A stretch of DNA of 56,148 nt from a virus (taxonomy: Duplodnaviria; Caudoviricetes): IMG/VR virus record IMGVR_UViG_3300046012_000429, positions 1 to 56,148 of that record, one strand, 5' to 3'. Positions 1 to 56,148 of the stretch are shown here, in pieces (the first letter of the stretch is position 1; every line of letters starts with the position of its first letter). The position numbers and the translations under genes are program-made. The notes under the pieces were generated by a model. That model saw only the letters and a list, made by a program, of their open reading frames with translations. It was not told where the DNA came from and ran no database searches.

Positions 1-1
1 G

Positions 2-1885
2 AAGGACACCGGGGACAACATCTTTGTGCTGCTCACCGACGCGGTGAAGGACTTCCGCGACTGGCTGAAGAAGGCTCAGGCAGACGGCACCCTGCAGCAG
101 TTCTTCGATGACGCGCAACGGCTGGCGATCAAGTTGGGCGAGATCGTCGGGGCGGTGATCGACATCGTCGCCGCCCTGGACACCCCGATGAACCGGACGA
201 TCCTATTCTGGATGCTCGACCGGGCAGTCGACATCCTCACCTTCTTGGCCAAGACCTTCGAGTGGCTTGGCAAGATCAACGGCATCTCCTGGGACATCGC
301 CATCAGCGCCTGGGGCAGCATCAAGGACGGCATCGCCGACGTCGGGGACAAGGCCGAGGAGGTGGCCAACGGAACCGCCTGGGGGGTGCTGAAGGGTCAC
401 ATCGACGAGGTCACCGACGGCACCGCCTGGGACTCGCTGAAGGAGAAGATGTCCCAGGTCGGCAACGGCGAGGCGTTCGCTCCGCTGAAGGAGGCTGGGG
501 CCGCGATCAAGACCGCCTTCGCCCCAGTGGGTACCTTTTTCTCCGGTCTGGCCTCCCAGATCGGAGAGAACCTGGGCCGTGGATTCGCCACTTTGAAGCA
601 GAGGGCGGGTGAGGCAGCCCAGGGCATCCAGACCGCGTGGGGCACCGTCACTGGCTTCTTCGCCGGGATCGGCCGATCCATCGCCACCAACGTCAGCACC
701 GGCCTGGCCACCTTGAGGCAGCGGCTCACCGAACTGCCCGGTCAGATCGTGGCCGCCTTCACCAGCCTGCCAGCCAACATCTGGATCTTCGTGCAGCAGA
801 TGGTGGCGCCCTTCGTCTGGCTCTACAACCAGTTGATCGGAGCCTCGATCATCCCCGAACTGGTGAACGGGATCGTGGAGTGGTTCGCCGGGCTGCCGGG
901 CAAGATCTCCGCCGTGCTCGGTGACCTCGCTGGTCGGTTCGTGATCTGGCTGGCAGGGGTGCCGCAGAAGATCCAGTCAGCCGTCGGGTTGGTGGTCGGG
1001 GCCTTCGGTGGCCTGGCGCAGAAGGCCATCGCCCGGGCGGGCAACATCGTCGCCGCCTTCGGCAAGTGGGTGGCCGGACTCCCGGGCAAGGCGCGGACCA
1101 TCGCCACCTCGGTGGCCACGGCCTTCGTCGGACTCGCAAGCAAGATCATCGCCAAGGCAGGGTCCATCGCGGGTCGCTTCGCCTCCTGGGTGGCCAGCCT
1201 CCCAGGCAAGGCCCGCACCGTCGCCAACCAGGTGGCGTCTGGGTTCAGTGGGCTGGCAAGCAAGATCATCGCCAGGGCGGGCAGCCTGACTGCCAAGTTC
1301 GCCTCCTGGGTGGCCTCACTGCCGGGCAAGGCCAGGACTGTCGCCAACCAGATCGCCAGTGCCTTCTCCGGGCTGGCAAGCAAGATCATCGCCAAGGCGG
1401 GCGACCTGGCGGGCAAACTCGCAGGCTGGGGTTCCAGGGCGGTGGCCAAGGCTGGCGGGGTGGCCAACAACATCGTCAGCAAGTTCTCCGGCCTGGCCTC
1501 CCGGATCGTGAACGCCATCGGCGACATCGTGCCCAAGATCAGGATGCCAAGCATCAAGGTGCCCACCGTGGTGGCCAAGGTGATCGTCCCGAAGAAGGCT
1601 GCCGGTGGCATCATCAGCGGGCCTCAGATGGTGACCGTGGGTGAGGCTGGTCCGGAGGCCATCGTGCCGCTGGACCGGGCTCTGTCTCGGGTCGATCCGG
1701 CGGTGCGGGCCCTGTCGGCCTTCGCCCAGGGGCTCAGCCAGCCCGGTACCGGCAACGCCAGCACCGGACCCTCGATCGGCCGGAACATCGAGGTCGGCGG
1801 CATCACCATCAACACGCCCACCACAGACCCGAGGGCGGTGGCCAGCGAGGTGGTCAACCGGATGACCTTCGCGGCCTACATCTGA
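2..1885 (+). CDS. Tape measure protein, C-terminal part (5' truncated by the window)
   Basis: Ala/Gly-rich helical ORF with periodic W/F, ~40-aa tandem repeats and a C-terminal AAGGII...VGEAGPEAIVPL motif; frame open to the window edge; followed by minor tail genes. Confidence 0.92.
   Translation, partial: KDTGDNIFVLLTDAVKDFRDWLKKAQADGTLQQFFDDAQRLAIKLGEIVGAVIDIVAALDTPMNRTILFWMLDRAVDILTFLAKTFEWLGKINGISWDIAISAWGSIKDGIADVGDKAEEVANGTAWGVLKGHIDEVTDGTAWDSLKEKMSQVGNGEAFAPLKEAGAAIKTAFAPVGTFFSGLASQIGENLGRGFATLKQRAGEAAQGIQTAWGTVTGFFAGIGRSIATNVSTGLATLRQRLTELPGQIVAAFTSLPANIWIFVQQMVAPFVWLYNQLIGASIIPELVNGIVEWFAGLPGKISAVLGDLAGRFVIWLAGVPQKIQSAVGLVVGAFGGLAQKAIARAGNIVAAFGKWVAGLPGKARTIATSVATAFVGLASKIIAKAGSIAGRFASWVASLPGKARTVANQVASGFSGLASKIIARAGSLTAKFASWVASLPGKARTVANQIASAFSGLASKIIAKAGDLAGKLAGWGSRAVAKAGGVANNIVSKFSGLASRIVNAIGDIVPKIRMPSIKVPTVVAKVIVPKKAAGGIISGPQMVTVGEAGPEAIVPLDRALSRVDPAVRALSAFAQGLSQPGTGNASTGPSIGRNIEVGGITINTPTTDPRAVASEVVNRMTFAAYI
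860..1530 (+). repeat. ~120-bp (40-aa) tandem repeats inside the tape measure gene
   Basis: Recurrent FASWVASLPGKARTVANQ..AF.GLASKIIA.AG units; GCAAGCAAGATCATCGCCA recurs at ~1136, 1256 and 1376. Confidence 0.9.
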
Positions 1886-1916
1886 GTTAAGGCGACCTTA
1901 ACCACAAGGAGGGGCG

Positions 1917-3230
1917 ATGGCCTGGTCTGGATACTTCATGTTCGGTGGCACCGAGATCATCAACGCCACTCGGACGGAGGACTACGCCCGCCACCTCAAC
2001 GTCGGCTGGTTCCGCCCGATCTACAACGAGGTGGGTCTGCCCTGGCTACTGGGCGAGAAGGAGTACACCACCCCGCTGCAAGACGATGCGCCCTGGACCG
2101 ACCCCGACAACCTCGACTCCTACGACTTCTACGGGGTCTACCCTCTCGACATCACCGGGATCGAGGACTCCACCACCGATGTCACGGTGACCGAGTCGGT
2201 GGTCGACGGCGGGTTCATCGGCAAGGCCCGCAAGAAGTCACGGGTGGCGGTCTTCAACGCAGTGCTGACCGGGGCCAGTGAGTGCGCGGTCGAGTACGGC
2301 TTCCGCTGGCTACGCAGTGTGCTCACCGGTGGCCCGTGCTTCAACGAAGCCTACGGTGCCTGCGGTGGCGTAGACCTGTGCTACTTGGCTTGCCCACCGA
2401 TCTTCACCAACGTGGACGGGGTCGGCCCGGTGGAGTGCTACGCGAAGGTCGGACGCTCGCTGCACGAGGTGACCGTCACCAGTGGCCCGGCGGTCACCCA
2501 GAAGTTGGAGATGGTCAACGGTGGCGCAGCCTGGACGGTCACCTGGACGATGACGGCAGCCAACCCGGCCGAGTTCGGCGTGGAGAAGCCGCTGATCGTG
2601 GGCTTCCTCGACCCTGCCGTGGACGTGCCCTACTTCGGCGGCATCATCCCTCCGGGCGGAGAGTTCGACGAGAACGGCAACGTACAGACCGACGCCCCGT
2701 GTGCAGTGCCGGTGTTTCGGCCCGTCTACGACCCGCTGTGCGGGCTGCTGGCCGCGCCGCCGGACGTGCCCAGCGTGGTGCCGCTGTGCTTCTCGTTCCC
2801 GGTCAACTTCTTGCGCACCTCCTTCTCGATCCCGCGCGAGCAGATCCCGCTGTGGACCACGGTCACCCCGGTCCTGTCGGTGAGCACCAAGACCGCCGAG
2901 GTCCGCTCGGTGCGGGTGCGCTTCTACGCCGACATGTTCGACACCGGCGATCCGTCCCAGGACCCATGCAACTTCTGCGGTGACGTGGTGTTCTCCTATA
3001 TCCCGCCTGGGAGCACCATCGTGTTGGACTGCGCGGACCGGGAGGTCTACATCGACCAACCGGGCATCGGTCGGCGGCGGGCTGACGCTCTGGTGACCAA
3101 CTCCAAGGGTGAGCCGTTCGAGTGGCCGGAGTTCTCCTGCGGTTACGGGTACGTGGTCACCGTGGACATGCCGCAGCAGATGACGCAGCGTCCGATCGTT
3201 GACCTGTCGCTGGTTCCCCGGATGGTGTGA
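1917..3230 (+). CDS. Minor tail protein (distal-tail position)
   Basis: First gene after tape measure; RBS AAGGAGGGG; Cys-rich 437 aa. Confidence 0.75.
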   Translation: MAWSGYFMFGGTEIINATRTEDYARHLNVGWFRPIYNEVGLPWLLGEKEYTTPLQDDAPWTDPDNLDSYDFYGVYPLDITGIEDSTTDVTVTESVVDGGFIGKARKKSRVAVFNAVLTGASECAVEYGFRWLRSVLTGGPCFNEAYGACGGVDLCYLACPPIFTNVDGVGPVECYAKVGRSLHEVTVTSGPAVTQKLEMVNGGAAWTVTWTMTAANPAEFGVEKPLIVGFLDPAVDVPYFGGIIPPGGEFDENGNVQTDAPCAVPVFRPVYDPLCGLLAAPPDVPSVVPLCFSFPVNFLRTSFSIPREQIPLWTTVTPVLSVSTKTAEVRSVRVRFYADMFDTGDPSQDPCNFCGDVVFSYIPPGSTIVLDCADREVYIDQPGIGRRRADALVTNSKGEPFEWPEFSCGYGYVVTVDMPQQMTQRPIVDLSLVPRMV

Positions 3231-3233
3231 CCC

Positions 3234-6200
3234 TTGCCCACCAGCAACTACACCAAACTCGGCTGGTCGGTCTTCACCGTCCCCAACCGGGTCACCAGCC
3301 TGACGGTCAGCCTCGACGGGGCTGGCTCCGGCTCGCGTCCGGGTAGCCGGGTCACCGGGAAACTGGCCGTCAAGGCGGGCCAGAAGTTGTACGTCTACTG
3401 CGGCACCGCAGGCAAGGCGAACAACGCCACCGCCGGTGGCGCGGCGACCGGTGGTGGTGGAGGTGTGGGTGGCACTGGGCGGAGCAGGAACGGCGGCTAC
3501 TCCGGTGGTGGCTACTCGATCATCCGGCTGGGCGCGACCAACGGCACCATCAAGGCAATCGCGGGCGGGGCGGGCGGCAACTCCGGCGATGGCGGGCTGG
3601 GTGGGGCGGGCGGCGGCAGCACGGGCGGGTCGGGGGCTCGTGGCAACGCTGGACCGAACAGCACAGGCGCCGCCACGGGTGGCACCCAGACCCAGGGCGG
3701 CAACGGCGGTACCTCCTCGGCAGGTGCGGCCTGGAACGGCAAGAACGCCACCGACGCTCAGGTCGCGGCAGCGGGTGCAGGCGGCATCACCCCCTCGGGC
3801 ACAGGCGCAGGCGGCGGCGGTGGTGGTGGTGGCTTCCATCCCGGCGGCGGTGGTCAAGCGGCAGCGGACGGCTACGCCCCCGGCGGCGGTGGTGGTGGTG
3901 GCTCTGACTACTGGCTTGGGCTGACCGGCGCATCCAGCGTCCAGGGCGGCGGTGGCGCGGGCAACGGCTCGGTGTCGATCACCTGGGTCACCCCACCTCC
4001 GGGCAACCTCCCCCCGACGGTGCCGACAGCGGTCAAGGTCAACAACGTCGACGCCACGGGCGGGATGCTGACCAAGGCCACGACCTCGGTGAAGATCTCG
4101 GCCAACATCTTCGATCCGGACAAGAACAGCGTCCGGATGCTGGTGCGCTGGTCGACAGCGTCGAACTTCTCCTCCTACAAGTCTGGCTTCAGCGGCTGGG
4201 TCACCTGGCACGCCGACGGTCGGGTGGCCACCTTCACCATGACGGGGCTGGCCCAGAACACGCACTACTACGTCCGGCTCTACACCCAGGACCCCAAGGG
4301 CCTGTACTCCACCACCTACAACTCGGTCGACTTCTGGACCAACAAGGCTCCACTGCCTCCGACGGACCTGCGGATCAACACTCAGTCCGAGGGCATGATG
4401 CTGCCGGTGCTGTCGTCGGCCACCTTCGGCTGGACGCACAACGACGAGGACTACGCCGACTACCAGTCAGGCTTCCAGATCGGCTACCGCACCATGGCCA
4501 CGGCGTCGGTCGCGGCTGGGCCCTGGACCTATGTCACCGCCTACCCCGGCACCGGGGTCAACCTGAATCCCAAGGTCGCCGGACCACCGTCGTCCTCGCA
4601 CAACGAGTGGGTGTTCGACCCGGGGACGTTCAAGGGCAACCAGTTCTACGAGTGGATGGTCAAGACCCGGGACGGTCAGGGCCTGTGGGGTGCCTGGTCC
4701 GCTCCGTTCTCCTTCTACTCCGAGTCGACCAGCACCCCACCGGCCCTCATCTCCCCTGCCAACAAGTCCCCGGTGCGAATCGATGTCGCCACCACGTTCA
4801 TCTGGCGGTTCATCGACCCCGACTCCGGCGCGCTTCAGTCCAAAGCCGACATCCGCTGGCGGGCTCTGGGCCACACCAAGGACGTGACGGCCGGTACCGC
4901 ACCGGTGCCGTCGGAAGACGCCTGGATCATGCTGCTCGGTGCGGTAGCCCCCGGGGTACCCGGGGCTGCCACCTCCTGGGTCGTGCAGGACCACACCTTC
5001 ATCCCTGAGTACACCTACGAGTGGCAGGTCCGGACCTACGACAACGCGGTCTCCCTCGCCTCGGGCTGGTCAAACTCGTTCACCTTCCACGCCATCGCCC
5101 AGCCGGGCGCTCAGGGAGGCTCGCTGCCCTTCGCTGGGGTCGGCAGACCACAGGGCTCACTGGGCTGCGGGGAGTATCGGGTGTTCCTGTATCAGCAGGG
5201 AGGTCAGAAACTGCTCGGTGAGGTCACCCCGGCGACCAAACTCAACTTCACCCGGGTGAGAGACGACATCTCTGCCTGCACCGTCTTGACCAACGGCTAC
5301 TCCTCCGACTGCGGGTCGCTGTACGCCAACACCCGGTCTTGGATGCACGAACTGGTGGTGTACCGCGACGGGGTGCGGGTCTGGGAGGGTCCGATCACCC
5401 GGATCGCGTACTCCACCGACTCGGTCGAGATCGAGGCCAAGGACGTGATGGCCTACGTCTACCGGCGAATCATGAGGGCGGGCTACAACGACGCCTACCG
5501 ATTGATTCAGAAGGGCACCGCCGGTCAGCCAGACACCTATCTGGGTCTGCTGAGTGTGGTCCACCGGGCCGCACTACTCATCACCCAGGCGCTGGCCCCG
5601 TTCGACCCGAACGTGCTGCCCTACCTGACCGCGTTGGAGTTCGCCGACGATGCCCAGGAGTCGCGGATCGTGGCGGACTGGTCGCGGACCTGTTGGGAGG
5701 AGGTGGACGACCTGGCGGCGACCGCCGGGCTCGACTACACCGCCGTGGGGCGGCGAATCCTGCTCTGGGACACCCACCGGCCGATTGGACGGCTACCGGA
5801 GATGCGAGACGGTGATTTCAGCGACTCACCCATCGTCACCGAGTACGGAATGCAGTTGGCGACCTTCTTCGCAGTCACCAACGGCTCCGGAGTCGTCGGC
5901 TGGACCTCTGAGCAGAAGGGGATGGTCCCCTACGGCCCTATCGAGCAGTTGGCGTCGTCCTACAGCGACTCTGAAGGTGCCGGGGGTGAGGTGATGACCC
6001 CGGCAGCGAAGGCGGCGGCTGAGGCGTCACTGATCGAGCAGGCGAAGCGCAACATCAGCGGTCGGTGGCCTGCTCCGTTGATCGTGCGGGTGCCCGACAA
6101 CACCACACTGAGCCCGAAGGCCAATGTTGGCTTCCAGCAGTTGATCCCGGGTGTCTGGCTGCCGCTGCGCAGCGTGAGCACCCCCCGCCGGGTCTTCCAG

Positions 6201-6326
6201 TGGCAGAAGTTGGATTCGGTGGCGGTCGAGGTCGATGAGAACGGCGAGAAGGTGCACGTGGTCATGTCCCCGGCTCCCAACGGTGGCAACGACCCCGACT
6301 CCGACACGGCAGCAGAGGAGGGCTGA
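3234..6326 (+). CDS. Large minor tail protein: Gly-rich N-terminus, FN3-like repeats, C-terminal baseplate-hub-like domain
   Basis: GGGG-rich segment, repeated Y.W.V.T.D...W..WS..F.F units, and a ELVVYRDGVRVWEGPIT segment typical of actinophage hub proteins; TTG start. Confidence 0.8.
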   Translation: MPTSNYTKLGWSVFTVPNRVTSLTVSLDGAGSGSRPGSRVTGKLAVKAGQKLYVYCGTAGKANNATAGGAATGGGGGVGGTGRSRNGGYSGGGYSIIRLGATNGTIKAIAGGAGGNSGDGGLGGAGGGSTGGSGARGNAGPNSTGAATGGTQTQGGNGGTSSAGAAWNGKNATDAQVAAAGAGGITPSGTGAGGGGGGGGFHPGGGGQAAADGYAPGGGGGGGSDYWLGLTGASSVQGGGGAGNGSVSITWVTPPPGNLPPTVPTAVKVNNVDATGGMLTKATTSVKISANIFDPDKNSVRMLVRWSTASNFSSYKSGFSGWVTWHADGRVATFTMTGLAQNTHYYVRLYTQDPKGLYSTTYNSVDFWTNKAPLPPTDLRINTQSEGMMLPVLSSATFGWTHNDEDYADYQSGFQIGYRTMATASVAAGPWTYVTAYPGTGVNLNPKVAGPPSSSHNEWVFDPGTFKGNQFYEWMVKTRDGQGLWGAWSAPFSFYSESTSTPPALISPANKSPVRIDVATTFIWRFIDPDSGALQSKADIRWRALGHTKDVTAGTAPVPSEDAWIMLLGAVAPGVPGAATSWVVQDHTFIPEYTYEWQVRTYDNAVSLASGWSNSFTFHAIAQPGAQGGSLPFAGVGRPQGSLGCGEYRVFLYQQGGQKLLGEVTPATKLNFTRVRDDISACTVLTNGYSSDCGSLYANTRSWMHELVVYRDGVRVWEGPITRIAYSTDSVEIEAKDVMAYVYRRIMRAGYNDAYRLIQKGTAGQPDTYLGLLSVVHRAALLITQALAPFDPNVLPYLTALEFADDAQESRIVADWSRTCWEEVDDLAATAGLDYTAVGRRILLWDTHRPIGRLPEMRDGDFSDSPIVTEYGMQLATFFAVTNGSGVVGWTSEQKGMVPYGPIEQLASSYSDSEGAGGEVMTPAAKAAAEASLIEQAKRNISGRWPAPLIVRVPDNTTLSPKANVGFQQLIPGVWLPLRSVSTPRRVFQWQKLDSVAVEVDENGEKVHVVMSPAPNGGNDPDSDTAAEEG

Positions 6327-6329
6327 CTT

Positions 6330-7328
6330 ATTGGCGGCTCGAACTCATGGCGGGCACCGCAGGATGCGGCCGACTGGATGCGAGAGGTGGAGAAGCGCAT
6401 CCTGCACGAGGAGCGGCGACCCAACATCCGCACCGCCTCCGACCTGATGGGTCCCGGGCTCAGCCCATACAGCATCTTGATCAACGACTGGAACGCGGCC
6501 GAGACCGCCTTCAACGGCTTCTTCCACAGCGACCCCAACGCGCTCAACACCCCCGACAACACTCGCTACTGGATGGGCACCAGCCAGGCCAGCCCCGAGG
6601 GGTACGGCCTGCAGCGGGTGACTGAGTACCGGGAGGGTCGGACCTCGGCGACCTGGCCGAGGTTCACCTACCTGCGAAAGTTCTTCACTCCGCCGGGGGC
6701 GCAGCGGCAGTTCTCGGCCTGGCGGTTGGACGACGGCACCCCTGCTGGGATCATCACCGACTACGGCGGGTCCAGCGTGGCCCAGAACAACTACAGCGCT
6801 TCCAACGACAGCACGGCCTGGACGGGAGCGACGGGGTTCAGCATCACCCGACAGGAGACCCGGCGGATCGCCGAGACCATCATCGCCGTCGACGTGGAGT
6901 GGACCCGGACCGGAGCACCCCTCACCATCCCGGCCTCAGGCGACACCGCCAACACCTTGGTGGCCGTGCTGAACGGCTACACCCTGACCTCTCAGCAGAA
7001 CGCACTGATCTCGGGGCAGGCTGGTCGGCCAGCGCACTTCAACCTGTACAACAACCTGCAGTGCTCGATCACCTCGTTCGGTGGTTCCACCCCCTACGCC
7101 ACCGGCGAGAACGGCTCCTTCGGTGGACACGTGGGGGTCACCGCGATCTCCCAGCCCAGCCCGACGGCAGCGGCACCGAGCGGCTGGTTCTACTGCAACG
7201 GAGCGGTGAAGAACCGGACCGACTACCCCGAACTGTTCATCGCCATCGGCACCCGCTGGAACACCTCCGGGGAGTCCGGCACCCAGTTCCGACTGCCCAA
7301 TCTGCCCGGGAAGGTCATCAAGGCATGA
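6330..7328 (+). CDS. Minor tail protein with a split tail-collar domain (start ATT 6330 or ATG 6378)
   Basis: PAGIITDYGG ... APSGWFYCNGAVKNRTDYPELFIAIG...FRLPNL matches the tail collar motif; GAGGAGG lies 8 nt before ATT 6330. Confidence 0.78.
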   Translation: MGGSNSWRAPQDAADWMREVEKRILHEERRPNIRTASDLMGPGLSPYSILINDWNAAETAFNGFFHSDPNALNTPDNTRYWMGTSQASPEGYGLQRVTEYREGRTSATWPRFTYLRKFFTPPGAQRQFSAWRLDDGTPAGIITDYGGSSVAQNNYSASNDSTAWTGATGFSITRQETRRIAETIIAVDVEWTRTGAPLTIPASGDTANTLVAVLNGYTLTSQQNALISGQAGRPAHFNLYNNLQCSITSFGGSTPYATGENGSFGGHVGVTAISQPSPTAAAPSGWFYCNGAVKNRTDYPELFIAIGTRWNTSGESGTQFRLPNLPGKVIKA

Positions 7329-7356
7329 CAATGCAAACAACGAAAGGTGGGCTCTG

Positions 7357-8280
7357 ATGCCATCCGGATGCTGCGGCGGGACGACCTGTGCCTGCCAGAT
7401 GATCGGTCAGGGCGGGATCACGATCGAAGGCTCCGGCCAACCGTCGGACCCGTTCATCATCGATGCTGCGACCTACCACACCGACAGCAACAACGGTCAG
7501 TTCCTGACCACGGCGGTGGGCAGTGGGACGGCGGCGGACCCGTACGCCATCGAGGTCGACTACGCCCCGCAGGCCAAGTTGGACGACATCCCCAACGTCG
7601 ACACCCCGACCCCGAGCAACGGCCAGGTGCTGACCTGGGACAGCAGCACCAGCCACTGGGTGGCCGCACCTCCAGCCATTGCGCCGGTGGGTTCGATCTC
7701 CCACGACACCTCGCTGCTGGGCGACGGCTCGGCGGCGACACCACTGGGGGTGGTCGGTCACCAGGCCCGCTACATCGGGGTGTCGCCCTCGGGCGTGGGG
7801 CTGAACGACAGCGGCATGGCCGCGATGGTGCACCACTTCTCCAACGACGCGGCTCGGTTCGCCTCGATCCCGTTCCCGGTCTCGAACATGCTGTCGATGC
7901 TGGACACCGCGCCCGGGGTCATCACCTACTGGAACGGCACCGTCTGGCGTCCGCTGCCGAACCAAGTCGGGTGGGTGGCCACCGAGGCGCTGCTGGAACT
8001 GTCTGGGCCGTACGCCGCTGGGGTGCCGATCACCATGGCGGTGATTCAGGTGGACACCACCACTGACGCCAGTGGGGTCTTCGACGTGCTCGGGGTGGCA
8101 GACCTGGCTGGTCGCTCGGGAGTGCTGTCGGTGCAGGTACAAGAGACCGGTGCCGTGGCCTGGCATGCGATGGTCTTCGACAACACCAACCGGGTCTCGG
8201 CGACGGCCTATCGACTGACCGACGGCTCAGTGATGGCAGGCACCCCGGTGACCGCCTCGGTGAACGCCATCATGTACTGA
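7357..8280 (+). CDS. Minor tail / fibre-like protein with a Cys-rich N-terminal motif
   Basis: MPSGCCGGTTCAC...G.G..SDPF N-terminus and LDDIPNVDT.TPSNGQVLTWD fibre motif, both shared with the fibres at 38385 and 40597. Confidence 0.7.
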   Translation: MPSGCCGGTTCACQMIGQGGITIEGSGQPSDPFIIDAATYHTDSNNGQFLTTAVGSGTAADPYAIEVDYAPQAKLDDIPNVDTPTPSNGQVLTWDSSTSHWVAAPPAIAPVGSISHDTSLLGDGSAATPLGVVGHQARYIGVSPSGVGLNDSGMAAMVHHFSNDAARFASIPFPVSNMLSMLDTAPGVITYWNGTVWRPLPNQVGWVATEALLELSGPYAAGVPITMAVIQVDTTTDASGVFDVLGVADLAGRSGVLSVQVQETGAVAWHAMVFDNTNRVSATAYRLTDGSVMAGTPVTASVNAIMY

Positions 8281-8285
8281 TCCCC

Positions 8286-8464
8286 GGGACCTTTGAGAAA
8301 ACCTGGGGGTTGGAGAAGTGATCGGCACATATAACGTACTTAGAACGTGGTGCCGCGCAGCACTAGCCGGTTGCCCCCGTGGTTTAGACCGGACGTAATC
8401 AGTAGGAGAGTCGGCCAGTCCTCATTCGTACTACATCACTGCGCACGACTGGCCCAAAGGTCCC
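8286..8464. ncRNA. Candidate structured RNA or bidirectional terminator between convergent arms
   Basis: Closed by a 10-bp inverted repeat GGGACCTTTG (8286) / CAAAGGTCCC (8455); internal GGCCAGTC/GACTGGCC and CCGGT/ACCGG stems; no credible ORF. Confidence 0.35.
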
Positions 8465-8787
8465 TAGAACAGTGTGTCCTGCCCAACCAGCGGAGCGCCA
8501 CGGGCACTGATGAACCGGTCCAGTTCGTCAGCCAACTGCCCCCACAACGCGCGGTCCTCGGGATCGTTGGTCTCGTCTTCTGCCTGAGCCTGGAACCAGG
8601 CCCACTGGCTCCTCAGCGACGGGGTGCGACTACCCAGGTGGGCGCGAATGCGCTCGATCTCTTGGAGGTGGGAGATGAACCAGTCTTCGACGGTGGAGCG
8701 GCTGCCGATCTCGGAGCGCTTCTTGCACGAGCAGCGAGCCTGGAGGTTGGGGTCCAGCCCGGCGTAGTGAACGCGATGATTCGACAC
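8464..8787 (-). CDS. Hypothetical protein (CxC...H)
   Basis: ORF with phage-like codon usage; GTG start chosen by eye. Confidence 0.6.
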   Translation of the reverse strand: MSNHRVHYAGLDPNLQARCSCKKRSEIGSRSTVEDWFISHLQEIERIRAHLGSRTPSLRSQWAWFQAQAEDETNDPEDRALWGQLADELDRFISARGAPLVGQDTLF

Positions 8788-8895
8788 CTCAAACCGTAAG
8801 CCCCACCCGGCCAGCCCCACCAGAGAGGGAGCCATCATGGCCGCACGTGTCGTGCTGGTCGGCCGTAGCCAGCCAGCCGGGACCGGGTGGGGTAG

Positions 8896-9123
8896 TCACC
8901 AGTCTTCCGGATCTTGGAAGATGTCGTGGCACGAGGAGTAGTGCACCGGGTTCTCGACTGACCACATGACGGCATGGGTGGTCTTGTGCCAAGACCCGTG
9001 CCGGTGGTCGACGGTGACGAAGTTCATCCACTGCCCGCCGTGACCCCAGCCGCGCAGCACCGGCTCTCCGATGGTGCGCTCGATCCGGCGGCACGACCGC
9101 TCGTTGAGGATCTGGGCGCTCAC
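8896..9123 (-). CDS. Hypothetical protein, His-rich
   Basis: GTGA overlap with the stop of the upstream exonuclease. Confidence 0.55.
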   Translation of the reverse strand: MSAQILNERSCRRIERTIGEPVLRGWGHGGQWMNFVTVDHRHGSWHKTTHAVMWSVENPVHYSSCHDIFQDPEDW

Positions 9124-10097
9124 CGGATCGGCCGAATGTCGAGTTTGGTGTAGGGCGCACGGTCGTACTCGACGTGAGCCCCGGTCACCTTGACCCACTT
9201 CACGGTAAACGCGCCGGTCGATCCCTCGATGCCCTTCAGCGCAGCCTTGGCCTCGTCCTTCAGCCGACGAGCACGACGCTCCAGATCCATTGCCTCCCGC
9301 TGCATCTCCACAGCGGCCAGCAGGTCGGGATCTTCTATGAGTCCCTGCGGACCACCACGGCCCGCACGACAGTCCAGGAAGAACCCGCAGGCTTTTTCGC
9401 ACATCTGGATGGGGGGCTCTTTTCGGGCTTCCTCTCCGTGCTGGAAGGCGTAGACGACATCGTCCAGCCAGGCAGTGGCAGCCTCGACAACACGCTCGTC
9501 ATAGCGTTCTTCATGGACGTAGGGCTCACGGTCATCCCCCGCTCGGTCGAACCAGACATTGCTCACCCGCACATCGGCGAGGGAGACATTGTCGTGGAAC
9601 AGCCCAGCCTGATGCGAGGCTTTCGCGTACAGGTGTCGCTGGAACTGCTGGGCCTGGGTGGGTCCGGTCTTGCGCACCCGCCCCAACCCTCGGGTGGTCT
9701 TCACGTCGATCAGCCGTCCAGTGGGCTCAATCAGGTCGGGGTGTCCGATCAGCACATAGGTGCCGGTGTCGCCGTAGAGGGTGATGGATACCTCAGACTG
9801 GCGGATCATGTTCGGGAACATGGTCATCATCGCGGCCTCGATGTGGTCGCCCAGGGCGGTGCCGATGAAGGCGGCGGTCTTGTCGGTCTCCGGTTCCTGC
9901 TGACCGAGCAGGTGCCGTCGCACGCGCTCACTGCAATGACCCAGATCGCTGACGCCGACCCGGTGCCCTGATGCCTGGATTGAGCGGGCGGTCTGGTTGG
10001 TGGCCGTCTGCACCGCCTCGTAGAACTGCTCTGACATCGCCAGTTCATCGGCGGTCATGGGGCGAGTCGGCAGGGCATCCAACATCTGTAAATCCAA
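9120..10097 (-). CDS. Cas4-like / PD-(D/E)XK exonuclease
   Basis: VSDLGHC, GTALG, GHPD...IDVKT, Q...Y motifs and C-terminal C...C...C; adjacent to an annealase. Confidence 0.85.
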   Translation of the reverse strand: MDLQMLDALPTRPMTADELAMSEQFYEAVQTATNQTARSIQASGHRVGVSDLGHCSERVRRHLLGQQEPETDKTAAFIGTALGDHIEAAMMTMFPNMIRQSEVSITLYGDTGTYVLIGHPDLIEPTGRLIDVKTTRGLGRVRKTGPTQAQQFQRHLYAKASHQAGLFHDNVSLADVRVSNVWFDRAGDDREPYVHEERYDERVVEAATAWLDDVVYAFQHGEEARKEPPIQMCEKACGFFLDCRAGRGGPQGLIEDPDLLAAVEMQREAMDLERRARRLKDEAKAALKGIEGSTGAFTVKWVKVTGAHVEYDRAPYTKLDIRPIR

Positions 10098-10252
10098 GGC
10101 TCAGCGCTCCTGGTGGTTGTTGGCCCAGCACCGGCAGTGCGTCGGCCTGTCGTTCAGGTCCGACCAGGCAGTGGTGTCACAGTTCCAGCATTTGTGATCG
10201 CGGCACTCTGGGCAGATCGGCTTCTCCTCAGTGTCGCGGTTCAGGCCGACAC

Positions 10253-10909
10253 TCACGACACTGACACCGCCTGCTCGTTGCTCGCTGCGTCGCCGTCATA
10301 GCCGATCTCGACCGCTCCCAGGGATGTGGCCAGGGTCGCCTTCTGCTCGTCTGTCAGCACCACCGGAGCGGGCGACCCAGGGGCCTCGGGATCGAACATG
10401 GGGGAGTCGGGGTCGCTCTGTTGCAAGGTGCCCTTGACGAGCGGTCCCAACTGACCGTCGCGGTAGAGGTGCAATCCGAACGTGTCACCGAGGTTGATGG
10501 CTGCCCGGCGCAGGGCGTAGGACTCCACAGAGGTCACCGCCAGGGCATGGGCCTCACCCCGGCTGGGCTGGGGAGCGGACTCCTCGGCATGCCACTCGGT
10601 GAACTCGGTCACCGGCATTCCGTTGTAGTCACGGATGGTGAGGGTGCAGGCGCAGCGATAGCAGACCTTCCAGTAGGTCTGGGAGGAGATGACCTCACCC
10701 GCGTCGTTGGTCTTCTCCCGTACGTCGGGCTCCTCGTAGATGAGGGTCATGTCGTGGATGCGGGAGTCCCAATTACCAAACCCAAACACTCTGCTCAACT
10801 CAGCCCGCACCTCGAACTGGGGCACGTAACTCTGACCGCGCACCTTCTCGATGCGGTCGGGGCGTACGGGGGTGAGCAGTCTCTTGATCTGTCCGGTGGT
10901 GAATGGCAT
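10253..10909 (-). CDS. Rad52/Rad22-family (Sak-like) single-strand annealing protein
   Basis: SYVPQFEVRAELSRVFGFGNWD and A...S.ALRRAA.NLG..FGL.LY motifs. Confidence 0.85.
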   Translation of the reverse strand: MPFTTGQIKRLLTPVRPDRIEKVRGQSYVPQFEVRAELSRVFGFGNWDSRIHDMTLIYEEPDVREKTNDAGEVISSQTYWKVCYRCACTLTIRDYNGMPVTEFTEWHAEESAPQPSRGEAHALAVTSVESYALRRAAINLGDTFGLHLYRDGQLGPLVKGTLQQSDPDSPMFDPEAPGSPAPVVLTDEQKATLATSLGAVEIGYDGDAASNEQAVSVS

Positions 10910-10916
10910 GTCTCCC

Positions 10917-10944
10917 ATTGTACCGGAGAAAGGTACAGTGTCCA
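10917..10944. promoter_or_regulatory. Overlapping divergent promoters, probably leaderless
   Basis: Minus: TGGACA-16-TACAAT ending 7 nt before ATG 10909. Plus: TACAGT (10934-10939) 6 nt before GTG 10946. Confidence 0.6.
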
Positions 10945-10945
10945 T

Positions 10946-11215
10946 GTGACCACCACCCAGGCCAGTCTGCGCATCGACTTCTCCGAGGCACCCCACGATC
11001 CGGTGGAGCGGCTGCTCTGGCTGAGTGGGGCGAAGGAGGCGTTCGACGCTCAGGTGGCCACCATGTGGCAGACCGCTTACTTCGAGGCGAGGCTGTCCGG
11101 TCGGTTCGCCGCCGCCTTGGATCTGCACCTACACAGCAGGAAGCGGGCGCTCGCGTTCACGCGGGCAGAGAACGAGCGGCGCGGCCGACCGATGCGCTGG
11201 GGCGACGGGTTCTGA
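10946..11215 (+). CDS. Hypothetical protein (lone plus-strand gene in the minus arm)
   Basis: Protein-like helical sequence (DPVERLLWLSG...AYFEARL...RWGDGF) with its own -10 element. Confidence 0.65.
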   Translation: MTTTQASLRIDFSEAPHDPVERLLWLSGAKEAFDAQVATMWQTAYFEARLSGRFAAALDLHLHSRKRALAFTRAENERRGRPMRWGDGF

Positions 11216-11501
11216 GTTCGGTCAGGATGTCGTCCCAGTCGTCGGGATACCACAGCCGATAGGTGTCTCCGAGGGCCACACCCCAGCATGCCTGGTCTGA
11301 TCGCGGTCTGCCCCGGCCGACCTTCAACTCGGCGTGGATGACTACTCCGTCGCGGGCAAGCACCAGGTCGACGAAGCCGGAGTCACCGGACAGGGGGGTA
11401 CGCCAGCCCTTTGCGGTCTTCGCGGGACGGAAGTGGGTAACCAGCCAGCCGAACAACCTGGCAGTGTCGATGACCCGCTGCAGGAAATCCGTCTCGGTCA
11501 T
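11157..11501 (-). CDS. VRR-NUC domain nuclease / resolvase
   Basis: TETDFL..V, SGFVDLVL, AELKV..GR...Q..W, W.P.DW motifs. Confidence 0.85.
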   Translation of the reverse strand: MTETDFLQRVIDTARLFGWLVTHFRPAKTAKGWRTPLSGDSGFVDLVLARDGVVIHAELKVGRGRPRSDQACWGVALGDTYRLWYPDDWDDILTELRTRRPSASVGRAARSLPA

Positions 11502-11522
11502 CGGTTAAGGCCACCTTAACTT

Positions 11523-11852
11523 TCACAGTGCCAGCGTCCATCCTCCTGAACAGTCTGGCAGCACCCAGCCGGTGGGTGTCTTGAACGGCATCAGCCAGGG
11601 CTCGCAGACATTGCGTTCGACGATCAACCCGGCTTCTTTCGCCTTGGTCGGATTGTGGTGGGCCCAGGTGTGGCATGTCGCGCACAGCCAGACGCCAACA
11701 CAGGGACAGTGGGTATGGCTGTCGCGCACCGAACGCGACCGACGGTGGTGCCAGTGTCCGTTCGGTGCGGGTATCTGGCACCTAGCACACCGGAAGCGCT
11801 CCCGGGCTTTGACTAGTTCCCGGGAGCGCTTCGGTATAGGTGTTGCTTTCAC
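11523..11852 (-). CDS. HNH-like zinc-binding endonuclease
   Basis: CARC...HHRRSR...LCATCH..AH.NP..A...GL. Confidence 0.75.
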   Translation of the reverse strand: MKATPIPKRSRELVKARERFRCARCQIPAPNGHWHHRRSRSVRDSHTHCPCVGVWLCATCHTWAHHNPTKAKEAGLIVERNVCEPWLMPFKTPTGWVLPDCSGGWTLAL

Positions 11853-11989
11853 TTCTTGTGATTCTCGTCCCTGTGGTGACCCCAGAGACGGGCACGCCAC
11901 CGCGCACCCGTCTCCAGGTAGTAGGCGACGACGCCTCCTAGGAACCCACCGCTGAACGCCACGACGAGGACCTGCCACCACTCACTCAT
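11849..11989 (-). CDS. Small membrane protein
   Basis: MSEWWQVLVVAFSGGFLGGVVAYYL hydrophobic segment. Confidence 0.5.
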   Translation of the reverse strand: MSEWWQVLVVAFSGGFLGGVVAYYLETGARWRARLWGHHRDENHKK

Positions 11990-12198
11990 CGTGAGCGGGT
12001 TTCTTCCAACTCGACCAGCATCCACAGCCATGACTCGGCCTGCAACTCGCTGATCTCACGGCGGGCCAGCAGTGCGAGCACACTGGCGACCAACAGGTCC
12101 CACTCGCTCATCCGACCACCACCATCAACACCGTGTAGAACACCAAGATGGCGATGCTGACGGCAGCGATCGCTCCGAGGAGAACCCAGTCTTGATCC

Positions 12199-12831
12199 TC
12201 AGTCACTGCTGTCGGACTCCTCACTCTCTACTCCCTTCAGCCGACCTGGCTGCTGTTCGATCTGGACCGCGTGCTCACGACCGAGCCCACCCTCCAGCCC
12301 CTTGCCGAGACCAGCGGTCAGGTTGGTCAAGATCTCGGGGTTGGCGTCGATGGTGTCCATCACTCGGTTGACGATGTGCACCACGTTGTCCAGCCGGACC
12401 TTGAGCATGGCCTGGACCCGGACGTTGTCGATCTGCACGTCGACTCGGTCGATGGACACGTCAGCGCCCACGTCGAGTTCCAGCAGATCGAGCACCTTGG
12501 CTCGCAGGTTCACATGGGCGCGGAGGTTGTCGACCTCGATGCCGATGTGGTCGACCCCCAGGTTGGGGATCGACAAGAGCACGTCCGGGTCGTTGTTGGA
12601 GCCCAGCCACTGCTCGGCGGTGGCGTGTTGCAAGGGCTCCAACGTGGCCGAGGTGTCGGTCCGCCCGGCCTTGTCCTGCCTGGCGTTCCAGGTCTCGATG
12701 TTGCGACCATCGTCAGTCCCGTGGCGGACGAGGCTCCCTTGGCTTTCTTGGCTGTCGGTCGGGTCCACGTCGGCGGGGCTGCTTGGGCTCCTCGGCGTCC
12801 TCGGACTGTCCGGCATCTCCGGCGCCATCAT
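12199..12831 (-). CDS. Conserved actinobacterial hypothetical protein (host-like); start uncertain
   Basis: DPDVLL.IP.L.VD.I..EVDNLRAHV.L.A.VLDLL.L.VGADV...V...I..V..QA.LKVRLDNV motif resembles a chromosomal actinobacterial family. Confidence 0.7.
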   Translation of the reverse strand: MMAPEMPDSPRTPRSPSSPADVDPTDSQESQGSLVRHGTDDGRNIETWNARQDKAGRTDTSATLEPLQHATAEQWLGSNNDPDVLLSIPNLGVDHIGIEVDNLRAHVNLRAKVLDLLELDVGADVSIDRVDVQIDNVRVQAMLKVRLDNVVHIVNRVMDTIDANPEILTNLTAGLGKGLEGGLGREHAVQIEQQPGRLKGVESEESDSSD

Positions 12832-13693
12832 CTATCTCGTCCTCCGGCTCGGCTTCGCCCTGTTCCTGGGCTTCACCTTCCGACCCACGTTCTTCCCCGT
12901 CACCGGCTTCGGACTGTGCTTGTAGGCCATCCTGTTCGCCCACGCCTGCCGAATCCTCTCGGTCCATCTCATCTGGTTGCTCCTCCTCGTTCTCAGGTGC
13001 GGGCAGCATCATCAGGTGCCGCCCGAAGTGCTTCACGTCCAACCGGGCACGGCGCCCGACCGTCCGCCATCTGTTGCCCATCCACTCGAAGAACCCCTTC
13101 GGCCGGTACTCCAGCGTGTAGAGGATCAGGGTGGCGTTGTCCCCGATGGGGGTGAAGGTGATGCAGCCGTCGATGGTCCCCTTGGCCGCCTCGGTCGACC
13201 ACCGGATACGCCGGTTCTCGACCTGTTCCTCGACGGTCGCCTTCCACGACCGTCGGTTGAGGAAGATCTTGGCCGTCCACTGGGAGGTCTGCTTGGCCTC
13301 GCCGTCGTCGCCCTCCTCCTCGTCGACCGTGACCTTCTCGGGACCCTTCATGAACTCGGGGAACTGGGCGTAGTTGGTCCACTCCTCGAACGCCTGCTCG
13401 ACCGGGACACCGACGAACAACTGTTCGTAGATGTTGGTCGGACGCTTGGCGGAGCCGCCCACCATCTTCTTGAATGCCCCTTTGATGCCTCCCCAGAGGG
13501 TCGACCTCCCCTCCGAGGCGGCGTCCGTGGCCCCCTCAACGGCACCCGATGTCGCACTGTCCTCTCCCGCGAACTTGGCGGCGGCTCCAGACACCATGTG
13601 CCCCGCTTGGGCCCCGGCGAAACTGCCGAGGGCTCCGAGCAGGTCCTTGGTGGCCGGGTCCTCCCGCAGTCGGGACAGGAACGACTCAGCCAT
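12713..13693 (-). CDS. SRPBCC / polyketide-cyclase-like (START-fold) protein
   Basis: VGVPV..AF.EWT.Y..FP.FMKG.E.V...W.AKIF..RRSW.A...EQV...RI.W...G..TF, RRARLD.KHF; acidic tail. Confidence 0.85.
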   Translation of the reverse strand: MAESFLSRLREDPATKDLLGALGSFAGAQAGHMVSGAAAKFAGEDSATSGAVEGATDAASEGRSTLWGGIKGAFKKMVGGSAKRPTNIYEQLFVGVPVEQAFEEWTNYAQFPEFMKGPEKVTVDEEEGDDGEAKQTSQWTAKIFLNRRSWKATVEEQVENRRIRWSTEAAKGTIDGCITFTPIGDNATLILYTLEYRPKGFFEWMGNRWRTVGRRARLDVKHFGRHLMMLPAPENEEEQPDEMDREDSAGVGEQDGLQAQSEAGDGEERGSEGEAQEQGEAEPEDEIDDGAGDAGQSEDAEEPKQPRRRGPDRQPRKPREPRPPRD

Positions 13694-14237
13694 CGGAGTT
13701 CTCCTCCTTGTTCTCCTCCGCTTCGGCGTCGTCCTCGGTCCACTCCTCGTCGGACTCGTGCTCGGGGTCATCGTCAGGAGTTGCGTCGTCTGTATCAGAG
13801 GGGGCGTCTTCGCCCTCCTCCTTCTTGGGCTTGCGCTTCAACTTGCTCGTCAACTTGCTCACCGTCCCTGTGGTCTGGTCGACCGTGTCGCTAACGGTTT
13901 CGGCGGTTCCCTCGACTACCTCAGTAGAGGCGTTCTGCAGCCGCTGGGTCCGCTCGGTCAAGCCTTTGGTGATGCCGACCATCCGGGCCTGCACAGCGGC
14001 CATCGCTGCCTGCTGGATGGCCTCCTGCAGTGGCCCACGTACCTGGTCGGTGATCTGTTTGGCTTCCTCGCTGGCCAGCATCTGGGTGGCAAGGGTCCGG
14101 CCCTTGCCGACCAACTGCTGGGCTTGCTGATTGCCGGACAGGAACATGGCGAAACGTAGGGCAGTCCCGCCCTTCTTCGTCCGGCCCAGGATGTAGCCAC
14201 CGACGACGGCTGCACCCAACTTCGCGTTCTCGTTCAT
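13686..14237 (-). CDS. Conserved actinobacterial protein with GY.LGRTKK N-terminus and acidic tail
   Basis: AAVVGGYILGRTKK motif; this family precedes SRPBCC genes near actinomycete gas-vesicle loci (recalled, not searched). Confidence 0.7.
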   Translation of the reverse strand: MNENAKLGAAVVGGYILGRTKKGGTALRFAMFLSGNQQAQQLVGKGRTLATQMLASEEAKQITDQVRGPLQEAIQQAAMAAVQARMVGITKGLTERTQRLQNASTEVVEGTAETVSDTVDQTTGTVSKLTSKLKRKPKKEEGEDAPSDTDDATPDDDPEHESDEEWTEDDAEAEENKEENSDG

Positions 14238-14322
14238 GGTTTTCCTTTGTGTGGTTGGTTGTGGTTGCTCGAACTGGTTAAGGCTGCCTTAACCGGGGGA
14301 CCCCTGGCTCGGGTGGTCATGG

Positions 14323-14550
14323 TCAGTACCGCTCCGGCCAGGTGACCGGGCGGCGCGGCTTCATCACCAGCCCGCCCATCATGGACACGATGTCGTCGAA
14401 CTTCTCGGTCACATCGAGGTACTGGCCGGTGCCCAGGAAGATCCGGGTCACCTCGTTCAGCGGCACCGCGAAGTCGATGCTGATGATCGGCACCAGGACC
14501 GGTCCACCCACCTCCTCCGCGCTGGTCAGCAGCAGCACGTACGGCGTCAT
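14323..14550 (-). CDS. Hypothetical protein
   Basis: ATGA overlap with the upstream gene; protein-like. Confidence 0.6.
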   Translation of the reverse strand: MTPYVLLLTSAEEVGGPVLVPIISIDFAVPLNEVTRIFLGTGQYLDVTEKFDDIVSMMGGLVMKPRRPVTWPERY

Positions 14551-15122
14551 GCCAGCACCAACTCCTGCATCAACCGGGGGAGGTCGCCGTCGGTGCCGAT
14601 GGCCTCGATCTGGGTGGGCTCGCCCCACTCGATTGCGTGTCCGTTCCGGGTGTAGCGCTGCTGGACGTCATAGCCCGGTCCGTCCGGGGCCACACAGATC
14701 GCTGCCAGTGCCTCGTAGGCGTCCGGGTCCCCGACCTCGAACGCTGCCTGGGCCTCACCCCGCACCACGTTCGGGTCGTCGATCACCTTCGCGTAGGTGT
14801 CCAGGGCCAGCGCCACCCAGTCCACGCTGGGGATCTGACCAGCCAGCCGCAGGTGCACCAGTTCGTGCAGCGCCTCGACCGGGTGGACGTTCAGCAGTGG
14901 CAGCATCCCGGACTCCGAGCCCATGCCGATGCAGATGACACCGAGGGCCTCGCCGCTGCTCTCGATCATCTCCCGCATCATCGCGAGGAAGAACGAGGCA
15001 TCCGGCGGCGGTCCACCGTAGGGGTGGATGATCAGCGCCCCGGCGTTCTCGGCCTCGGCCAGTGCGGTGATCATCGCCGCCTGCTCGGCCAGCGATGACA
15101 AGAACCCCTCGCCCTCAGTCAT
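14547..15122 (-). CDS. Hypothetical protein
   Basis: RBS GGAGGAG; coupled ORF. Confidence 0.65.
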   Translation of the reverse strand: MTEGEGFLSSLAEQAAMITALAEAENAGALIIHPYGGPPPDASFFLAMMREMIESSGEALGVICIGMGSESGMLPLLNVHPVEALHELVHLRLAGQIPSVDWVALALDTYAKVIDDPNVVRGEAQAAFEVGDPDAYEALAAICVAPDGPGYDVQQRYTRNGHAIEWGEPTQIEAIGTDGDLPRLMQELVLA

Positions 15123-15306
15123 GGGTCTCCTCCCCACCCTCGCGATGGCACCCGCAGGTGCACTCGTCCCCGTTCGGGTCTGAGCACTCCTCGTGGTAGC
15201 CCAGCGAGCACTGCCGGAACATGCCCATCAGGCGACCGGCCGCGATCTTGGTCTCGGTGGTCTCGTCGTCGTCACCGGGTCTGTTGATGTGCATCACGGG
15301 GCTCAT
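15115..15306 (-). CDS. Small Cys/His protein
   Basis: C..G.H.EC......CTCGCH. Confidence 0.6.
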   Translation of the reverse strand: MSPVMHINRPGDDDETTETKIAAGRLMGMFRQCSLGYHEECSDPNGDECTCGCHREGGEETHD

Positions 15307-15695
15307 CGGTACGCCCCTTCCACCAGACCGACGACCAGGTTGAGGGCGACCTCAGCCCGCTCGGCGGTCATGTCGACGAAGTCGGGACCCTCGGGGGTCA
15401 TCCCCTCCTGCATCACCAGCACGTCACCGCGCAGGGTGTAGCCCTGCACCGGGTAGAGGGGCCAGGCCCGCATGTTCTGCGGCTGGCCGTTGCGCTGGCC
15501 GTCCTCGTCGCAGACCCCGACCAGGCCGTGGATCGAGGTGAGCGGGCACCGGAACCGCTCGATGTAGGTGCATGGTCCACCGATCTTGGCGGCGATGGAC
15601 TTGTAGCCGTGCTCGACCGCGACGACCTCGATCGGGTCGACAGGGTTGACGGGCACTCGGATTGCTCTCACTGTGGTTGCTCCTCTTTCGCTCAC
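15303..15695 (-). CDS. Hypothetical protein (DUF3846-like)
   Basis: IGG..IE...DEDG......N.RA......L.GDVLV pattern. Confidence 0.55.
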   Translation of the reverse strand: MSERGATTVRAIRVPVNPVDPIEVVAVEHGYKSIAAKIGGPCTYIERFRCPLTSIHGLVGVCDEDGQRNGQPQNMRAWPLYPVQGYTLRGDVLVMQEGMTPEGPDFVDMTAERAEVALNLVVGLVEGAYR

Positions 15696-15955
15696 TGGTT
15701 GTGGTCGCTTGCGGTGATGTTGTTGATGACTTCGAGCAGTCGTTCCACCTCGCTCTCCGCCTCGGTCTGGGCCTCTTGGGTGTCGCGCAGTTCGTCCCGC
15801 AGGGTGTCGATGTACTCGGCCAGCACCAGCCGGTCGAGGTATGCCTGCTCGTTGTCGACGTGGCTGTTGTCGACGCCCCATATCCAGTGCCGTCGGGCCA
15901 GGGCGAGGTTCACGGTGACGATGCTGAGTTCGCGCAACAGGTCAGGCATCGTCAC
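15692..15955 (-). CDS. Hypothetical coiled-coil protein
   Basis: Coupled ORF with heptad pattern. Confidence 0.55.
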   Translation of the reverse strand: MTMPDLLRELSIVTVNLALARRHWIWGVDNSHVDNEQAYLDRLVLAEYIDTLRDELRDTQEAQTEAESEVERLLEVINNITASDHNQ

Positions 15956-16265
15956 CTTCCTCGTGCTCGTCGTTGGGACTCGGCACGTAGAGGCTGCCGT
16001 TGACCCACAGGTACCCGTCCGGCTGCATCCACACCGTCGGTCCCAGGTGCACCTTGGCGTCGGTGTCGGCGTACGGGTAGAGCGGAGTGTGGTCCGGGCC
16101 CTGGATGATCCAGGTAGCCACGGTGATCAGGTCATCCGGAGCGGGTGAGATCTTGCTGGCCAGACCGGTGTTGGTGAGGAACGGCCTGGCGATGCCCAGT
16201 GCAAACGCGCGCGCCTGCTGCTCATGGCTGAGCGGGTTGTCATGGGGCTCGGGTGGTTGGTCCAT
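15942..16265 (-). CDS. Hypothetical protein
   Basis: RBS AAGGAG before ATG 16265. Confidence 0.6.
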   Translation of the reverse strand: MDQPPEPHDNPLSHEQQARAFALGIARPFLTNTGLASKISPAPDDLITVATWIIQGPDHTPLYPYADTDAKVHLGPTVWMQPDGYLWVNGSLYVPSPNDEHEEGDDA

Positions 16266-16495
16266 CAGGTGATGCTCCTTCGCATGCGGTGCTGTAGTTC
16301 GTGGATCAGACAGGGTGAGCAGGACTGGGGTCGGCAGGCGTAGCGCTCGCCGAGGACACAGGGCTGCTCGGGCATCTCCATCGCCAGGTCGAGCACGGGC
16401 TGCAGGACGAACAGCCGGGCACTGTCGTTGCGCCAGCACCAGATCTGGTAGATCGGGTCATCGGTGCTGACGGTGATGCCGACGCGCTCAAGCAT
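16265..16495 (-). CDS. Hypothetical protein (shares motif with 16488-16769)
   Basis: VSTDDPIYQIWCW. Confidence 0.55.
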   Translation of the reverse strand: MLERVGITVSTDDPIYQIWCWRNDSARLFVLQPVLDLAMEMPEQPCVLGERYACRPQSCSPCLIHELQHRMRRSIT

Positions 16496-16769
16496 TGGGC
16501 ATCCCGTACTCGCCTTCGCCGATGTTCAGGAACGATGACTCGTTCGCCCGCCAGGTGCGCAGGTTCTCGTCGTCGTTCTCCAGCCGGACAGTGACGCGCT
16601 CCCAGACCGGTAGCCCGTCCTCCCCTCGTTCGTCGGAGAACTCCATCCAGGGGTTCTGGCAGTTGGCGTGGGTACCGAAGGGCACCCAACCCTCACTCTC
16701 CAGCCAGCACCAGATCTGGTAGACCGGGTCCTCGGTGCTGACGACCAGGACCTGCTGGCCCTCAGCCAT
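16488..16769 (-). CDS. Hypothetical protein (shares motif with 16265-16495)
   Basis: VSTEDPVYQIWCW. Confidence 0.6.
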   Translation of the reverse strand: MAEGQQVLVVSTEDPVYQIWCWLESEGWVPFGTHANCQNPWMEFSDERGEDGLPVWERVTVRLENDDENLRTWRANESSFLNIGEGEYGMPNA

Positions 16770-17040
16770 CGGTCTTCTCCACCACGATCAGCACGCTGTT
16801 GCCCTCACATCCAGGCAGGGCGCAGCGTCCGTCCACCCAGGTGGTCATGCCGCAGTACGGACAGACGGGGGACTCCCGTGGCTTCTGCTCCAGCGCAACG
16901 ACCACGTCCTCGGTGATGATGGCCATCACCTTGGCGGTGGCGGTGTCGGCGGCGTGCTCCATCGTCAGGCCGTCGTTGCGGGCGTCGTAGTAGGAGTCCG
17001 AGATGGCGTCTCGGATGCGGTCCCGGATGGTCTCAGACAC
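16762..17040 (-). CDS. Hypothetical zinc-ribbon protein
   Basis: CPYCG...C...C. Confidence 0.6.
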   Translation of the reverse strand: MSETIRDRIRDAISDSYYDARNDGLTMEHAADTATAKVMAIITEDVVVALEQKPRESPVCPYCGMTTWVDGRCALPGCEGNSVLIVVEKTDG

Positions 17041-17224
17041 GCTGCCTCCCCATCATCTTGGCGATGGCGATCACGGCATGGGTGAGCGCGGCCAGCAGGG
17101 CATCGGTCGGTGACTCCTCACCCTTCTCTATCCGGTTTGCGGTGACGACCTCAGCATGGTGAAGCAGTCTCTCGGCGTTGTGGATGTGCCGGAACGGCGG
17201 CATGTCGTCGGGTTGGTTGGTCAT
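17033..17224 (-). CDS. Hypothetical protein
   Basis: GAGGAGCAACC directly before ATG. Confidence 0.6.
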   Translation of the reverse strand: MTNQPDDMPPFRHIHNAERLLHHAEVVTANRIEKGEESPTDALLAALTHAVIAIAKMMGRQRV

Positions 17225-17667
17225 GGTTGCTCCTCTGGATAGGGGTTGGGAGTGACGGTGCCGTGGCGGCCGTCGTCGTGACCGGCCAGGTAGCCCTCCT
17301 CCCAGACGGTGTGCTTGTCGATGTGTGCTCGGTTGCTCCGATGCGGGGCGACCTGTCGATCCCCCACGTGCTGCGGGAGGACGTAGATCTGGCTGCGTCC
17401 TCGTCGTTCGACCAGCCGTTCGATCCGACCGGCCAGGTGCAGGGCAGACAGGGTGGCCGAGGCTTGGCCATGGTGCAGGCCCAGAGAGTGGCCCACCTCG
17501 GCCCAGGTGACCCCGACTCCCTCCTGCCTGCTCACCAGGTCGAGTACGGCCCGCTGCCGCTTGCCTGCGGTGCCCTCGGTCGCGTCGGCATAGGCCCGCT
17601 CCCGGCTGGTGTCACTGCCCGACCAGCCCTCGGTGCCCGCGTAGGGCAGTTCGGCCTGGTCGCTCAT
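17221..17667 (-). CDS. Winged-helix DNA-binding protein
   Basis: GVTWAEVGHSLGLHHGQASATLSALHLAGRIERL...R...IY. Confidence 0.7.
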   Translation of the reverse strand: MSDQAELPYAGTEGWSGSDTSRERAYADATEGTAGKRQRAVLDLVSRQEGVGVTWAEVGHSLGLHHGQASATLSALHLAGRIERLVERRGRSQIYVLPQHVGDRQVAPHRSNRAHIDKHTVWEEGYLAGHDDGRHGTVTPNPYPEEQP

Positions 17668-18716
17668 CGGCTGACCCGATAGACCTTGTCGGTCTGCTTC
17701 AGCGGAGCGTCAAGATTGCCTTTCAGATGCGGCGACACCCAGATCAACTTCCGCTCCTGTCTGCGTGGTCCGTACGCCTGCCAGCGGGGATGCCCACGAA
17801 CAACCCAGTGATGCTGCCACTCGACGTGACCCTCCTCGTCGGGTCGGTGCGGGTTCGCCGGTCTCCTGAGAGTGATGACGGTGACCTGGGGTGGGATCTT
17901 CATCCGGGTCATCCGCCGCTTCGTGGCCCGGTCCACCTGGTGCTGCTCCAGCACGGCGATGGGCTGGTTCATCACCGTCCACAGGGCGTAGACGAACCTG
18001 TTCAGGTTGCGGGTCGGCACGATCTGCTGCTGCAGCGAGGTGCCGCCCTGTCGTCGGATGGTCTGCACCAGGTCGTCGACCGGCCACTCCTTCGGACCCA
18101 TCCGCTCGTCCTGGTACATCGCCTGGAACGAGGAGTAGGCCCAGCGCCCCAGGTGCCGGATCGAGTTCTGGGTCGACGACACTGTCCTCGCCTCGACCAT
18201 CGCGGCCACCGACTGCGGATCGGGACTGGCGATCATGTCGTTGAAGCAGATCACCCCGTAGGTGCGGCGGTCGCCCTGGGGCACCGGACCCCACACCATC
18301 CAGTCGGTCCACAGTTCCTCGCCGTGGACGTCGGTGGCCTTGAAGGGCTTGGCGAAGTGCACCATCCCGTACGGGGAGGGGGCCAGGTCCAAGTCGACGT
18401 GGTCGACTTCCTCGAAGTCGTTGGCGACCCAGTTGACCAGGTCGACCATGTGCTCGGTGACCTCGATCATGATCCCGTGCCGAGCCCAGTTCTGGATGGC
18501 CCTCGGCGACTCGAACCTGACCCACTGCGGCACCCGGTCCTGCCACCGTTCCATCGTCGCCCGGCTGTGGTGGATCAGCCCATGCTCGTCGGTCTGGAAA
18601 GCATCGGGAGGTAGGTACGGCCCCGACAGCGAGCCGACGATGATCTCGCAGAAGTCCTCGTTGTCGAAGCGCTGCACCAGGTCCGCCTTGCAAGCCAGCA
18701 GGGCTGCCGGTCTCAC
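17664..18716 (-). CDS. Conserved phage hypothetical protein with HWVVRGH.R C-terminus
   Basis: VITLRR...HHWVVRGHPRWQAYGP....KLIWVSPH.KG; GTGA coupling. Confidence 0.75.
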   Translation of the reverse strand: MRPAALLACKADLVQRFDNEDFCEIIVGSLSGPYLPPDAFQTDEHGLIHHSRATMERWQDRVPQWVRFESPRAIQNWARHGIMIEVTEHMVDLVNWVANDFEEVDHVDLDLAPSPYGMVHFAKPFKATDVHGEELWTDWMVWGPVPQGDRRTYGVICFNDMIASPDPQSVAAMVEARTVSSTQNSIRHLGRWAYSSFQAMYQDERMGPKEWPVDDLVQTIRRQGGTSLQQQIVPTRNLNRFVYALWTVMNQPIAVLEQHQVDRATKRRMTRMKIPPQVTVITLRRPANPHRPDEEGHVEWQHHWVVRGHPRWQAYGPRRQERKLIWVSPHLKGNLDAPLKQTDKVYRVSR

Positions 18717-18922
18717 CGGTTCCTCCGGATCATCGTGCGGTAGCCCGCGCAGGAGTTCGGTCGGGCGTCGGTGAAGAAGGTGGTGCCCCGCTCGTCGCAG
18801 TTGGTGCACCCCTCGCTGTCGTCACGGTCAGACGGGCTGACGAAGGGGCGGAGTCCGTGCATCCCGCTACCCCCGCAGCAGGGGCAGGTGGGCCGGGTGT
18901 CGCGTTCGGTCAGGATGACCAT
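18713..18922 (-). CDS. Small zinc-finger protein (DnaJ-type CxxCxGxG)
   Basis: CPCCGGSG...CTNCDERG; RBS GAGAGGA. Confidence 0.55.
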   Translation of the reverse strand: MVILTERDTRPTCPCCGGSGMHGLRPFVSPSDRDDSEGCTNCDERGTTFFTDARPNSCAGYRTMIRRNR

Positions 18923-18992
18923 CGGTGGTTCCTCTCGTGGTTGCTCCGGTTAAGGAAGCCTTAACCGCTGTGTGCCTCTCTAAGACGACGAG

Positions 18993-19025
18993 CCCCCTCT
19001 CCGGTGCCCTACCCCGGAGAGGGGG
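18993..19025 (-). terminator. GC-rich hairpin downstream of primase-helicase
   Basis: CCCCCTCTCCGG / CCGGAGAGGGGG 12-bp stem. Confidence 0.55.
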
Positions 19026-19089
19026 AGATCGTCGATCCTTGCCTGTGCCCAGCCCTGGTGGCGTGCCGTTCTGGGCAGGTTGCCTCAGG

Positions 19090-20781
19090 TCATGGCTGGC
19101 CCCCGTTGATCACCCGGAGACCGGCCTTGGTGGTGACGATGTGCTCGGGCCGGGCTGGGTCGATCAGGTGCCACGACCAGCCGTCGCGGACCATCGACAA
19201 CTCGTGCTCCCCGGCGTCGCGGGAGGAGACCAGCAACCTCGCCTCCTTGGTGCCGCGCTTGTGGTCGACCATCATCAAGGTGGTCGCCGTGGCCACGATC
19301 CCCTGGCTGCCGATGAAGCGGGCCATCCAGTCGTCGTCGCCGGACTTGCGGATGTGGTGGGTGGCGAGCACCCCGATCCGCTGGTTGAGCGCCAACTCCG
19401 ACCACTTGCTGAGGTTGGTGGCTGACTGCGCGTAGCCACCGTTCATGCTGTTGCGGTTGGAGGACCCGTCGAAGTTGGGCTCGATCTTCTGCAGCGTGTC
19501 GGCTACCACCAGCAGTGGCCGACGGCCGTCCTCGCGCTTGTCCGCACACCACTCCGCGATGGCCTTGATCGCGGCGTCCCCGGTGGGGAAGTCGGTGTGG
19601 AACTCGATGTCGATGTTGGCCTCGCTGACCCCGTACTGCACCTGCAGGTGCTTGAGCCGCAGTTGCAGCCGCCACTCGGCGTCGTTGTCCATGGACAGGT
19701 AGAGCACGCTGCCCTGGACGCACTGCTGGGTGTGCAGGAACTCCCCGCCCAGGGCCACGTTCAGCGCGGCATCCAGCACGATGAAGGACTTGCCCACCTT
19801 GGGTGCGCCACCGAGGACGGTGAACCCAATCGGCATCATGTCGGTGATCACCCACTCCACCGGCGGGAAGATCTCCTTCAGCAGCCCGTTGGCCAGCCTG
19901 CCCTCGGGTCGGAACTGGTTGAGTCGTACCGGCACCAGGTCGGCGATCCCGAGCCCGGCCAGCACGTGGTCGTACAGGTCGGCCTTCGGGTCAGCAACCC
20001 CGACCTTCATGGTGCGGACCTTCAGGCCGTTGCCGCGAAGCGATGCCGCCACGGCTGCCGCGTAGCGCATCCCCGGCTCGTCGTTGTCGCAGATGATCGT
20101 CACCTGTGAGCAGCCCTGCAGCCACTTGGTGTAGTAGTCGCGCCAGCCGTTCACCCCGGCCGGTGCGGTGGTGGCCACCACACCGAGGTGCTCAGCCGCA
20201 GCGACGCACTTCTCTCCCTCCACGATGAACACCTCCTCTCCGGCCTTCGCCGCTGCCAGCACCTTCGGCAGTTTGAACAGACATGGCTTGAACTCGGCGG
20301 GCAGTCCGGCTCTCTCACTGCCGGGCACCCGCTGCACGAACCGCTTGCCCTGGGGGGTCTGCCATCGCTCGACGGTCAGCCAGGGTGAGCCGTCGCGGGC
20401 CTGGTAGGTCCACTCGGCCTCCTTCACGCCTCGCTCGTTGGTGATCGGTTCGTCGTACAGGTCGGGCCAGTCCAGCCCGAGAGCGATGAGCACGTCCTGG
20501 GGGTTGCACTCAGACATGCAGTGGATCAGCACCCTGCCGTCCTTCTCCGCGATGGAGAGGGAGGGGTTGCGGTCACCGTTGCCCTTGCCGTGGGAGGTGA
20601 CCGGACACGATGCCAAGGTGGATGTGCCGTTGCGCTGGACTCGGTCGAGTCGGTCGAGGACTCGCTCCAGCGCGCTCATGCGGTCGTAGGTCTGGGGGAA
20701 GTGGGCGGGTTGAACACTGGTCGCTCCTTGCTGCTGAAGAACGATATGGATCTCTGACTCTGCCGCTACGGCGTGCGACAC
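19090..20781 (-). CDS. DNA primase-helicase (zinc-binding, TOPRIM, AAA/RecA-like)
   Basis: CP..H.D.NPSLS...HC...C; VEGEK...DNDEPG (TOPRIM); GAPKVGKS Walker A; LVVADT Walker B; HHIRK. Confidence 0.9.
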   Translation of the reverse strand: MSHAVAAESEIHIVLQQQGATSVQPAHFPQTYDRMSALERVLDRLDRVQRNGTSTLASCPVTSHGKGNGDRNPSLSIAEKDGRVLIHCMSECNPQDVLIALGLDWPDLYDEPITNERGVKEAEWTYQARDGSPWLTVERWQTPQGKRFVQRVPGSERAGLPAEFKPCLFKLPKVLAAAKAGEEVFIVEGEKCVAAAEHLGVVATTAPAGVNGWRDYYTKWLQGCSQVTIICDNDEPGMRYAAAVAASLRGNGLKVRTMKVGVADPKADLYDHVLAGLGIADLVPVRLNQFRPEGRLANGLLKEIFPPVEWVITDMMPIGFTVLGGAPKVGKSFIVLDAALNVALGGEFLHTQQCVQGSVLYLSMDNDAEWRLQLRLKHLQVQYGVSEANIDIEFHTDFPTGDAAIKAIAEWCADKREDGRRPLLVVADTLQKIEPNFDGSSNRNSMNGGYAQSATNLSKWSELALNQRIGVLATHHIRKSGDDDWMARFIGSQGIVATATTLMMVDHKRGTKEARLLVSSRDAGEHELSMVRDGWSWHLIDPARPEHIVTTKAGLRVINGGQP

Positions 20782-20828
20782 GCCAGGTTCTGACGGGGTG
20801 ATCTCAGCGGGTTAAGGTGGCCTTAACT

Positions 20829-21035
20829 TCACTTGGCTGGACTTGGGTGGGCTCGGCAGTTTCTGGGACAGATGCAGGCGTAGGTGATCTCGACCGGACC
20901 CCCTCTCTCCTCTCGATTCCGCTTCGCTGCATGAGCGGCGTCGGTGGCTGACGCCCTGGTTCGGGGGTGCACATTGATCAACTTCTTCAACCTGGCCCTG
21001 CGTCGTGCTTCCGGCGAGCGGTATCGCTTGCTCAT
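20829..21035 (-). CDS. Small basic protein (CxCxxxCxxH)
   Basis: RBS GAGAGGAG; ends next to palindrome 20811. Confidence 0.5.
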   Translation of the reverse strand: MSKRYRSPEARRRARLKKLINVHPRTRASATDAAHAAKRNREERGGPVEITYACICPRNCRAHPSPAK

Positions 21036-21044
21036 CAATCACTC

Positions 21045-21560
21045 CTCTCTGGTTTGGTTTGGTAACCCCCCCCACCGGGATGGCGATCCCCGCGCTGCGT
21101 CTCATGCTCACCTGATCCCCAGTCGGGGCACGTCTGAGGGCGAACCCTCGACGGCAGACCTCGTGTCGGCTTGGCTGCGGGTGAGCCCGTGGCATCCGAC
21201 CTAGCCGCTCTCATGGCGTTCACGGACGCACGGCTCCAAGGCCCAGTGGGATGCGCGGATGGCCGAAGATCGGTACCCTTGGCACGTCGGCGTACTGGGA
21301 TTCTCCGCCGACCATGACCCCGGTCCGCGCTAACGGATGCGGGGTCAAAACCTGCAACGACCCTATCGCTGACGCGCCCTTACGTCGAGAGACCGTGGGT
21401 GTGGATACCATTGGTGCTGTCTTCCTTAGATCGGTCGGATAGTCGCCAGCCCTGACACGGCGAGACGGGTTGGCCTTGGTTCTCCCTCGGGTTTCCTTTC
21501 CCCGAGGTGCTACGACTCCTTCCTTTAGGTGGACTTGCGTGGTAGTTGGTTGCTCCTGCG
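21045..21560 (-). ncRNA. Candidate ~500-nt structured non-coding RNA, long leader or origin
   Basis: No ORF with phage-like codon usage; many hairpins, a UUCG-loop stem and a long-range CCAAGGCC/GGCCTTGG pair. Confidence 0.4.
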
Positions 21561-21564
21561 CTTG

Positions 21565-21590
21565 GAAGGCCCCCCTCGCGGGGGGCCTTC
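21565..21590 (-). terminator. GC-rich hairpin
   Basis: GAAGGCCCCCC-TCGC-GGGGGGCCTTC perfect 11-bp stem right after the stop at 21597. Confidence 0.6.
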
Positions 21591-21596
21591 CTGCTG

Positions 21597-21683
21597 TCAG
21601 GGCCACATGAAGATGATCACCAGGACCACGAACCCCAGGCCGAGGATGCCGACCAGGTTCCAGTCGATCCCGGGCCTACTCAC
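21597..21683 (-). CDS. 28-aa single-TM peptide
   Basis: MSRPGIDWNLVGILGLGFVVLVIIFMWP; overlaps the upstream stop. Confidence 0.5.
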   Translation of the reverse strand: MSRPGIDWNLVGILGLGFVVLVIIFMWP

Positions 21684-22032
21684 CCTCACCCTGCTGCTCG
21701 TCGGCACCCTCCAACTGGGCAGCCAGTCGCTCAGCCACCTGCTCAGCGATGTCGGGGTACTCGCTCAGCAGGTCGGTGATCTGGTCCAGCGCCTGCTCGG
21801 CCTTGCTCTTGCGCGGCGTCCACTCGATGCCTCGCTCGGCACACCGCTTCTGGTAGTAGCGATTGAACTCGTCCTTGTACTTCTCCCGCAGGTCCTTCTG
21901 GGCAGCGCCGTACGCCTGCGACATGAGCCTGTCCCGTTCGGACTGGGACTGCTGATCGTTCACTTGCTGCTCCTCATCAGTGGGCTCACCGATGATCTTC
22001 TCAACGTTCTTCTCCTCGGTGGAGGTTGTCAC
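21676..22032 (-). CDS. Hypothetical helical protein
   Basis: AAGGAGCAAC before GTG; first gene of promoter 22090-22118. Confidence 0.75.
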   Translation of the reverse strand: MTTSTEEKNVEKIIGEPTDEEQQVNDQQSQSERDRLMSQAYGAAQKDLREKYKDEFNRYYQKRCAERGIEWTPRKSKAEQALDQITDLLSEYPDIAEQVAERLAAQLEGADEQQGEGE

Positions 22033-22089
22033 GTTGCTCCTTCTGGTTAGGTGGTGGTGGTTAAGGATGCCTTAACTGGCCTTGTCTCC

Positions 22090-22118
22090 ATTATATCAGT
22101 GGAGAAAGGTTAGGTCGA
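22090..22118 (-). promoter_or_regulatory. SigA-type promoter
   Basis: TCGACC-17-TATAAT; palindrome 22060-22076 just downstream. Confidence 0.7.
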
Positions 22119-22121
22119 GCC

Positions 22122-22160
22122 TGACATAGAGCGGGCTCTCGACCAGCCCGCCCTATGTCA
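22122..22160 (-). terminator. Hairpin after the two-gene cassette
   Basis: TGACATAG.GCGGGCT / AGCCCGC.CTATGTCA. Confidence 0.6.
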
Positions 22161-22165
22161 AGTGG

Positions 22166-22657
22166 TCAGGCGGCGTGCCCGTTAGTGCTGCTGAGATCCC
22201 GCATCGCCTCGGCAAGGTAGAACTCGGCCTCCTCCACTCCCGTCAACCGCAAGGCACGGAGGCAGTCAGCGTAGGCAGCAGAGGTCCTCTTGGTCTCCCG
22301 AGTCACCCCGAACTCGGAGGCCCGCTTGCGCACCAGTAGCAGGGTGTGGGCTGCCCGGCGAGCAATGTCCCGGCCGCGCTCCCTCTCGTAGATGCGTGAC
22401 TCTGCGGCGTCGGGCTTCTTGTAGCACCACCGTCGCCCGTCTTTGCCGCTCCGGAAGGCATAGATCCTGTACCTCGGATCGTCCATCCGGTACCGACACC
22501 ACTCGATGATCTGGTAGGTCTTGGCCTTGCTCCAGTTCAGATCGTCGGCCATCGCGGAGAGGTAGTACCCGTAGTCAGGTTCCCTCTCGTAGAGTTCCTC
22601 CAGGTGTTCCATCAGCCTGTTGGCGTTGCGCTCCATCACCTCATGCCCGGTCTTCAT
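22166..22657 (-). CDS. Putative winged-helix protein
   Basis: LSAMADDLNWSKAKTYQIIEWCR HTH-like segment. Confidence 0.55.
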   Translation of the reverse strand: MKTGHEVMERNANRLMEHLEELYEREPDYGYYLSAMADDLNWSKAKTYQIIEWCRYRMDDPRYRIYAFRSGKDGRRWCYKKPDAAESRIYERERGRDIARRAAHTLLLVRKRASEFGVTRETKRTSAAYADCLRALRLTGVEEAEFYLAEAMRDLSSTNGHAA

Positions 22658-23576
22658 GGCGAAGAACCTCCCCGACCACGTCGTCGGTGAGGTTCATGTC
22701 GAGGATGTCGAGGTTGTCTCGGACCCGGCTCATGTGGTGCCGCACCTCGGCCAGGTCACCTGAAGTGAGGAACCCTCGGTACTCCGGCCACTCCCCAACC
22801 ACCACGGTGATGGTGTACGAGGCTTCGAGCAGCCGTTGCGGGATGTGCAGATGTGCCTTTGCCTGGTCCCCGAGTGCTGCGACCTCTCGACCATCGACAC
22901 CGTTCGCTAGTTCGTCGGCCGCGATCTGGTCGGCGACGATCTTCCGGTCGGCCCGCTCCCTGCCCTTCAGTGCGTCCGCCATGCCGAGGCGTTGCAGCGG
23001 GGTCATGGCTCTGACCACCGGACCCGGAGCAGTCCCGATGATCTGGACTGCCTCGGCTGCTGGGTCGTGACCCAGCAGTGCCAGTCGAACGGCACGACGG
23101 GCCGCTGGGGTCATCCCCTCGACCAGTTTCACTGCCTCGTCGGGTCGCTGGTTGATGGCCCGAGCCGCAGCCGGGACATCCCCCGTCGATGCTCCTGCCT
23201 GCTCACGGACTGCCCGCTTGGTCCGCTTGCCTGCCACGAACTCAGCCCACGGCATCCTCTTCCTGAACGCCTCGTAGTGAGCGGTCCACGATGCATCGGC
23301 CCACGTAATGGAATGGCTTGCCATTCCATTACCCTCAGCAACCCAGGCTGCGACCTGGCGGTACTCCTTCAGGGTGAGGACTTCATAGGACTCACCGGTC
23401 TCGGCAAGGATCTCCCTCGCTGCCTCCTTCAACTGGTCTTCCAGGTTGGGCTCACCTTTCGGTGGCCTTCCCCGACGAGGAGGTATCTCCAGATAGAGGG
23501 CCTCAGCCAGGTTCTTCTTCTCGGTGCCGATGTTGCGTGCTGCTTGCACGACACCGGGGTACTTGATGGTGCTCAT
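22641..23576 (-). CDS. Hypothetical protein with AT-hook-like RRGRPPK
   Basis: 311-aa ORF, RBS GAAGGA, more A/T third positions than neighbours. Confidence 0.7.
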   Translation of the reverse strand: MSTIKYPGVVQAARNIGTEKKNLAEALYLEIPPRRGRPPKGEPNLEDQLKEAAREILAETGESYEVLTLKEYRQVAAWVAEGNGMASHSITWADASWTAHYEAFRKRMPWAEFVAGKRTKRAVREQAGASTGDVPAAARAINQRPDEAVKLVEGMTPAARRAVRLALLGHDPAAEAVQIIGTAPGPVVRAMTPLQRLGMADALKGRERADRKIVADQIAADELANGVDGREVAALGDQAKAHLHIPQRLLEASYTITVVVGEWPEYRGFLTSGDLAEVRHHMSRVRDNLDILDMNLTDDVVGEVLRHEDRA

Positions 23577-23613
23577 GGTTGTGTTTCCTTCTGTTGTTGG
23601 TTGCTCCTGAAAG

Positions 23614-23654
23614 CCACCAACCCCCTCTCCCGGCGAGGAGAAAGGGGTTGGTGG
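23614..23654 (-). terminator. Hairpin after ssb
   Basis: CCACCAACCCC.TCTCC / GGAGA..GGGGTTGGTGG. Confidence 0.55.
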
Positions 23655-23679
23655 GTCGTGCTGTTAAGGCGGGCTTAAC

Positions 23680-24123
23680 TCAGAACGGAGGCTCATCCGT
23701 CTGAGGTCCGTACGCCTGCTCCACCGGTGCTCGGTAGGTCTGAGCAGCCGGTGCCGTACGCCGGGCCTCCCCGTGCGGGATGACCCGGAACTGCAGCGAC
23801 GCCGACACGGTGTCGGCGATCAGTGCCACCTTGGAGCGCTTGGCGCCGCTGTCGCGGTCCTCCCACTCCTCGGTGCGAATCTTCCCTGTCACGATGACCA
23901 GGTCACCCTTGACCACCGACTCGACCACGTTCTCGGCGAGTTGCTTGAAGCAGGTGACATCCATCCACAGGGTGTCGGCGTCTTCCCACTCGTCGGTCTG
24001 CTTGTTCAGCCTGCGGTCGGCGGCGACCAGTCGCATCCGGCAGATGGCGGTGCCCGACTGCGCGAACCGGAGTTCGGGGTCGGCCACCACCCTCCCTTCC
24101 ATCGTGATGCGTGGGAGTGGCAT
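23680..24123 (-). CDS. ssb: Single-stranded DNA-binding protein
   Basis: GRVVADPELRF..SG.A, KGD.VIVTG, acidic DEPPF C-terminus. Confidence 0.93.
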   Translation of the reverse strand: MPLPRITMEGRVVADPELRFAQSGTAICRMRLVAADRRLNKQTDEWEDADTLWMDVTCFKQLAENVVESVVKGDLVIVTGKIRTEEWEDRDSGAKRSKVALIADTVSASLQFRVIPHGEARRTAPAAQTYRAPVEQAYGPQTDEPPF

Positions 24124-24416
24124 CAACTTCCTTCCTCGTCGTTGGTTGCCCACCGGAGGTACATCGTGGCAGTCCTGGGTGGGCCGGGCTTGTTGTTGCG
24201 GGTGCGGACCTGCACCCCGTCCTGCACACCGGCCTTGAAGGCCGGACGCAGGGCCGCGATCTGCGCCTGCCGGATGGCGTTGACAATCGACAGCGGGCCG
24301 TCGTCGAAGACCTTGAGCCACTCGTTGGGGTGGTCCAGCAACTCGTTCGCTATCGCGTTCCAGTCGTAGCCGTGCCCCGTAGGTGGTGGTTCCTCCCACG
24401 ACATTCCTCCGGTCAT
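24123..24416 (-). CDS. Hypothetical protein
   Basis: W..IA.EL..HPNEW..V ... MYLRW; coupled to ssb. Confidence 0.7.
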   Translation of the reverse strand: MTGGMSWEEPPPTGHGYDWNAIANELLDHPNEWLKVFDDGPLSIVNAIRQAQIAALRPAFKAGVQDGVQVRTRNNKPGPPRTATMYLRWATNDEEGS

Positions 24417-24481
24417 CTGCTCTCCTCTCGTGCGAGGGAGAGCCGGGTGGTGGGGAGCACCGCCCGGCTCTCGTCTGTGGG

Positions 24482-24865
24482 CTAGCCGCGATAGCCGTTG
24501 GTGCGTGCGAACTCGGTGAGGCTGTCGATCCGCTCGGTCAGGCTGGTGAGCAACCGCTCGACCCGACCTATCGCCCCGGTGTCGGCGGACTCGGGCTCGT
24601 CCTCCTCGTCCTCCTCGTCCTCGACCACGGGATCGGGCACGGCCATCCCGGTCTCCGCGATGTAGGTCCGGACCTCCTCCTCGGAGGCGTCGTAGTCGAT
24701 CGCGTAGTCGATCAACTGCGACGCGATCTCCTTCTCCCGGGCCTCCAGCGCCTCGACCACCGGCCGGGCGTACGACACGTACGAGCCGTAGCCCGCCTGC
24801 TGCAGCGCCTGCTGGATGGTGTCGGAGATGGACGCGGACGTGGTGTCGTTCTGGGTGGTGCTCAT
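24482..24865 (-). CDS. Hypothetical acidic protein
   Basis: RBS AAAGGA; acidic linker; followed by hairpin 24439-24472. Confidence 0.7.
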   Translation of the reverse strand: MSTTQNDTTSASISDTIQQALQQAGYGSYVSYARPVVEALEAREKEIASQLIDYAIDYDASEEEVRTYIAETGMAVPDPVVEDEEDEEDEPESADTGAIGRVERLLTSLTERIDSLTEFARTNGYRG

Positions 24866-24948
24866 CTGAATGTGGTTCCTTTACTTGGGTGGTTGCTACT
24901 GAATGTGAGTGTAGTGGATGGACTGTACTTGTCTGTCGTTAAGGTGCC

Positions 24949-25374
24949 TTAACCTGTCTCCTTCCGTGGTCGTCCCCGGCCTCGGACCGGGATGTCTGTG
25001 ATGTCGAGACCCAGCCCCAGGACCAGGCCCCGGCTGCCCTCGACACGACCAAGACCACTCACCGCGTAGCCCTCCGGTGGCTGGTAGGTGGCGTTGATCT
25101 TGGTCAGGTAGGTGTGACCTCGGCGCGAGGAGATCGAGTAGAAGTCGTGCCGCACCATCCCGCAGCGGTCGCAGGTCAGCGACCGCTTGGCGTACACGTA
25201 GTTGCCCATGTGCGGGTAGGCACCCTCCTCGGCTCGTGAGTCCACGATCCGGAACGGGTCCGTGATCGTCATCTTGTGCTGGGTGGAACGACACTCCAGG
25301 TATTCCTCAGGCATGTTGGCCAAGTGCGCCAGGTAGGCATCTTCCGCGCTGGCTACTCTGCGCAGTTCTGTCAT
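24949..25374 (-). CDS. Zinc-ribbon protein with C-terminal AT-hook (RGRGRPRK)
   Basis: ECR...H, CDRCG, Y.PPEGY; stop codon lies inside palindrome 24938. Confidence 0.7.
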   Translation of the reverse strand: MTELRRVASAEDAYLAHLANMPEEYLECRSTQHKMTITDPFRIVDSRAEEGAYPHMGNYVYAKRSLTCDRCGMVRHDFYSISSRRGHTYLTKINATYQPPEGYAVSGLGRVEGSRGLVLGLGLDITDIPVRGRGRPRKETG

Positions 25375-25922
25375 TGCGTCTCTCTCTCCATCTGGGTGAT
25401 CGCCTGGTTCAGGTAGTCCCGGGCGTAGCGGATGTTGCTGCGGGCATCCCGGGTGGCACGCAGCATGCGGTCCATCTGCACCCGGGCTTCGTTCTCCTCC
25501 GATGCCTGGTAGGTCATCTGCTTGAACTGTTGGGTTCCCCAGTCCGGACCCTCTGCTCGGGTACAGGCCGAGAGCAGTTCCTCCTGGTTGACATCGCGCC
25601 ATTCGTAGAAGCGATCTCGTCGGAAGTAGGCGCAGCGGAAGATCCGGTCACCCTTCTCCCTCACCACCAGGTAGGCCCCGTCGCTAGACCACAGCGACGG
25701 GAGGCCGAACCAGTCCCCCTGGGTCGGTGGGGTGAAGTCGCCGGGCATGATCTTCTGCTCGCTCAGCAGCCCGGAGAAGAAGAACGGCGGCAGTCGGTGA
25801 CCGTCCTTGACCATCGCCCCGTCGGTGAACTGCCAGTGCTCGATCCGCCCCTCCATCACCACGGCCAGGTCGGTGCCGTCCTCCACTCCGTCGAGGGTGG
25901 TCAGTGGATTTGCCGTGCTCAC
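25371..25922 (-). CDS. Hypothetical protein
   Basis: GTGA coupling; phage-like codon usage. Confidence 0.65.
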   Translation of the reverse strand: MSTANPLTTLDGVEDGTDLAVVMEGRIEHWQFTDGAMVKDGHRLPPFFFSGLLSEQKIMPGDFTPPTQGDWFGLPSLWSSDGAYLVVREKGDRIFRCAYFRRDRFYEWRDVNQEELLSACTRAEGPDWGTQQFKQMTYQASEENEARVQMDRMLRATRDARSNIRYARDYLNQAITQMERETQ

Positions 25923-27016
25923 AGTGGCCACCCCGTCACCTGGTAGGTGAAGTAGTTGACCACCTGCCGCCTGACCTCGGCGTTCAGCGTCCGGTCGGCG
26001 CCGTTGATCCGTACGGTCACGCCGTCCGGCAGGTGAGCAGCCAGGAAGCCGTCGATCCGCCAGGCCATCGGCTCCTCGGGTGTCTGCACCACGACCATGT
26101 GCCCGTGGGTGTGGGCGCCGTCGTCGTCGTAGCCGTGCACCCGCCGGGTCTTGGAGATATTGCGGGCTGAGTCGTCCCGGATGTAGACGGCGAACGCCCG
26201 CCCGCCACGCCATCGCCACCACAGCAGCGTGCCCTCCGGCATCCGCGCGACCTCCTCCCGGTCGAGGGTGTCGCCGGGACCCTTGGTGGTGGCCCCGATG
26301 CCGGCGAAGACCTTGTCTGTGATGCCCAGCCCGGCCAGGCAGTTGTCGAACGTGCCGCACCAGGAGTTGTTCCGCTGGTACGTCTTGCCCACCCGGTAGG
26401 CGCGGAGTGCGATCCGGGTCAGGGTCTCGTCGTCGGCCACCGGCTCAGGGGCTGGTGGGGTGTAGCCGGGGATGGAGTGGATGGTCAGCGGGTGCCCCGC
26501 TGGCCAGTCCCGGGTGCCGAGGATGCGGGCCAGTGTCCCGGTCCCGGTCTTCTCGAACACGTTCAGCAACTTCGGCAGGTCCGGGTGACCGGCGTAGAGC
26601 AGCGTCCCGTTCGGCAGCAGGTCGACGTCGGTCCGGCTGGAAACGATTCCACCCTCGGTGAACACCGGGTTGGATGCCCCGAACGCGGCACACATCTCGA
26701 CCACTGGCGCGATGGCGACGCCGGAACGATCGGCGGCACCCAGGGCGGAGTCTCGCAGCCGCCAGCGGAACGCCTCGACCGACTCCAGCGGGATGTCGAT
26801 GGACTCAGCCTCTGCTTTGTACAGCCAGTTCGGGCCGTTCAGGTAGTAGGAGTCCATCCCAGCCCGGCCACTCTGCTCGACCCAGGTCCGAGGTGCGGTC
26901 TGCTCGAAGATCTGGCCGGTGGGGTGACCGATCCGAATGGCGCCGCCGACCGGTATCAGGTCACCGTGATGGATGAGGTCGGGGAACGGCTCCCCGGGCT
27001 TGACTTGTCTGATCAC
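25919..27016 (-). CDS. Hypothetical protein with internal repeated domain
   Basis: VDLLPNGTLL / VARMPEGTLL units; RBS AAAGGAGCAACC. Confidence 0.75.
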   Translation of the reverse strand: MIRQVKPGEPFPDLIHHGDLIPVGGAIRIGHPTGQIFEQTAPRTWVEQSGRAGMDSYYLNGPNWLYKAEAESIDIPLESVEAFRWRLRDSALGAADRSGVAIAPVVEMCAAFGASNPVFTEGGIVSSRTDVDLLPNGTLLYAGHPDLPKLLNVFEKTGTGTLARILGTRDWPAGHPLTIHSIPGYTPPAPEPVADDETLTRIALRAYRVGKTYQRNNSWCGTFDNCLAGLGITDKVFAGIGATTKGPGDTLDREEVARMPEGTLLWWRWRGGRAFAVYIRDDSARNISKTRRVHGYDDDGAHTHGHMVVVQTPEEPMAWRIDGFLAAHLPDGVTVRINGADRTLNAEVRRQVVNYFTYQVTGWPL

Positions 27017-27053
27017 TGCTGGTTGCTCCTTTGCTGGTTAAGGTTGCCTTAAC

Positions 27054-27479
27054 TCATTCCTCGATGACACTGACGCTGAGCGAGTACGGCACCCCGTTGT
27101 TCGCGACCCCGTTGTCTCCCTGGAACGGGAGGCCAGGCGCGAAGTAGCGCGAGACCGACAACTCCCTGACCTGCTCGATGGCCTGTTCCCAGGTCCGGTC
27201 AGAGACGGTGATGGTCTGCCGGTAGGTGACCTCGATGTCCACCTCCTGCCTTCTCACCCGGGGCAGCAGCCCGGCCTGCTCAGCCACCTCGTCGTAGACC
27301 TCACACAGGTCACGCTCGTCGGCAGCCGAGCCGAGCACCTCCGAAGCATGGGCCACGAAGTCCTCGTGCTTCTTGACTGCAGCGACGGTCTCGGCACGGG
27401 CTTGCGCCAACTGCCGCTCCAACTCCGCGATCCTGCCCGCCTGTTCGGTGGGTGGCTTGTCGTCGGTCGTGATGGTCAT
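27054..27479 (-). CDS. Hypothetical early protein
   Basis: First gene of promoter 27612-27640; RBS GAGAGGA. Confidence 0.7.
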   Translation of the reverse strand: MTITTDDKPPTEQAGRIAELERQLAQARAETVAAVKKHEDFVAHASEVLGSAADERDLCEVYDEVAEQAGLLPRVRRQEVDIEVTYRQTITVSDRTWEQAIEQVRELSVSRYFAPGLPFQGDNGVANNGVPYSLSVSVIEE

Positions 27480-27527
27480 GCGATTCCTCTCGGTTCTGTC
27501 GGCTCAGCCACGGCGGCTGAGACGCGT

Positions 27528-27559
27528 CGGAGGGCAGGGGAATCACTCCCTGCCCTCCG
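27528..27559 (-). other. Leader hairpin
   Basis: CGGAGGGCAGGG / CCCTGCCCTCCG, between palindrome 27561 and the GCCGU-loop hairpin 27503. Confidence 0.5.
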
Positions 27560-27611
27560 GGTTAAGGTGCCTTAACTGTCATTGTCTGGGCATTACTTAA
27601 CCGTTAACTAC

Positions 27612-27643
27612 ATTATACCACTTGACGAGTCTTAAGTCAAGTG
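27612..27643 (-). promoter_or_regulatory. Near-consensus SigA promoter overlapped by an inverted repeat
   Basis: TTGACT-17-TATAAT; CACTTGAC-N9-GTCAAGTG. Confidence 0.85.
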
Positions 27644-27831
27644 ATGTCAGGCCGATCACTGACATCGGCAGCCCACTCCATCGGAGCGAACCCACCATGG
27701 CTGAGCCACTCGTCGAGCGCGGAGAAGTTCTCGGCGAACTCGCGTTCCTCGACCGTGTGACCACGACCGGCACTCTTGGTGACCTGCTCGACCAGGGCCC
27801 GCAGCCGGGCCAGCAGTACTTCGGGATCCAT
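27637..27831 (-). CDS. Hypothetical protein
   Basis: MDPEVLL..LR ... F.ALDEWLSHGGFAP..W. Confidence 0.65.
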   Translation of the reverse strand: MDPEVLLARLRALVEQVTKSAGRGHTVEEREFAENFSALDEWLSHGGFAPMEWAADVSDRPDIT

Positions 27832-28046
27832 CACTCGCCCTCCTTCGTTGACGGCTCGTCGGGCAGCGGCGCGACAGCCGCCCTCTGGACCAACTCCCAC
27901 ACCGAGTCGTCGGTGACCGCCCGAGCCAGCACCATTGCGGCCAGGTAGCGCTGCCGGTCTGGGTCCAGGAAGACGACCCCGACATCGGCGATCTCGAACA
28001 TCCGCTTGACCCGCTCCGGTGTCATCTCGATGTGGCGGTCGCTCAT
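27831..28046 (-). CDS. Hypothetical protein
   Basis: Coupled ORF with RBS GAGGAGGAG. Confidence 0.6.
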   Translation of the reverse strand: MSDRHIEMTPERVKRMFEIADVGVVFLDPDRQRYLAAMVLARAVTDDSVWELVQRAAVAPLPDEPSTKEGE

Positions 28047-28393
28047 GACTCCTCCTCACCGACGGCAGGGTCGAGCCGTCTGCGCTGGGTCGAGGTCATC
28101 TGCGCCCAGGCCCAGCACTGACGCTGTGCCATCCGCCAGTCCAGCCCGAACACCTCGTCGTCGGGACGCTTGGTGGTGTCGTTGACCGCCAGGGAGGTGA
28201 GTGGCGGCCACCCGTGGTCTTCGAACAGTGGACGCAGGTAGGCCAGCAGGTCATCCAGCGAACGGGTCATCCGCTGGTAGTCCACAGCCCAGGCCAGGTT
28301 GGACAGCGTGATGGTGGCCTGACCTACGGCCACTGCCTTGAGCACTGCCACCACCCGCTGTTCGTAGTTGATCCGTGGTGGGACGACTGTCAT
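28043..28393 (-). CDS. Hypothetical protein, possible HTH
   Basis: TITLSNLA ... GWPPLTSLAVN..T.RP motif. Confidence 0.6.
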   Translation of the reverse strand: MTVVPPRINYEQRVVAVLKAVAVGQATITLSNLAWAVDYQRMTRSLDDLLAYLRPLFEDHGWPPLTSLAVNDTTKRPDDEVFGLDWRMAQRQCWAWAQMTSTQRRRLDPAVGEEES

Positions 28394-28623
28394 GGTGTCG
28401 GCTCCGCGACCTTGACCACCGCGAACGGGTCGCTGCTCAGCAGGATCAGGCTGCGGTTGCCTGCGGTCTTGGGGTCCCAGGCGACCAGGATCTGGTCGGG
28501 GTGGCCGTGACCGTCGATCACCTGGATGACGGTGCCGCGCGCACCGACCGGCATCGGGTCGGGATCGTTGGGCATGGTGCCGGTCATCACGATCTCCTGA
28601 CCGGCGGTGACGAGTTGGTTCAT
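28390..28623 (-). CDS. DUF4314-like protein
   Basis: M.NDPDP.P.G.RGTV..V......QI.V.WD.....SL.L...D.F. Confidence 0.65.
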   Translation of the reverse strand: MNQLVTAGQEIVMTGTMPNDPDPMPVGARGTVIQVIDGHGHPDQILVAWDPKTAGNRSLILLSSDPFAVVKVAEPTP

Positions 28624-28843
28624 TGGTTGTTCCCTTCGTTGTCCGACGACACGGTGTCGTCGTGGTTAAGGCGGCCTAAACTCTGGCCGTCGCAGCGGTA
28701 CCACTGCTGCTGCTTGCGGTAGAACCAGGTGTGCGGCAGGTGCCGTGCCCGGGTAGTGCAGTGCCAGGTGAGCATGGCTGCTCCTGTGCGTGAAGCACCA
28801 CCACCCACGCCCTGACGACGGAGGTGGTGGTGAGGAGACCTGG

Positions 28844-29116
28844 TCATCGGCTGCTGACCAACGGCGTCACCGTTCCCCCCGTCTTCCACCGCCTGGTCGG
28901 CAGGTCGTCGTGGGCTCGCCTGAGGATGGTCTGTGCGGCCACCAACAGGTTGATCTCGGCCCAGCGAGCACGCTCCGCCTCGGCCTCGCGCTGCTCTCGC
29001 AGCCGTTGCTGCTTGCGGCTCTCGCCTCGCGTACGCCTGCCGAGCACCAGCCGCATCGACCATGACCCGATGTGCAGGGCGACCACGAAGCCGGTGTCGG
29101 CGACCTGGCCGGTCAC
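28844..29116 (-). CDS. Hypothetical protein
   Basis: GTGA-coupled ORF. Confidence 0.45.
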   Translation of the reverse strand: MTGQVADTGFVVALHIGSWSMRLVLGRRTRGESRKQQRLREQREAEAERARWAEINLLVAAQTILRRAHDDLPTRRWKTGGTVTPLVSSR

Positions 29117-29298
29117 CGGGTCACCCCAACCGCTCTGTAGAACTTGGCCCGGTCGAACCTCGGGTTGGTCCGGGCGAAGTAGTCCGCCATCGAGTACGCG
29201 ATGTTGACTACCACCCGGGAGGCCAACTCGTTGTGCCGGTGGGTGGCCAACTCCCCGGCGAGGATGGCTGCGATGGCTTGGTAGTTCCGGGTGGTCAT
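29113..29298 (-). CDS. Small conserved phage protein
   Basis: MT..NY..IA..L ... NPRFDRAKF..A. Confidence 0.65.
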   Translation of the reverse strand: MTTRNYQAIAAILAGELATHRHNELASRVVVNIAYSMADYFARTNPRFDRAKFYRAVGVTR

Positions 29299-29639
29299 GC
29301 CGCCACCCACTCCCAGGTGCAGGCGTACTCGGTATGTACGGTCTCGCCTGACTTGACGGTGAAGGTGGCGAAGGTGGTGCGACCGTTGACGGTTGCCTCG
29401 CACACCCTGGTATTGCCTTGCCAGGTGCCAGGCTTGATCTTCTTCGCCACGTGGTTGCTGGCTACGTAGGTACCGCTCCCCTCGAATGTGGTCATTGCTG
29501 GCGCACTGAAGTGCGCGACGATGGCGAGGATGATGAGCAAGCCGACAAGCCCCGGCGGTAGGGCTAGCAGCCCGCCGCAACCGAGGCCCTGACTTATCCG
29601 CAGTGGTCCGGCGCTGACGCCGATGCTTGCGTTGGGCAT
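29295..29639 (-). CDS. Membrane-anchored hypothetical protein
   Basis: TM segment GLVGLLIILAIVA; RBS GAAAGGAAG. Confidence 0.6.
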   Translation of the reverse strand: MPNASIGVSAGPLRISQGLGCGGLLALPPGLVGLLIILAIVAHFSAPAMTTFEGSGTYVASNHVAKKIKPGTWQGNTRVCEATVNGRTTFATFTVKSGETVHTEYACTWEWVAA

Positions 29640-29709
29640 GGTTGCCCACTTCCTTTCGGTTGTCCCGACCACGGCGGTCGGGAGGTTAAGGCCGCCTTAA
29701 CGGCGGTAG

Positions 29710-29738
29710 GCCCGGAGGGGGAAGACCCCCCTCCGGGC
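29710..29738 (-). terminator. Hairpin after gene 29753
   Basis: GCCCGGAGGGGG / CCCCCTCCGGGC. Confidence 0.55.
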
Positions 29739-29752
29739 GTTGGACTACGTTC

Positions 29753-29971
29753 TCACTGAACGACGCGGGTCACCACGTTGTCGGTGTCGACCTCGACGAC
29801 GGCGTACCAGCGGTGCGGCTGCGGGTAGTGCGGGCCCTCGACGTTGACCCGGCCGTTACGCACGGTGAGGTCGAACACCCCGCCGGGCTGGAAGACAGTG
29901 ACGCGGTCGCCCGCCTTGACCGCTTCCTTGAGCGCCTTCTTGGTCTGGTAGTTGGGGTTGACGTAGGGCAT
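29753..29971 (-). CDS. Small conserved phage protein
   Basis: NY.TKKALKEAV..G...EGPHYP.PH.WYA.V. Confidence 0.7.
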   Translation of the reverse strand: MPYVNPNYQTKKALKEAVKAGDRVTVFQPGGVFDLTVRNGRVNVEGPHYPQPHRWYAVVEVDTDNVVTRVVQ

Positions 29972-30165
29972 CAGTCGACCTTCGTCCAGTGGTCGGTGCT
30001 GACTGTGACCTCGGCGGCGGGCACGTTGGCGTAGACCGGGAAGGACCCGTCGTGCCAGTGACCGGCGACCATCCGCTCACCGCGATCAGTGGTGAACAAG
30101 GTGGCCTCGGTCGAGAAACCGTAGACCGGGTGGTGAGCCACGGTCGGTGAGGTGAGGCTGTACAC
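29971..30165 (-). CDS. Hypothetical protein
   Basis: Coupled ORF. Confidence 0.5.
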   Translation of the reverse strand: MYSLTSPTVAHHPVYGFSTEATLFTTDRGERMVAGHWHDGSFPVYANVPAAEVTVSTDHWTKVD

Positions 30166-30168
30166 GGC

Positions 30169-30609
30169 TCAGTCCCCACAGATTCCGTCGGTGTACTCGC
30201 CGAGGTAGATGTCTCGGCCCGGCACCTTGAGCCTGCTCACCGGTAGCCAGGGCTGGACGTTGTGCAGACCACCCTTGCCGGTCTTGCCCTGGTAGGCGTG
30301 CTTGAGGTCGGCCAGGCAGCCGTTCTGCCATGACCCGAACTCGGCCAGGTAGGCGCGCTTGGCGTTGGCCCGCTCGGCCTTACCGGCGTGGCGCCACGCC
30401 TTGCTCGGGCCGAGGTGGGTGACGTAGGTGTGCTCGGCCTTGGCCACCTTGTGCGGGTGAGCCTTGGCCTGGTGGCTGGTCGGGCCCATCGGCGCGGCGT
30501 GGGCGACCTCGGAGGAGATGCCGATGCCGCCGAATGCAGACGCTGCTCCGATGGCCAGGACGGCGAACCCGGTAGCGAGTGGCCGCAGAACGTTGCGGTA
30601 GTTGGACAT
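30169..30609 (-). CDS. Predicted secreted protein
   Basis: Signal-peptide-like N-terminus ending AHA; RBS AAGGAGCAACC; first gene of promoter 30681. Confidence 0.65.
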   Translation of the reverse strand: MSNYRNVLRPLATGFAVLAIGAASAFGGIGISSEVAHAAPMGPTSHQAKAHPHKVAKAEHTYVTHLGPSKAWRHAGKAERANAKRAYLAEFGSWQNGCLADLKHAYQGKTGKGGLHNVQPWLPVSRLKVPGRDIYLGEYTDGICGD

Positions 30610-30680
30610 GGATGGTTGCTCCTTGCTGGTTAAGGTTGCCTTAACCTAGGTTGACTGGACAGACTTCTACTTACTACTCC

Positions 30681-30712
30681 ATTATACCACTTGACCATGC
30701 TTAAGTCAAGTG
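30681..30712 (-). promoter_or_regulatory. Near-consensus SigA promoter overlapped by an inverted repeat
   Basis: TTGACT-17-TATAAT; CACTTGAC-N9-GTCAAGTG; nearly identical to 27612-27643. Confidence 0.85.
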
Positions 30713-30715
30713 AGG

Positions 30716-30949
30716 TCAAGCCGTTGACCGGAAGGTCAGCACGCGTTCGGTGAGCGCGGTGCGCCAGCGTCTGGTCCGTCGACACGACCCACAGGTGACG
30801 GCGAACGGGTCAGGTGACCAGGCGTGGGCGTGGCGGCAGCGCGACCCGGCGTGGTGGATGGGTCGGGCCCGGGGTGGTCGGGGCCGCCGTCGCCTGTCGA
30901 CCAGCCCGGTGATGACCGGGCCGGTGACTGGCTCGTCGAGGGTGGACAT
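30716..30949 (-). CDS. Small basic zinc-binding protein
   Basis: H...C ... VTCGSCRRT; GGAGCAACCAACC before ATG. Confidence 0.5.
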   Translation of the reverse strand: MSTLDEPVTGPVITGLVDRRRRPRPPRARPIHHAGSRCRHAHAWSPDPFAVTCGSCRRTRRWRTALTERVLTFRSTA

Positions 30950-31106
30950 TGGTTGGTTGCTCCATTCGTTGATCGTTGACCGCACGTGGACCGTGACGCG
31001 TGGATGGTGGGTGGTGACGCGATCACCGTGACGCGATGTGTGCGTCACGCTCGGGAGTTAAGGTCCCTTAACCGCCGAGAGGGCCGGAGTCCCCGTGGGA
31101 CCCGGC

Positions 31107-31286
31107 CTAGTTCGGTAGGCGGTCGTTGTGGGTCACCGTGCCGTCGGAATGGTCTGCGCAGTAGTGCTGCGCGTCGCTGGCATCCCAGCAGGTGACGGAG
31201 GTCTCGACCGGCGCGCATGCGCTCGCTCCGAGTGTGGCCAGGACGGCCACGCCTGCCACGATGGCGCGGCGGGTGAAGGTGTGCAT
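31107..31286 (-). CDS. Small lipoprotein
   Basis: Signal peptide with lipobox-like LGASAC; RBS GAAAGG. Confidence 0.6.
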   Translation of the reverse strand: MHTFTRRAIVAGVAVLATLGASACAPVETSVTCWDASDAQHYCADHSDGTVTHNDRLPN

Positions 31287-31365
31287 GGTGGAACCTTTCG
31301 TTACGGGTGAGCCACGGCGGCTCACACCTAGCGGGTCACACGCGGTTAGTCGTGTGGCCTGCTAG

Positions 31366-31389
31366 GTGCCCGGTCCTTCGACCGGGCAC
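31366..31389 (-). terminator. Hairpin after gene 31399
   Basis: GTGCCCGGTC-GAAG-GACCGGGCAC perfect stem; second hairpin at 31328-31366. Confidence 0.6.
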
Positions 31390-31398
31390 CCGTCCCTG

Positions 31399-32211
31399 CT
31401 ACTTGCCTGCCTTGCTCCGGTTCACCCGACCGTGCAACGCCTGACCCGCCCGACGGATCTCGGGAGTGCTCGCCTCCCCCTTGGCTTGGATCAGGTTGCG
31501 CAACTCGAGCAACCCGGCCCAATCTTCGGCAGTCAGGGTGCCGACCTTCCGCACTGCCTCCAGCGCGTCGCGGATGGCCTGCCCGTTCGGGGTCAGGTCA
31601 CCTGTCTTGGCTTCCTGCGCCGAACGCTTGTCACCGGTAGCGTCCTTGCCAGCAGACGACTGCACCGCTTTGGTGCCCTTCGACTTCGTGCTGGGAGTCT
31701 TGGACTCGGCCCACACCTTCTCGACAGCCTCCCGGGTGAGCCCTGCCTTCCGCGCCTCGGTAAACGCGGGGGAGTTCTGGACACTGGACGTGATGGCCCA
31801 TAGTTCCTCGGTAGGGCTCACCTCCAGATCGAACGCAATCTGCGCCGACCGGCCCAACTGAATCCCGCGCGGCTCGGAGATGCCGAACTCTTTACAGAAC
31901 TCAGAGTTCGTCATGGTGCCGTTGGGGTTGGCCTTGGACTTGACCAAGGCGCGGTGTGCGTAGGCGCCAACGTAGGTCGCGTTTGTGCCTGCCCTGTCCT
32001 TGATTTGCTCCAGAGCGTGGTAGAGACCCTTGACCTTCGGGAGGTCCTTGGTCGCGATACCAGCGGCCACGGTCTGCGGGTTGAGCGACCCCAGCAGGCG
32101 CTGTTGAGCGGGGGTGAGACCGGTTAAGGAAGCCTTAACCACGACCTGACTGGGGGCAGAGTCCTCCTGAGGATCGAGGACGGGACCTGTTACTGCGGTT
32201 GCCTCAGACAT
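31399..32211 (-). CDS. First early gene; possible HTH regulator
   Basis: MTNSEFCKEFGISEPRGIQL HTH-like segment; palindrome 32123 lies inside its coding region. Confidence 0.65.
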   Translation of the reverse strand: MSEATAVTGPVLDPQEDSAPSQVVVKASLTGLTPAQQRLLGSLNPQTVAAGIATKDLPKVKGLYHALEQIKDRAGTNATYVGAYAHRALVKSKANPNGTMTNSEFCKEFGISEPRGIQLGRSAQIAFDLEVSPTEELWAITSSVQNSPAFTEARKAGLTREAVEKVWAESKTPSTKSKGTKAVQSSAGKDATGDKRSAQEAKTGDLTPNGQAIRDALEAVRKVGTLTAEDWAGLLELRNLIQAKGEASTPEIRRAGQALHGRVNRSKAGK

Positions 32212-32308
32212 GAGGCACCTACCTTTCTGCGCGGGTTCCCCCGCGCGAGGGTGCGGGGCGGGGCCACGGCGGCCCCTGGTTTCCCTGCATCCCTCACTTA
32301 CAAGACTT

Positions 32309-32337
32309 ACTTTACCAGGTTTGTCCACCTAAGTCAA
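32309..32337 (-). promoter_or_regulatory. SigA-type promoter heading the minus arm
   Basis: TTGACT-17-TAAAGT. Confidence 0.75.
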
Positions 32338-32547
32338 GCCTTGCAAAGTGCCTCTGACTAGGGGAGATAGAGTTAAGGGGCCTTAATGTGAGCAGGATCA
32401 CAAGGCCCCCCACCCCCCGGAGTCGCGCGCGCGGCCCCCTAAGGGGGTGCTAGCCACCTCTGTACCCATCCAGGATTTTGAATCAGCCCTGTGTCAAGTG
32501 GAGCAAACGGGCCTCGGCGGGTACCGGGGATTTCGGATCGGACGCGC

Positions 32548-32582
32548 GTAACAGACCCTGTTACAGTGCTACAGTGTGTTAC
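32548..32582 (+). promoter_or_regulatory. Leaderless promoter and operator of the RHH gene
   Basis: GTAACAG-ACC-CTGTTAC palindrome, extra TGTTAC half-site, TACAGT 7 nt before ATG 32583. Confidence 0.55.
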
Positions 32583-32765
32583 ATGACCGAGAGCACTCCT
32601 GAGGGCCGGAGGCGGGACGTGTACGTGCCCCTGTGGCTCAGCCAACTGGGGGCAGCCGTCCTGGATGAGAAGAGGGGAACGTGGAGCAGGAGCGAGTACA
32701 TCAGGCAGGCTCTGAACAAGGCGGTGAGCAGCGGCCTGGTTGGGCCCAAGCCCGGGAAGTTCTAA
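32583..32765 (+). CDS. Ribbon-helix-helix (CopG/Arc-like) regulator
   Basis: VPLWLS.....LD..RG..SRSEYIRQAL. Confidence 0.75.
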   Translation: MTESTPEGRRRDVYVPLWLSQLGAAVLDEKRGTWSRSEYIRQALNKAVSSGLVGPKPGKF

Positions 32766-32936
32766 CAACCGGGCATGCAAGTGCACGAAGGCCGGGGTCA
32801 GCACCACCAAGGGGATGAGCGGGTTGCCCCTGTGCCGCTGCGGTCACCTCATGGCCGTCCACGAGACACACGGGATCGACTTCAACAGCCAGATCGGTCC
32901 CGGGCACCCCTGGACACCAACCCCGAGGTTCGCGGC

Positions 32937-33086
32937 ATGAGCAACAACTGCCCCACCTGCCACCCGGCACCCGAGACACCGAAGAAGGAGCGACCAGTGA
33001 CCAAGACCGAGGGGTGTGAGCACCTCAACACCAAGACGAAGTTCGGCATCCGGATCTGTCTCGACTGCCACCAGGTGGTGTCGTGA
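32937..33086 (+). CDS. Small Cys-rich protein
   Basis: CPTCH, CEH, CLDC. Confidence 0.5.
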   Translation: MSNNCPTCHPAPETPKKERPVTKTEGCEHLNTKTKFGIRICLDCHQVVS

Positions 33087-33310
33087 TGAGCACCCAGTGG
33101 CCGACCCGGCTGAGGGTGGACATGGAGGGCTCCTCCCGCGAGGACCTGATCACCCGGCTCGACGCTCAGGCGGCGCAGTTCTTCGGGGCCATCCCGTACC
33201 GGCTGACCGGTGAGGTCGAGGCTGAGGTCGGGGAGCGGACGCAGGACGTGGGCGGCAAGATGACGCTGCTCACCTGGACCGGCTACGCCTACTTCGAGAC
33301 CCTGCCGTGA
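33083..33310 (+). CDS. Hypothetical protein
   Basis: Coupled ORF. Confidence 0.6.
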   Translation: MMSTQWPTRLRVDMEGSSREDLITRLDAQAAQFFGAIPYRLTGEVEAEVGERTQDVGGKMTLLTWTGYAYFETLP

Positions 33311-33667
33311 GTACCGTCACCGTCCGGGTGCTGATCGAGGCCACCTGGCATGGCGAGGACCGTACTCAGGTGATCGAGGCCGGGAGCGTGGTACTGCTGG
33401 GTCCTCAGAACCTGCCCGAGGTGAGAGAACTGCTGCACGACATCGCGGATGCGTGGCCACAGGACGGGGAGTTGCCGTGAGGCTCGCGGAGTTCCTTGCG
33501 GGGCAGCAGGAGGACCCCAACCTGTTCTGGCGACTGTCCAGCGGTGACCACCAGAACCTGCTTGAGGAGGCGTGCGACCAACTCGACGCTGTGCGGCGCC
33601 AGTTGGTCGAGGTCAACGGGATTGCCTTCGCACTCCAGGTCCTCGACGACAAAGAGGAGGACGAACG

Positions 33668-33916
33668 ATGAGTGTCGAGCACCCAGACCCCACTCCCGAG
33701 CCCGACCCCATCGGTGTGCTGCCCGGTGAGAGCGTGGTGGTCGGCGCCGAGCCCACCTTCATCGAGGAGTTGCAGCACCTGATCAACCGCTACAGCGTCG
33801 AGAACGCCGGTGACACCCCCGACTTCATCCTGGCCGAGTTCATCCAGAACGTGCTGATCGACTACGCCAAGGCCGTCAAGGCCCGCGACCGCTGGTACGG
33901 AGAGGAGAAGCCATGA
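33668..33916 (+). CDS. Conserved phage hypothetical protein
   Basis: EL..LINRYS.EN..DTPDFILAEF ... RD.WYG; RBS GAGGAGG. Confidence 0.7.
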   Translation: MSVEHPDPTPEPDPIGVLPGESVVVGAEPTFIEELQHLINRYSVENAGDTPDFILAEFIQNVLIDYAKAVKARDRWYGEEKP

Positions 33917-34215
33917 ACCGCATCCTGAGTCTGGCTGCGGTGGGAGCGGCACTGCTGATGCCGCTGGCCACCGACGCCTGCGGCACCACCGCTGACCGGC
34001 AGGGACCAGCCGGAACCCAGCCTGACGGCTACCAGGACATGACCAAGGTGGTCGTCTACCGGGCTCCCGACACGGTGCCCAACATCGCGGTCGGCTGCAT
34101 CGGTGGCTATGGGTTCATGACCACCCTCAAGGCCAGCGGCAGCGACACCAACTCCGGTGGCTCGGCCCCGTCGCTGCTCCGCTTCCCCGAGTACGACAAG
34201 ACGTGCGCGTCGTGA
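33913..34215 (+). CDS. Predicted lipoprotein
   Basis: Signal peptide ending ATDACG. Confidence 0.65.
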   Translation: MNRILSLAAVGAALLMPLATDACGTTADRQGPAGTQPDGYQDMTKVVVYRAPDTVPNIAVGCIGGYGFMTTLKASGSDTNSGGSAPSLLRFPEYDKTCAS

Positions 34216-34451
34216 GCGTCGAGCAGATGACCGGGGAGGGTCACTACCGGGTCACCTTCCACAACGGAAGACCGGTGGTGGCCGAGATCTGGCGAGACGG
34301 GGTGCGGATGGTGCTCGGCAGGCGCAACCACCAGGGCACCTGCGCCCGCTGCGGCCGGGTGACCCCGGTCTACGAGCCGACCAACACCACGATGGAGGTT
34401 TGTGACACCTGCGAGCAGATCCTCACGTCCCTCCAGGAGAGCCATGACTGA
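34212..34451 (+). CDS. Zinc-finger hypothetical protein
   Basis: CARCG...CDTC. Confidence 0.55.
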   Translation: MSVEQMTGEGHYRVTFHNGRPVVAEIWRDGVRMVLGRRNHQGTCARCGRVTPVYEPTNTTMEVCDTCEQILTSLQESHD

Positions 34452-34692
34452 GATCCTGCACGACCCGGAGTTCTGCCTGCACAACTGCGGCATCATCACC
34501 GTGGTCGACAACACCTTGCGGTGCGACCAGTGCCACACCGAGATGGTGTTCGTGTCCGTCGACCGGCTGCGGTCCCTGCAACGCACCCCCACCGAGGTCG
34601 AGGCCGACCTGCGACGGCAGAACGAGCGGCTGCGGGGTGTGCTGACCGCCGTCCAGCGCTCCATCGAGATGATCGCGAGGATGCCCCAGTGA
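34444..34692 (+). CDS. Zinc-ribbon / coiled-coil hypothetical protein
   Basis: CLHNCG...CDQC; RBS AGGAG. Confidence 0.55.
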   Translation: MTEILHDPEFCLHNCGIITVVDNTLRCDQCHTEMVFVSVDRLRSLQRTPTEVEADLRRQNERLRGVLTAVQRSIEMIARMPQ

Positions 34693-34871
34693 ACTGGCTG
34701 CTGGTCGCGCTCGTGCTGTCCAACCTGGCCTGGCTCGTCGCCTTCGCCGTCGCGGTCAGGACCCGCAAGCGGAGATCGGTGCACATCGGTGGGCCGAACT
34801 TCGTCACGGTCGAGGGCTACTCCGCCAAGCAGGCCGCCCGACTGCTCGATCTGATCGACGAGGTGCGCTGA
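34689..34871 (+). CDS. Small membrane protein
   Basis: N-terminal TM segment followed by RTRKRR. Confidence 0.55.
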   Translation: MNWLLVALVLSNLAWLVAFAVAVRTRKRRSVHIGGPNFVTVEGYSAKQAARLLDLIDEVR

Positions 34872-35224
34872 TGCGCTTGATCCACTTCACCTGCGACCAC
34901 TCCGCCGCCAAGATCGCCCTCGATCGCGTGCTGCGGCCCAACCCGCTGTCGTTTCGACACCTGCTGTGGCTCACCGACCTGGAATCACCCTCGGTGCGCG
35001 GGCTCGGGTTGACCAGTTACATGCTGCGCTGCGACCGCACGGCGTGGAAGGTGGTGGTGGAGACCGACGCTGCGGTCAGGTGGACGAAATGGGCCCACGA
35101 CAACAAGGTGGACTTCGCCAATCGGCTCGGACTGGACGGCGCTGAGGGGGCTATGCCTCTACGGTGGTGGGTATCTGAGGTCGAACTGCCCATTGTGAGC
35201 ATCGAGCGCATCAAGAAAGGCTGA
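34871..35224 (+). CDS. Possible ADP-ribosyltransferase-fold protein
   Basis: LIHFTC....KI.....LRP......LWLTD pattern. Confidence 0.45.
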   Translation: MRLIHFTCDHSAAKIALDRVLRPNPLSFRHLLWLTDLESPSVRGLGLTSYMLRCDRTAWKVVVETDAAVRWTKWAHDNKVDFANRLGLDGAEGAMPLRWWVSEVELPIVSIERIKKG

Positions 35225-35227
35225 GAG

Positions 35228-35425
35228 ATGCCTGCCAAAGCCAAAAAACTGGCCTGCTGCTCGGCTCGGTCGGTGAAACTGAAGAAAGCGTCCTACGCGA
35301 AGGCCAAAAAGGCCGCAGATGCCGCGTCGAAAGGCCCAGTGAAGAAGGCACCGGCCAAAAAGGCCCCAGCGAAGAAGGCAGCAGCCAAAAAGGCCAAACC
35401 GTGCATGATGTGCGGCAAGAAATGA
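35228..35425 (+). CDS. Histone H1-like Lys/Ala-rich small protein
   Basis: KKAPAKKAPAKKAAAKKAK repeats. Confidence 0.6.
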   Translation: MPAKAKKLACCSARSVKLKKASYAKAKKAADAASKGPVKKAPAKKAPAKKAAAKKAKPCMMCGKK

Positions 35426-35504
35426 CCACCAGAGAGAAACTTCTGGTCGGGTCCGCGTTCTTTGTCGGCTCGGCCTGGGCCACGCTCGTGATGTGGTGGC
35501 TCAG

Positions 35505-36038
35505 ATGATCGTCTCCGGCGGGGTGAAGTACCACCCGTCGCTGGAGCCGCTGATGGAGCCGATCTCGGCACTCTCCCCGCACCCGGGCAACCCCAACAAC
35601 GGCGACTACGAGGAAATCGCGGTCTCCATCGAGGTCAACGGCATGTACCGCCCCGTCGAGGCTCAGCGGTCGACTGGCTTCGTGCTCGCGGGCAACACCA
35701 CCTACGCCGCCTGCCTGCTGCTGGACGCCACCATCATCCCGGTGGTGTGGCTGGACGTGGACGACATCGCCGCGACACGCATCCTGCTCGGCGACAACCA
35801 ACTCGCCCGGCTCGCCATCATGGACCAGGCCCTGCTCCAGCCCCAGATCGCGACCCTGCTGGAGACCGAACTACGACTGCTGGGCACCGGCTACACCGAG
35901 CCCCCGCCGCCCCCGCCGCAGGCACCGCCCGGCCACACGGTCAGCGTGTACTTGACCGCTGATGCCTTGGCGTCGTGGTTCGACGTGCCCGGGGAGAGCG
36001 ACCGGGAGCGGCTGTTCTTCCTGCTCGACCTGCGCTAG
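35505..36038 (+). CDS. ParB/Srx-like N-terminal domain protein
   Basis: PHPGNPNNGD...IA.SI..NG..RP......G.VLAGN..Y.A...L ... DN.LA. Confidence 0.8.
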   Translation: MIVSGGVKYHPSLEPLMEPISALSPHPGNPNNGDYEEIAVSIEVNGMYRPVEAQRSTGFVLAGNTTYAACLLLDATIIPVVWLDVDDIAATRILLGDNQLARLAIMDQALLQPQIATLLETELRLLGTGYTEPPPPPPQAPPGHTVSVYLTADALASWFDVPGESDRERLFFLLDLR

Positions 36039-36055
36039 CGCAGGACGCGATGGCG

Positions 36056-37411
36056 TCAGTCAGTCCACGCCTGCAGTGCGGCATAGGCGGGCTTCGTGGT
36101 GCCGTTGGTGCGGATGATTCCGAACGTGGGCTCATTGCCGGTGGTGCCCGTGTCGAAGCCGGTGTACCACATCATCGGACCGGTCGCGCCGCGTGCTGTG
36201 CCCTGGTCGTACCAGCCGGTGAACAGGTCGGTCAGCCACTGTCCCTGGTTGGCGTCACCCACATCGGCGCGCGCGGTCGGGAAGCCCTGCTCGGTCGTCC
36301 AGATCTTCTTGCCTCGGTCACCGTTCGCGTTCATCGTGGCGCGGACGTTGGTGACGTTGCCCATGTTGCCACCGGTGAAGCAACCCGATGAGGACTTGCA
36401 CCAAGCCGAGTCGGCGTACGGGTGGACGGCGACACCGTCCCAGTTGCCCTTCGCCAGCGGGTACAGGTCGGCGTACCACAGGTCCTGTTTGAGCCGTCCC
36501 GAGTCGTTCCACGCCGTCCCACCGGTCAGCACGTAGGCATCCGGGTCAGCAGCCTTGACGGCCGGGTAGGTCGCCTTGATCAGGTCCGCGTACCGGGCGA
36601 CGTTCGGCGAGGTCCAGAACGTGGCCAGGTTCGGCTCGTTCCAGATCTCCCAGGCGGCGACGTTGCTGCCCTTGAAGTGGGTCACCGCAGCCGCCGCGAA
36701 GTTGGCGAACGCGGTCCGCTGCGCGGTCGTGGTCGGCCCGACATCCCACGACGAGGCAGACCAGGCTGGCAGCGTGGAGACGCACCAGATGACCTTGAGT
36801 CCGTTCGCCTTCGCCGCTGACTGGATGCGGTCGGGAGCCGTCCAGTTGCGGCTGCCCTGCGACGTCTCGATGTAGACGGCGGGCAGATCCATCCGGAACC
36901 ACTTCACACCGGTCGCGGCGAGTTTGGCCATGCGGGAGTTGATCGTGCTGGCCGACAGACCAGACCATAGGTGATAGGGCTCCGCGATGCCGGACATCTC
37001 CGCGTGCGATGCAACCGCCGTGCTTGACGGTGACGGGGTGGCTGACCGCGTGGGGGTGATCGTCGGTGTGGGGGTGACGCTGGGCGTCACCGACGCTGAA
37101 GGGGTGGCAGATCGACTCGCGGTGACGCTGGGCGCCGGGGAAGGCGCATCCAGCGCTTCACGAATCGCCCGCAGTTCCGCATCCTGCCGGTCAAGACGAC
37201 AGTCCAGGTAGCGGTAGTTCTCGTAGCCGCTCACCGAACTGCTGCTGGTGTCCACGTACTGGGCGCATGGATCTTGGGGGGTAGCGATGGCGACGGTGCC
37301 GCCACCAACCAAGGCACCGGCACCAACGAGCGCGAACACGGCAAGTAGCCGCCTACGTGCAGGAGCGGTTCGGGGCTGACGGGGAGCGATCTTCCACATG
37401 TGGTGCTCCAA
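36056..37411 (-). CDS. Secreted or anchored clan GH-A glycoside hydrolase (GH5/GH39-like)
   Basis: Signal/TM segment, S/T/P linker, WEIWNEPN acid-base, AVHPY, IWTTEQG nucleophile, FGI......KPAY. Confidence 0.85.
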   Translation of the reverse strand: MEHHMWKIAPRQPRTAPARRRLLAVFALVGAGALVGGGTVAIATPQDPCAQYVDTSSSSVSGYENYRYLDCRLDRQDAELRAIREALDAPSPAPSVTASRSATPSASVTPSVTPTPTITPTRSATPSPSSTAVASHAEMSGIAEPYHLWSGLSASTINSRMAKLAATGVKWFRMDLPAVYIETSQGSRNWTAPDRIQSAAKANGLKVIWCVSTLPAWSASSWDVGPTTTAQRTAFANFAAAAVTHFKGSNVAAWEIWNEPNLATFWTSPNVARYADLIKATYPAVKAADPDAYVLTGGTAWNDSGRLKQDLWYADLYPLAKGNWDGVAVHPYADSAWCKSSSGCFTGGNMGNVTNVRATMNANGDRGKKIWTTEQGFPTARADVGDANQGQWLTDLFTGWYDQGTARGATGPMMWYTGFDTGTTGNEPTFGIIRTNGTTKPAYAALQAWTD

Positions 37412-37443
37412 TGTCGAGGAGCCCCCGCTCTCCGGAACAGACG

Positions 37444-37950
37444 CTAACGGATCAGCAGCCGAACTCGACTACCCACAGGCGGCGTGTTCTGGGTACCGAA
37501 GGTCGCCGTCCGAATCGCCGGGAACGACACCCAGGCCCCATGGGAGGTCTCCTCCCCGGTCACCAGGTACTGGCGAAAGGCGGTGATCGGCGGCGAACTG
37601 GGGTCGTCGGTCAACACCACCGTGGCTCCCGGTGCCAGTCCGGCCAGGGATGGCTGCACCCCGTCGGCGTCGGTCTTGCTGACCGCCAGGATGCGGTCGT
37701 TGCCGGTGGTGATCTGCACCGTCAGCCGACCTGCTCCCGGGTTGGTGCTGGCCGGACCCCCGGCCCACTCCCAGGAGCCCTCCGACCCGGGCAGCCGGGC
37801 GTACAGGTCGGCGACCGCGTTCGCGGCCCAGTCGGCGGCCTGCTCGGCGTGCCACAGCCTCGACAAGACCTGCTGGGCGAAGGCGTCCCAGCCCTGGTAC
37901 ACGTCGCTCAACGGCTGCAGGTCCGCCTTGGGGGTGGGGACGAAGGTCAC
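37444..37950 (-). CDS. Hypothetical protein (fibre-associated)
   Basis: GTGA-coupled ORF downstream of the tail fibre. Confidence 0.65.
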   Translation of the reverse strand: MTFVPTPKADLQPLSDVYQGWDAFAQQVLSRLWHAEQAADWAANAVADLYARLPGSEGSWEWAGGPASTNPGAGRLTVQITTGNDRILAVSKTDADGVQPSLAGLAPGATVVLTDDPSSPPITAFRQYLVTGEETSHGAWVSFPAIRTATFGTQNTPPVGSRVRLLIR

Positions 37951-38240
37951 GGGGTGGGCTCCTCGACCGGCTGCGGCAGCAGCGACTGCACGGCGGACAG
38001 GATCTGGCCGTCGGTGATCACCGAGGGATCGTTGCCGGGTCGCTCCACGCTCCCGGCAATGGCTGAGGCGTAGGCGTCCCCGAAGCCAGGCTGGGCAGAC
38101 ATGTCCCAGGAGTGCATGGCCTGCCAAGAGCCCGGGTCGATGGCCCCGGCGTCGTCCAGGGTCTCGACTGCGTAGGCAGCCATCACCCGCTGCGAGAAGT
38201 CGGAGTCCTGGTTGAGTGCTGCGATGTCGGAGTAGCCCAT
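37947..38240 (-). CDS. Small fibre-associated protein (alternative in-frame start at 38372)
   Basis: MGYSDIAAL..D.DF..RV.A ... ITDGQILSAVQ. Confidence 0.7.
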   Translation of the reverse strand: MGYSDIAALNQDSDFSQRVMAAYAVETLDDAGAIDPGSWQAMHSWDMSAQPGFGDAYASAIAGSVERPGNDPSVITDGQILSAVQSLLPQPVEEPTP

Positions 38241-38495
38241 GAGACTGCCTTTCAGTCGGTGAGGTAGGAGTCGGACCGGTCGTAGTTTGCGGCCAGGGCT
38301 GTCCCGCCGCCACGCCGTTGAATCGTGTTGAGCGCCCCGCCCGCGCCGATCAAGAACTGGGCGATAGCCCATGAGACCTGCCTTTCAGTCGGTGAGGTAA
38401 GAGCCGGACCAGTAGTAGTTCGCAGCCAGGGCGGTCCCGCCGCCCCGCCATTGAACCGTGTTCCCGGTACCCGAGCCGATCAAGAACTGGGCGAT
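38234..38495 (-). repeat. Diverged ~130-bp tandem duplication of the fibre 3' end plus the next gene's RBS and start
   Basis: 38366-38495 vs 38234-38365; both read ATCGCCCAGTTCTTGATCGGC...TACCTCACCGACTGAAAGGCAG(G)TCTCATGGGCT. Confidence 0.9.
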
Positions 38496-40595
38496 GCTGC
38501 TACCCACGTTGGCACCGGCAGCCAGGTAGTAGGACACCTTCGGCAGCCCAATCCCCACCGGGAAGGTGCCGACGGTGTAGGCGTTGGTCAGGACGGCGAA
38601 CCCGGTGTTCAGCCAGGCGCCCCTGAGGAACACCTGGTTGCCGATCTGGCGCATCATCGGCGGGTCGGTGGCGTGTGCGGCGAACCCGGGCGAGATGGCG
38701 ACCGGCAGCCAGCCGGTGTCAGCGGCGTCCGGCTTGGACCGCAACTGGCCCCTGGAGTCGATGTAGATCTCGCGACCCTTGAGGGGATCGGTGCCGACCA
38801 GCGCAGGAGCCAGGTTGCCAACCCCCCACACCCCGGACGCCGCCGCCCCGTTCACCACGGGGGCAGGAACCTTCACAATGTCGATGCTGCTGTTGGCCAC
38901 CCCAGCGGCGGTGCCCAGTGTCGACCCGGAGTTCTGGTCGATCTGCGTCTGAATGGTGTCCCCGGCGGCGCACTTGAGCACGCGCGACAGCGTGTTGGTC
39001 GGCGTGGACGCACCCGGACTGACGAAGTTGTAGCCCGCTCCGGCCGACGAGCCGTTCTGCAGGATGCGAAGCCGTCGGTACCCGGTGGCGTTGGAGTCCC
39101 AGCCGACCTTTGCGCTCACCTGGTAGTAACCCGCCACCGGCACCGTGAAGATCCCCCCGGCGAAGGCGATGCCATCGGTGAAGTCCTCGGTGTCCCACGG
39201 GACCGGGGTGATCGTGGCATGGGTGCACGACACCGCCGCCGCTTGCCGACGCGAGGCTGCGTAGTTCTGCTCACCGTAGGTCGACACCGCCGAGCCCGCG
39301 TAGGCAGCCGGGACCTTGGTGACCGAGACCCAGTTGTAGCCCGGACCGCCGCCCAGGGCGAGGCTGGAGCCGCTGCTCTGCTGGGCTCGGACACTGATCT
39401 TCTGCCCGGCCAGGGCCTTGATGGTGGTCGCTACTCGGGCACCGGCACTAGTCGCGTCGGTACCGGCCACAGCCATAGAGACGGCATCAAGGTAGACGTA
39501 GACACTGCGTCCGCCCGTCGCATTTGCAGCGAAGGTGATCGCGGCCCCGACGTTGTAGTAGCCATCGGTGGGGACGATGAAGGCAGCGTCAGGGGCGCTC
39601 CAGGCGATCCCGTCGGTGTAGTCCTCGGTGTCGAAGGGGATCGCGGTGATGGTGGCGTTCAGCAGCGAGGTGGCTGCCGCGTGCTTGCGCCGGGACGACA
39701 TCGGCCGCTCGACGATCACCCCGCCCCCAGCGGGTGGCTGCTCCGGCACCTTGGTGATGTTCATCCAGTTCGACGCCGCGCCGCCGTTGAGCGCATTGGC
39801 GGCACCGGAGACCTGGGAGACGCCCACGTGCACGAGGTCACCGGCCGCCAGTTTCACGACCCGGTTGACCGTGGCTGAGGAGGCAGCGCTGGCTGCTCCG
39901 TAGATGGACAGCCCGCCGACGCCCGCCGACCCGTTGATCACCAGCCGCAGGGTCGGTCCGCCGGAGGACATCGTGGCCAACTGCACCGAGGCGTTGACCT
40001 GGTAGTAGCCAGCCACCGGAATGACGAAGTCAGCACCGTTCCACACGATGCCGTTGGTGTAGTCCTCGGTGTCTAGGGGGAGAGTGACGATGGTGGAGTT
40101 CGGGATCGCGGTGGCCGCTTGGTGACGCCGCGACGAGGCGTAGAGCGGCTCCACCACTGCCGAACCACCGCCGCTGGCAGCCACGGTCTCCCAGGCCGCA
40201 TCCCCGTCGGCATCGGACTGCTTGGTCAGCACCTGACCGTCGGTGCCCCCCGGCGGTACGCCAGAGCCACCACTCTGCTGCTCGTACTCCCAGCCCCCGA
40301 GCCGCCAGACCAACACGTCGCCCTCGTCGGGCTCGGTGTCGGGCACGTCGGTCAGGTCGCTGGTGGCCAGTACGGCGTCGGCGAACACCGTCAGTGGGTC
40401 GTTGAAGGTGCCGACCCCGGTGGCGGTGAAGTCGACGTTGCCGTCGTCGGTGAACTCGACCCGGCCGGTCAGGTTGGCAGACTCGGAGGTGATCTCGTAG
40501 GGGTTCTCCAGGGTGCCGATGCCCTCGACACTGATCCCGTCCCCGGCCACCACCAGGCAGGAGCAGGCGTTCGCGCAGCCGCATCTGTTCGGCAC
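38385..40595 (-). CDS. Tail fibre / receptor-binding protein with three C1q/TNF-like repeats
   Basis: Cys N-terminal motif; GGTDGQVLTK.S..D....W; three DTED(Y/F)T.GI....F.(V/I)P..GYY.V units; DTGW...RQIGNQV.LRG terminal domain. Confidence 0.82.
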   Translation of the reverse strand: MPNRCGCANACSCLVVAGDGISVEGIGTLENPYEITSESANLTGRVEFTDDGNVDFTATGVGTFNDPLTVFADAVLATSDLTDVPDTEPDEGDVLVWRLGGWEYEQQSGGSGVPPGGTDGQVLTKQSDADGDAAWETVAASGGGSAVVEPLYASSRRHQAATAIPNSTIVTLPLDTEDYTNGIVWNGADFVIPVAGYYQVNASVQLATMSSGGPTLRLVINGSAGVGGLSIYGAASAASSATVNRVVKLAAGDLVHVGVSQVSGAANALNGGAASNWMNITKVPEQPPAGGGVIVERPMSSRRKHAAATSLLNATITAIPFDTEDYTDGIAWSAPDAAFIVPTDGYYNVGAAITFAANATGGRSVYVYLDAVSMAVAGTDATSAGARVATTIKALAGQKISVRAQQSSGSSLALGGGPGYNWVSVTKVPAAYAGSAVSTYGEQNYAASRRQAAAVSCTHATITPVPWDTEDFTDGIAFAGGIFTVPVAGYYQVSAKVGWDSNATGYRRLRILQNGSSAGAGYNFVSPGASTPTNTLSRVLKCAAGDTIQTQIDQNSGSTLGTAAGVANSSIDIVKVPAPVVNGAAASGVWGVGNLAPALVGTDPLKGREIYIDSRGQLRSKPDAADTGWLPVAISPGFAAHATDPPMMRQIGNQVFLRGAWLNTGFAVLTNAYTVGTFPVGIGLPKVSYYLAAGANVGSSIAQFLIGSGTGNTVQWRGGGTALAANYYWSGSYLTD

Positions 40596-40596
40596 G

Positions 40597-41712
40597 TCAG
40601 CCTCCGACCAAGGTGATGTCGATGTAGGTGTACTTGGTCCCCGCCGAGCCGTACATGTTGGCGTTCGCGATGTTGGTCTTGGTCCGAGCCGCGAGGGTGT
40701 CTCCGGCTGCGCACCTCACTGTCCGGCTCAACTGCCAGGACTTGTTCGTGCCGACCGCGCCGCTGGAGGTGTCGGCAAGGGTCGCCCCGTTCTTCACGAA
40801 GTTCGTGTTGACAGTCGAGGTGGAGGTGGTGCCCTGGATGTGGGAGCCGAAGTTGATCGCGTACTGACCCGCCACCGGCACCGTGAACACACCCCCCGCG
40901 TAGGTGATCCCGCCCTCGCTGGCCTCGATGTTCTCGAAGGTCGCGGTGTACCAGGTGTTCGCAGTGGGCATCGACTGAGGTGTGGTCTTGTAGCCCGCGT
41001 AGTGGACGTCCGCTGCAGCCAGCGTCCACGGGGACCAGACGGCGTTGTTGCCGTTGCGGTACCACGCTCTCGGCGTGGCCTGGTTGTTCACATAGCACCA
41101 CTGGGCGCAGGCGAAGTCACCACTGACTCTCTTGTGGGTGACGACGGTGCTCGACCCACCTGACGGCCAGCCCACTCCCTCGGCAGCGCTCAGCGTCATC
41201 ACCGAGGTACCGGTCGGATAGGCGGTGGGTGGATCGGTGACCAGTTTCCCGGTCGGGATCACGTCCGGCTTGGCTCGGAGTTGGTTGGTCACGTCCAGGT
41301 AGATCTCGCGGCCGATCTTCGAGTCCATCCCGAAGACATCCAGTGGGGGAGTGCCCCATGAGCCCGATAGGGGGAGGCCGGCGGCGGCGGCGGCCTCGAA
41401 CTCCCAGTGGTTGCCTCGCCAGACCGGGATCTCACCCTCGGTCGGGGTGCCCACCACGTCCTTCAGGTTGGTCAGCGACTGGGTGGCCTGACCCTGGATC
41501 CGGCGCTTGTCGGTGGCGGTGCCCGAGCCGGAGATGGTCAGGTCCAGAGTGGGGGAGTCGACCACGTCGAGGTTCAGCAGCGGGTTGCCGCCAGGGACGC
41601 TGATCAGGTAGGGCCGGTTTGCCGAGCCGTTGCCGACGACCGTCACGCCACCATCGGGGGCGGCCTTGATGACACAAGAGCAGGTCCCGGTTCCGCAGGC
41701 GCACCTGGCGAT
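40597..41712 (-). CDS. Tail fibre protein (probable ATC start at 41712; first canonical GTG at 41646)
   Basis: In-frame ARCACGTGTCSC motif upstream of the GTG; knob-like WYR......WSPW; C1q-like FTVPVAGQY. Confidence 0.78.
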   Translation of the reverse strand: MARCACGTGTCSCVIKAAPDGGVTVVGNGSANRPYLISVPGGNPLLNLDVVDSPTLDLTISGSGTATDKRRIQGQATQSLTNLKDVVGTPTEGEIPVWRGNHWEFEAAAAAGLPLSGSWGTPPLDVFGMDSKIGREIYLDVTNQLRAKPDVIPTGKLVTDPPTAYPTGTSVMTLSAAEGVGWPSGGSSTVVTHKRVSGDFACAQWCYVNNQATPRAWYRNGNNAVWSPWTLAAADVHYAGYKTTPQSMPTANTWYTATFENIEASEGGITYAGGVFTVPVAGQYAINFGSHIQGTTSTSTVNTNFVKNGATLADTSSGAVGTNKSWQLSRTVRCAAGDTLAARTKTNIANANMYGSAGTKYTYIDITLVGG

Positions 41713-41881
41713 CGCTCAGCCCTGCTCTCCCCGGGTTCACAACCGGCTTGGCTCCGGCCCTTGCGAGGGGCTGGTCGTCGATCCTTTTGCGTGGCGGCCG
41801 AGGCACGCGAGTTGCCCCGGCCACCGGGGGTGAGTCTGGCACAGGCAGACAGGGGAGAGTACGTAGTCGTATCCTTCGCGC

Positions 41882-42412
41882 ATGGCAAGTCGGCAGGACT
41901 CCTCACATCCGACCGGGGTGGTCGACGAGTTCGCCAACGGCAAGGGCGAGCCTGCGCGAATCCAGCGCAACCGCAAAGCCGACGCTGCGCTGAGCATGAA
42001 GATGTCCGGGGCGACCTGGTCCGAGATCGCCATGACGCTGGGCTACCCGACCCCGCGACAGGCGATGCTCGCGGTGGAGAAGGCCCTGGTCCGCCAACTC
42101 AACGAGGACGACGACAGGGCCAAGATGCGGCAGGTCTCCGGGGCGCGACTGGAGCGGCTGCTGCGCGGCATCTGGAACAAGGCCATCAATCCCAATGACC
42201 CGGAGCAGATGACGGCGGTGTCGCGGGCTCGTGAACTGATCGCCGACCACAACAAGTTGTACGGGCTGAACGCCCCGACCGAGGTGACGGTGCACTCCCC
42301 GACCAACTCCGAACTGGAGGACTGGGTGCTCCAGATGACCGCCACGATGGTGCCCGACGTGGCAGAACCGGACATCTACGATGCCGAGGTCCTTGAGATC
42401 GAAGCAAGTTAA
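41882..42412 (+). CDS. Terminase small subunit-like HTH protein
   Basis: A......GATWSEIA..LGY HTH, RLERL...W, KLYGLNAP; upstream of the large terminase. Confidence 0.7.
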   Translation: MASRQDSSHPTGVVDEFANGKGEPARIQRNRKADAALSMKMSGATWSEIAMTLGYPTPRQAMLAVEKALVRQLNEDDDRAKMRQVSGARLERLLRGIWNKAINPNDPEQMTAVSRARELIADHNKLYGLNAPTEVTVHSPTNSELEDWVLQMTATMVPDVAEPDIYDAEVLEIEAS

Positions 42413-42459
42413 GGCGGCCTTAACCCATATGCCCAGGTTTGCCAGAGGGGGTGATGCCC

Positions 42460-42834
42460 ATGCCATTCAGACTCGATCCTGAGAAGTACGGAGAGTTCCG
42501 TGCGAAGATTCAATTCACGACCGCTGCCTGGATGCCTTGAAAGCCCTACAAGATCTATCAAGCCTGCAAGGCCACCGGCGTGCTGAGCAACACCGCCTAC
42601 TGCCAGATCGCGGTGTGCGAGAAACTGGCCCGCGACCTCGACTTGGACCTGGATGAGTTGCTGGCCACCCTGCCTCGACGACGGACCACCTCGAACTACC
42701 TGTTCGACCCGCGCGGGGTGGACACCAAGGTCCCCGGCGACGAACCGGCCAACGGCGACCGGAATGCCACCCATACTCGCATCGGCGTCGGCCGTTACGG
42801 TATGGGCGGCAGCGGCGACGAGGAGGTGTACTAA
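42460..42834 (+). pseudogene. Gene interrupted by an in-frame TGA at 42538-42540
   Basis: MPFRLDPEKY...FTTAAWMP*KPYKIYQACKATGVLSNTAYCQIAV is one frame with RBS AGAGGGGG. Confidence 0.6.
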
Positions 42835-42863
42835 CCGATGGTCACCTTTTCTACACTGGTCAC

Positions 42864-43016
42864 GTGCAGAAGGTCCGGTGGACGGTCAAGTGCGCGGGCG
42901 GTTGCGGCACGATGCTGCAGATCGGCACCTACGCGACCCGCCTGCACTCCGGTCTGTGGTGCCTGACGTGCCTGCGAAAGCACCAACTGACGTGTCAGGT
43001 GTACCGCCCGAACTGA
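42864..43016 (+). CDS. 50-aa zinc-finger protein (leaderless)
   Basis: CAGGCG...WCLTC; TACACT 6 nt before GTG. Confidence 0.5.
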   Translation: MQKVRWTVKCAGGCGTMLQIGTYATRLHSGLWCLTCLRKHQLTCQVYRPN

Positions 43017-43021
43017 TCGGC

Positions 43022-44395
43022 ATGTTCAAGCAGTGGAAACCTGAGTACCAGGCCCGCGCGATGGCGATGCTGAAGGAGTTCGAGGGCGCGGACTGGCACC
43101 CGTTCTTCTGCCCGATCCCCACCTGCGACGGCCAGCCGCACGACGACTGGACCTGGCCGCACGCCCGGGCCGACCAGAAGCCTCCGCCGATGGGCTCCCC
43201 CGACTGGTTCACCCTGCTGTTCTCCGGCGGTCGAGGGGCGGGCAAGTCGCGCACCGGCTCTGAGATCACCCACCGGATGACTGCGCACGTACCCCGTCTG
43301 GTGCTGATCGGAGCCACCGGCCCGGACCTGCGCGAGACCATGATCGAAGGTGTTAGCGGCATCCTCGCCACTTCTCCGCCCGGGAAGCGCCCGCTGTACG
43401 AGCCGTCCAAGAAGCGGCTCACCTGGCCGAATGGCTGCATCGGCCAGGGCTTCTCGGCGGAGGAGCCGGACCGTCTGCGTGGCCCCGAGTCCGGCTTCGT
43501 CTGGGCCGACGAACCCGCCCACTACCCGCTGGTGGAGGAGGTCTGGTCGAACATGCAACTGGGCCTGCGGATGGGCTCCCGGCCCAAGATCGTGGCCACC
43601 ACCACCCCGAAGCCGACCAGGTGGATGAAGGAACTGATCAAGGACCCGTTGACCATCACCCGACGGGTCTCCACCTACGCCAACATCGGCAACCTGGCGG
43701 AGGCATTCAAGCGCACCGTGCTGGACCGGTTCGAGGGCACCCGGCTGGGTCGCCAGGAGTTGCACGGCGAGATCCTGGAAGACGTCGAGGGCGCGCTGTG
43801 GCTGTGGGAGATGTTCTCGTGGGTCGACTTTGCCCCGCCGATGCAGCGAGTCGTGGTCGGCGTGGACCCAGCCGGAAGCAAGAACAAGTCCTCCGACGAA
43901 ACCGGGATCATCGTCGAGGGTGTCGGCTTCGACAAACACCTGTACGTACTGGCCGACTACACCGGACGCTACTCACCTCGGGGCTGGGCGACCCGGGCGA
44001 ACGAGGCGTACGAGGAGTTCTCCTGCGATGCCATCGTGGCCGAGAAGAACTACGGCGGCGAGATGGTGAAGCACACCCTGGAGACCTCCGGCTACGGGGG
44101 TGCCCGGATCATCCTGGTCGACTCCCGCCGAGGCAAGGAACTGCGCGCGGAGCCCATCGTGGCCCGCTACGAACGGAAGATGGTGTCGCACGTGGGCAAG
44201 CCCGGTGACCTGGCCGAACTCGAAGGGGAGCAGACCTCCTGGGTGCCCGGACAGGGACCGTCGCCGAACCGCGTCGACGCCTTGGTGCACGCGAGCACGG
44301 ACCTGCTGAAGCGACTGGAGCCTGCTGCGATCTCGTCCCCGAACAAGTTGATGCGCCGAGGGACTGGTCCTCGGCACCTGAGGGCAGTGGGGTGA
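43022..44395 (+). CDS. terL: Terminase large subunit
   Basis: GGRGAGKS Walker A, LRG....VWADE, TTTP, GVDPA...DETG RNase H-like domain, SPNRVDA; start may be GTG 42992. Confidence 0.95.
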   Translation: MFKQWKPEYQARAMAMLKEFEGADWHPFFCPIPTCDGQPHDDWTWPHARADQKPPPMGSPDWFTLLFSGGRGAGKSRTGSEITHRMTAHVPRLVLIGATGPDLRETMIEGVSGILATSPPGKRPLYEPSKKRLTWPNGCIGQGFSAEEPDRLRGPESGFVWADEPAHYPLVEEVWSNMQLGLRMGSRPKIVATTTPKPTRWMKELIKDPLTITRRVSTYANIGNLAEAFKRTVLDRFEGTRLGRQELHGEILEDVEGALWLWEMFSWVDFAPPMQRVVVGVDPAGSKNKSSDETGIIVEGVGFDKHLYVLADYTGRYSPRGWATRANEAYEEFSCDAIVAEKNYGGEMVKHTLETSGYGGARIILVDSRRGKELRAEPIVARYERKMVSHVGKPGDLAELEGEQTSWVPGQGPSPNRVDALVHASTDLLKRLEPAAISSPNKLMRRGTGPRHLRAVG

Positions 44396-44727
44396 TGTTC
44401 GACCAGCCCTGGTGGATCTGGGCACTGGCCATCATCGTGGGCACCGTGTCGGTCGCCCGAACCGCCCGGCTGCTGGTCTGGGACTCCTTCCCTCCGGTGG
44501 AGTGGCTACGGCTGAAGTTCTTCGTCGCAGCCGGTGACTCGCCGTGGCGCAAACTCGGCGAATGCGGCTTCTGCCTGGCCCCCTACCTGGCGGCGGGAAT
44601 GGTCGCCTGGGCACTGCTGTGTGACCTCGCCTGGTGGTGGTGGGTGATCAACATCTGGTGGGGGCCGATTTCATATGGAGCGGCGATCATAGTTTCCTAC
44701 GACCAGCCGTCGGACGGCACTGACTAG
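44392..44727 (+). CDS. Membrane protein (DUF1360-like)
   Basis: AR..RL...D.FPP, C.FC, Trp-rich TM segments; between terminase and portal. Confidence 0.7.
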   Translation: MMFDQPWWIWALAIIVGTVSVARTARLLVWDSFPPVEWLRLKFFVAAGDSPWRKLGECGFCLAPYLAAGMVAWALLCDLAWWWWVINIWWGPISYGAAIIVSYDQPSDGTD

Positions 44728-44799
44728 GCGTTCTCTGTTTAACTGGGCACGACTGTGCGAAACTCACCGGTGTAGTTCCACCGGCGGAAGTAGTCACGC

Positions 44800-46569
44800 A
44801 TGCCCCGACGCAAGGCTGAGCCGGAAGCGGTGGTGATCCCCACTTCTTCTCTGGTGGCATCTGCCACCCGCTATCCGGGGAAGGCGGCGCGGATCTACCA
44901 GCCGCGCCAAGACTGGCAGGCCGAGTGTTATCGGCACTACGGCATCTGCGGTGAGGCCCGGTTCGCCGCCAAGTTCTTCGGCCACTCGGTCTCGCGCGCC
45001 ACGCTGTTCGCCGCCGAGAACGTCAAAGGCACCACGGTCGCCACCCCAGCGGGGCAGGCGGCCGATCTGCTGGAGGCACTGTTCAACGGCAAGGACGGCC
45101 AGACCCAGATGCTCGACAGCATCGGCACCCACCTGACCATCGCCGGGGAGTGCTACCTGGTCGGTCGTGCGGTCGAGGGGGTGGACACCTGGGAGATTGT
45201 CTCCGTGCTGGAGATGCAGGTGACCGGCACCAACTGGCAGATCAACTACGGCCAGGGCATCCCTGCGGTGCAGTTGACCGACGAGGACGTGGTCATCCGG
45301 ATCTGGCTGCCGAGCCCCGCGCATCGGATCGAGGCCGACTCCCCGTTCCGCGCCCTGCTGCCGATCCTGAGTGAGATCGAGTGGCTCACCCGGCACGTGT
45401 TCGCCCAGATCACCTCCCGGCTGGCAGGCAGCGGCATCCTGATCATGCCGCAGGGGATGACGTTCCCCCCACCACCAGAGCAGACCCTGCCGGACGGCAC
45501 CACTGCCCCGGCCAAGCCCGCCAACGACGCCGACTCGTTCATGGCCACCCTGGCCGACGCGATGATGGCGCCCATCGAGGATCCGTCCTCGCCCAGTGCG
45601 GTGGTACCGATCGTGGTGACTGCACCCGACGACACCATCGACAAGCCCCGGCTGCTCACCTTCTGGAGCGAACTCGACTCCGCGTCAATGGGGTTGCGCA
45701 ACGAGGCGATTCGTCGCTTCGCTCTGGGAATGGACCTGCCGCCGGAGCAGGTACTCGGAATGTCAGGCACCTCGACCTCGTCCAGTGGGAGCGTCAGCCA
45801 CTGGGGTGCCTGGCAGGTCGAGGAGTCGACCATCAAGTTGCACATCGAGCCGATGCTCGACGTGATCGTCAACGGCCTCACCGTGGGCTATCTGCGTCCG
45901 CTCACCGACGACTTGTCCGTCGTCGCTTACGACTCCTCCGCGCTGCGGCTACGTCCGGACCGTTCCAAGGAAGCGTTCGAGTTGTACGACCGGGGCCTCA
46001 TCTCCGCCGAGGCGCTGCTGCGGGAGAACGGCTTCGACGAGGACGACGTGCCCAAGCCGGACGAGTTCGTGCGCTGGCTGACCATCAAGGTCGCCTCCGG
46101 CTCTGCTACCCCCGAACAGGTCCAGGTGGCCCTGCAGCGGCTGGGGGTCGACCTCGGGGCGATAGCGCTGCCCGAGGCGGTTCCACGTGAAACGCGGCCC
46201 GACCGCACCCTGGAGGACCACCCCACCCGGCCCCGCACACCGGACGAGAACGCCTTGGTCGCGGCGAGCGAAGCCCTCGTCTTTCGGGCTCTGGAGCGGG
46301 CGGGCAACCGGATGCGGCAGAGCGTGGCCAAGCCCCCGGGAGTCCCCGCGTACGAGACCCACCTGTACGTGAAGGCCAACGGCACCTCGGAGAAACTCCT
46401 GGAGGATGCCTGGTCGTGCGCTCCCCAGGTGTTGGACGGCATCGCGGACTGTTCCATCGTGGTCCCGGTGCTCACCTCGTACTGCGTCTCGCTGATGAAG
46501 GAGCAGTCTCCGCACCGTCGCGACCGACTGGTCAACTGGCTGCGGCTGGCTGACCAGGTCTCGGCATGA
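44800..46569 (+). CDS. Portal protein
   Basis: Position and size; L.IAGECYL, IW.PSP.....ADSP, RLAGSGIL, R.ALGMD.PPE.LG...HW.AW. Confidence 0.9.
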   Translation: MPRRKAEPEAVVIPTSSLVASATRYPGKAARIYQPRQDWQAECYRHYGICGEARFAAKFFGHSVSRATLFAAENVKGTTVATPAGQAADLLEALFNGKDGQTQMLDSIGTHLTIAGECYLVGRAVEGVDTWEIVSVLEMQVTGTNWQINYGQGIPAVQLTDEDVVIRIWLPSPAHRIEADSPFRALLPILSEIEWLTRHVFAQITSRLAGSGILIMPQGMTFPPPPEQTLPDGTTAPAKPANDADSFMATLADAMMAPIEDPSSPSAVVPIVVTAPDDTIDKPRLLTFWSELDSASMGLRNEAIRRFALGMDLPPEQVLGMSGTSTSSSGSVSHWGAWQVEESTIKLHIEPMLDVIVNGLTVGYLRPLTDDLSVVAYDSSALRLRPDRSKEAFELYDRGLISAEALLRENGFDEDDVPKPDEFVRWLTIKVASGSATPEQVQVALQRLGVDLGAIALPEAVPRETRPDRTLEDHPTRPRTPDENALVAASEALVFRALERAGNRMRQSVAKPPGVPAYETHLYVKANGTSEKLLEDAWSCAPQVLDGIADCSIVVPVLTSYCVSLMKEQSPHRRDRLVNWLRLADQVSA

Positions 46570-49091
46570 GCGTCTTCACCACGGGGCCGGACTGGGAGCA
46601 GAACTTCCTCACTCCCGAGTCCTCGGAGTCCTTCGCGGCCCGGCGACGCAAAGCCCAGGACGAGGCGATTGCGCAGATCAGGTCAACGGTCACCGCCTGG
46701 GTGGCCAACCTCGACGATCCGAACGCCTTCGTCGAGATGAACGAGGCGCTGGCAACCCTCTACACCGATACCTACCGGGGCGAAGGTGGCGACCGGCTGG
46801 CCCGTGTTGCGGGGTTCATCTTCTCGCTGCGCGGCGTGGTCAACCACACCATGTCCACCTCGAACCCGGAGGCTGTGTCGACCTGGCTGGCGGTGGCCAC
46901 GATCAATGCCGCCACCCTCCAGGCCGCTACGGAAGACCCACGTCCACTGTTGCTGAAGTGGACCACGATGCACGACAGCAAGGTCCGCGAGGCTCACGCA
47001 GCGGCCGACCGGCAGCGCCGCCCGGCGGGCTCAGTGTTCCACGTCGGCGGCGAGAACCTGCGCTATCCCGGCGACCCTCGGGCCAGCATCGAGAACACCA
47101 TCAACTGCCGGTGTGTGATTCAGGTAGTCCCGGTCAACCAGTCGGCTCTGACGGCTGCTCTCAAGGAGAACCCCATGCCCCTCGAAACCCCCCTGGCGTG
47201 GCACGGTGTCCTCGCCCCCGAAGGCGCCTGGTCCGGTGACGGGCGGCGATTCGCACTGGACTCGCTGAGCAACCGCGACCTGCCGCTGCCGCTGACCTGG
47301 CAACGGGCCACCGGCGAGGGCCACGACGGCTCCACCGTGGTCGCCCGGATCGACACCATCGAGCGAGTGCCGGGCGAGAACGGCGTCAACCTGATGCAGG
47401 CCGGAGGCACGTTCATCGACACCCCGGAGACCGACGAGGTGGTCGGGCTGATCGCTGAGTTCGGCAAGTTCGGGGTAAGCGTGGATGCCGACGACTCCGA
47501 GTTCGAGTTCGACGACGAGTCCGGCAAGGTCACCTTCTCCCGAGCCCGGATCGCCTCCGCCAGCCTGGTGTCCATCCCGGCCTTCGCCGAGGCGTACGTG
47601 GCGCTGGGGCCGTGGGAGACCGAGGAGGCCGCCGGAGCCCCGCCGTTCCCGAAGAAGGGCGAGGAGCCGGTCGACGACGAGGAGGAGTGCGACCCCGACT
47701 CCGAGGACTACGAGGACTGCATCGCCCGCAAGAAGCACGACAGCCCCGAGGGTGAGCAGGACCCCGGCTGGGTGCCGGTGGCCCCGAAGCGCAGCGCCGA
47801 CGCGGAGGCGGTGTCGGCGTCGGTGGCGTTCATCTCGGATAAGGCGTGGGACGGCAGCGCTGGTCGCTTCACCCCGGAGCAGTGGAAGAAGTCCACTGTG
47901 CTGCACGTCTGCGACGGCGACGAGAAGTCCTGCCACAAACTCCCCATCAAGGAGCCCGACGGCGCGCTCAACCGCGCCGCTGTACACGCCGCCGCGTCCC
48001 GCTTCAACCAGGTCGACGCTCCGGCCGAGGCGAAGGCCAAGGCGGCGCGCGCCCTACGCGGTGCGTACAAGACACTGGGTGAGGACCCGCCCGAGGTCCT
48101 CCAGGCCAGCCTTGTGGAGGACTTCGGGCGCGGTCCTGGCTGGGTGACCAACCCGGTGGAGACTCGGCGGATCTGGGCCTACTGGACCCAGCCGGGACAC
48201 GAGGGCTACGCCAAGATCAACTGGGGGGTGCCCGGCGACTTCAACCGCTGTCGGCTGGAGGTGGGCGAGGAGATCGGTGAGAACTCTCCAGAGGACCTGC
48301 GCTTCCTGAACCAGATCTGCGCTCAGTGGCACCACGACGCCACCGGCTTCTGGCCGGGCCGGGCACCGACTGAGCGGGCAGGTTCAGGTGGCCTTAACCC
48401 CGAAGGCAAGGCGGCACCGGCGGTCAGTCTGGTCGCCTCCGGTGGCATCAAGGCTCCGGCGTCCTGGTTCGAGAACCCGAACCTGACCGAGCCCACCCAT
48501 CTGACCGTGACCGAGGAGGGCCGGGTGTTCGGCCACATCGCGGAGTGGACCTCCTGTCACATCGGCTACCCCGAGGTGTGCGTGGCGCCGCCCACCTCGG
48601 CCAGCGACTACGCCTACTTCGCGTCCAAGCGGGTGCTGTTGGACAACGGCGAGTTCGCCCGCACCGGGGTCATCTCCCTGGGTGGCGGGCACGCCCCCGG
48701 CAACATGGGCTTCTCCGCTGCGATCGAGCACTACGACCGCACCTCCACCGCTGCCGCCGACGTGGCCGTGGGTCAGGACGAGCACGGCATCTGGGCAGCG
48801 GGCTGGATGCGTCCGGGCTGGACGGAGAAGCAGGCGTACGACCTGCGAGCCTCCGACATCTCCGGCGACTGGCGCGAGGTCCGTCCCGGTCAGATGGAGA
48901 TGGTCGCGGCGCTGGCGGTCAACGTGGCCGGGTTCCCGGTGGTCGCGGTGCACGACCAGGCTCAAGTGACCCTGGTCGCGGCCGGGGTGGTGAAGGAGAC
49001 CGACCCGATGTCTGCGGTGGTGCGGGAGGTCGTCGCCACCTTGGCTCGGCGCGACAAGATGGCTCAACTACGCGAGAGAGTGGGTGTCTGA
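46566..49091 (+). CDS. MuF-like head morphogenesis / capsid maturation protease fusion
   Basis: KW.T..D..VR.AH...LRYPGDP......NCRC; EG..SGDGR, GVSVD, LVSIPAF.EA; GRVFGHIA.W..CH; SGDWR. Confidence 0.88.
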   Translation: MSVFTTGPDWEQNFLTPESSESFAARRRKAQDEAIAQIRSTVTAWVANLDDPNAFVEMNEALATLYTDTYRGEGGDRLARVAGFIFSLRGVVNHTMSTSNPEAVSTWLAVATINAATLQAATEDPRPLLLKWTTMHDSKVREAHAAADRQRRPAGSVFHVGGENLRYPGDPRASIENTINCRCVIQVVPVNQSALTAALKENPMPLETPLAWHGVLAPEGAWSGDGRRFALDSLSNRDLPLPLTWQRATGEGHDGSTVVARIDTIERVPGENGVNLMQAGGTFIDTPETDEVVGLIAEFGKFGVSVDADDSEFEFDDESGKVTFSRARIASASLVSIPAFAEAYVALGPWETEEAAGAPPFPKKGEEPVDDEEECDPDSEDYEDCIARKKHDSPEGEQDPGWVPVAPKRSADAEAVSASVAFISDKAWDGSAGRFTPEQWKKSTVLHVCDGDEKSCHKLPIKEPDGALNRAAVHAAASRFNQVDAPAEAKAKAARALRGAYKTLGEDPPEVLQASLVEDFGRGPGWVTNPVETRRIWAYWTQPGHEGYAKINWGVPGDFNRCRLEVGEEIGENSPEDLRFLNQICAQWHHDATGFWPGRAPTERAGSGGLNPEGKAAPAVSLVASGGIKAPASWFENPNLTEPTHLTVTEEGRVFGHIAEWTSCHIGYPEVCVAPPTSASDYAYFASKRVLLDNGEFARTGVISLGGGHAPGNMGFSAAIEHYDRTSTAAADVAVGQDEHGIWAAGWMRPGWTEKQAYDLRASDISGDWREVRPGQMEMVAALAVNVAGFPVVAVHDQAQVTLVAAGVVKETDPMSAVVREVVATLARRDKMAQLRERVGV

Positions 49092-49093
49092 AC

Positions 49094-49240
49094 ATGGCAT
49101 GCGCGTGCCAAGGCAAGAAGAACGTGGCCTGGAACTACGTGGCCAAGGACGGATCGACCAAGTCCTACCCGAGCGAGATCCAAGCCCGCGCGGCGGTCGT
49201 CCGCAACGGCGGCGGCAAAGTCGTGGCGGTGTCCAAGTGA
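49094..49240 (+). CDS. Small virion-associated protein (MACAC...)
   Basis: MACACQG...Y.SEI.A.AA..RNGG right after the protease. Confidence 0.6.
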   Translation: MACACQGKKNVAWNYVAKDGSTKSYPSEIQARAAVVRNGGGKVVAVSK

Positions 49241-49461
49241 GCGGCAACACGGGGGTGGCGGGCGGCACCCAGGGCGCCGACCCGGTGCCGGTCATCCACG
49301 ACGGCGCGGAGCACGTGGCTGGCGCACCTGCCGACCCTGGCGCTCCAACAGTGCAGCCCAAGCAGACCACCGCGCCGGACAACTCCACCGTGCTCGACAA
49401 GGACTCTCCGTTGGTGACCACCGACACCACTCCACCGGAGCCGCCGAAGCCGGTCGGCTGA
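49237..49461 (+). CDS. Pro-rich hypothetical protein
   Basis: GTGA- and TGATG-coupled on both sides. Confidence 0.5.
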   Translation: MSGNTGVAGGTQGADPVPVIHDGAEHVAGAPADPGAPTVQPKQTTAPDNSTVLDKDSPLVTTDTTPPEPPKPVG

Positions 49462-50084
49462 TGGCCTCCCCGATCCCCGGTGTCGCGGTCTCCACGCCGT
49501 ACGGCAAGCGGGGCTCGTACTGGTCATGCAACGAGGACAGCAACGGCAACGGCATCCATACCGGGGTCGACTACGCCTGTGCGAGCGGGACAGACGTGGT
49601 GGCTCCAATCGCGGGTGAGGTCCGGCACCGGTCGTACGGCTCCTCGTTCGGCAACCACCAGTTCGCCATCTCACCCGATCCGGGTGAGCCGTTCGGCGAA
49701 GGCGAGGTGTTCTTCGCCCACATGACCTCTCGTCCAGCCGACGGCACCCGGGTCAAGATCGGGGACTACCTGGGCAACGTTGGGGCCGAGGGCAACGTCA
49801 GTGGTCCGCACCTGCACTTCGAGTACCACGCGAACACCAAGGGCAAGTGGTCGTGCTCGGTGATCGACGACCCCAAGCCGGTGCTCGACTACCAGGCCAG
49901 CGGTGGCAAGCCGGACAACCCGAACAAGGTGGAGCCCGGCGACACCGTATTCGTCATCAGCAGCGGTGCACTGAACGGTCGCGACGAGCCTTCCGGTGAG
50001 GGCGACGTGGTCAAGACCCGCCCCTACGGCGACAAGTTCGTCGTCCTCTCTGTTGTCGATGGCTGGGCTCAGGAGACACCGTGA
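49461..50084 (+). CDS. M23 peptidase endolysin with truncated SH3-like domain
   Basis: HTGVDY, AHM, G..GNVSGPHLHFE. Confidence 0.9.
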   Translation: MASPIPGVAVSTPYGKRGSYWSCNEDSNGNGIHTGVDYACASGTDVVAPIAGEVRHRSYGSSFGNHQFAISPDPGEPFGEGEVFFAHMTSRPADGTRVKIGDYLGNVGAEGNVSGPHLHFEYHANTKGKWSCSVIDDPKPVLDYQASGGKPDNPNKVEPGDTVFVISSGALNGRDEPSGEGDVVKTRPYGDKFVVLSVVDGWAQETP

Positions 50085-51784
50085 CGTACCTGATCGGGAT
50101 CGATGTCAGTTCCAACAACTCCTCCAACTGGGAGGACGACGCCTGGGACTACTGCTGGGTGAAAGCCACCGAGGGCAAGTCGTACAAGAACCCCGACTAC
50201 GCGCATCAGACCGGCGTGGTGCGGAACCGCGACAAGGTCCTCGGCCATTACCACTGGCTCAACGACGGCGACGTGATGAAGCAGGTCGACTGGTTCTGCG
50301 ACCAGTCCGACGTGCGACCGGGGGACCTGATCGCCTGCGACTGGGAGGACCCGTCGAACCCGACCACCGCCCAGAAGGACGAGTGGATTCGCACCATCCA
50401 GCACGAGTTCCCCGACTCCATGGTCGGGCTCTACTGCAACAAGGACTGGTGGATTAACCACGACACCTCGTCGTTCTTCGGCAACTACCTGTGGATCGCC
50501 AACTACACCTCGGCGGACAACCCCGGCATCAAGGCCGACTGGACCTTCTGGCAGTACACGTTCGAGCCGTACGACAAGAACCGCGGCAAGTTCGCGTCCC
50601 TGGCAGAGTTGAAGGCGTGGGCGGGTGGTGACGGAACCCCCGAGCCGTTGCCACCCGACCCCGGTATCGGCGGCGTGTGGTTCTCCACCGACTACCTGTT
50701 CCCGCAGGTCAAGCCCAACCCGACCAACCCCAACGCTGTCAAGAAGGGCGACGAGGTCGAGGTCACGGCGTCCGGTGGGCTGACGGCCCGCTCACTCCCA
50801 GGTGGGCCGCAGTCGGTCAAGGACGGTCAGCCGGTCGTCCGCGACAAGGGCTACCGCTTCGACGTGACCGGCGACCTGGTCGACGGCTGGGTCACCGGCG
50901 GCACCAACTGGTACTCCAGCGACTACCTGAAGAAGGTCACCGCACCCGCCCCACCGGCCACTCCCTCGTGGTCGTCCAAGCCGACGATCATCTTGCCGAT
51001 GAAAGACGTGCCCGGGGACCTGTCCTATATCCAAGACGTCTGTCTGGTGAACGGAGTGACCCTCGACGACGGCACGGTCTACGACCCCTGCTGGATCGTG
51101 GCCCAGGACTACAACAACGCCGGGGACATCCGGTTCCTCAAGTTCGACGACACCGGCAAGTTCCAGTCCTGGTTCCAGGTCAACGACGCCGGGCACGGCT
51201 CGTCCTTCTACGCCTACCGCAGCGCGGCGGGCAACCTGTACGTCTGGTGCGGGGAGGACGCTGCCTATCGGCACTCCTGGCAGTCGAGTAAGAAGGTCGG
51301 CAAGACCTCCGGCGACAAAATGGACTACAAGGGCGCCCGGCCGATGGGTGGCTACGGCTCAGACCGAGTGGCCTTCCGCAACGCCACCGACACCAAGGAG
51401 ACCTTCTCGATCTTCGACCGGACCGACTTCACCGACGGGTCCAACCGGACGAAGCCCATCAAAGAGGTGACGATCTCCAAGCAGACCGCCCGAACGCAAC
51501 AGACCACGGCTGCGAGTGAGTCGCGGATCTACCGCCTGTCGGGCTCGACCAACGACAACCCGCCGCACGGCACCAAACTGCACGTGCTGGAGGTGTTCGA
51601 CTGGGCAGGCAAGCGGCTGCTGGAGATGGACGTGACCGCGATGTACATCGAGACCACCTCCGACGAGCCGGAGGGACTCACGTTCAGCGGCAACCCCGGG
51701 TCGTTGATGGCGTCCAAGCGGGAGGGCTCCACCGACCCGTCCAAGCGGTCGGTGCCGGTATGGACAATGAGCAACCTGCCCTGA
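50081..51784 (+). CDS. GH25 lysozyme with SH3-like and beta-propeller-like domains
   Basis: GIDVS, KATEG..Y.NP, GHYHW, DWE, LWIANY, WQYT; C-terminal GHGSS...EPEGL. Confidence 0.88.
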   Translation: MTYLIGIDVSSNNSSNWEDDAWDYCWVKATEGKSYKNPDYAHQTGVVRNRDKVLGHYHWLNDGDVMKQVDWFCDQSDVRPGDLIACDWEDPSNPTTAQKDEWIRTIQHEFPDSMVGLYCNKDWWINHDTSSFFGNYLWIANYTSADNPGIKADWTFWQYTFEPYDKNRGKFASLAELKAWAGGDGTPEPLPPDPGIGGVWFSTDYLFPQVKPNPTNPNAVKKGDEVEVTASGGLTARSLPGGPQSVKDGQPVVRDKGYRFDVTGDLVDGWVTGGTNWYSSDYLKKVTAPAPPATPSWSSKPTIILPMKDVPGDLSYIQDVCLVNGVTLDDGTVYDPCWIVAQDYNNAGDIRFLKFDDTGKFQSWFQVNDAGHGSSFYAYRSAAGNLYVWCGEDAAYRHSWQSSKKVGKTSGDKMDYKGARPMGGYGSDRVAFRNATDTKETFSIFDRTDFTDGSNRTKPIKEVTISKQTARTQQTTAASESRIYRLSGSTNDNPPHGTKLHVLEVFDWAGKRLLEMDVTAMYIETTSDEPEGLTFSGNPGSLMASKREGSTDPSKRSVPVWTMSNLP

Positions 51785-51991
51785 CTGACTGGGAGTGGGC
51801 GGCTTTCGTCGTCGGGTTCTGCCTCGGCATCGTGATCGGGATGTGCCTGGGGGTGGTGGCAGCCCTGTTGGCCGAGCCGAGGGAATGAGCGATGGACTGG
51901 TGGGGGCGGTTGCTGTGCCTGCTGGGGGTGCATCAGTGGTCTGAGTGGGAATGGCCACCGGGCGATCACTGCCAACGGTGTGGCGACCGGT

Positions 51992-52228
51992 ATGAGTGAG
52001 GAGCGACGACCTACTGGAGACCTGCTGGTTCTGATCTTCGGCATCACCTTGTGCGCTTTGATCGTGCTGGCCGGGATCACCGCACTGATGCTGCTGATCT
52101 TTCGGCCTGACGTGGACACCACCACTCGGCTGGTCAGCGCTGTGGCTACAGCACTGAACACCGTGGTCGGCCTGCTGGCTGGATTCCTGGCCGGACGGCA
52201 CACGCCGAAGCGGCGCAATGGGAGTTAG
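51992..52228 (+). CDS. Holin-like two-TM protein
   Basis: Two hydrophobic segments and a basic C-terminus, downstream of the lysins. Confidence 0.6.
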   Translation: MSEERRPTGDLLVLIFGITLCALIVLAGITALMLLIFRPDVDTTTRLVSAVATALNTVVGLLAGFLAGRHTPKRRNGS

Positions 52229-52308
52229 GCGATCTGCAGCACGACGAAGATCAAGATGATCAGAACGATCACCAAGATGGCGATGCTGATGGCTCTCTCT
52301 GGGGTCAT
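52225..52308 (-). CDS. 27-aa single-TM peptide convergent with the holin
   Basis: MTPERAISIAILVIVLIILIFVVLQIA; TACCGT about 7 nt before ATG. Confidence 0.5.
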   Translation of the reverse strand: MTPERAISIAILVIVLIILIFVVLQIA

Positions 52309-52474
52309 GGCCCTGACGGTACGCCTGGGTTAAGGCGGCCTTAACCCTCCTTCCAACAGACCCCTCTGTTTTGGGTGTACTGTCCCCCGCAGGAAGTTCT
52401 TCCACTGGACCTTGGTGCCCGGGATCTCGACTTGCGCTTGGCGCAGACCCCTACGACGCCGAGGAGCAAGTCCC

Positions 52475-54127
52475 GTGGACCTCAACAAGAACTTCACCGC
52501 ACTGGATGCTGACGCGCTGGCGACCTACGCCGCCCAGGTCCGTGCCGCTTTCGACGCCATCGCGTCCGCCGATGCCCCGACCGAGGCCCAGGTCACCGAG
52601 GCCGAGGGCTACGCCGAGCACCTGGAGGCCATCGAGGCCGAGCAGACCGCCCGCACCGAGCGTGCCGAGGCTCTTGCTGCCCGCACGGCCGCACTGCGCA
52701 CCCGCTTCGCCACCGAGGAGGGCGGCGAGGACGAGAGTGCCACCAACGTCCCGATGGATGAGGAGCCCAACGACGACGACGACGAGATCGGTCCCGACAC
52801 CGTCGAGGAGCCCCTCTCTGAGCCGACCATCGTCAAGCGCCCCGGTGCTGGAGAGAAGGCTCGCTCCGGTGTGACCACCCTCGCCAAGCGGACCACCCGT
52901 CCGGTCAAGCCCGCCCGGTCCCGTGCTCCGATCACCATCACGGCCGCCGCCGACGTGCCCGAGTTCGCTACCGGCTCGAAGATGGAGGGGCTGGAGCAGG
53001 TCACCACGGCGATGATCAACCGGATGCGTGGCTTCGGCGCCCCGTCCGGCGACGGCAGTCACGAGGATCTGCGCCACGTCGGCGTCGCGTCCTTCGCGCT
53101 CGACTTCCCACAGGAGTTGACCTCGGATCGGCACTCCGACGACATGGAGGTGCTCGCGGCCGCAGCCAAGGAATCCCGCCTCCCCGGCGGCTCCCTCACC
53201 GCTGCCGGTGGCTGGTGCGCGCCGAGTGAGACGATCTACGACCTGTGTGCACAGGAGACCGCCGAGGGCCTGCTCTCGCTGCCGGAGATCAACGTCACCC
53301 GGGGCGGCATCAAGTACACCAAGGGTCCGGACTTCTCCGACATCTACGACAACGTCGGCTTCTGCCAGACCGAGGCGCAGGCCATCGCGGGGACCACCAA
53401 GACCTGCCTCGAAGTGGCCTGCCCGCCGTTCCTGGAGGTCCGGCTCGACGCCTGCGGCATCTGCGTCAAAGCCCCGATCCTCACCAACGCGGCCTACCCG
53501 GAACTGGTGCAGCGCTACATCAGCGGTTCGATGATCGCCCACCAGCACAAGATGAACGTCAAGGTGATCAACACCATCGTCGCTGGCTCGACAGCCAAGA
53601 CCGCCACCGGTCTCGGCGCAGTGGCCACCGACACCTTCGATGCGCTGACCCTGTTCGCCAACGTGCAGCGGGAGAAGTACCGCATCTCGCCGAACGCCAG
53701 CCTGGAGGTCATCCTCCCGTTCTGGGTCAAGGACCTGATCAAGTCCGACATCGCCCGCCGCAACGCGGTCGCGGTCGAGGTGATCTCCGATGCTCAGGTT
53801 GCCTCGGAGTTCTCCAGTCGGAACCTCGCGGTCCAGTACGTGTACGACTACCAGCCCCTCGGCGAGGACGCGGTGGCCTACCCGGACACCTTCAACGCGC
53901 TGATGTACCCGGCGGGTACCTGGGTGAAGGGCACCGCCGACGTGATCAACCTCAACGCGGTGTACGACGCGGCGGAGTTGGCCAAGAACATGTACACGGC
54001 GCTGTTCTTCGAGCAGGGCATCCTCGCAGCGCAACTGTGCTGGGACTCCCTCAACATCGAGATCCCGGTCTGCAACGCCGGTCGCTCCGGAGCGCCTGAC
54101 CTGGTGTGCGGCGCCATCGTCCCCTGA
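52475..54127 (+). CDS. Major capsid (hexamer) protein with N-terminal scaffold-like extension
   Basis: SLTAAGGWCAPSETIYD, LPEI...RGG, K.C..V.CP.F.EVRL..CG.C, AYPEL; RBS GAGGAG. Confidence 0.92.
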   Translation: MDLNKNFTALDADALATYAAQVRAAFDAIASADAPTEAQVTEAEGYAEHLEAIEAEQTARTERAEALAARTAALRTRFATEEGGEDESATNVPMDEEPNDDDDEIGPDTVEEPLSEPTIVKRPGAGEKARSGVTTLAKRTTRPVKPARSRAPITITAAADVPEFATGSKMEGLEQVTTAMINRMRGFGAPSGDGSHEDLRHVGVASFALDFPQELTSDRHSDDMEVLAAAAKESRLPGGSLTAAGGWCAPSETIYDLCAQETAEGLLSLPEINVTRGGIKYTKGPDFSDIYDNVGFCQTEAQAIAGTTKTCLEVACPPFLEVRLDACGICVKAPILTNAAYPELVQRYISGSMIAHQHKMNVKVINTIVAGSTAKTATGLGAVATDTFDALTLFANVQREKYRISPNASLEVILPFWVKDLIKSDIARRNAVAVEVISDAQVASEFSSRNLAVQYVYDYQPLGEDAVAYPDTFNALMYPAGTWVKGTADVINLNAVYDAAELAKNMYTALFFEQGILAAQLCWDSLNIEIPVCNAGRSGAPDLVCGAIVP

Positions 54128-54171
54128 TTGTCCGTCTACCTAACCGAGACGTGACCCCAGGGAGGTGCTGA

Positions 54172-54966
54172 ATGTCCGTCGTCATCGCGAACGCACGACA
54201 GGCGGTCTCCGCACCGGTTCGCCAGCCGCGCCGGTTCGGCCTGTTCTCCGTGGTCGAGACCATCGACAGCGGTGAGTCCCACTGGATGCTCGGTGGGATC
54301 ACCGCTGACGGTGAGTCGTGTTCCAGGCCGCAAGGGGACACGATCCTCTGCGGCCCTACCGCGCCGAAGACCTCCGAGTCTTGGTACTCCGACCTGGACG
54401 CCGACCCCTGGCTGGCGTACATGTACGAGACCTGCCGCACCGTCGGCCGGATCGAGGAGTCCGCCGCCAAGTTGAAGCAGCGGTTCCTCGCCTCCGAGCA
54501 GTCGGCGGTGGAGACCGAGTTCCAGGACAACGTGTTGGATGCTGCCCCAGCGCTGGGGTTGTTCCCCTCGCCCAGCCGGGCAGTGGCCGCCCTGGAGCAG
54601 GAGGCTGCCTCCGAGTACGGCGGTCAGATCACCCTGCACCTGGGGGCACTGGCAGCGTCGCAGGCGTTCGCGCACAGTCCGCTGATCCGGGTGGGTGACC
54701 ATCTGGAGACGGTGTCGGGCAACCTCGTCTCGGTCGGCAACTACCACGCCGATCACGCCGGGGGCTCCGACTCCGCCCCGGTCGTCTACGCCACCGGGGC
54801 CACCGTGCTGTACCGCAGTGTGCTGGCCGAGACCGGCCCGGTGCTCGGCAAGACCACCGGTGCGTACAACAACGAGTACCACGTGCTGATCGAGCGGGGC
54901 TACGCAGCCTTGGTCGACTGCTTCATGGCCAGCGCCACCGGCACCCTCTGCGATTGCGGTGCGTGA
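54172..54966 (+). CDS. Second capsid protein (pentamer-like)
   Basis: FGLFSV, EQ.AVE, A.LE, T..GN.V..G.Y, YATG, N....LIER.Y...DC; directly after the major capsid as in Rosebush-like phages. Confidence 0.78.
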   Translation: MSVVIANARQAVSAPVRQPRRFGLFSVVETIDSGESHWMLGGITADGESCSRPQGDTILCGPTAPKTSESWYSDLDADPWLAYMYETCRTVGRIEESAAKLKQRFLASEQSAVETEFQDNVLDAAPALGLFPSPSRAVAALEQEAASEYGGQITLHLGALAASQAFAHSPLIRVGDHLETVSGNLVSVGNYHADHAGGSDSAPVVYATGATVLYRSVLAETGPVLGKTTGAYNNEYHVLIERGYAALVDCFMASATGTLCDCGA

Positions 54967-55163
54967 TGGCTGAGGTGCCGTTCGACAAGAGGCCCAGCGA
55001 CCAGGCCACCCTGCTACTCGCTGCTGCTGAGGAACTTGGCCTGGACCCGAGTGTGGTGCAGACCTACGAGGGCGGCTTCCTGGTTCCCCAGGAGGTGCAC
55101 GACACGGCGTACCCGCCACCGAAGCGCAAGTCCAAGAAGAAGTCTGAGAGTGAGGAAGGCTGA
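54966..55163 (+). CDS. Small hypothetical virion protein
   Basis: A.LLL.AAE.LG.....V.T..GGF.VP. Confidence 0.7.
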   Translation: MAEVPFDKRPSDQATLLLAAAEELGLDPSVVQTYEGGFLVPQEVHDTAYPPPKRKSKKKSESEEG

Positions 55164-56053
55164 TGGCCGGATCAAACACCTGTTTCTCGCTCGTCCGTGG
55201 TCGGGCGATGCGAGTGACCCGGCTCGACGGCTGCGGCTCTGTCGACCTGGGCCCCGCTGCCGCAATCGTCAGCGACGGCTTCATCACCGTCCAGTTGACC
55301 GCTCAGACCGATGAGGGCGAGACCATCTCGGTCACCAACGCCGCAGGCAAGGTCTGCATCCTGGACGAGCCGTGCCCGGTCTTCACCGGCTACGAGATCC
55401 AGGTCGAGTTCTGTGGTGTCGACCCACTGCTCTACGAACTGATGACCGGAATGCCATCGGTTACCGACGCGGAGGGCAACCGGGTGGGCATCCGGATGAA
55501 CTCCGGCGTGGATGCCTGTTCCTCAGGATTTGCTCTGGAAGTGTGGAGCAACGTGCCGAGCGCAGTCTGTGACCCGGGGGCCGGTGTCTCCTACGGCTAC
55601 TTCCTGGTGCCCTTCATCAAGGGCGGTGTGATCGGCGACTTCACCGTCGGCAACGACGCGGTCAACTTCACCCTCTCGGGAGCCAAGTCCAAGGACGGCA
55701 ACAACTGGGGCTTCGGTCCCTACGACGTGGTGAAGGACGACGGCGGTCAGCCCAGCCCGCTGCTGGAGGAGGTCGACAGCAGGGACCACCTGTGGATGCA
55801 GTTGACCACCGTCGCTCCGCCGGAGCCCTCCTGCGATGCGATCGAGGTCGGCACCGCTGCTACCGGAGCCACCGCCGGACAGCCGGGTCAGTGGACTCCG
55901 AGCCCGGGCTACGGTCCGGCCGACTTCACGGAGATGGACACCATCACGGCCAGCCCGACCACTGCCTGGACCAGTGGCCAGTACATCGTGCTGGAGGATG
56001 AGACCTTCGCCTTCTGGAACGGCACCACCTGGGAGTCCGGAAAGGCCCCGTAA
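55163..56053 (+). CDS. Major tail protein
   Basis: VRGR.MRVTRLD.CG, GF..V, NA.G..C, FCGVDP, FALEVW, GY.L.P; C-terminal TAWT.GQY..L.D...WNG..W..G.A. Confidence 0.88.
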   Translation: MAGSNTCFSLVRGRAMRVTRLDGCGSVDLGPAAAIVSDGFITVQLTAQTDEGETISVTNAAGKVCILDEPCPVFTGYEIQVEFCGVDPLLYELMTGMPSVTDAEGNRVGIRMNSGVDACSSGFALEVWSNVPSAVCDPGAGVSYGYFLVPFIKGGVIGDFTVGNDAVNFTLSGAKSKDGNNWGFGPYDVVKDDGGQPSPLLEEVDSRDHLWMQLTTVAPPEPSCDAIEVGTAATGATAGQPGQWTPSPGYGPADFTEMDTITASPTTAWTSGQYIVLEDETFAFWNGTTWESGKAP

Positions 56054-56073
56054 CCCCGGGCCACTGGGAAATC

Positions 56074-56107
56074 GACGGCCACGCCCTCTGACGGAGGCGT
56101 GGCCGTC
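56074..56107 (+). terminator. Hairpin after the major tail gene
   Basis: GACGGCCACGCC / GGCGTGGCCGTC 12-bp stem. Confidence 0.55.
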
Positions 56108-56148
56108 ACCATGTCGGAGAGGATGCGGATATGGACGATGACTGCGTG

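Follow-up and report, generated by a model that had tools for sequence, protein, structure and literature searches.

The leftward early genes of the window, a 56-kb record of an uncultured soil virus analysed over all of its 56,148 nucleotides, carry in their leaders a set of small hairpins with a common loop. The genes flanked by these hairpins are early ORFans, and related phages have almost no homologues of this region. The record has no close relative among GenBank phages. Its terminase finds matches of 44-49% in Arthrobacter, Microbacterium and Curtobacterium phages, and Gordonia phages are the commonest among the 368 records matching this protein. Together with a G+C content of 66%, the terminase matches suggest an actinobacterial host.

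Loop-tagged hairpins and their surroundings

All five leader hairpins of the original prediction (h1 to h5) were recovered at their predicted positions, each upstream of the expected minus-strand start. They lie on the minus strand and have perfect stems of 6-8 bp; the plus-strand loop is ACGGC in four and ACGGT in one. The first, h1 (32260-32276; GGGGCC-GCCGU-GGCCCC; -12.4 kcal/mol; 29.1 bits with the covariance model described below), belongs to the 5' UTR of gene 31399-32211, the first of the leftward early genes. The promoter upstream has its -10 element ending at 32309 and its predicted start about 27 nt before h1, and the 3' edge of h1 is 48 nt from the ATG at 32211, a start confirmed by a 58%-identical homologue that opens with the same residues. 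The gap to the ATG is 20 nt for h2 (31307-31325; GUGAGCC-GCCGU-GGCUCAC; -11.3 kcal/mol; 31.2 bits; ATG at 31286), which comes after two other hairpins located beyond the stop of gene 31399-32211. It is 23 nt for h3 (29663-29683; UCCCGACC-GCCGU-GGUCGGGA; -14.6 kcal/mol; 30.5 bits; ATG at 29639), 20 nt for h4 (28644-28662; CGACGAC-ACCGU-GUCGUCG; -10.2 kcal/mol; 25.9 bits; ATG at 28623) and 23 nt for h5 (27503-27521; CUCAGCC-GCCGU-GGCUGAG; 31.2 bits; ATG at 27479). All five appear in the minimum free energy (MFE) folds, and RNAfold closes the loop of h4 by an A-U pair, leaving a CCG triloop.

Two weaker members inside coding sequence, also on the minus strand, were added by our scan to the five predicted copies. 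One is h6 (26980-26996; CGGGGA-GCCGU-UCCCCG; 28.5 bits), in codons 7-12 of gene 25919-27016, where the stem is largely set by conserved Gly-Glu ... Phe-Pro codons; the loop at this site is ACUGU in the related record G006 and, by hand reading from the protein, GCAGU in the IMG/VR contig L269, whose homologue of the gene is 65% identical. The other, h7 (23800-23818; CGCCGAC-ACCGU-GUCGGCG; 28.0 bits), falls within the SSB gene. The residues encoded at this site are the same in L269, which keeps 5 of the 7 stem pairs (hand count), and the site has no hairpin in G006, G007 and G009. The minus-strand loop is thus RCCGU in all seven window copies, five of which are non-coding in a region (26900-32330) with a non-coding share of about 16% (hand tally from ORFs); as predicted, such hairpins do not arise in coding sequence as often as outside it. 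Stabilities range from -9.5 to -14.6 kcal/mol, and the hairpin is included in the MFE folds of 6/6 window stretches and 6/7 leaders of relatives. Among the 12 intergenic copies tallied, eight end 16-27 nt ahead of the start codon, just 5' of the Shine-Dalgarno (SD) sequence, and the other four stand 43-66 nt from the start; two or three copies fall within coding sequence. SD and start codon are never inside the hairpin.

The scan accepted perfect stems of 6 bp or more around a 5-nt loop, with 200 dinucleotide shuffles as control. It returned 51 hairpins in the window, seven of them with the loop ACGGY and none with the reverse-complement loop. Shuffled sequences gave a mean of 0.155 and a maximum of 2 ACGGY-loop hairpins, and the commonest loop of a shuffle, whatever its sequence, was counted 1.38 times on average and 3 times at most. 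A chance origin of the ACGGY-loop hairpins is excluded. The 7-mer C-RCCGT-G by itself is neither enriched nor strand-biased (25 plus, 26 minus), so that the signal consists of the loop and its flanking complementarity together. With a covariance model built from the seven copies, these score 25.9-31.2 bits and nothing else in the window exceeds 15.6 bits. Hairpin density is 125 per Mb in the window versus about 4 per Mb (12 hairpins) in 3.0 Mb of other loci, and an 8.5-Mb Streptomyces genome gave three matches of at least 25 bits among 150 candidates scored. An Rfam search returned no match, even at E ≤ 1, in line with the prediction of an undescribed element, and the hairpin has the look of an uncatalogued early-message tag.

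Several other elements occupy the same leaders. A sigma-70-like promoter with a TG extension (TTGACT-17-TATAAT; 27612-27640, minus strand) serves the h5 leader, with similar sites at 30681-30709 and 32309-32337. In the interval 20500-33500 five promoter-like sites were found, four of them on the minus strand, against a shuffle mean of 1.3. The expectation that the hairpins are confined to the region that strong promoters serve holds roughly (the sites end at 32309, 30681 and 27612), but the middle promoter's leader, that of gene 30169-30609, has no such hairpin, and a promoter-like site precedes only two of the five leader copies. Two hairpins had also been said to abut a GTTAAGG palindrome. 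This is accurate for h3, which is separated by 1 nt from a perfect GTTAAGG-N3-CCTTAAC (29685-29701, no strand assigned), but the palindrome beside h4 (about 28666-28681) has two mismatches. Perfect copies of this phage-specific palindrome number 15 in the window versus 0 expected; the one at 29685-29701 is context and not part of the h3 hairpin. A large G+C-rich hairpin (about 27528-27559, minus strand) stands directly upstream of h5, and equivalent ones without a U-tract are found before h2 (about 31365-31391) and h3 (about 29711-29737), all in MFE folds with hand-read coordinates. The large hairpin is terminator-like before h2 and h3 and lies within the hairpin's own leader before h5; h4 follows one after a 42-codon ORF. 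In the h5 leader the promoter (27612-27640) comes first, followed by the palindrome (27561-27576), the large hairpin (about 27528-27559) and h5. The other hairpins of these leaders carry unrelated loops.

Conservation and covariation in related phages

Four metagenomic relatives carry the hairpin, with every copy on the sense strand and within early regions: L269 and G012 with three copies each, G011 and L098 with one each. The element does not extend across the whole family, being absent from its members G006, G007 and G009. G006 is the closest relative overall (terminase and portal 82-87% identical), so the element is dispensable. G009 has a single leader hairpin with the complementary sense loop, ACGGC.

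In the two orthologous leaders available for comparison the loop is largely conserved, as had been predicted, with one departure in each. The L269 leader orthologous to that of h3 contains CUCAGCC-GCCAU-GGCUGAG, 27 nt before the homologue of h3's gene; the SD region is near-identical, the stem differs and L269's own palindrome replaces that of the window. In the L269 leader orthologous to that of h5 the stem is again different, and GCCGU is found within an 8-nt loop. A further L269 copy, CUGGACC-GCCGU-GGUCCAG, lies 22 nt before another ATG. One G012 copy belongs to the leader of a gene weakly homologous to the first early gene, and a second precedes the homologue of gene 25919-27016 by 22 nt. 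The L269, G011 and G012 leaders repeat the layout of the h5 leader, with promoter, large hairpin and then loop-tagged hairpin. Hairpin positions differ between phages.

Across 13 aligned copies, 97.8% of cells are paired versus 56% in shuffles. Cells changed on both sides number 37 versus 11.4, a value reached by none of 500 shuffles, in a count that is partly circular because the copies had been found by their pairing. The loop is R-C-C-R-U in five phages, with three invariant and two purine-only positions (position 2 is C in 13/13, position 4 is G in 12/13), while the stems have been replaced entirely. One internal G.U pair, which can form only in sense RNA, is present in each of three sense-strand copies, and the mirror A.C in none; the L098 copy folds at -11.9 kcal/mol in the sense orientation versus -8.6 on the opposite strand. 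The palindrome sequence differs in every phage; the loop does not. Taken as sequence evidence, these comparisons demonstrate a non-random hairpin, confined to one strand, whose stem covaries across related phages, and they support a real, selected and strand-specific element in which the loop is kept while the stem changes.

A candidate processing tag on early messages

The reading that we tentatively favour is that of a cis-acting hairpin whose loop is read by a probably host-encoded factor and provides an RNase E-type entry for processing or decay. Action at the RNA level, reading by a host factor and cleavage as the outcome are what we infer. The element would be an RNA hairpin on the leftward early transcripts, with a free stem of 6-9 bp and an apical R-C-C-R-U loop nearly always closed by a C-G pair. 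Usually it stands 16-27 nt before a start codon, immediately upstream of the ribosome-binding site, and in many cases it directly follows the phage's palindromic operator-like site. A trans-acting factor common to phages with different operators would read the loop. This factor is most likely host-encoded, since the palindromes vary from phage to phage while the loop is constant, and since no ORF tracks the presence of the hairpin (none of the window was found in both G011 and G012 and missing from G006, G007 and G009). Its likeliest action would be endonucleolytic processing or decay entry of the RNase E type at the loop. Such a cut would part each early cistron from the upstream RNA. The message before it would then end in the large upstream hairpin as a 3' cap, and the next one would begin at a defined 5' end, about 25-35 nt ahead of its start codon.

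The mycobacterial RNase E motif RN|CNU fits 13/13 aligned loops, which vary (G or A) only at positions 1 and 4, described as free in the motif (PMC10641625, PMC6448022). A random pentamer fits RNCNU with odds of 1/32, and the agreement is suggestive only. Mycobacterial RNase E sites, as reported, have C at +1 in more than 90% of 3,344 cases and show enrichment within 5' UTRs as well as between co-transcribed genes (PMC6448022). Cleavage is reported to fall where secondary structure is low (PMC10641625, PMC6448022), so that a stable hairpin with a 5-nt loop is an atypical substrate. Loop positions 2 and 4, being almost fixed, are far steadier than the motif demands, which points to a more specific reader. 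The RN|CNU specificity is documented only for mycobacteria.

T4 RegB offers a partial parallel. Its GGAG sites, in the account of PMC3014915, are short marks at translation initiation regions in early intergenic stretches, with a few copies in coding sequence, and RegB inactivates and degrades early messages. According to the same source the enzyme is phage-encoded, cuts within the SD, is hindered by secondary structure and needs ribosomal protein S1 (PMC3014915). The mark described here is instead a structured loop upstream of the SD. A Pfam scan of 39 different ORFs (10 also with PHROGs) detected no RNA-binding, N-like, NusG-like, coat-like or nuclease family.

Alternative readings of the hairpin

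Possible, though rather unlikely, is a translational operator, in which an RNA-binding protein of host or phage docks on the loop, 3-8 nt ahead of the SD, and hinders or assists the binding of the 30S subunit, placing the early gene set under one post-transcriptional switch. The 5' edge of the region covered by the ribosome lies 16-27 nt before the start codon, where eight of the 12 intergenic copies end, and this placement just 5' of the SD suits translational control as well as it suits processing. Such an operator would also account for a loop steadier than a degenerate nuclease motif requires, and for the confinement of all copies to the early part of the leftward unit, which is rich in ORFans. 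However, the four intergenic copies at 43-66 nt and the two or three inside coding sequence fit it poorly, no RNA-binding family was detected in the 39 ORFs and no phage ORF tracks the hairpin. SD and AUG are outside the hairpin, unlike in MS2-type operators; T4 RegA sites, for their part, are described as unstructured (PMC3014915).

A structural insulator or 5' stabiliser without a specific reader is unlikely. It would hold the ribosome-binding site clear of upstream structure or stop 5'-to-3' decay, and the loop would be kept because it folds well with a C-G closing pair. The fixed position just 5' of the SD, the moderate stability (-9.5 to -14.6 kcal/mol), the independent folding beside other hairpins and the dispensability in G006, G007 and G009 are all compatible with this. 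Yet the unrelated loops of other hairpins in the same leaders imply that no one loop is required for folding, nearest-neighbour energies give this loop no bonus, and stability alone hardly explains a fixed loop on fully changing stems in five phages.

Lambda-type nut boxB is a small early-transcript hairpin read by the N protein through a 5-nt loop soon after an early promoter, and processive antitermination requires a single loading site in each operon. The original prediction had compared the hairpins with lambda boxB and MS2 operators, an analogy that fails on anatomy, with 5-7 copies per genome and SD and start codon never covered. An antitermination site comparable to boxB/nut or to the LoaP hairpin, letting polymerase read through the large G+C-rich hairpins after early genes, is doubtful. 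In its favour are the small size, 5-nt loop and early position of the hairpins, the placement of h1 (about 27 nt) and h5 shortly after promoters, the large hairpins upstream of h2, h3, h4 and h5, and the similar order of promoter, large hairpin and tagged hairpin in L269, G011 and G012. However, the window has 5-7 copies instead of one per operon, the loop sequence is not that of lambda, most copies are intercistronic and near the SD, stems vary within one genome, and no N-like or NusG-like protein was found in the ORFs scanned. Moreover, the large hairpins lack a U-tract, so there may be nothing to antiterminate: in vitro, mycobacterial RNA polymerase is reported not to stop at hairpins without a U-tract, which it needs to terminate (PMC3993855).

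We regard as improbable an element acting as DNA, whether a cruciform or single-strand hairpin serving as promoter, primase or nuclease signal, or a short linker promoting the shuffling of early ORFans as cassettes, on the model proposed for the PeSL cassettes of T4-type phages. The hairpins do flank ORFans with almost no homologues in relatives, at positions that vary between phages, and the G009 hairpin carries the complementary loop. PeSL are similarly described as composite intergenic modules of promoter, stem-loop and SD that flank ORFans in a plastic early region, vary in position and do recombine (PMC2839356). Their stem-loops, however, are reported as terminators without a fixed loop in about 100 bp of conserved sequence (PMC2839356), whereas the phage copies share only the loop and the SD context. 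The copies have only about 9-11 nt in common, too short for homologous exchange. All copies occupy one strand, G.U is tolerated and A.C is not, and neither a phage RNA polymerase nor a hairpin-binding transposase family was seen among the ORFs scanned.

Intrinsic terminators or attenuators of leftward transcription are highly improbable despite the G+C-rich, intergenic character of the hairpins, since the 9 nt after each of the seven stems hold 0-2 U, the mycobacterial polymerase is reported to require a U-tract (PMC3993855), a terminator scan listed none of the hairpins, two of them sit in leaders right behind strong promoter-like sites and a conserved loop is not a terminator property.

Returning to the favoured tag on early messages, a likeness in distribution is offered by the SAS/ESAS repeats of Cluster K mycobacteriophages, which are described as one-orientation repeats at the starts of non-structural genes with no assigned function or reader (PMC3203893). 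ESAS have conserved inverted-repeat arms around a variable spacer, and their authors report little support for RNA pairing (PMC3203893); the phage hairpin, by contrast, combines free arms with a fixed loop, and compensating changes uphold its pairing.

Hairpins in the early leaders of the window

Five hairpins with a GCCGU-type loop precede early genes on the minus strand, exactly at the positions and with the sequences of the original prediction. As minus-strand RNA they read GGGGCC-GCCGU-GGCCCC (h1, 32260-32276), GUGAGCC-GCCGU-GGCUCAC (h2, 31307-31325), UCCCGACC-GCCGU-GGUCGGGA (h3, 29663-29683), CGACGAC-ACCGU-GUCGUCG (h4, 28644-28662) and CUCAGCC-GCCGU-GGCUGAG (h5, 27503-27521). Their 3' edges stand 48, 20, 23, 20 and 23 nt, respectively, before the start codons at 32211, 31286, 29639, 28623 and 27479, in line with the predicted spacing of about 20-50 nt. 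An exhaustive scan of the window for perfect hairpins with stems of 6 bp or more and loops of 5 nt returned 51, seven of which carry the loop of h1-h5 and none its complement; 200 dinucleotide shuffles of the window gave a mean of 0.155 and a maximum of 2 such hairpins. The two extra copies, h6 (26980-26996) and h7 (23800-23818), lie in coding sequence; with five copies in leaders and two in genes, the hairpin is not equally frequent inside coding regions. A covariance model of the seven found no further copy in the window, the next score being 15.6 bits against 25.9-31.2.

The 7-mer around the loop is frequent on both strands of the window (25 and 26 copies), and the special feature is therefore the loop set within a stem. 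A DNA sequence motif as such was dropped, the 7-mer being neither enriched nor strand-biased, as was recent duplication of a single element, because the stems differ. The hairpin belongs to the minimum-energy structure in all six window stretches folded in context, and its stability ranges from -9.5 to -14.6 kcal/mol. Rfam gave no match at gathering scores across the whole window, and none at E<=1 in the region 23500-32500.

A typical leader consists, in this order, of a stop codon, a large hairpin that is rich in G+C and lacks a U-tract, a palindrome, the RCCGU hairpin, a purine-rich Shine-Dalgarno (SD) sequence and ATG. The palindrome, GTTAAGG-N2-3-CCTTAAC, has 15 perfect copies in the window where none is expected by chance, and the two hairpins that adjoin it are h3 and h4. 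Four promoter-like, sigma-70-like sites with an extended -10 element lie on the minus strand (-10 ends at 32309, 30681, 27612 and 22090). The hairpins had also been thought confined to the region served by strong promoters; h1 and h5 do stand in the leaders of promoter-like sites, but the leader of the promoter ending at 30681 has the palindrome and lacks an RCCGU-type hairpin.

Conservation among metagenomic relatives

The window record from IMG/VR (56,148 bp, G+C 65.7%) is complete or nearly complete (94%) and contains no tRNA; the sole sequencing run that holds its sequence is a soil metagenome DNA run. Minus-strand genes run leftward from about 32.3 kb down to 8.4 kb and comprise early ORFans, then SSB, a primase-helicase, a Rad52-like protein and others, while the structural genes are on the plus strand. 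Neither the DNA of the window nor its 270-aa early protein (gene 31399-32211) has a match among GenBank phages. Its terminase shares 44-49% identity with the terminases of Arthrobacter, Microbacterium and Curtobacterium phages, and among the 368 records matching it Gordonia phages form the largest group; these matches to actinobacterial phages make an actinobacterial host likely. A primase profile run against genome contigs gave only distant matches (at most 40% identity), and neither a prophage relative nor a host clue.

Single-protein searches of IMG/VR found no close relative, and a first metagenome scan with an alignment of the 270-aa protein found nothing; the only homologue of this protein, P0002, is 58% identical and lies on a 1.7-kb contig. 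A primase-helicase search uncovered in metagenomes a whole family of phages of roughly 58-62 kb, and closer relatives exist whose primases are 76-89% identical, on contigs of up to 58 kb. Of these closer relatives, the hairpin comparison covers L098 alone. The relatives compared were retrieved with profiles built from the primase-search homologues: G006, G007 and G009 are complete IMG/VR genomes; G011 and G012 came via a small conserved protein; L098 is a 3.3-kb contig with a primase 86% identical to that of the window; and L269 is an 8-kb IMG/VR contig that came via the 365-aa early protein (gene 25919-27016). The structural and replication genes of the window are common to all five complete genomes, and G006 is the closest relative overall. 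The window also encodes a GH5 cellulase-like protein (36056-37411), a 736-aa BclA-C/C1q-like fibre protein (38385-40595) and a polyketide-cyclase/SRPBCC-domain protein (12713-13771), the first and last of which have no homologue in the five relatives compared.

Judged by sequence, the hairpin is conserved in part. L269 has three sense-strand copies. The first, CUCAGCC-GCCAU-GGCUGAG, precedes by 27 nt the homologue of the gene that follows h3, in a leader that aligns with the h3 leader and is near-identical to it in the SD region and first codons; the stem is wholly different from that of h3, the loop is changed at one position, and the place of the window palindrome is taken by the contig's own, TCUCAG-N4-CUGAGA. 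The second, CUGGACC-GCCGU-GGUCCAG, adjoins the palindrome as well and lies 22 nt before another start. The third occupies the leader orthologous to that of h5, in the order promoter, palindrome, large hairpin, hairpin, and has a new stem and a larger loop containing GCCGU. The proposed constancy of the loop in homologous leaders thus survives with qualification, GCCGU being kept within a larger loop opposite h5 and replaced by GCCAU opposite h3. G012 carries three sense-strand copies within 9 kb of early region. The first early gene has a weak homologue there, whose leader holds one copy; another precedes the homologue of the 365-aa gene by 22 nt, and the third occupies codons 6-11 of a different gene. 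The single copy of G011 stands in a promoter-proximal leader, that of L098 adjoins this contig's own palindrome just after the primase gene, and the distant contig L050 carries one behind a stop codon. In L098 the GCCGU hairpin is followed, at 2510-2570, by two hairpins that share a stem (GGCGAC/GUCGCC) but differ in their 4-nt loops.

As background, 12 such hairpins occur in 3.0 Mb of other fetched DNA, and 1.05 Mb of further loci hold 4 in sense and 7 in antisense orientation. G006, G007 and G009 have no convincing sense-strand copy: a scan of G006-G009 with the covariance model R1 reached 19 bits at most, and a relaxed scan found no copy in G006 and a single weak sense-strand match in G007 (ACCAU loop, one G.U). 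At 21294-21312 of G009, a locus within L186 and L021, a leader contains a hairpin 24 nt ahead of a start codon, with the complementary ACGGC as its sense loop; it may be due to chance, about 0.5 such hairpins being expected per genome. A second model, R2, run on 78 loci carrying the small g72 protein (1.03 Mb), returned only its training members at 24 bits or more, and its best other match, at 22.8 bits, was on the opposite strand.

Homologous genes also bear on the two intragenic copies. The h6 stem derives from conserved Gly-Glu ... Phe-Pro codons, and the loop at this site is ACUGU in G006 and, by our own reading from the protein, GCAGU in L269. The residues at h7 are identical in L269, yet by our count only five of the seven stem pairs form there, and G006, G007 and G009 have no hairpin at the site. 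Since their stems follow largely from conserved codons and the hairpin is not kept in homologues, h6 and h7 are best regarded as weak members of the set; G012 has a comparable intragenic copy just past a gene start.

In 13 aligned copies, C2, C3 and U5 of the loop are invariant, and positions 1 and 4 are each G or A. The predicted covariation of the stems is borne out: 97.8% of stem cells pair, against 56% in shuffles, and 37 cells are changed on both sides, against 11.4, a statistic partly predetermined because pairing had served to find the copies. More weight therefore belongs to the enrichment counts and to the orthologous leaders. The element can be traced across five related genomes, in which the stem is renewed, the adjacent operator is replaced by another and the loop persists; this pattern reads as the signature of a shared reader.

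Possible readers of the loop

All copies lie on the sense strand of early genes, and three of them contain one internal G.U pair each, a pairing that on the opposite strand would become an A.C mismatch, whereas the reverse case occurs in none. The L098 hairpin folds at -11.9 kcal/mol in the sense direction and at -8.6 kcal/mol on the opposite strand. In a small sample, these observations favour an RNA structure rather than a DNA one, and we consider it very probable that selection acts on the element as an RNA-level hairpin and that its loop is read. The palindrome differs in every phage, which suggests a fast-evolving phage DNA-binding protein, whereas the hairpin loop is the same in all. Among the window ORFs, none occurs in both hairpin-bearing genomes, G011 and G012, while missing from G006, G007 and G009, and none of 39 different ORFs matched an RNA-binding, nuclease, NusG-like or RNA-polymerase family (Pfam; 10 also PHROGs). 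A host reader is therefore the simpler assumption, an ORFan early protein being also possible. Pairing of the loop with 16S rRNA was considered and dropped, as we know of no convincing match.

In the mechanism that we tentatively propose, the hairpin would be an RNA tag on early messages whose loop is read by a host factor. An RNase E-type cut in the loop, at RN|CNU, would detach each early cistron from the upstream RNA and leave the large upstream hairpin as the 3' end of the preceding message. RNase III punctuates T7 early RNA in a functionally similar way, and the marking of early messages by T4 RegB is likewise similar. All 13 aligned loops fit R-N-|C-N-U, the motif given in PMC10641625, and the two variable positions of the loop, R-C-C-R-U, are those that RN|CNU leaves free. 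In two studies, mycobacterial RNase E cleaves 5' of C in more than 90% of mapped sites, its four in-vitro sites are all RN|CNU, and its sites show enrichment within 5' UTRs as well as between co-transcribed genes (PMC10641625, PMC6448022). The shortest RNase E substrate is put at about 27 nt in the abstract of bioRxiv 10.64898/2026.04.06.716707. The two studies also contain evidence against the proposal, as RNase E sites are placed in weakly structured RNA and the in-vitro cuts did not fall at the positions most like loops (PMC10641625, PMC6448022); the motif is unpaired here, but as a 5-nt loop on a stem of -9.5 to -14.6 kcal/mol. Loop positions 2 and 4 are, moreover, more constant than RN|CNU demands, and it counts against this reading that the motif is mycobacterial and the host of the window phage no more than likely actinobacterial. 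The full statement, combining RNA tag, host reader and cleavage, is accordingly one that we hold at clearly less than even chances.

A broader reading, rated slightly lower and still doubtful, makes the RCCRU hairpin the address tag of an unrecognised post-transcriptional regulon in this soil-phage family, its loop read by a dedicated RNA-binding regulator or nuclease that could be a host protein or an ORFan early protein. Each cistron would then have its own switch, lying between the ribosome-binding site and a DNA operator peculiar to the phage, and DNA and RNA control elements would stand side by side as a two-layer module, exchanged and re-targeted independently by phages.

A translational operator, to which the leader position might point, is unlikely, if still the strongest of the remaining alternatives: operators of the coat-protein or RegA type overlap the SD or start codon, whereas the leader hairpins of the window end 20-48 nt 5' of the start codon and touch neither. 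An insulator or stabiliser, which the stable fold would allow and which would work without a reader, is improbable beside a loop that outlasts its stems. Antitermination is rated a little lower again. The boxB element of nut sites, with a purine-rich pentaloop and a cognate arginine-rich N protein, resembles the present hairpin in being read through its loop. However, boxB/nut sites occur once per early operon, just 3' of the promoter, whereas the window has seven copies, of which only h1 and h5 are promoter-proximal; the boxB loop also differs from RCCRU. No family match suggests an N protein in any early ORF examined, and two small ORFs are Arg-rich.

A DNA-level signal or recombination linker is very improbable in the light of the strand-specific pairing. 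The hairpins share a cassette-like placement with the PeSL elements, but not their conserved promoter or terminator function (PMC2839356); each PeSL cassette has a strong sigma-70-like promoter and about 100 bp of conserved sequence, whereas in the window promoter-like sites precede only h1 and h5 and the flanks align only at the loop and SD context. In Cluster K phages a conserved 13-bp SAS lies 3-7 bp before the start, and the ESAS consists of conserved 17-bp inverted repeats with a variable spacer (PMC3203893); this is the mirror image of the window hairpin, whose arms vary and whose loop is fixed. Least plausible of all is an intrinsic terminator, which needs a hairpin and an immediate U-tract, a tract that mycobacterial polymerase also requires according to the abstract of PMC3993855: the 9 nt after each of the seven stems contain 0-2 U and no U-tract, and a terminator scan listed none of the hairpins.

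A search of the open-access literature for conserved stem-loops in actinobacteriophages gave only unrelated papers, and no description of this motif was found there, which does not prove it unpublished. Hairpins recognised by their loop are classic control elements of phage early messages, but to our knowledge very few are on record from phages of high-G+C bacteria. With RNase E as the reader, the element would serve actinobacterial mRNAs as a natural, portable signal for processing, and the hairpins would directly test the site choice of the enzyme, a question left open in PMC10641625 and PMC6448022; if the reader is a new protein, a new early-gene regulon would be defined. In both cases the element offers experimenters a compact, mutable handle of about 20 nt, which might also serve to control expression in actinobacteria.

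Operators and small genes of the early region

The window palindrome lies mostly directly 5' of an SD, and its sites include 1886-1902, 11504-11520, 18949-18965, 27037-27053, 30629-30645 and 52329-52345. Relatives have palindromes of their own in the same role, namely GTTCAC-TSA-GTGAAC in G007 (about 40 times), TCTCAG-N4-CTGAGA in L269, TTAGG-CAA-CCTAA in L098 and CTAGT-W-ACTAG in G009, and at orthologous leaders one palindrome is swapped for the other. It looks like a phage-specific operator or stoperator-like system; a search of IMG/VR for the window palindrome returned only seven unrelated stretches, with 1-3 sites per record. In the strong early promoters (27612-27650 and 30681-30720, minus strand) the -35 region is spanned by an inverted repeat, CACTTGAC-N9-GTCAAGTG, which is followed by TATAAT. 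Conserved in L269 (1958-1982 and 5403-5427) and present as a variant in G006, it may be a second regulator-binding site. The ends of L269 (1-7968) repeat each other, 29-45 being equal to 7898-7914, and its SSB gene lies directly upstream of an early promoter, an arrangement not shared by the window; either the assembly is circular or permuted, or the gene order differs.

Several small genes share the early region with the hairpins. A 72-aa protein encoded at 29753-29971 (minus strand) has the motif VEGPHYP..PHRWYA and is a member of a family for which at least 160 IMG/VR stretches code. At about 30975-31045 (minus strand), in the leader of a 77-aa Arg-/Cys-rich ORF (30716-30949) that has a weak homologue in G011, CGCGTCAC occurs as four direct repeats. 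Between a large hairpin and h4 sits a 42-codon Trp/Cys-rich ORF (28676-28804, minus strand), which is probably a real micro-protein gene since it is conserved in L269 (4117-4254), with 81.7% DNA identity over 109 nt.
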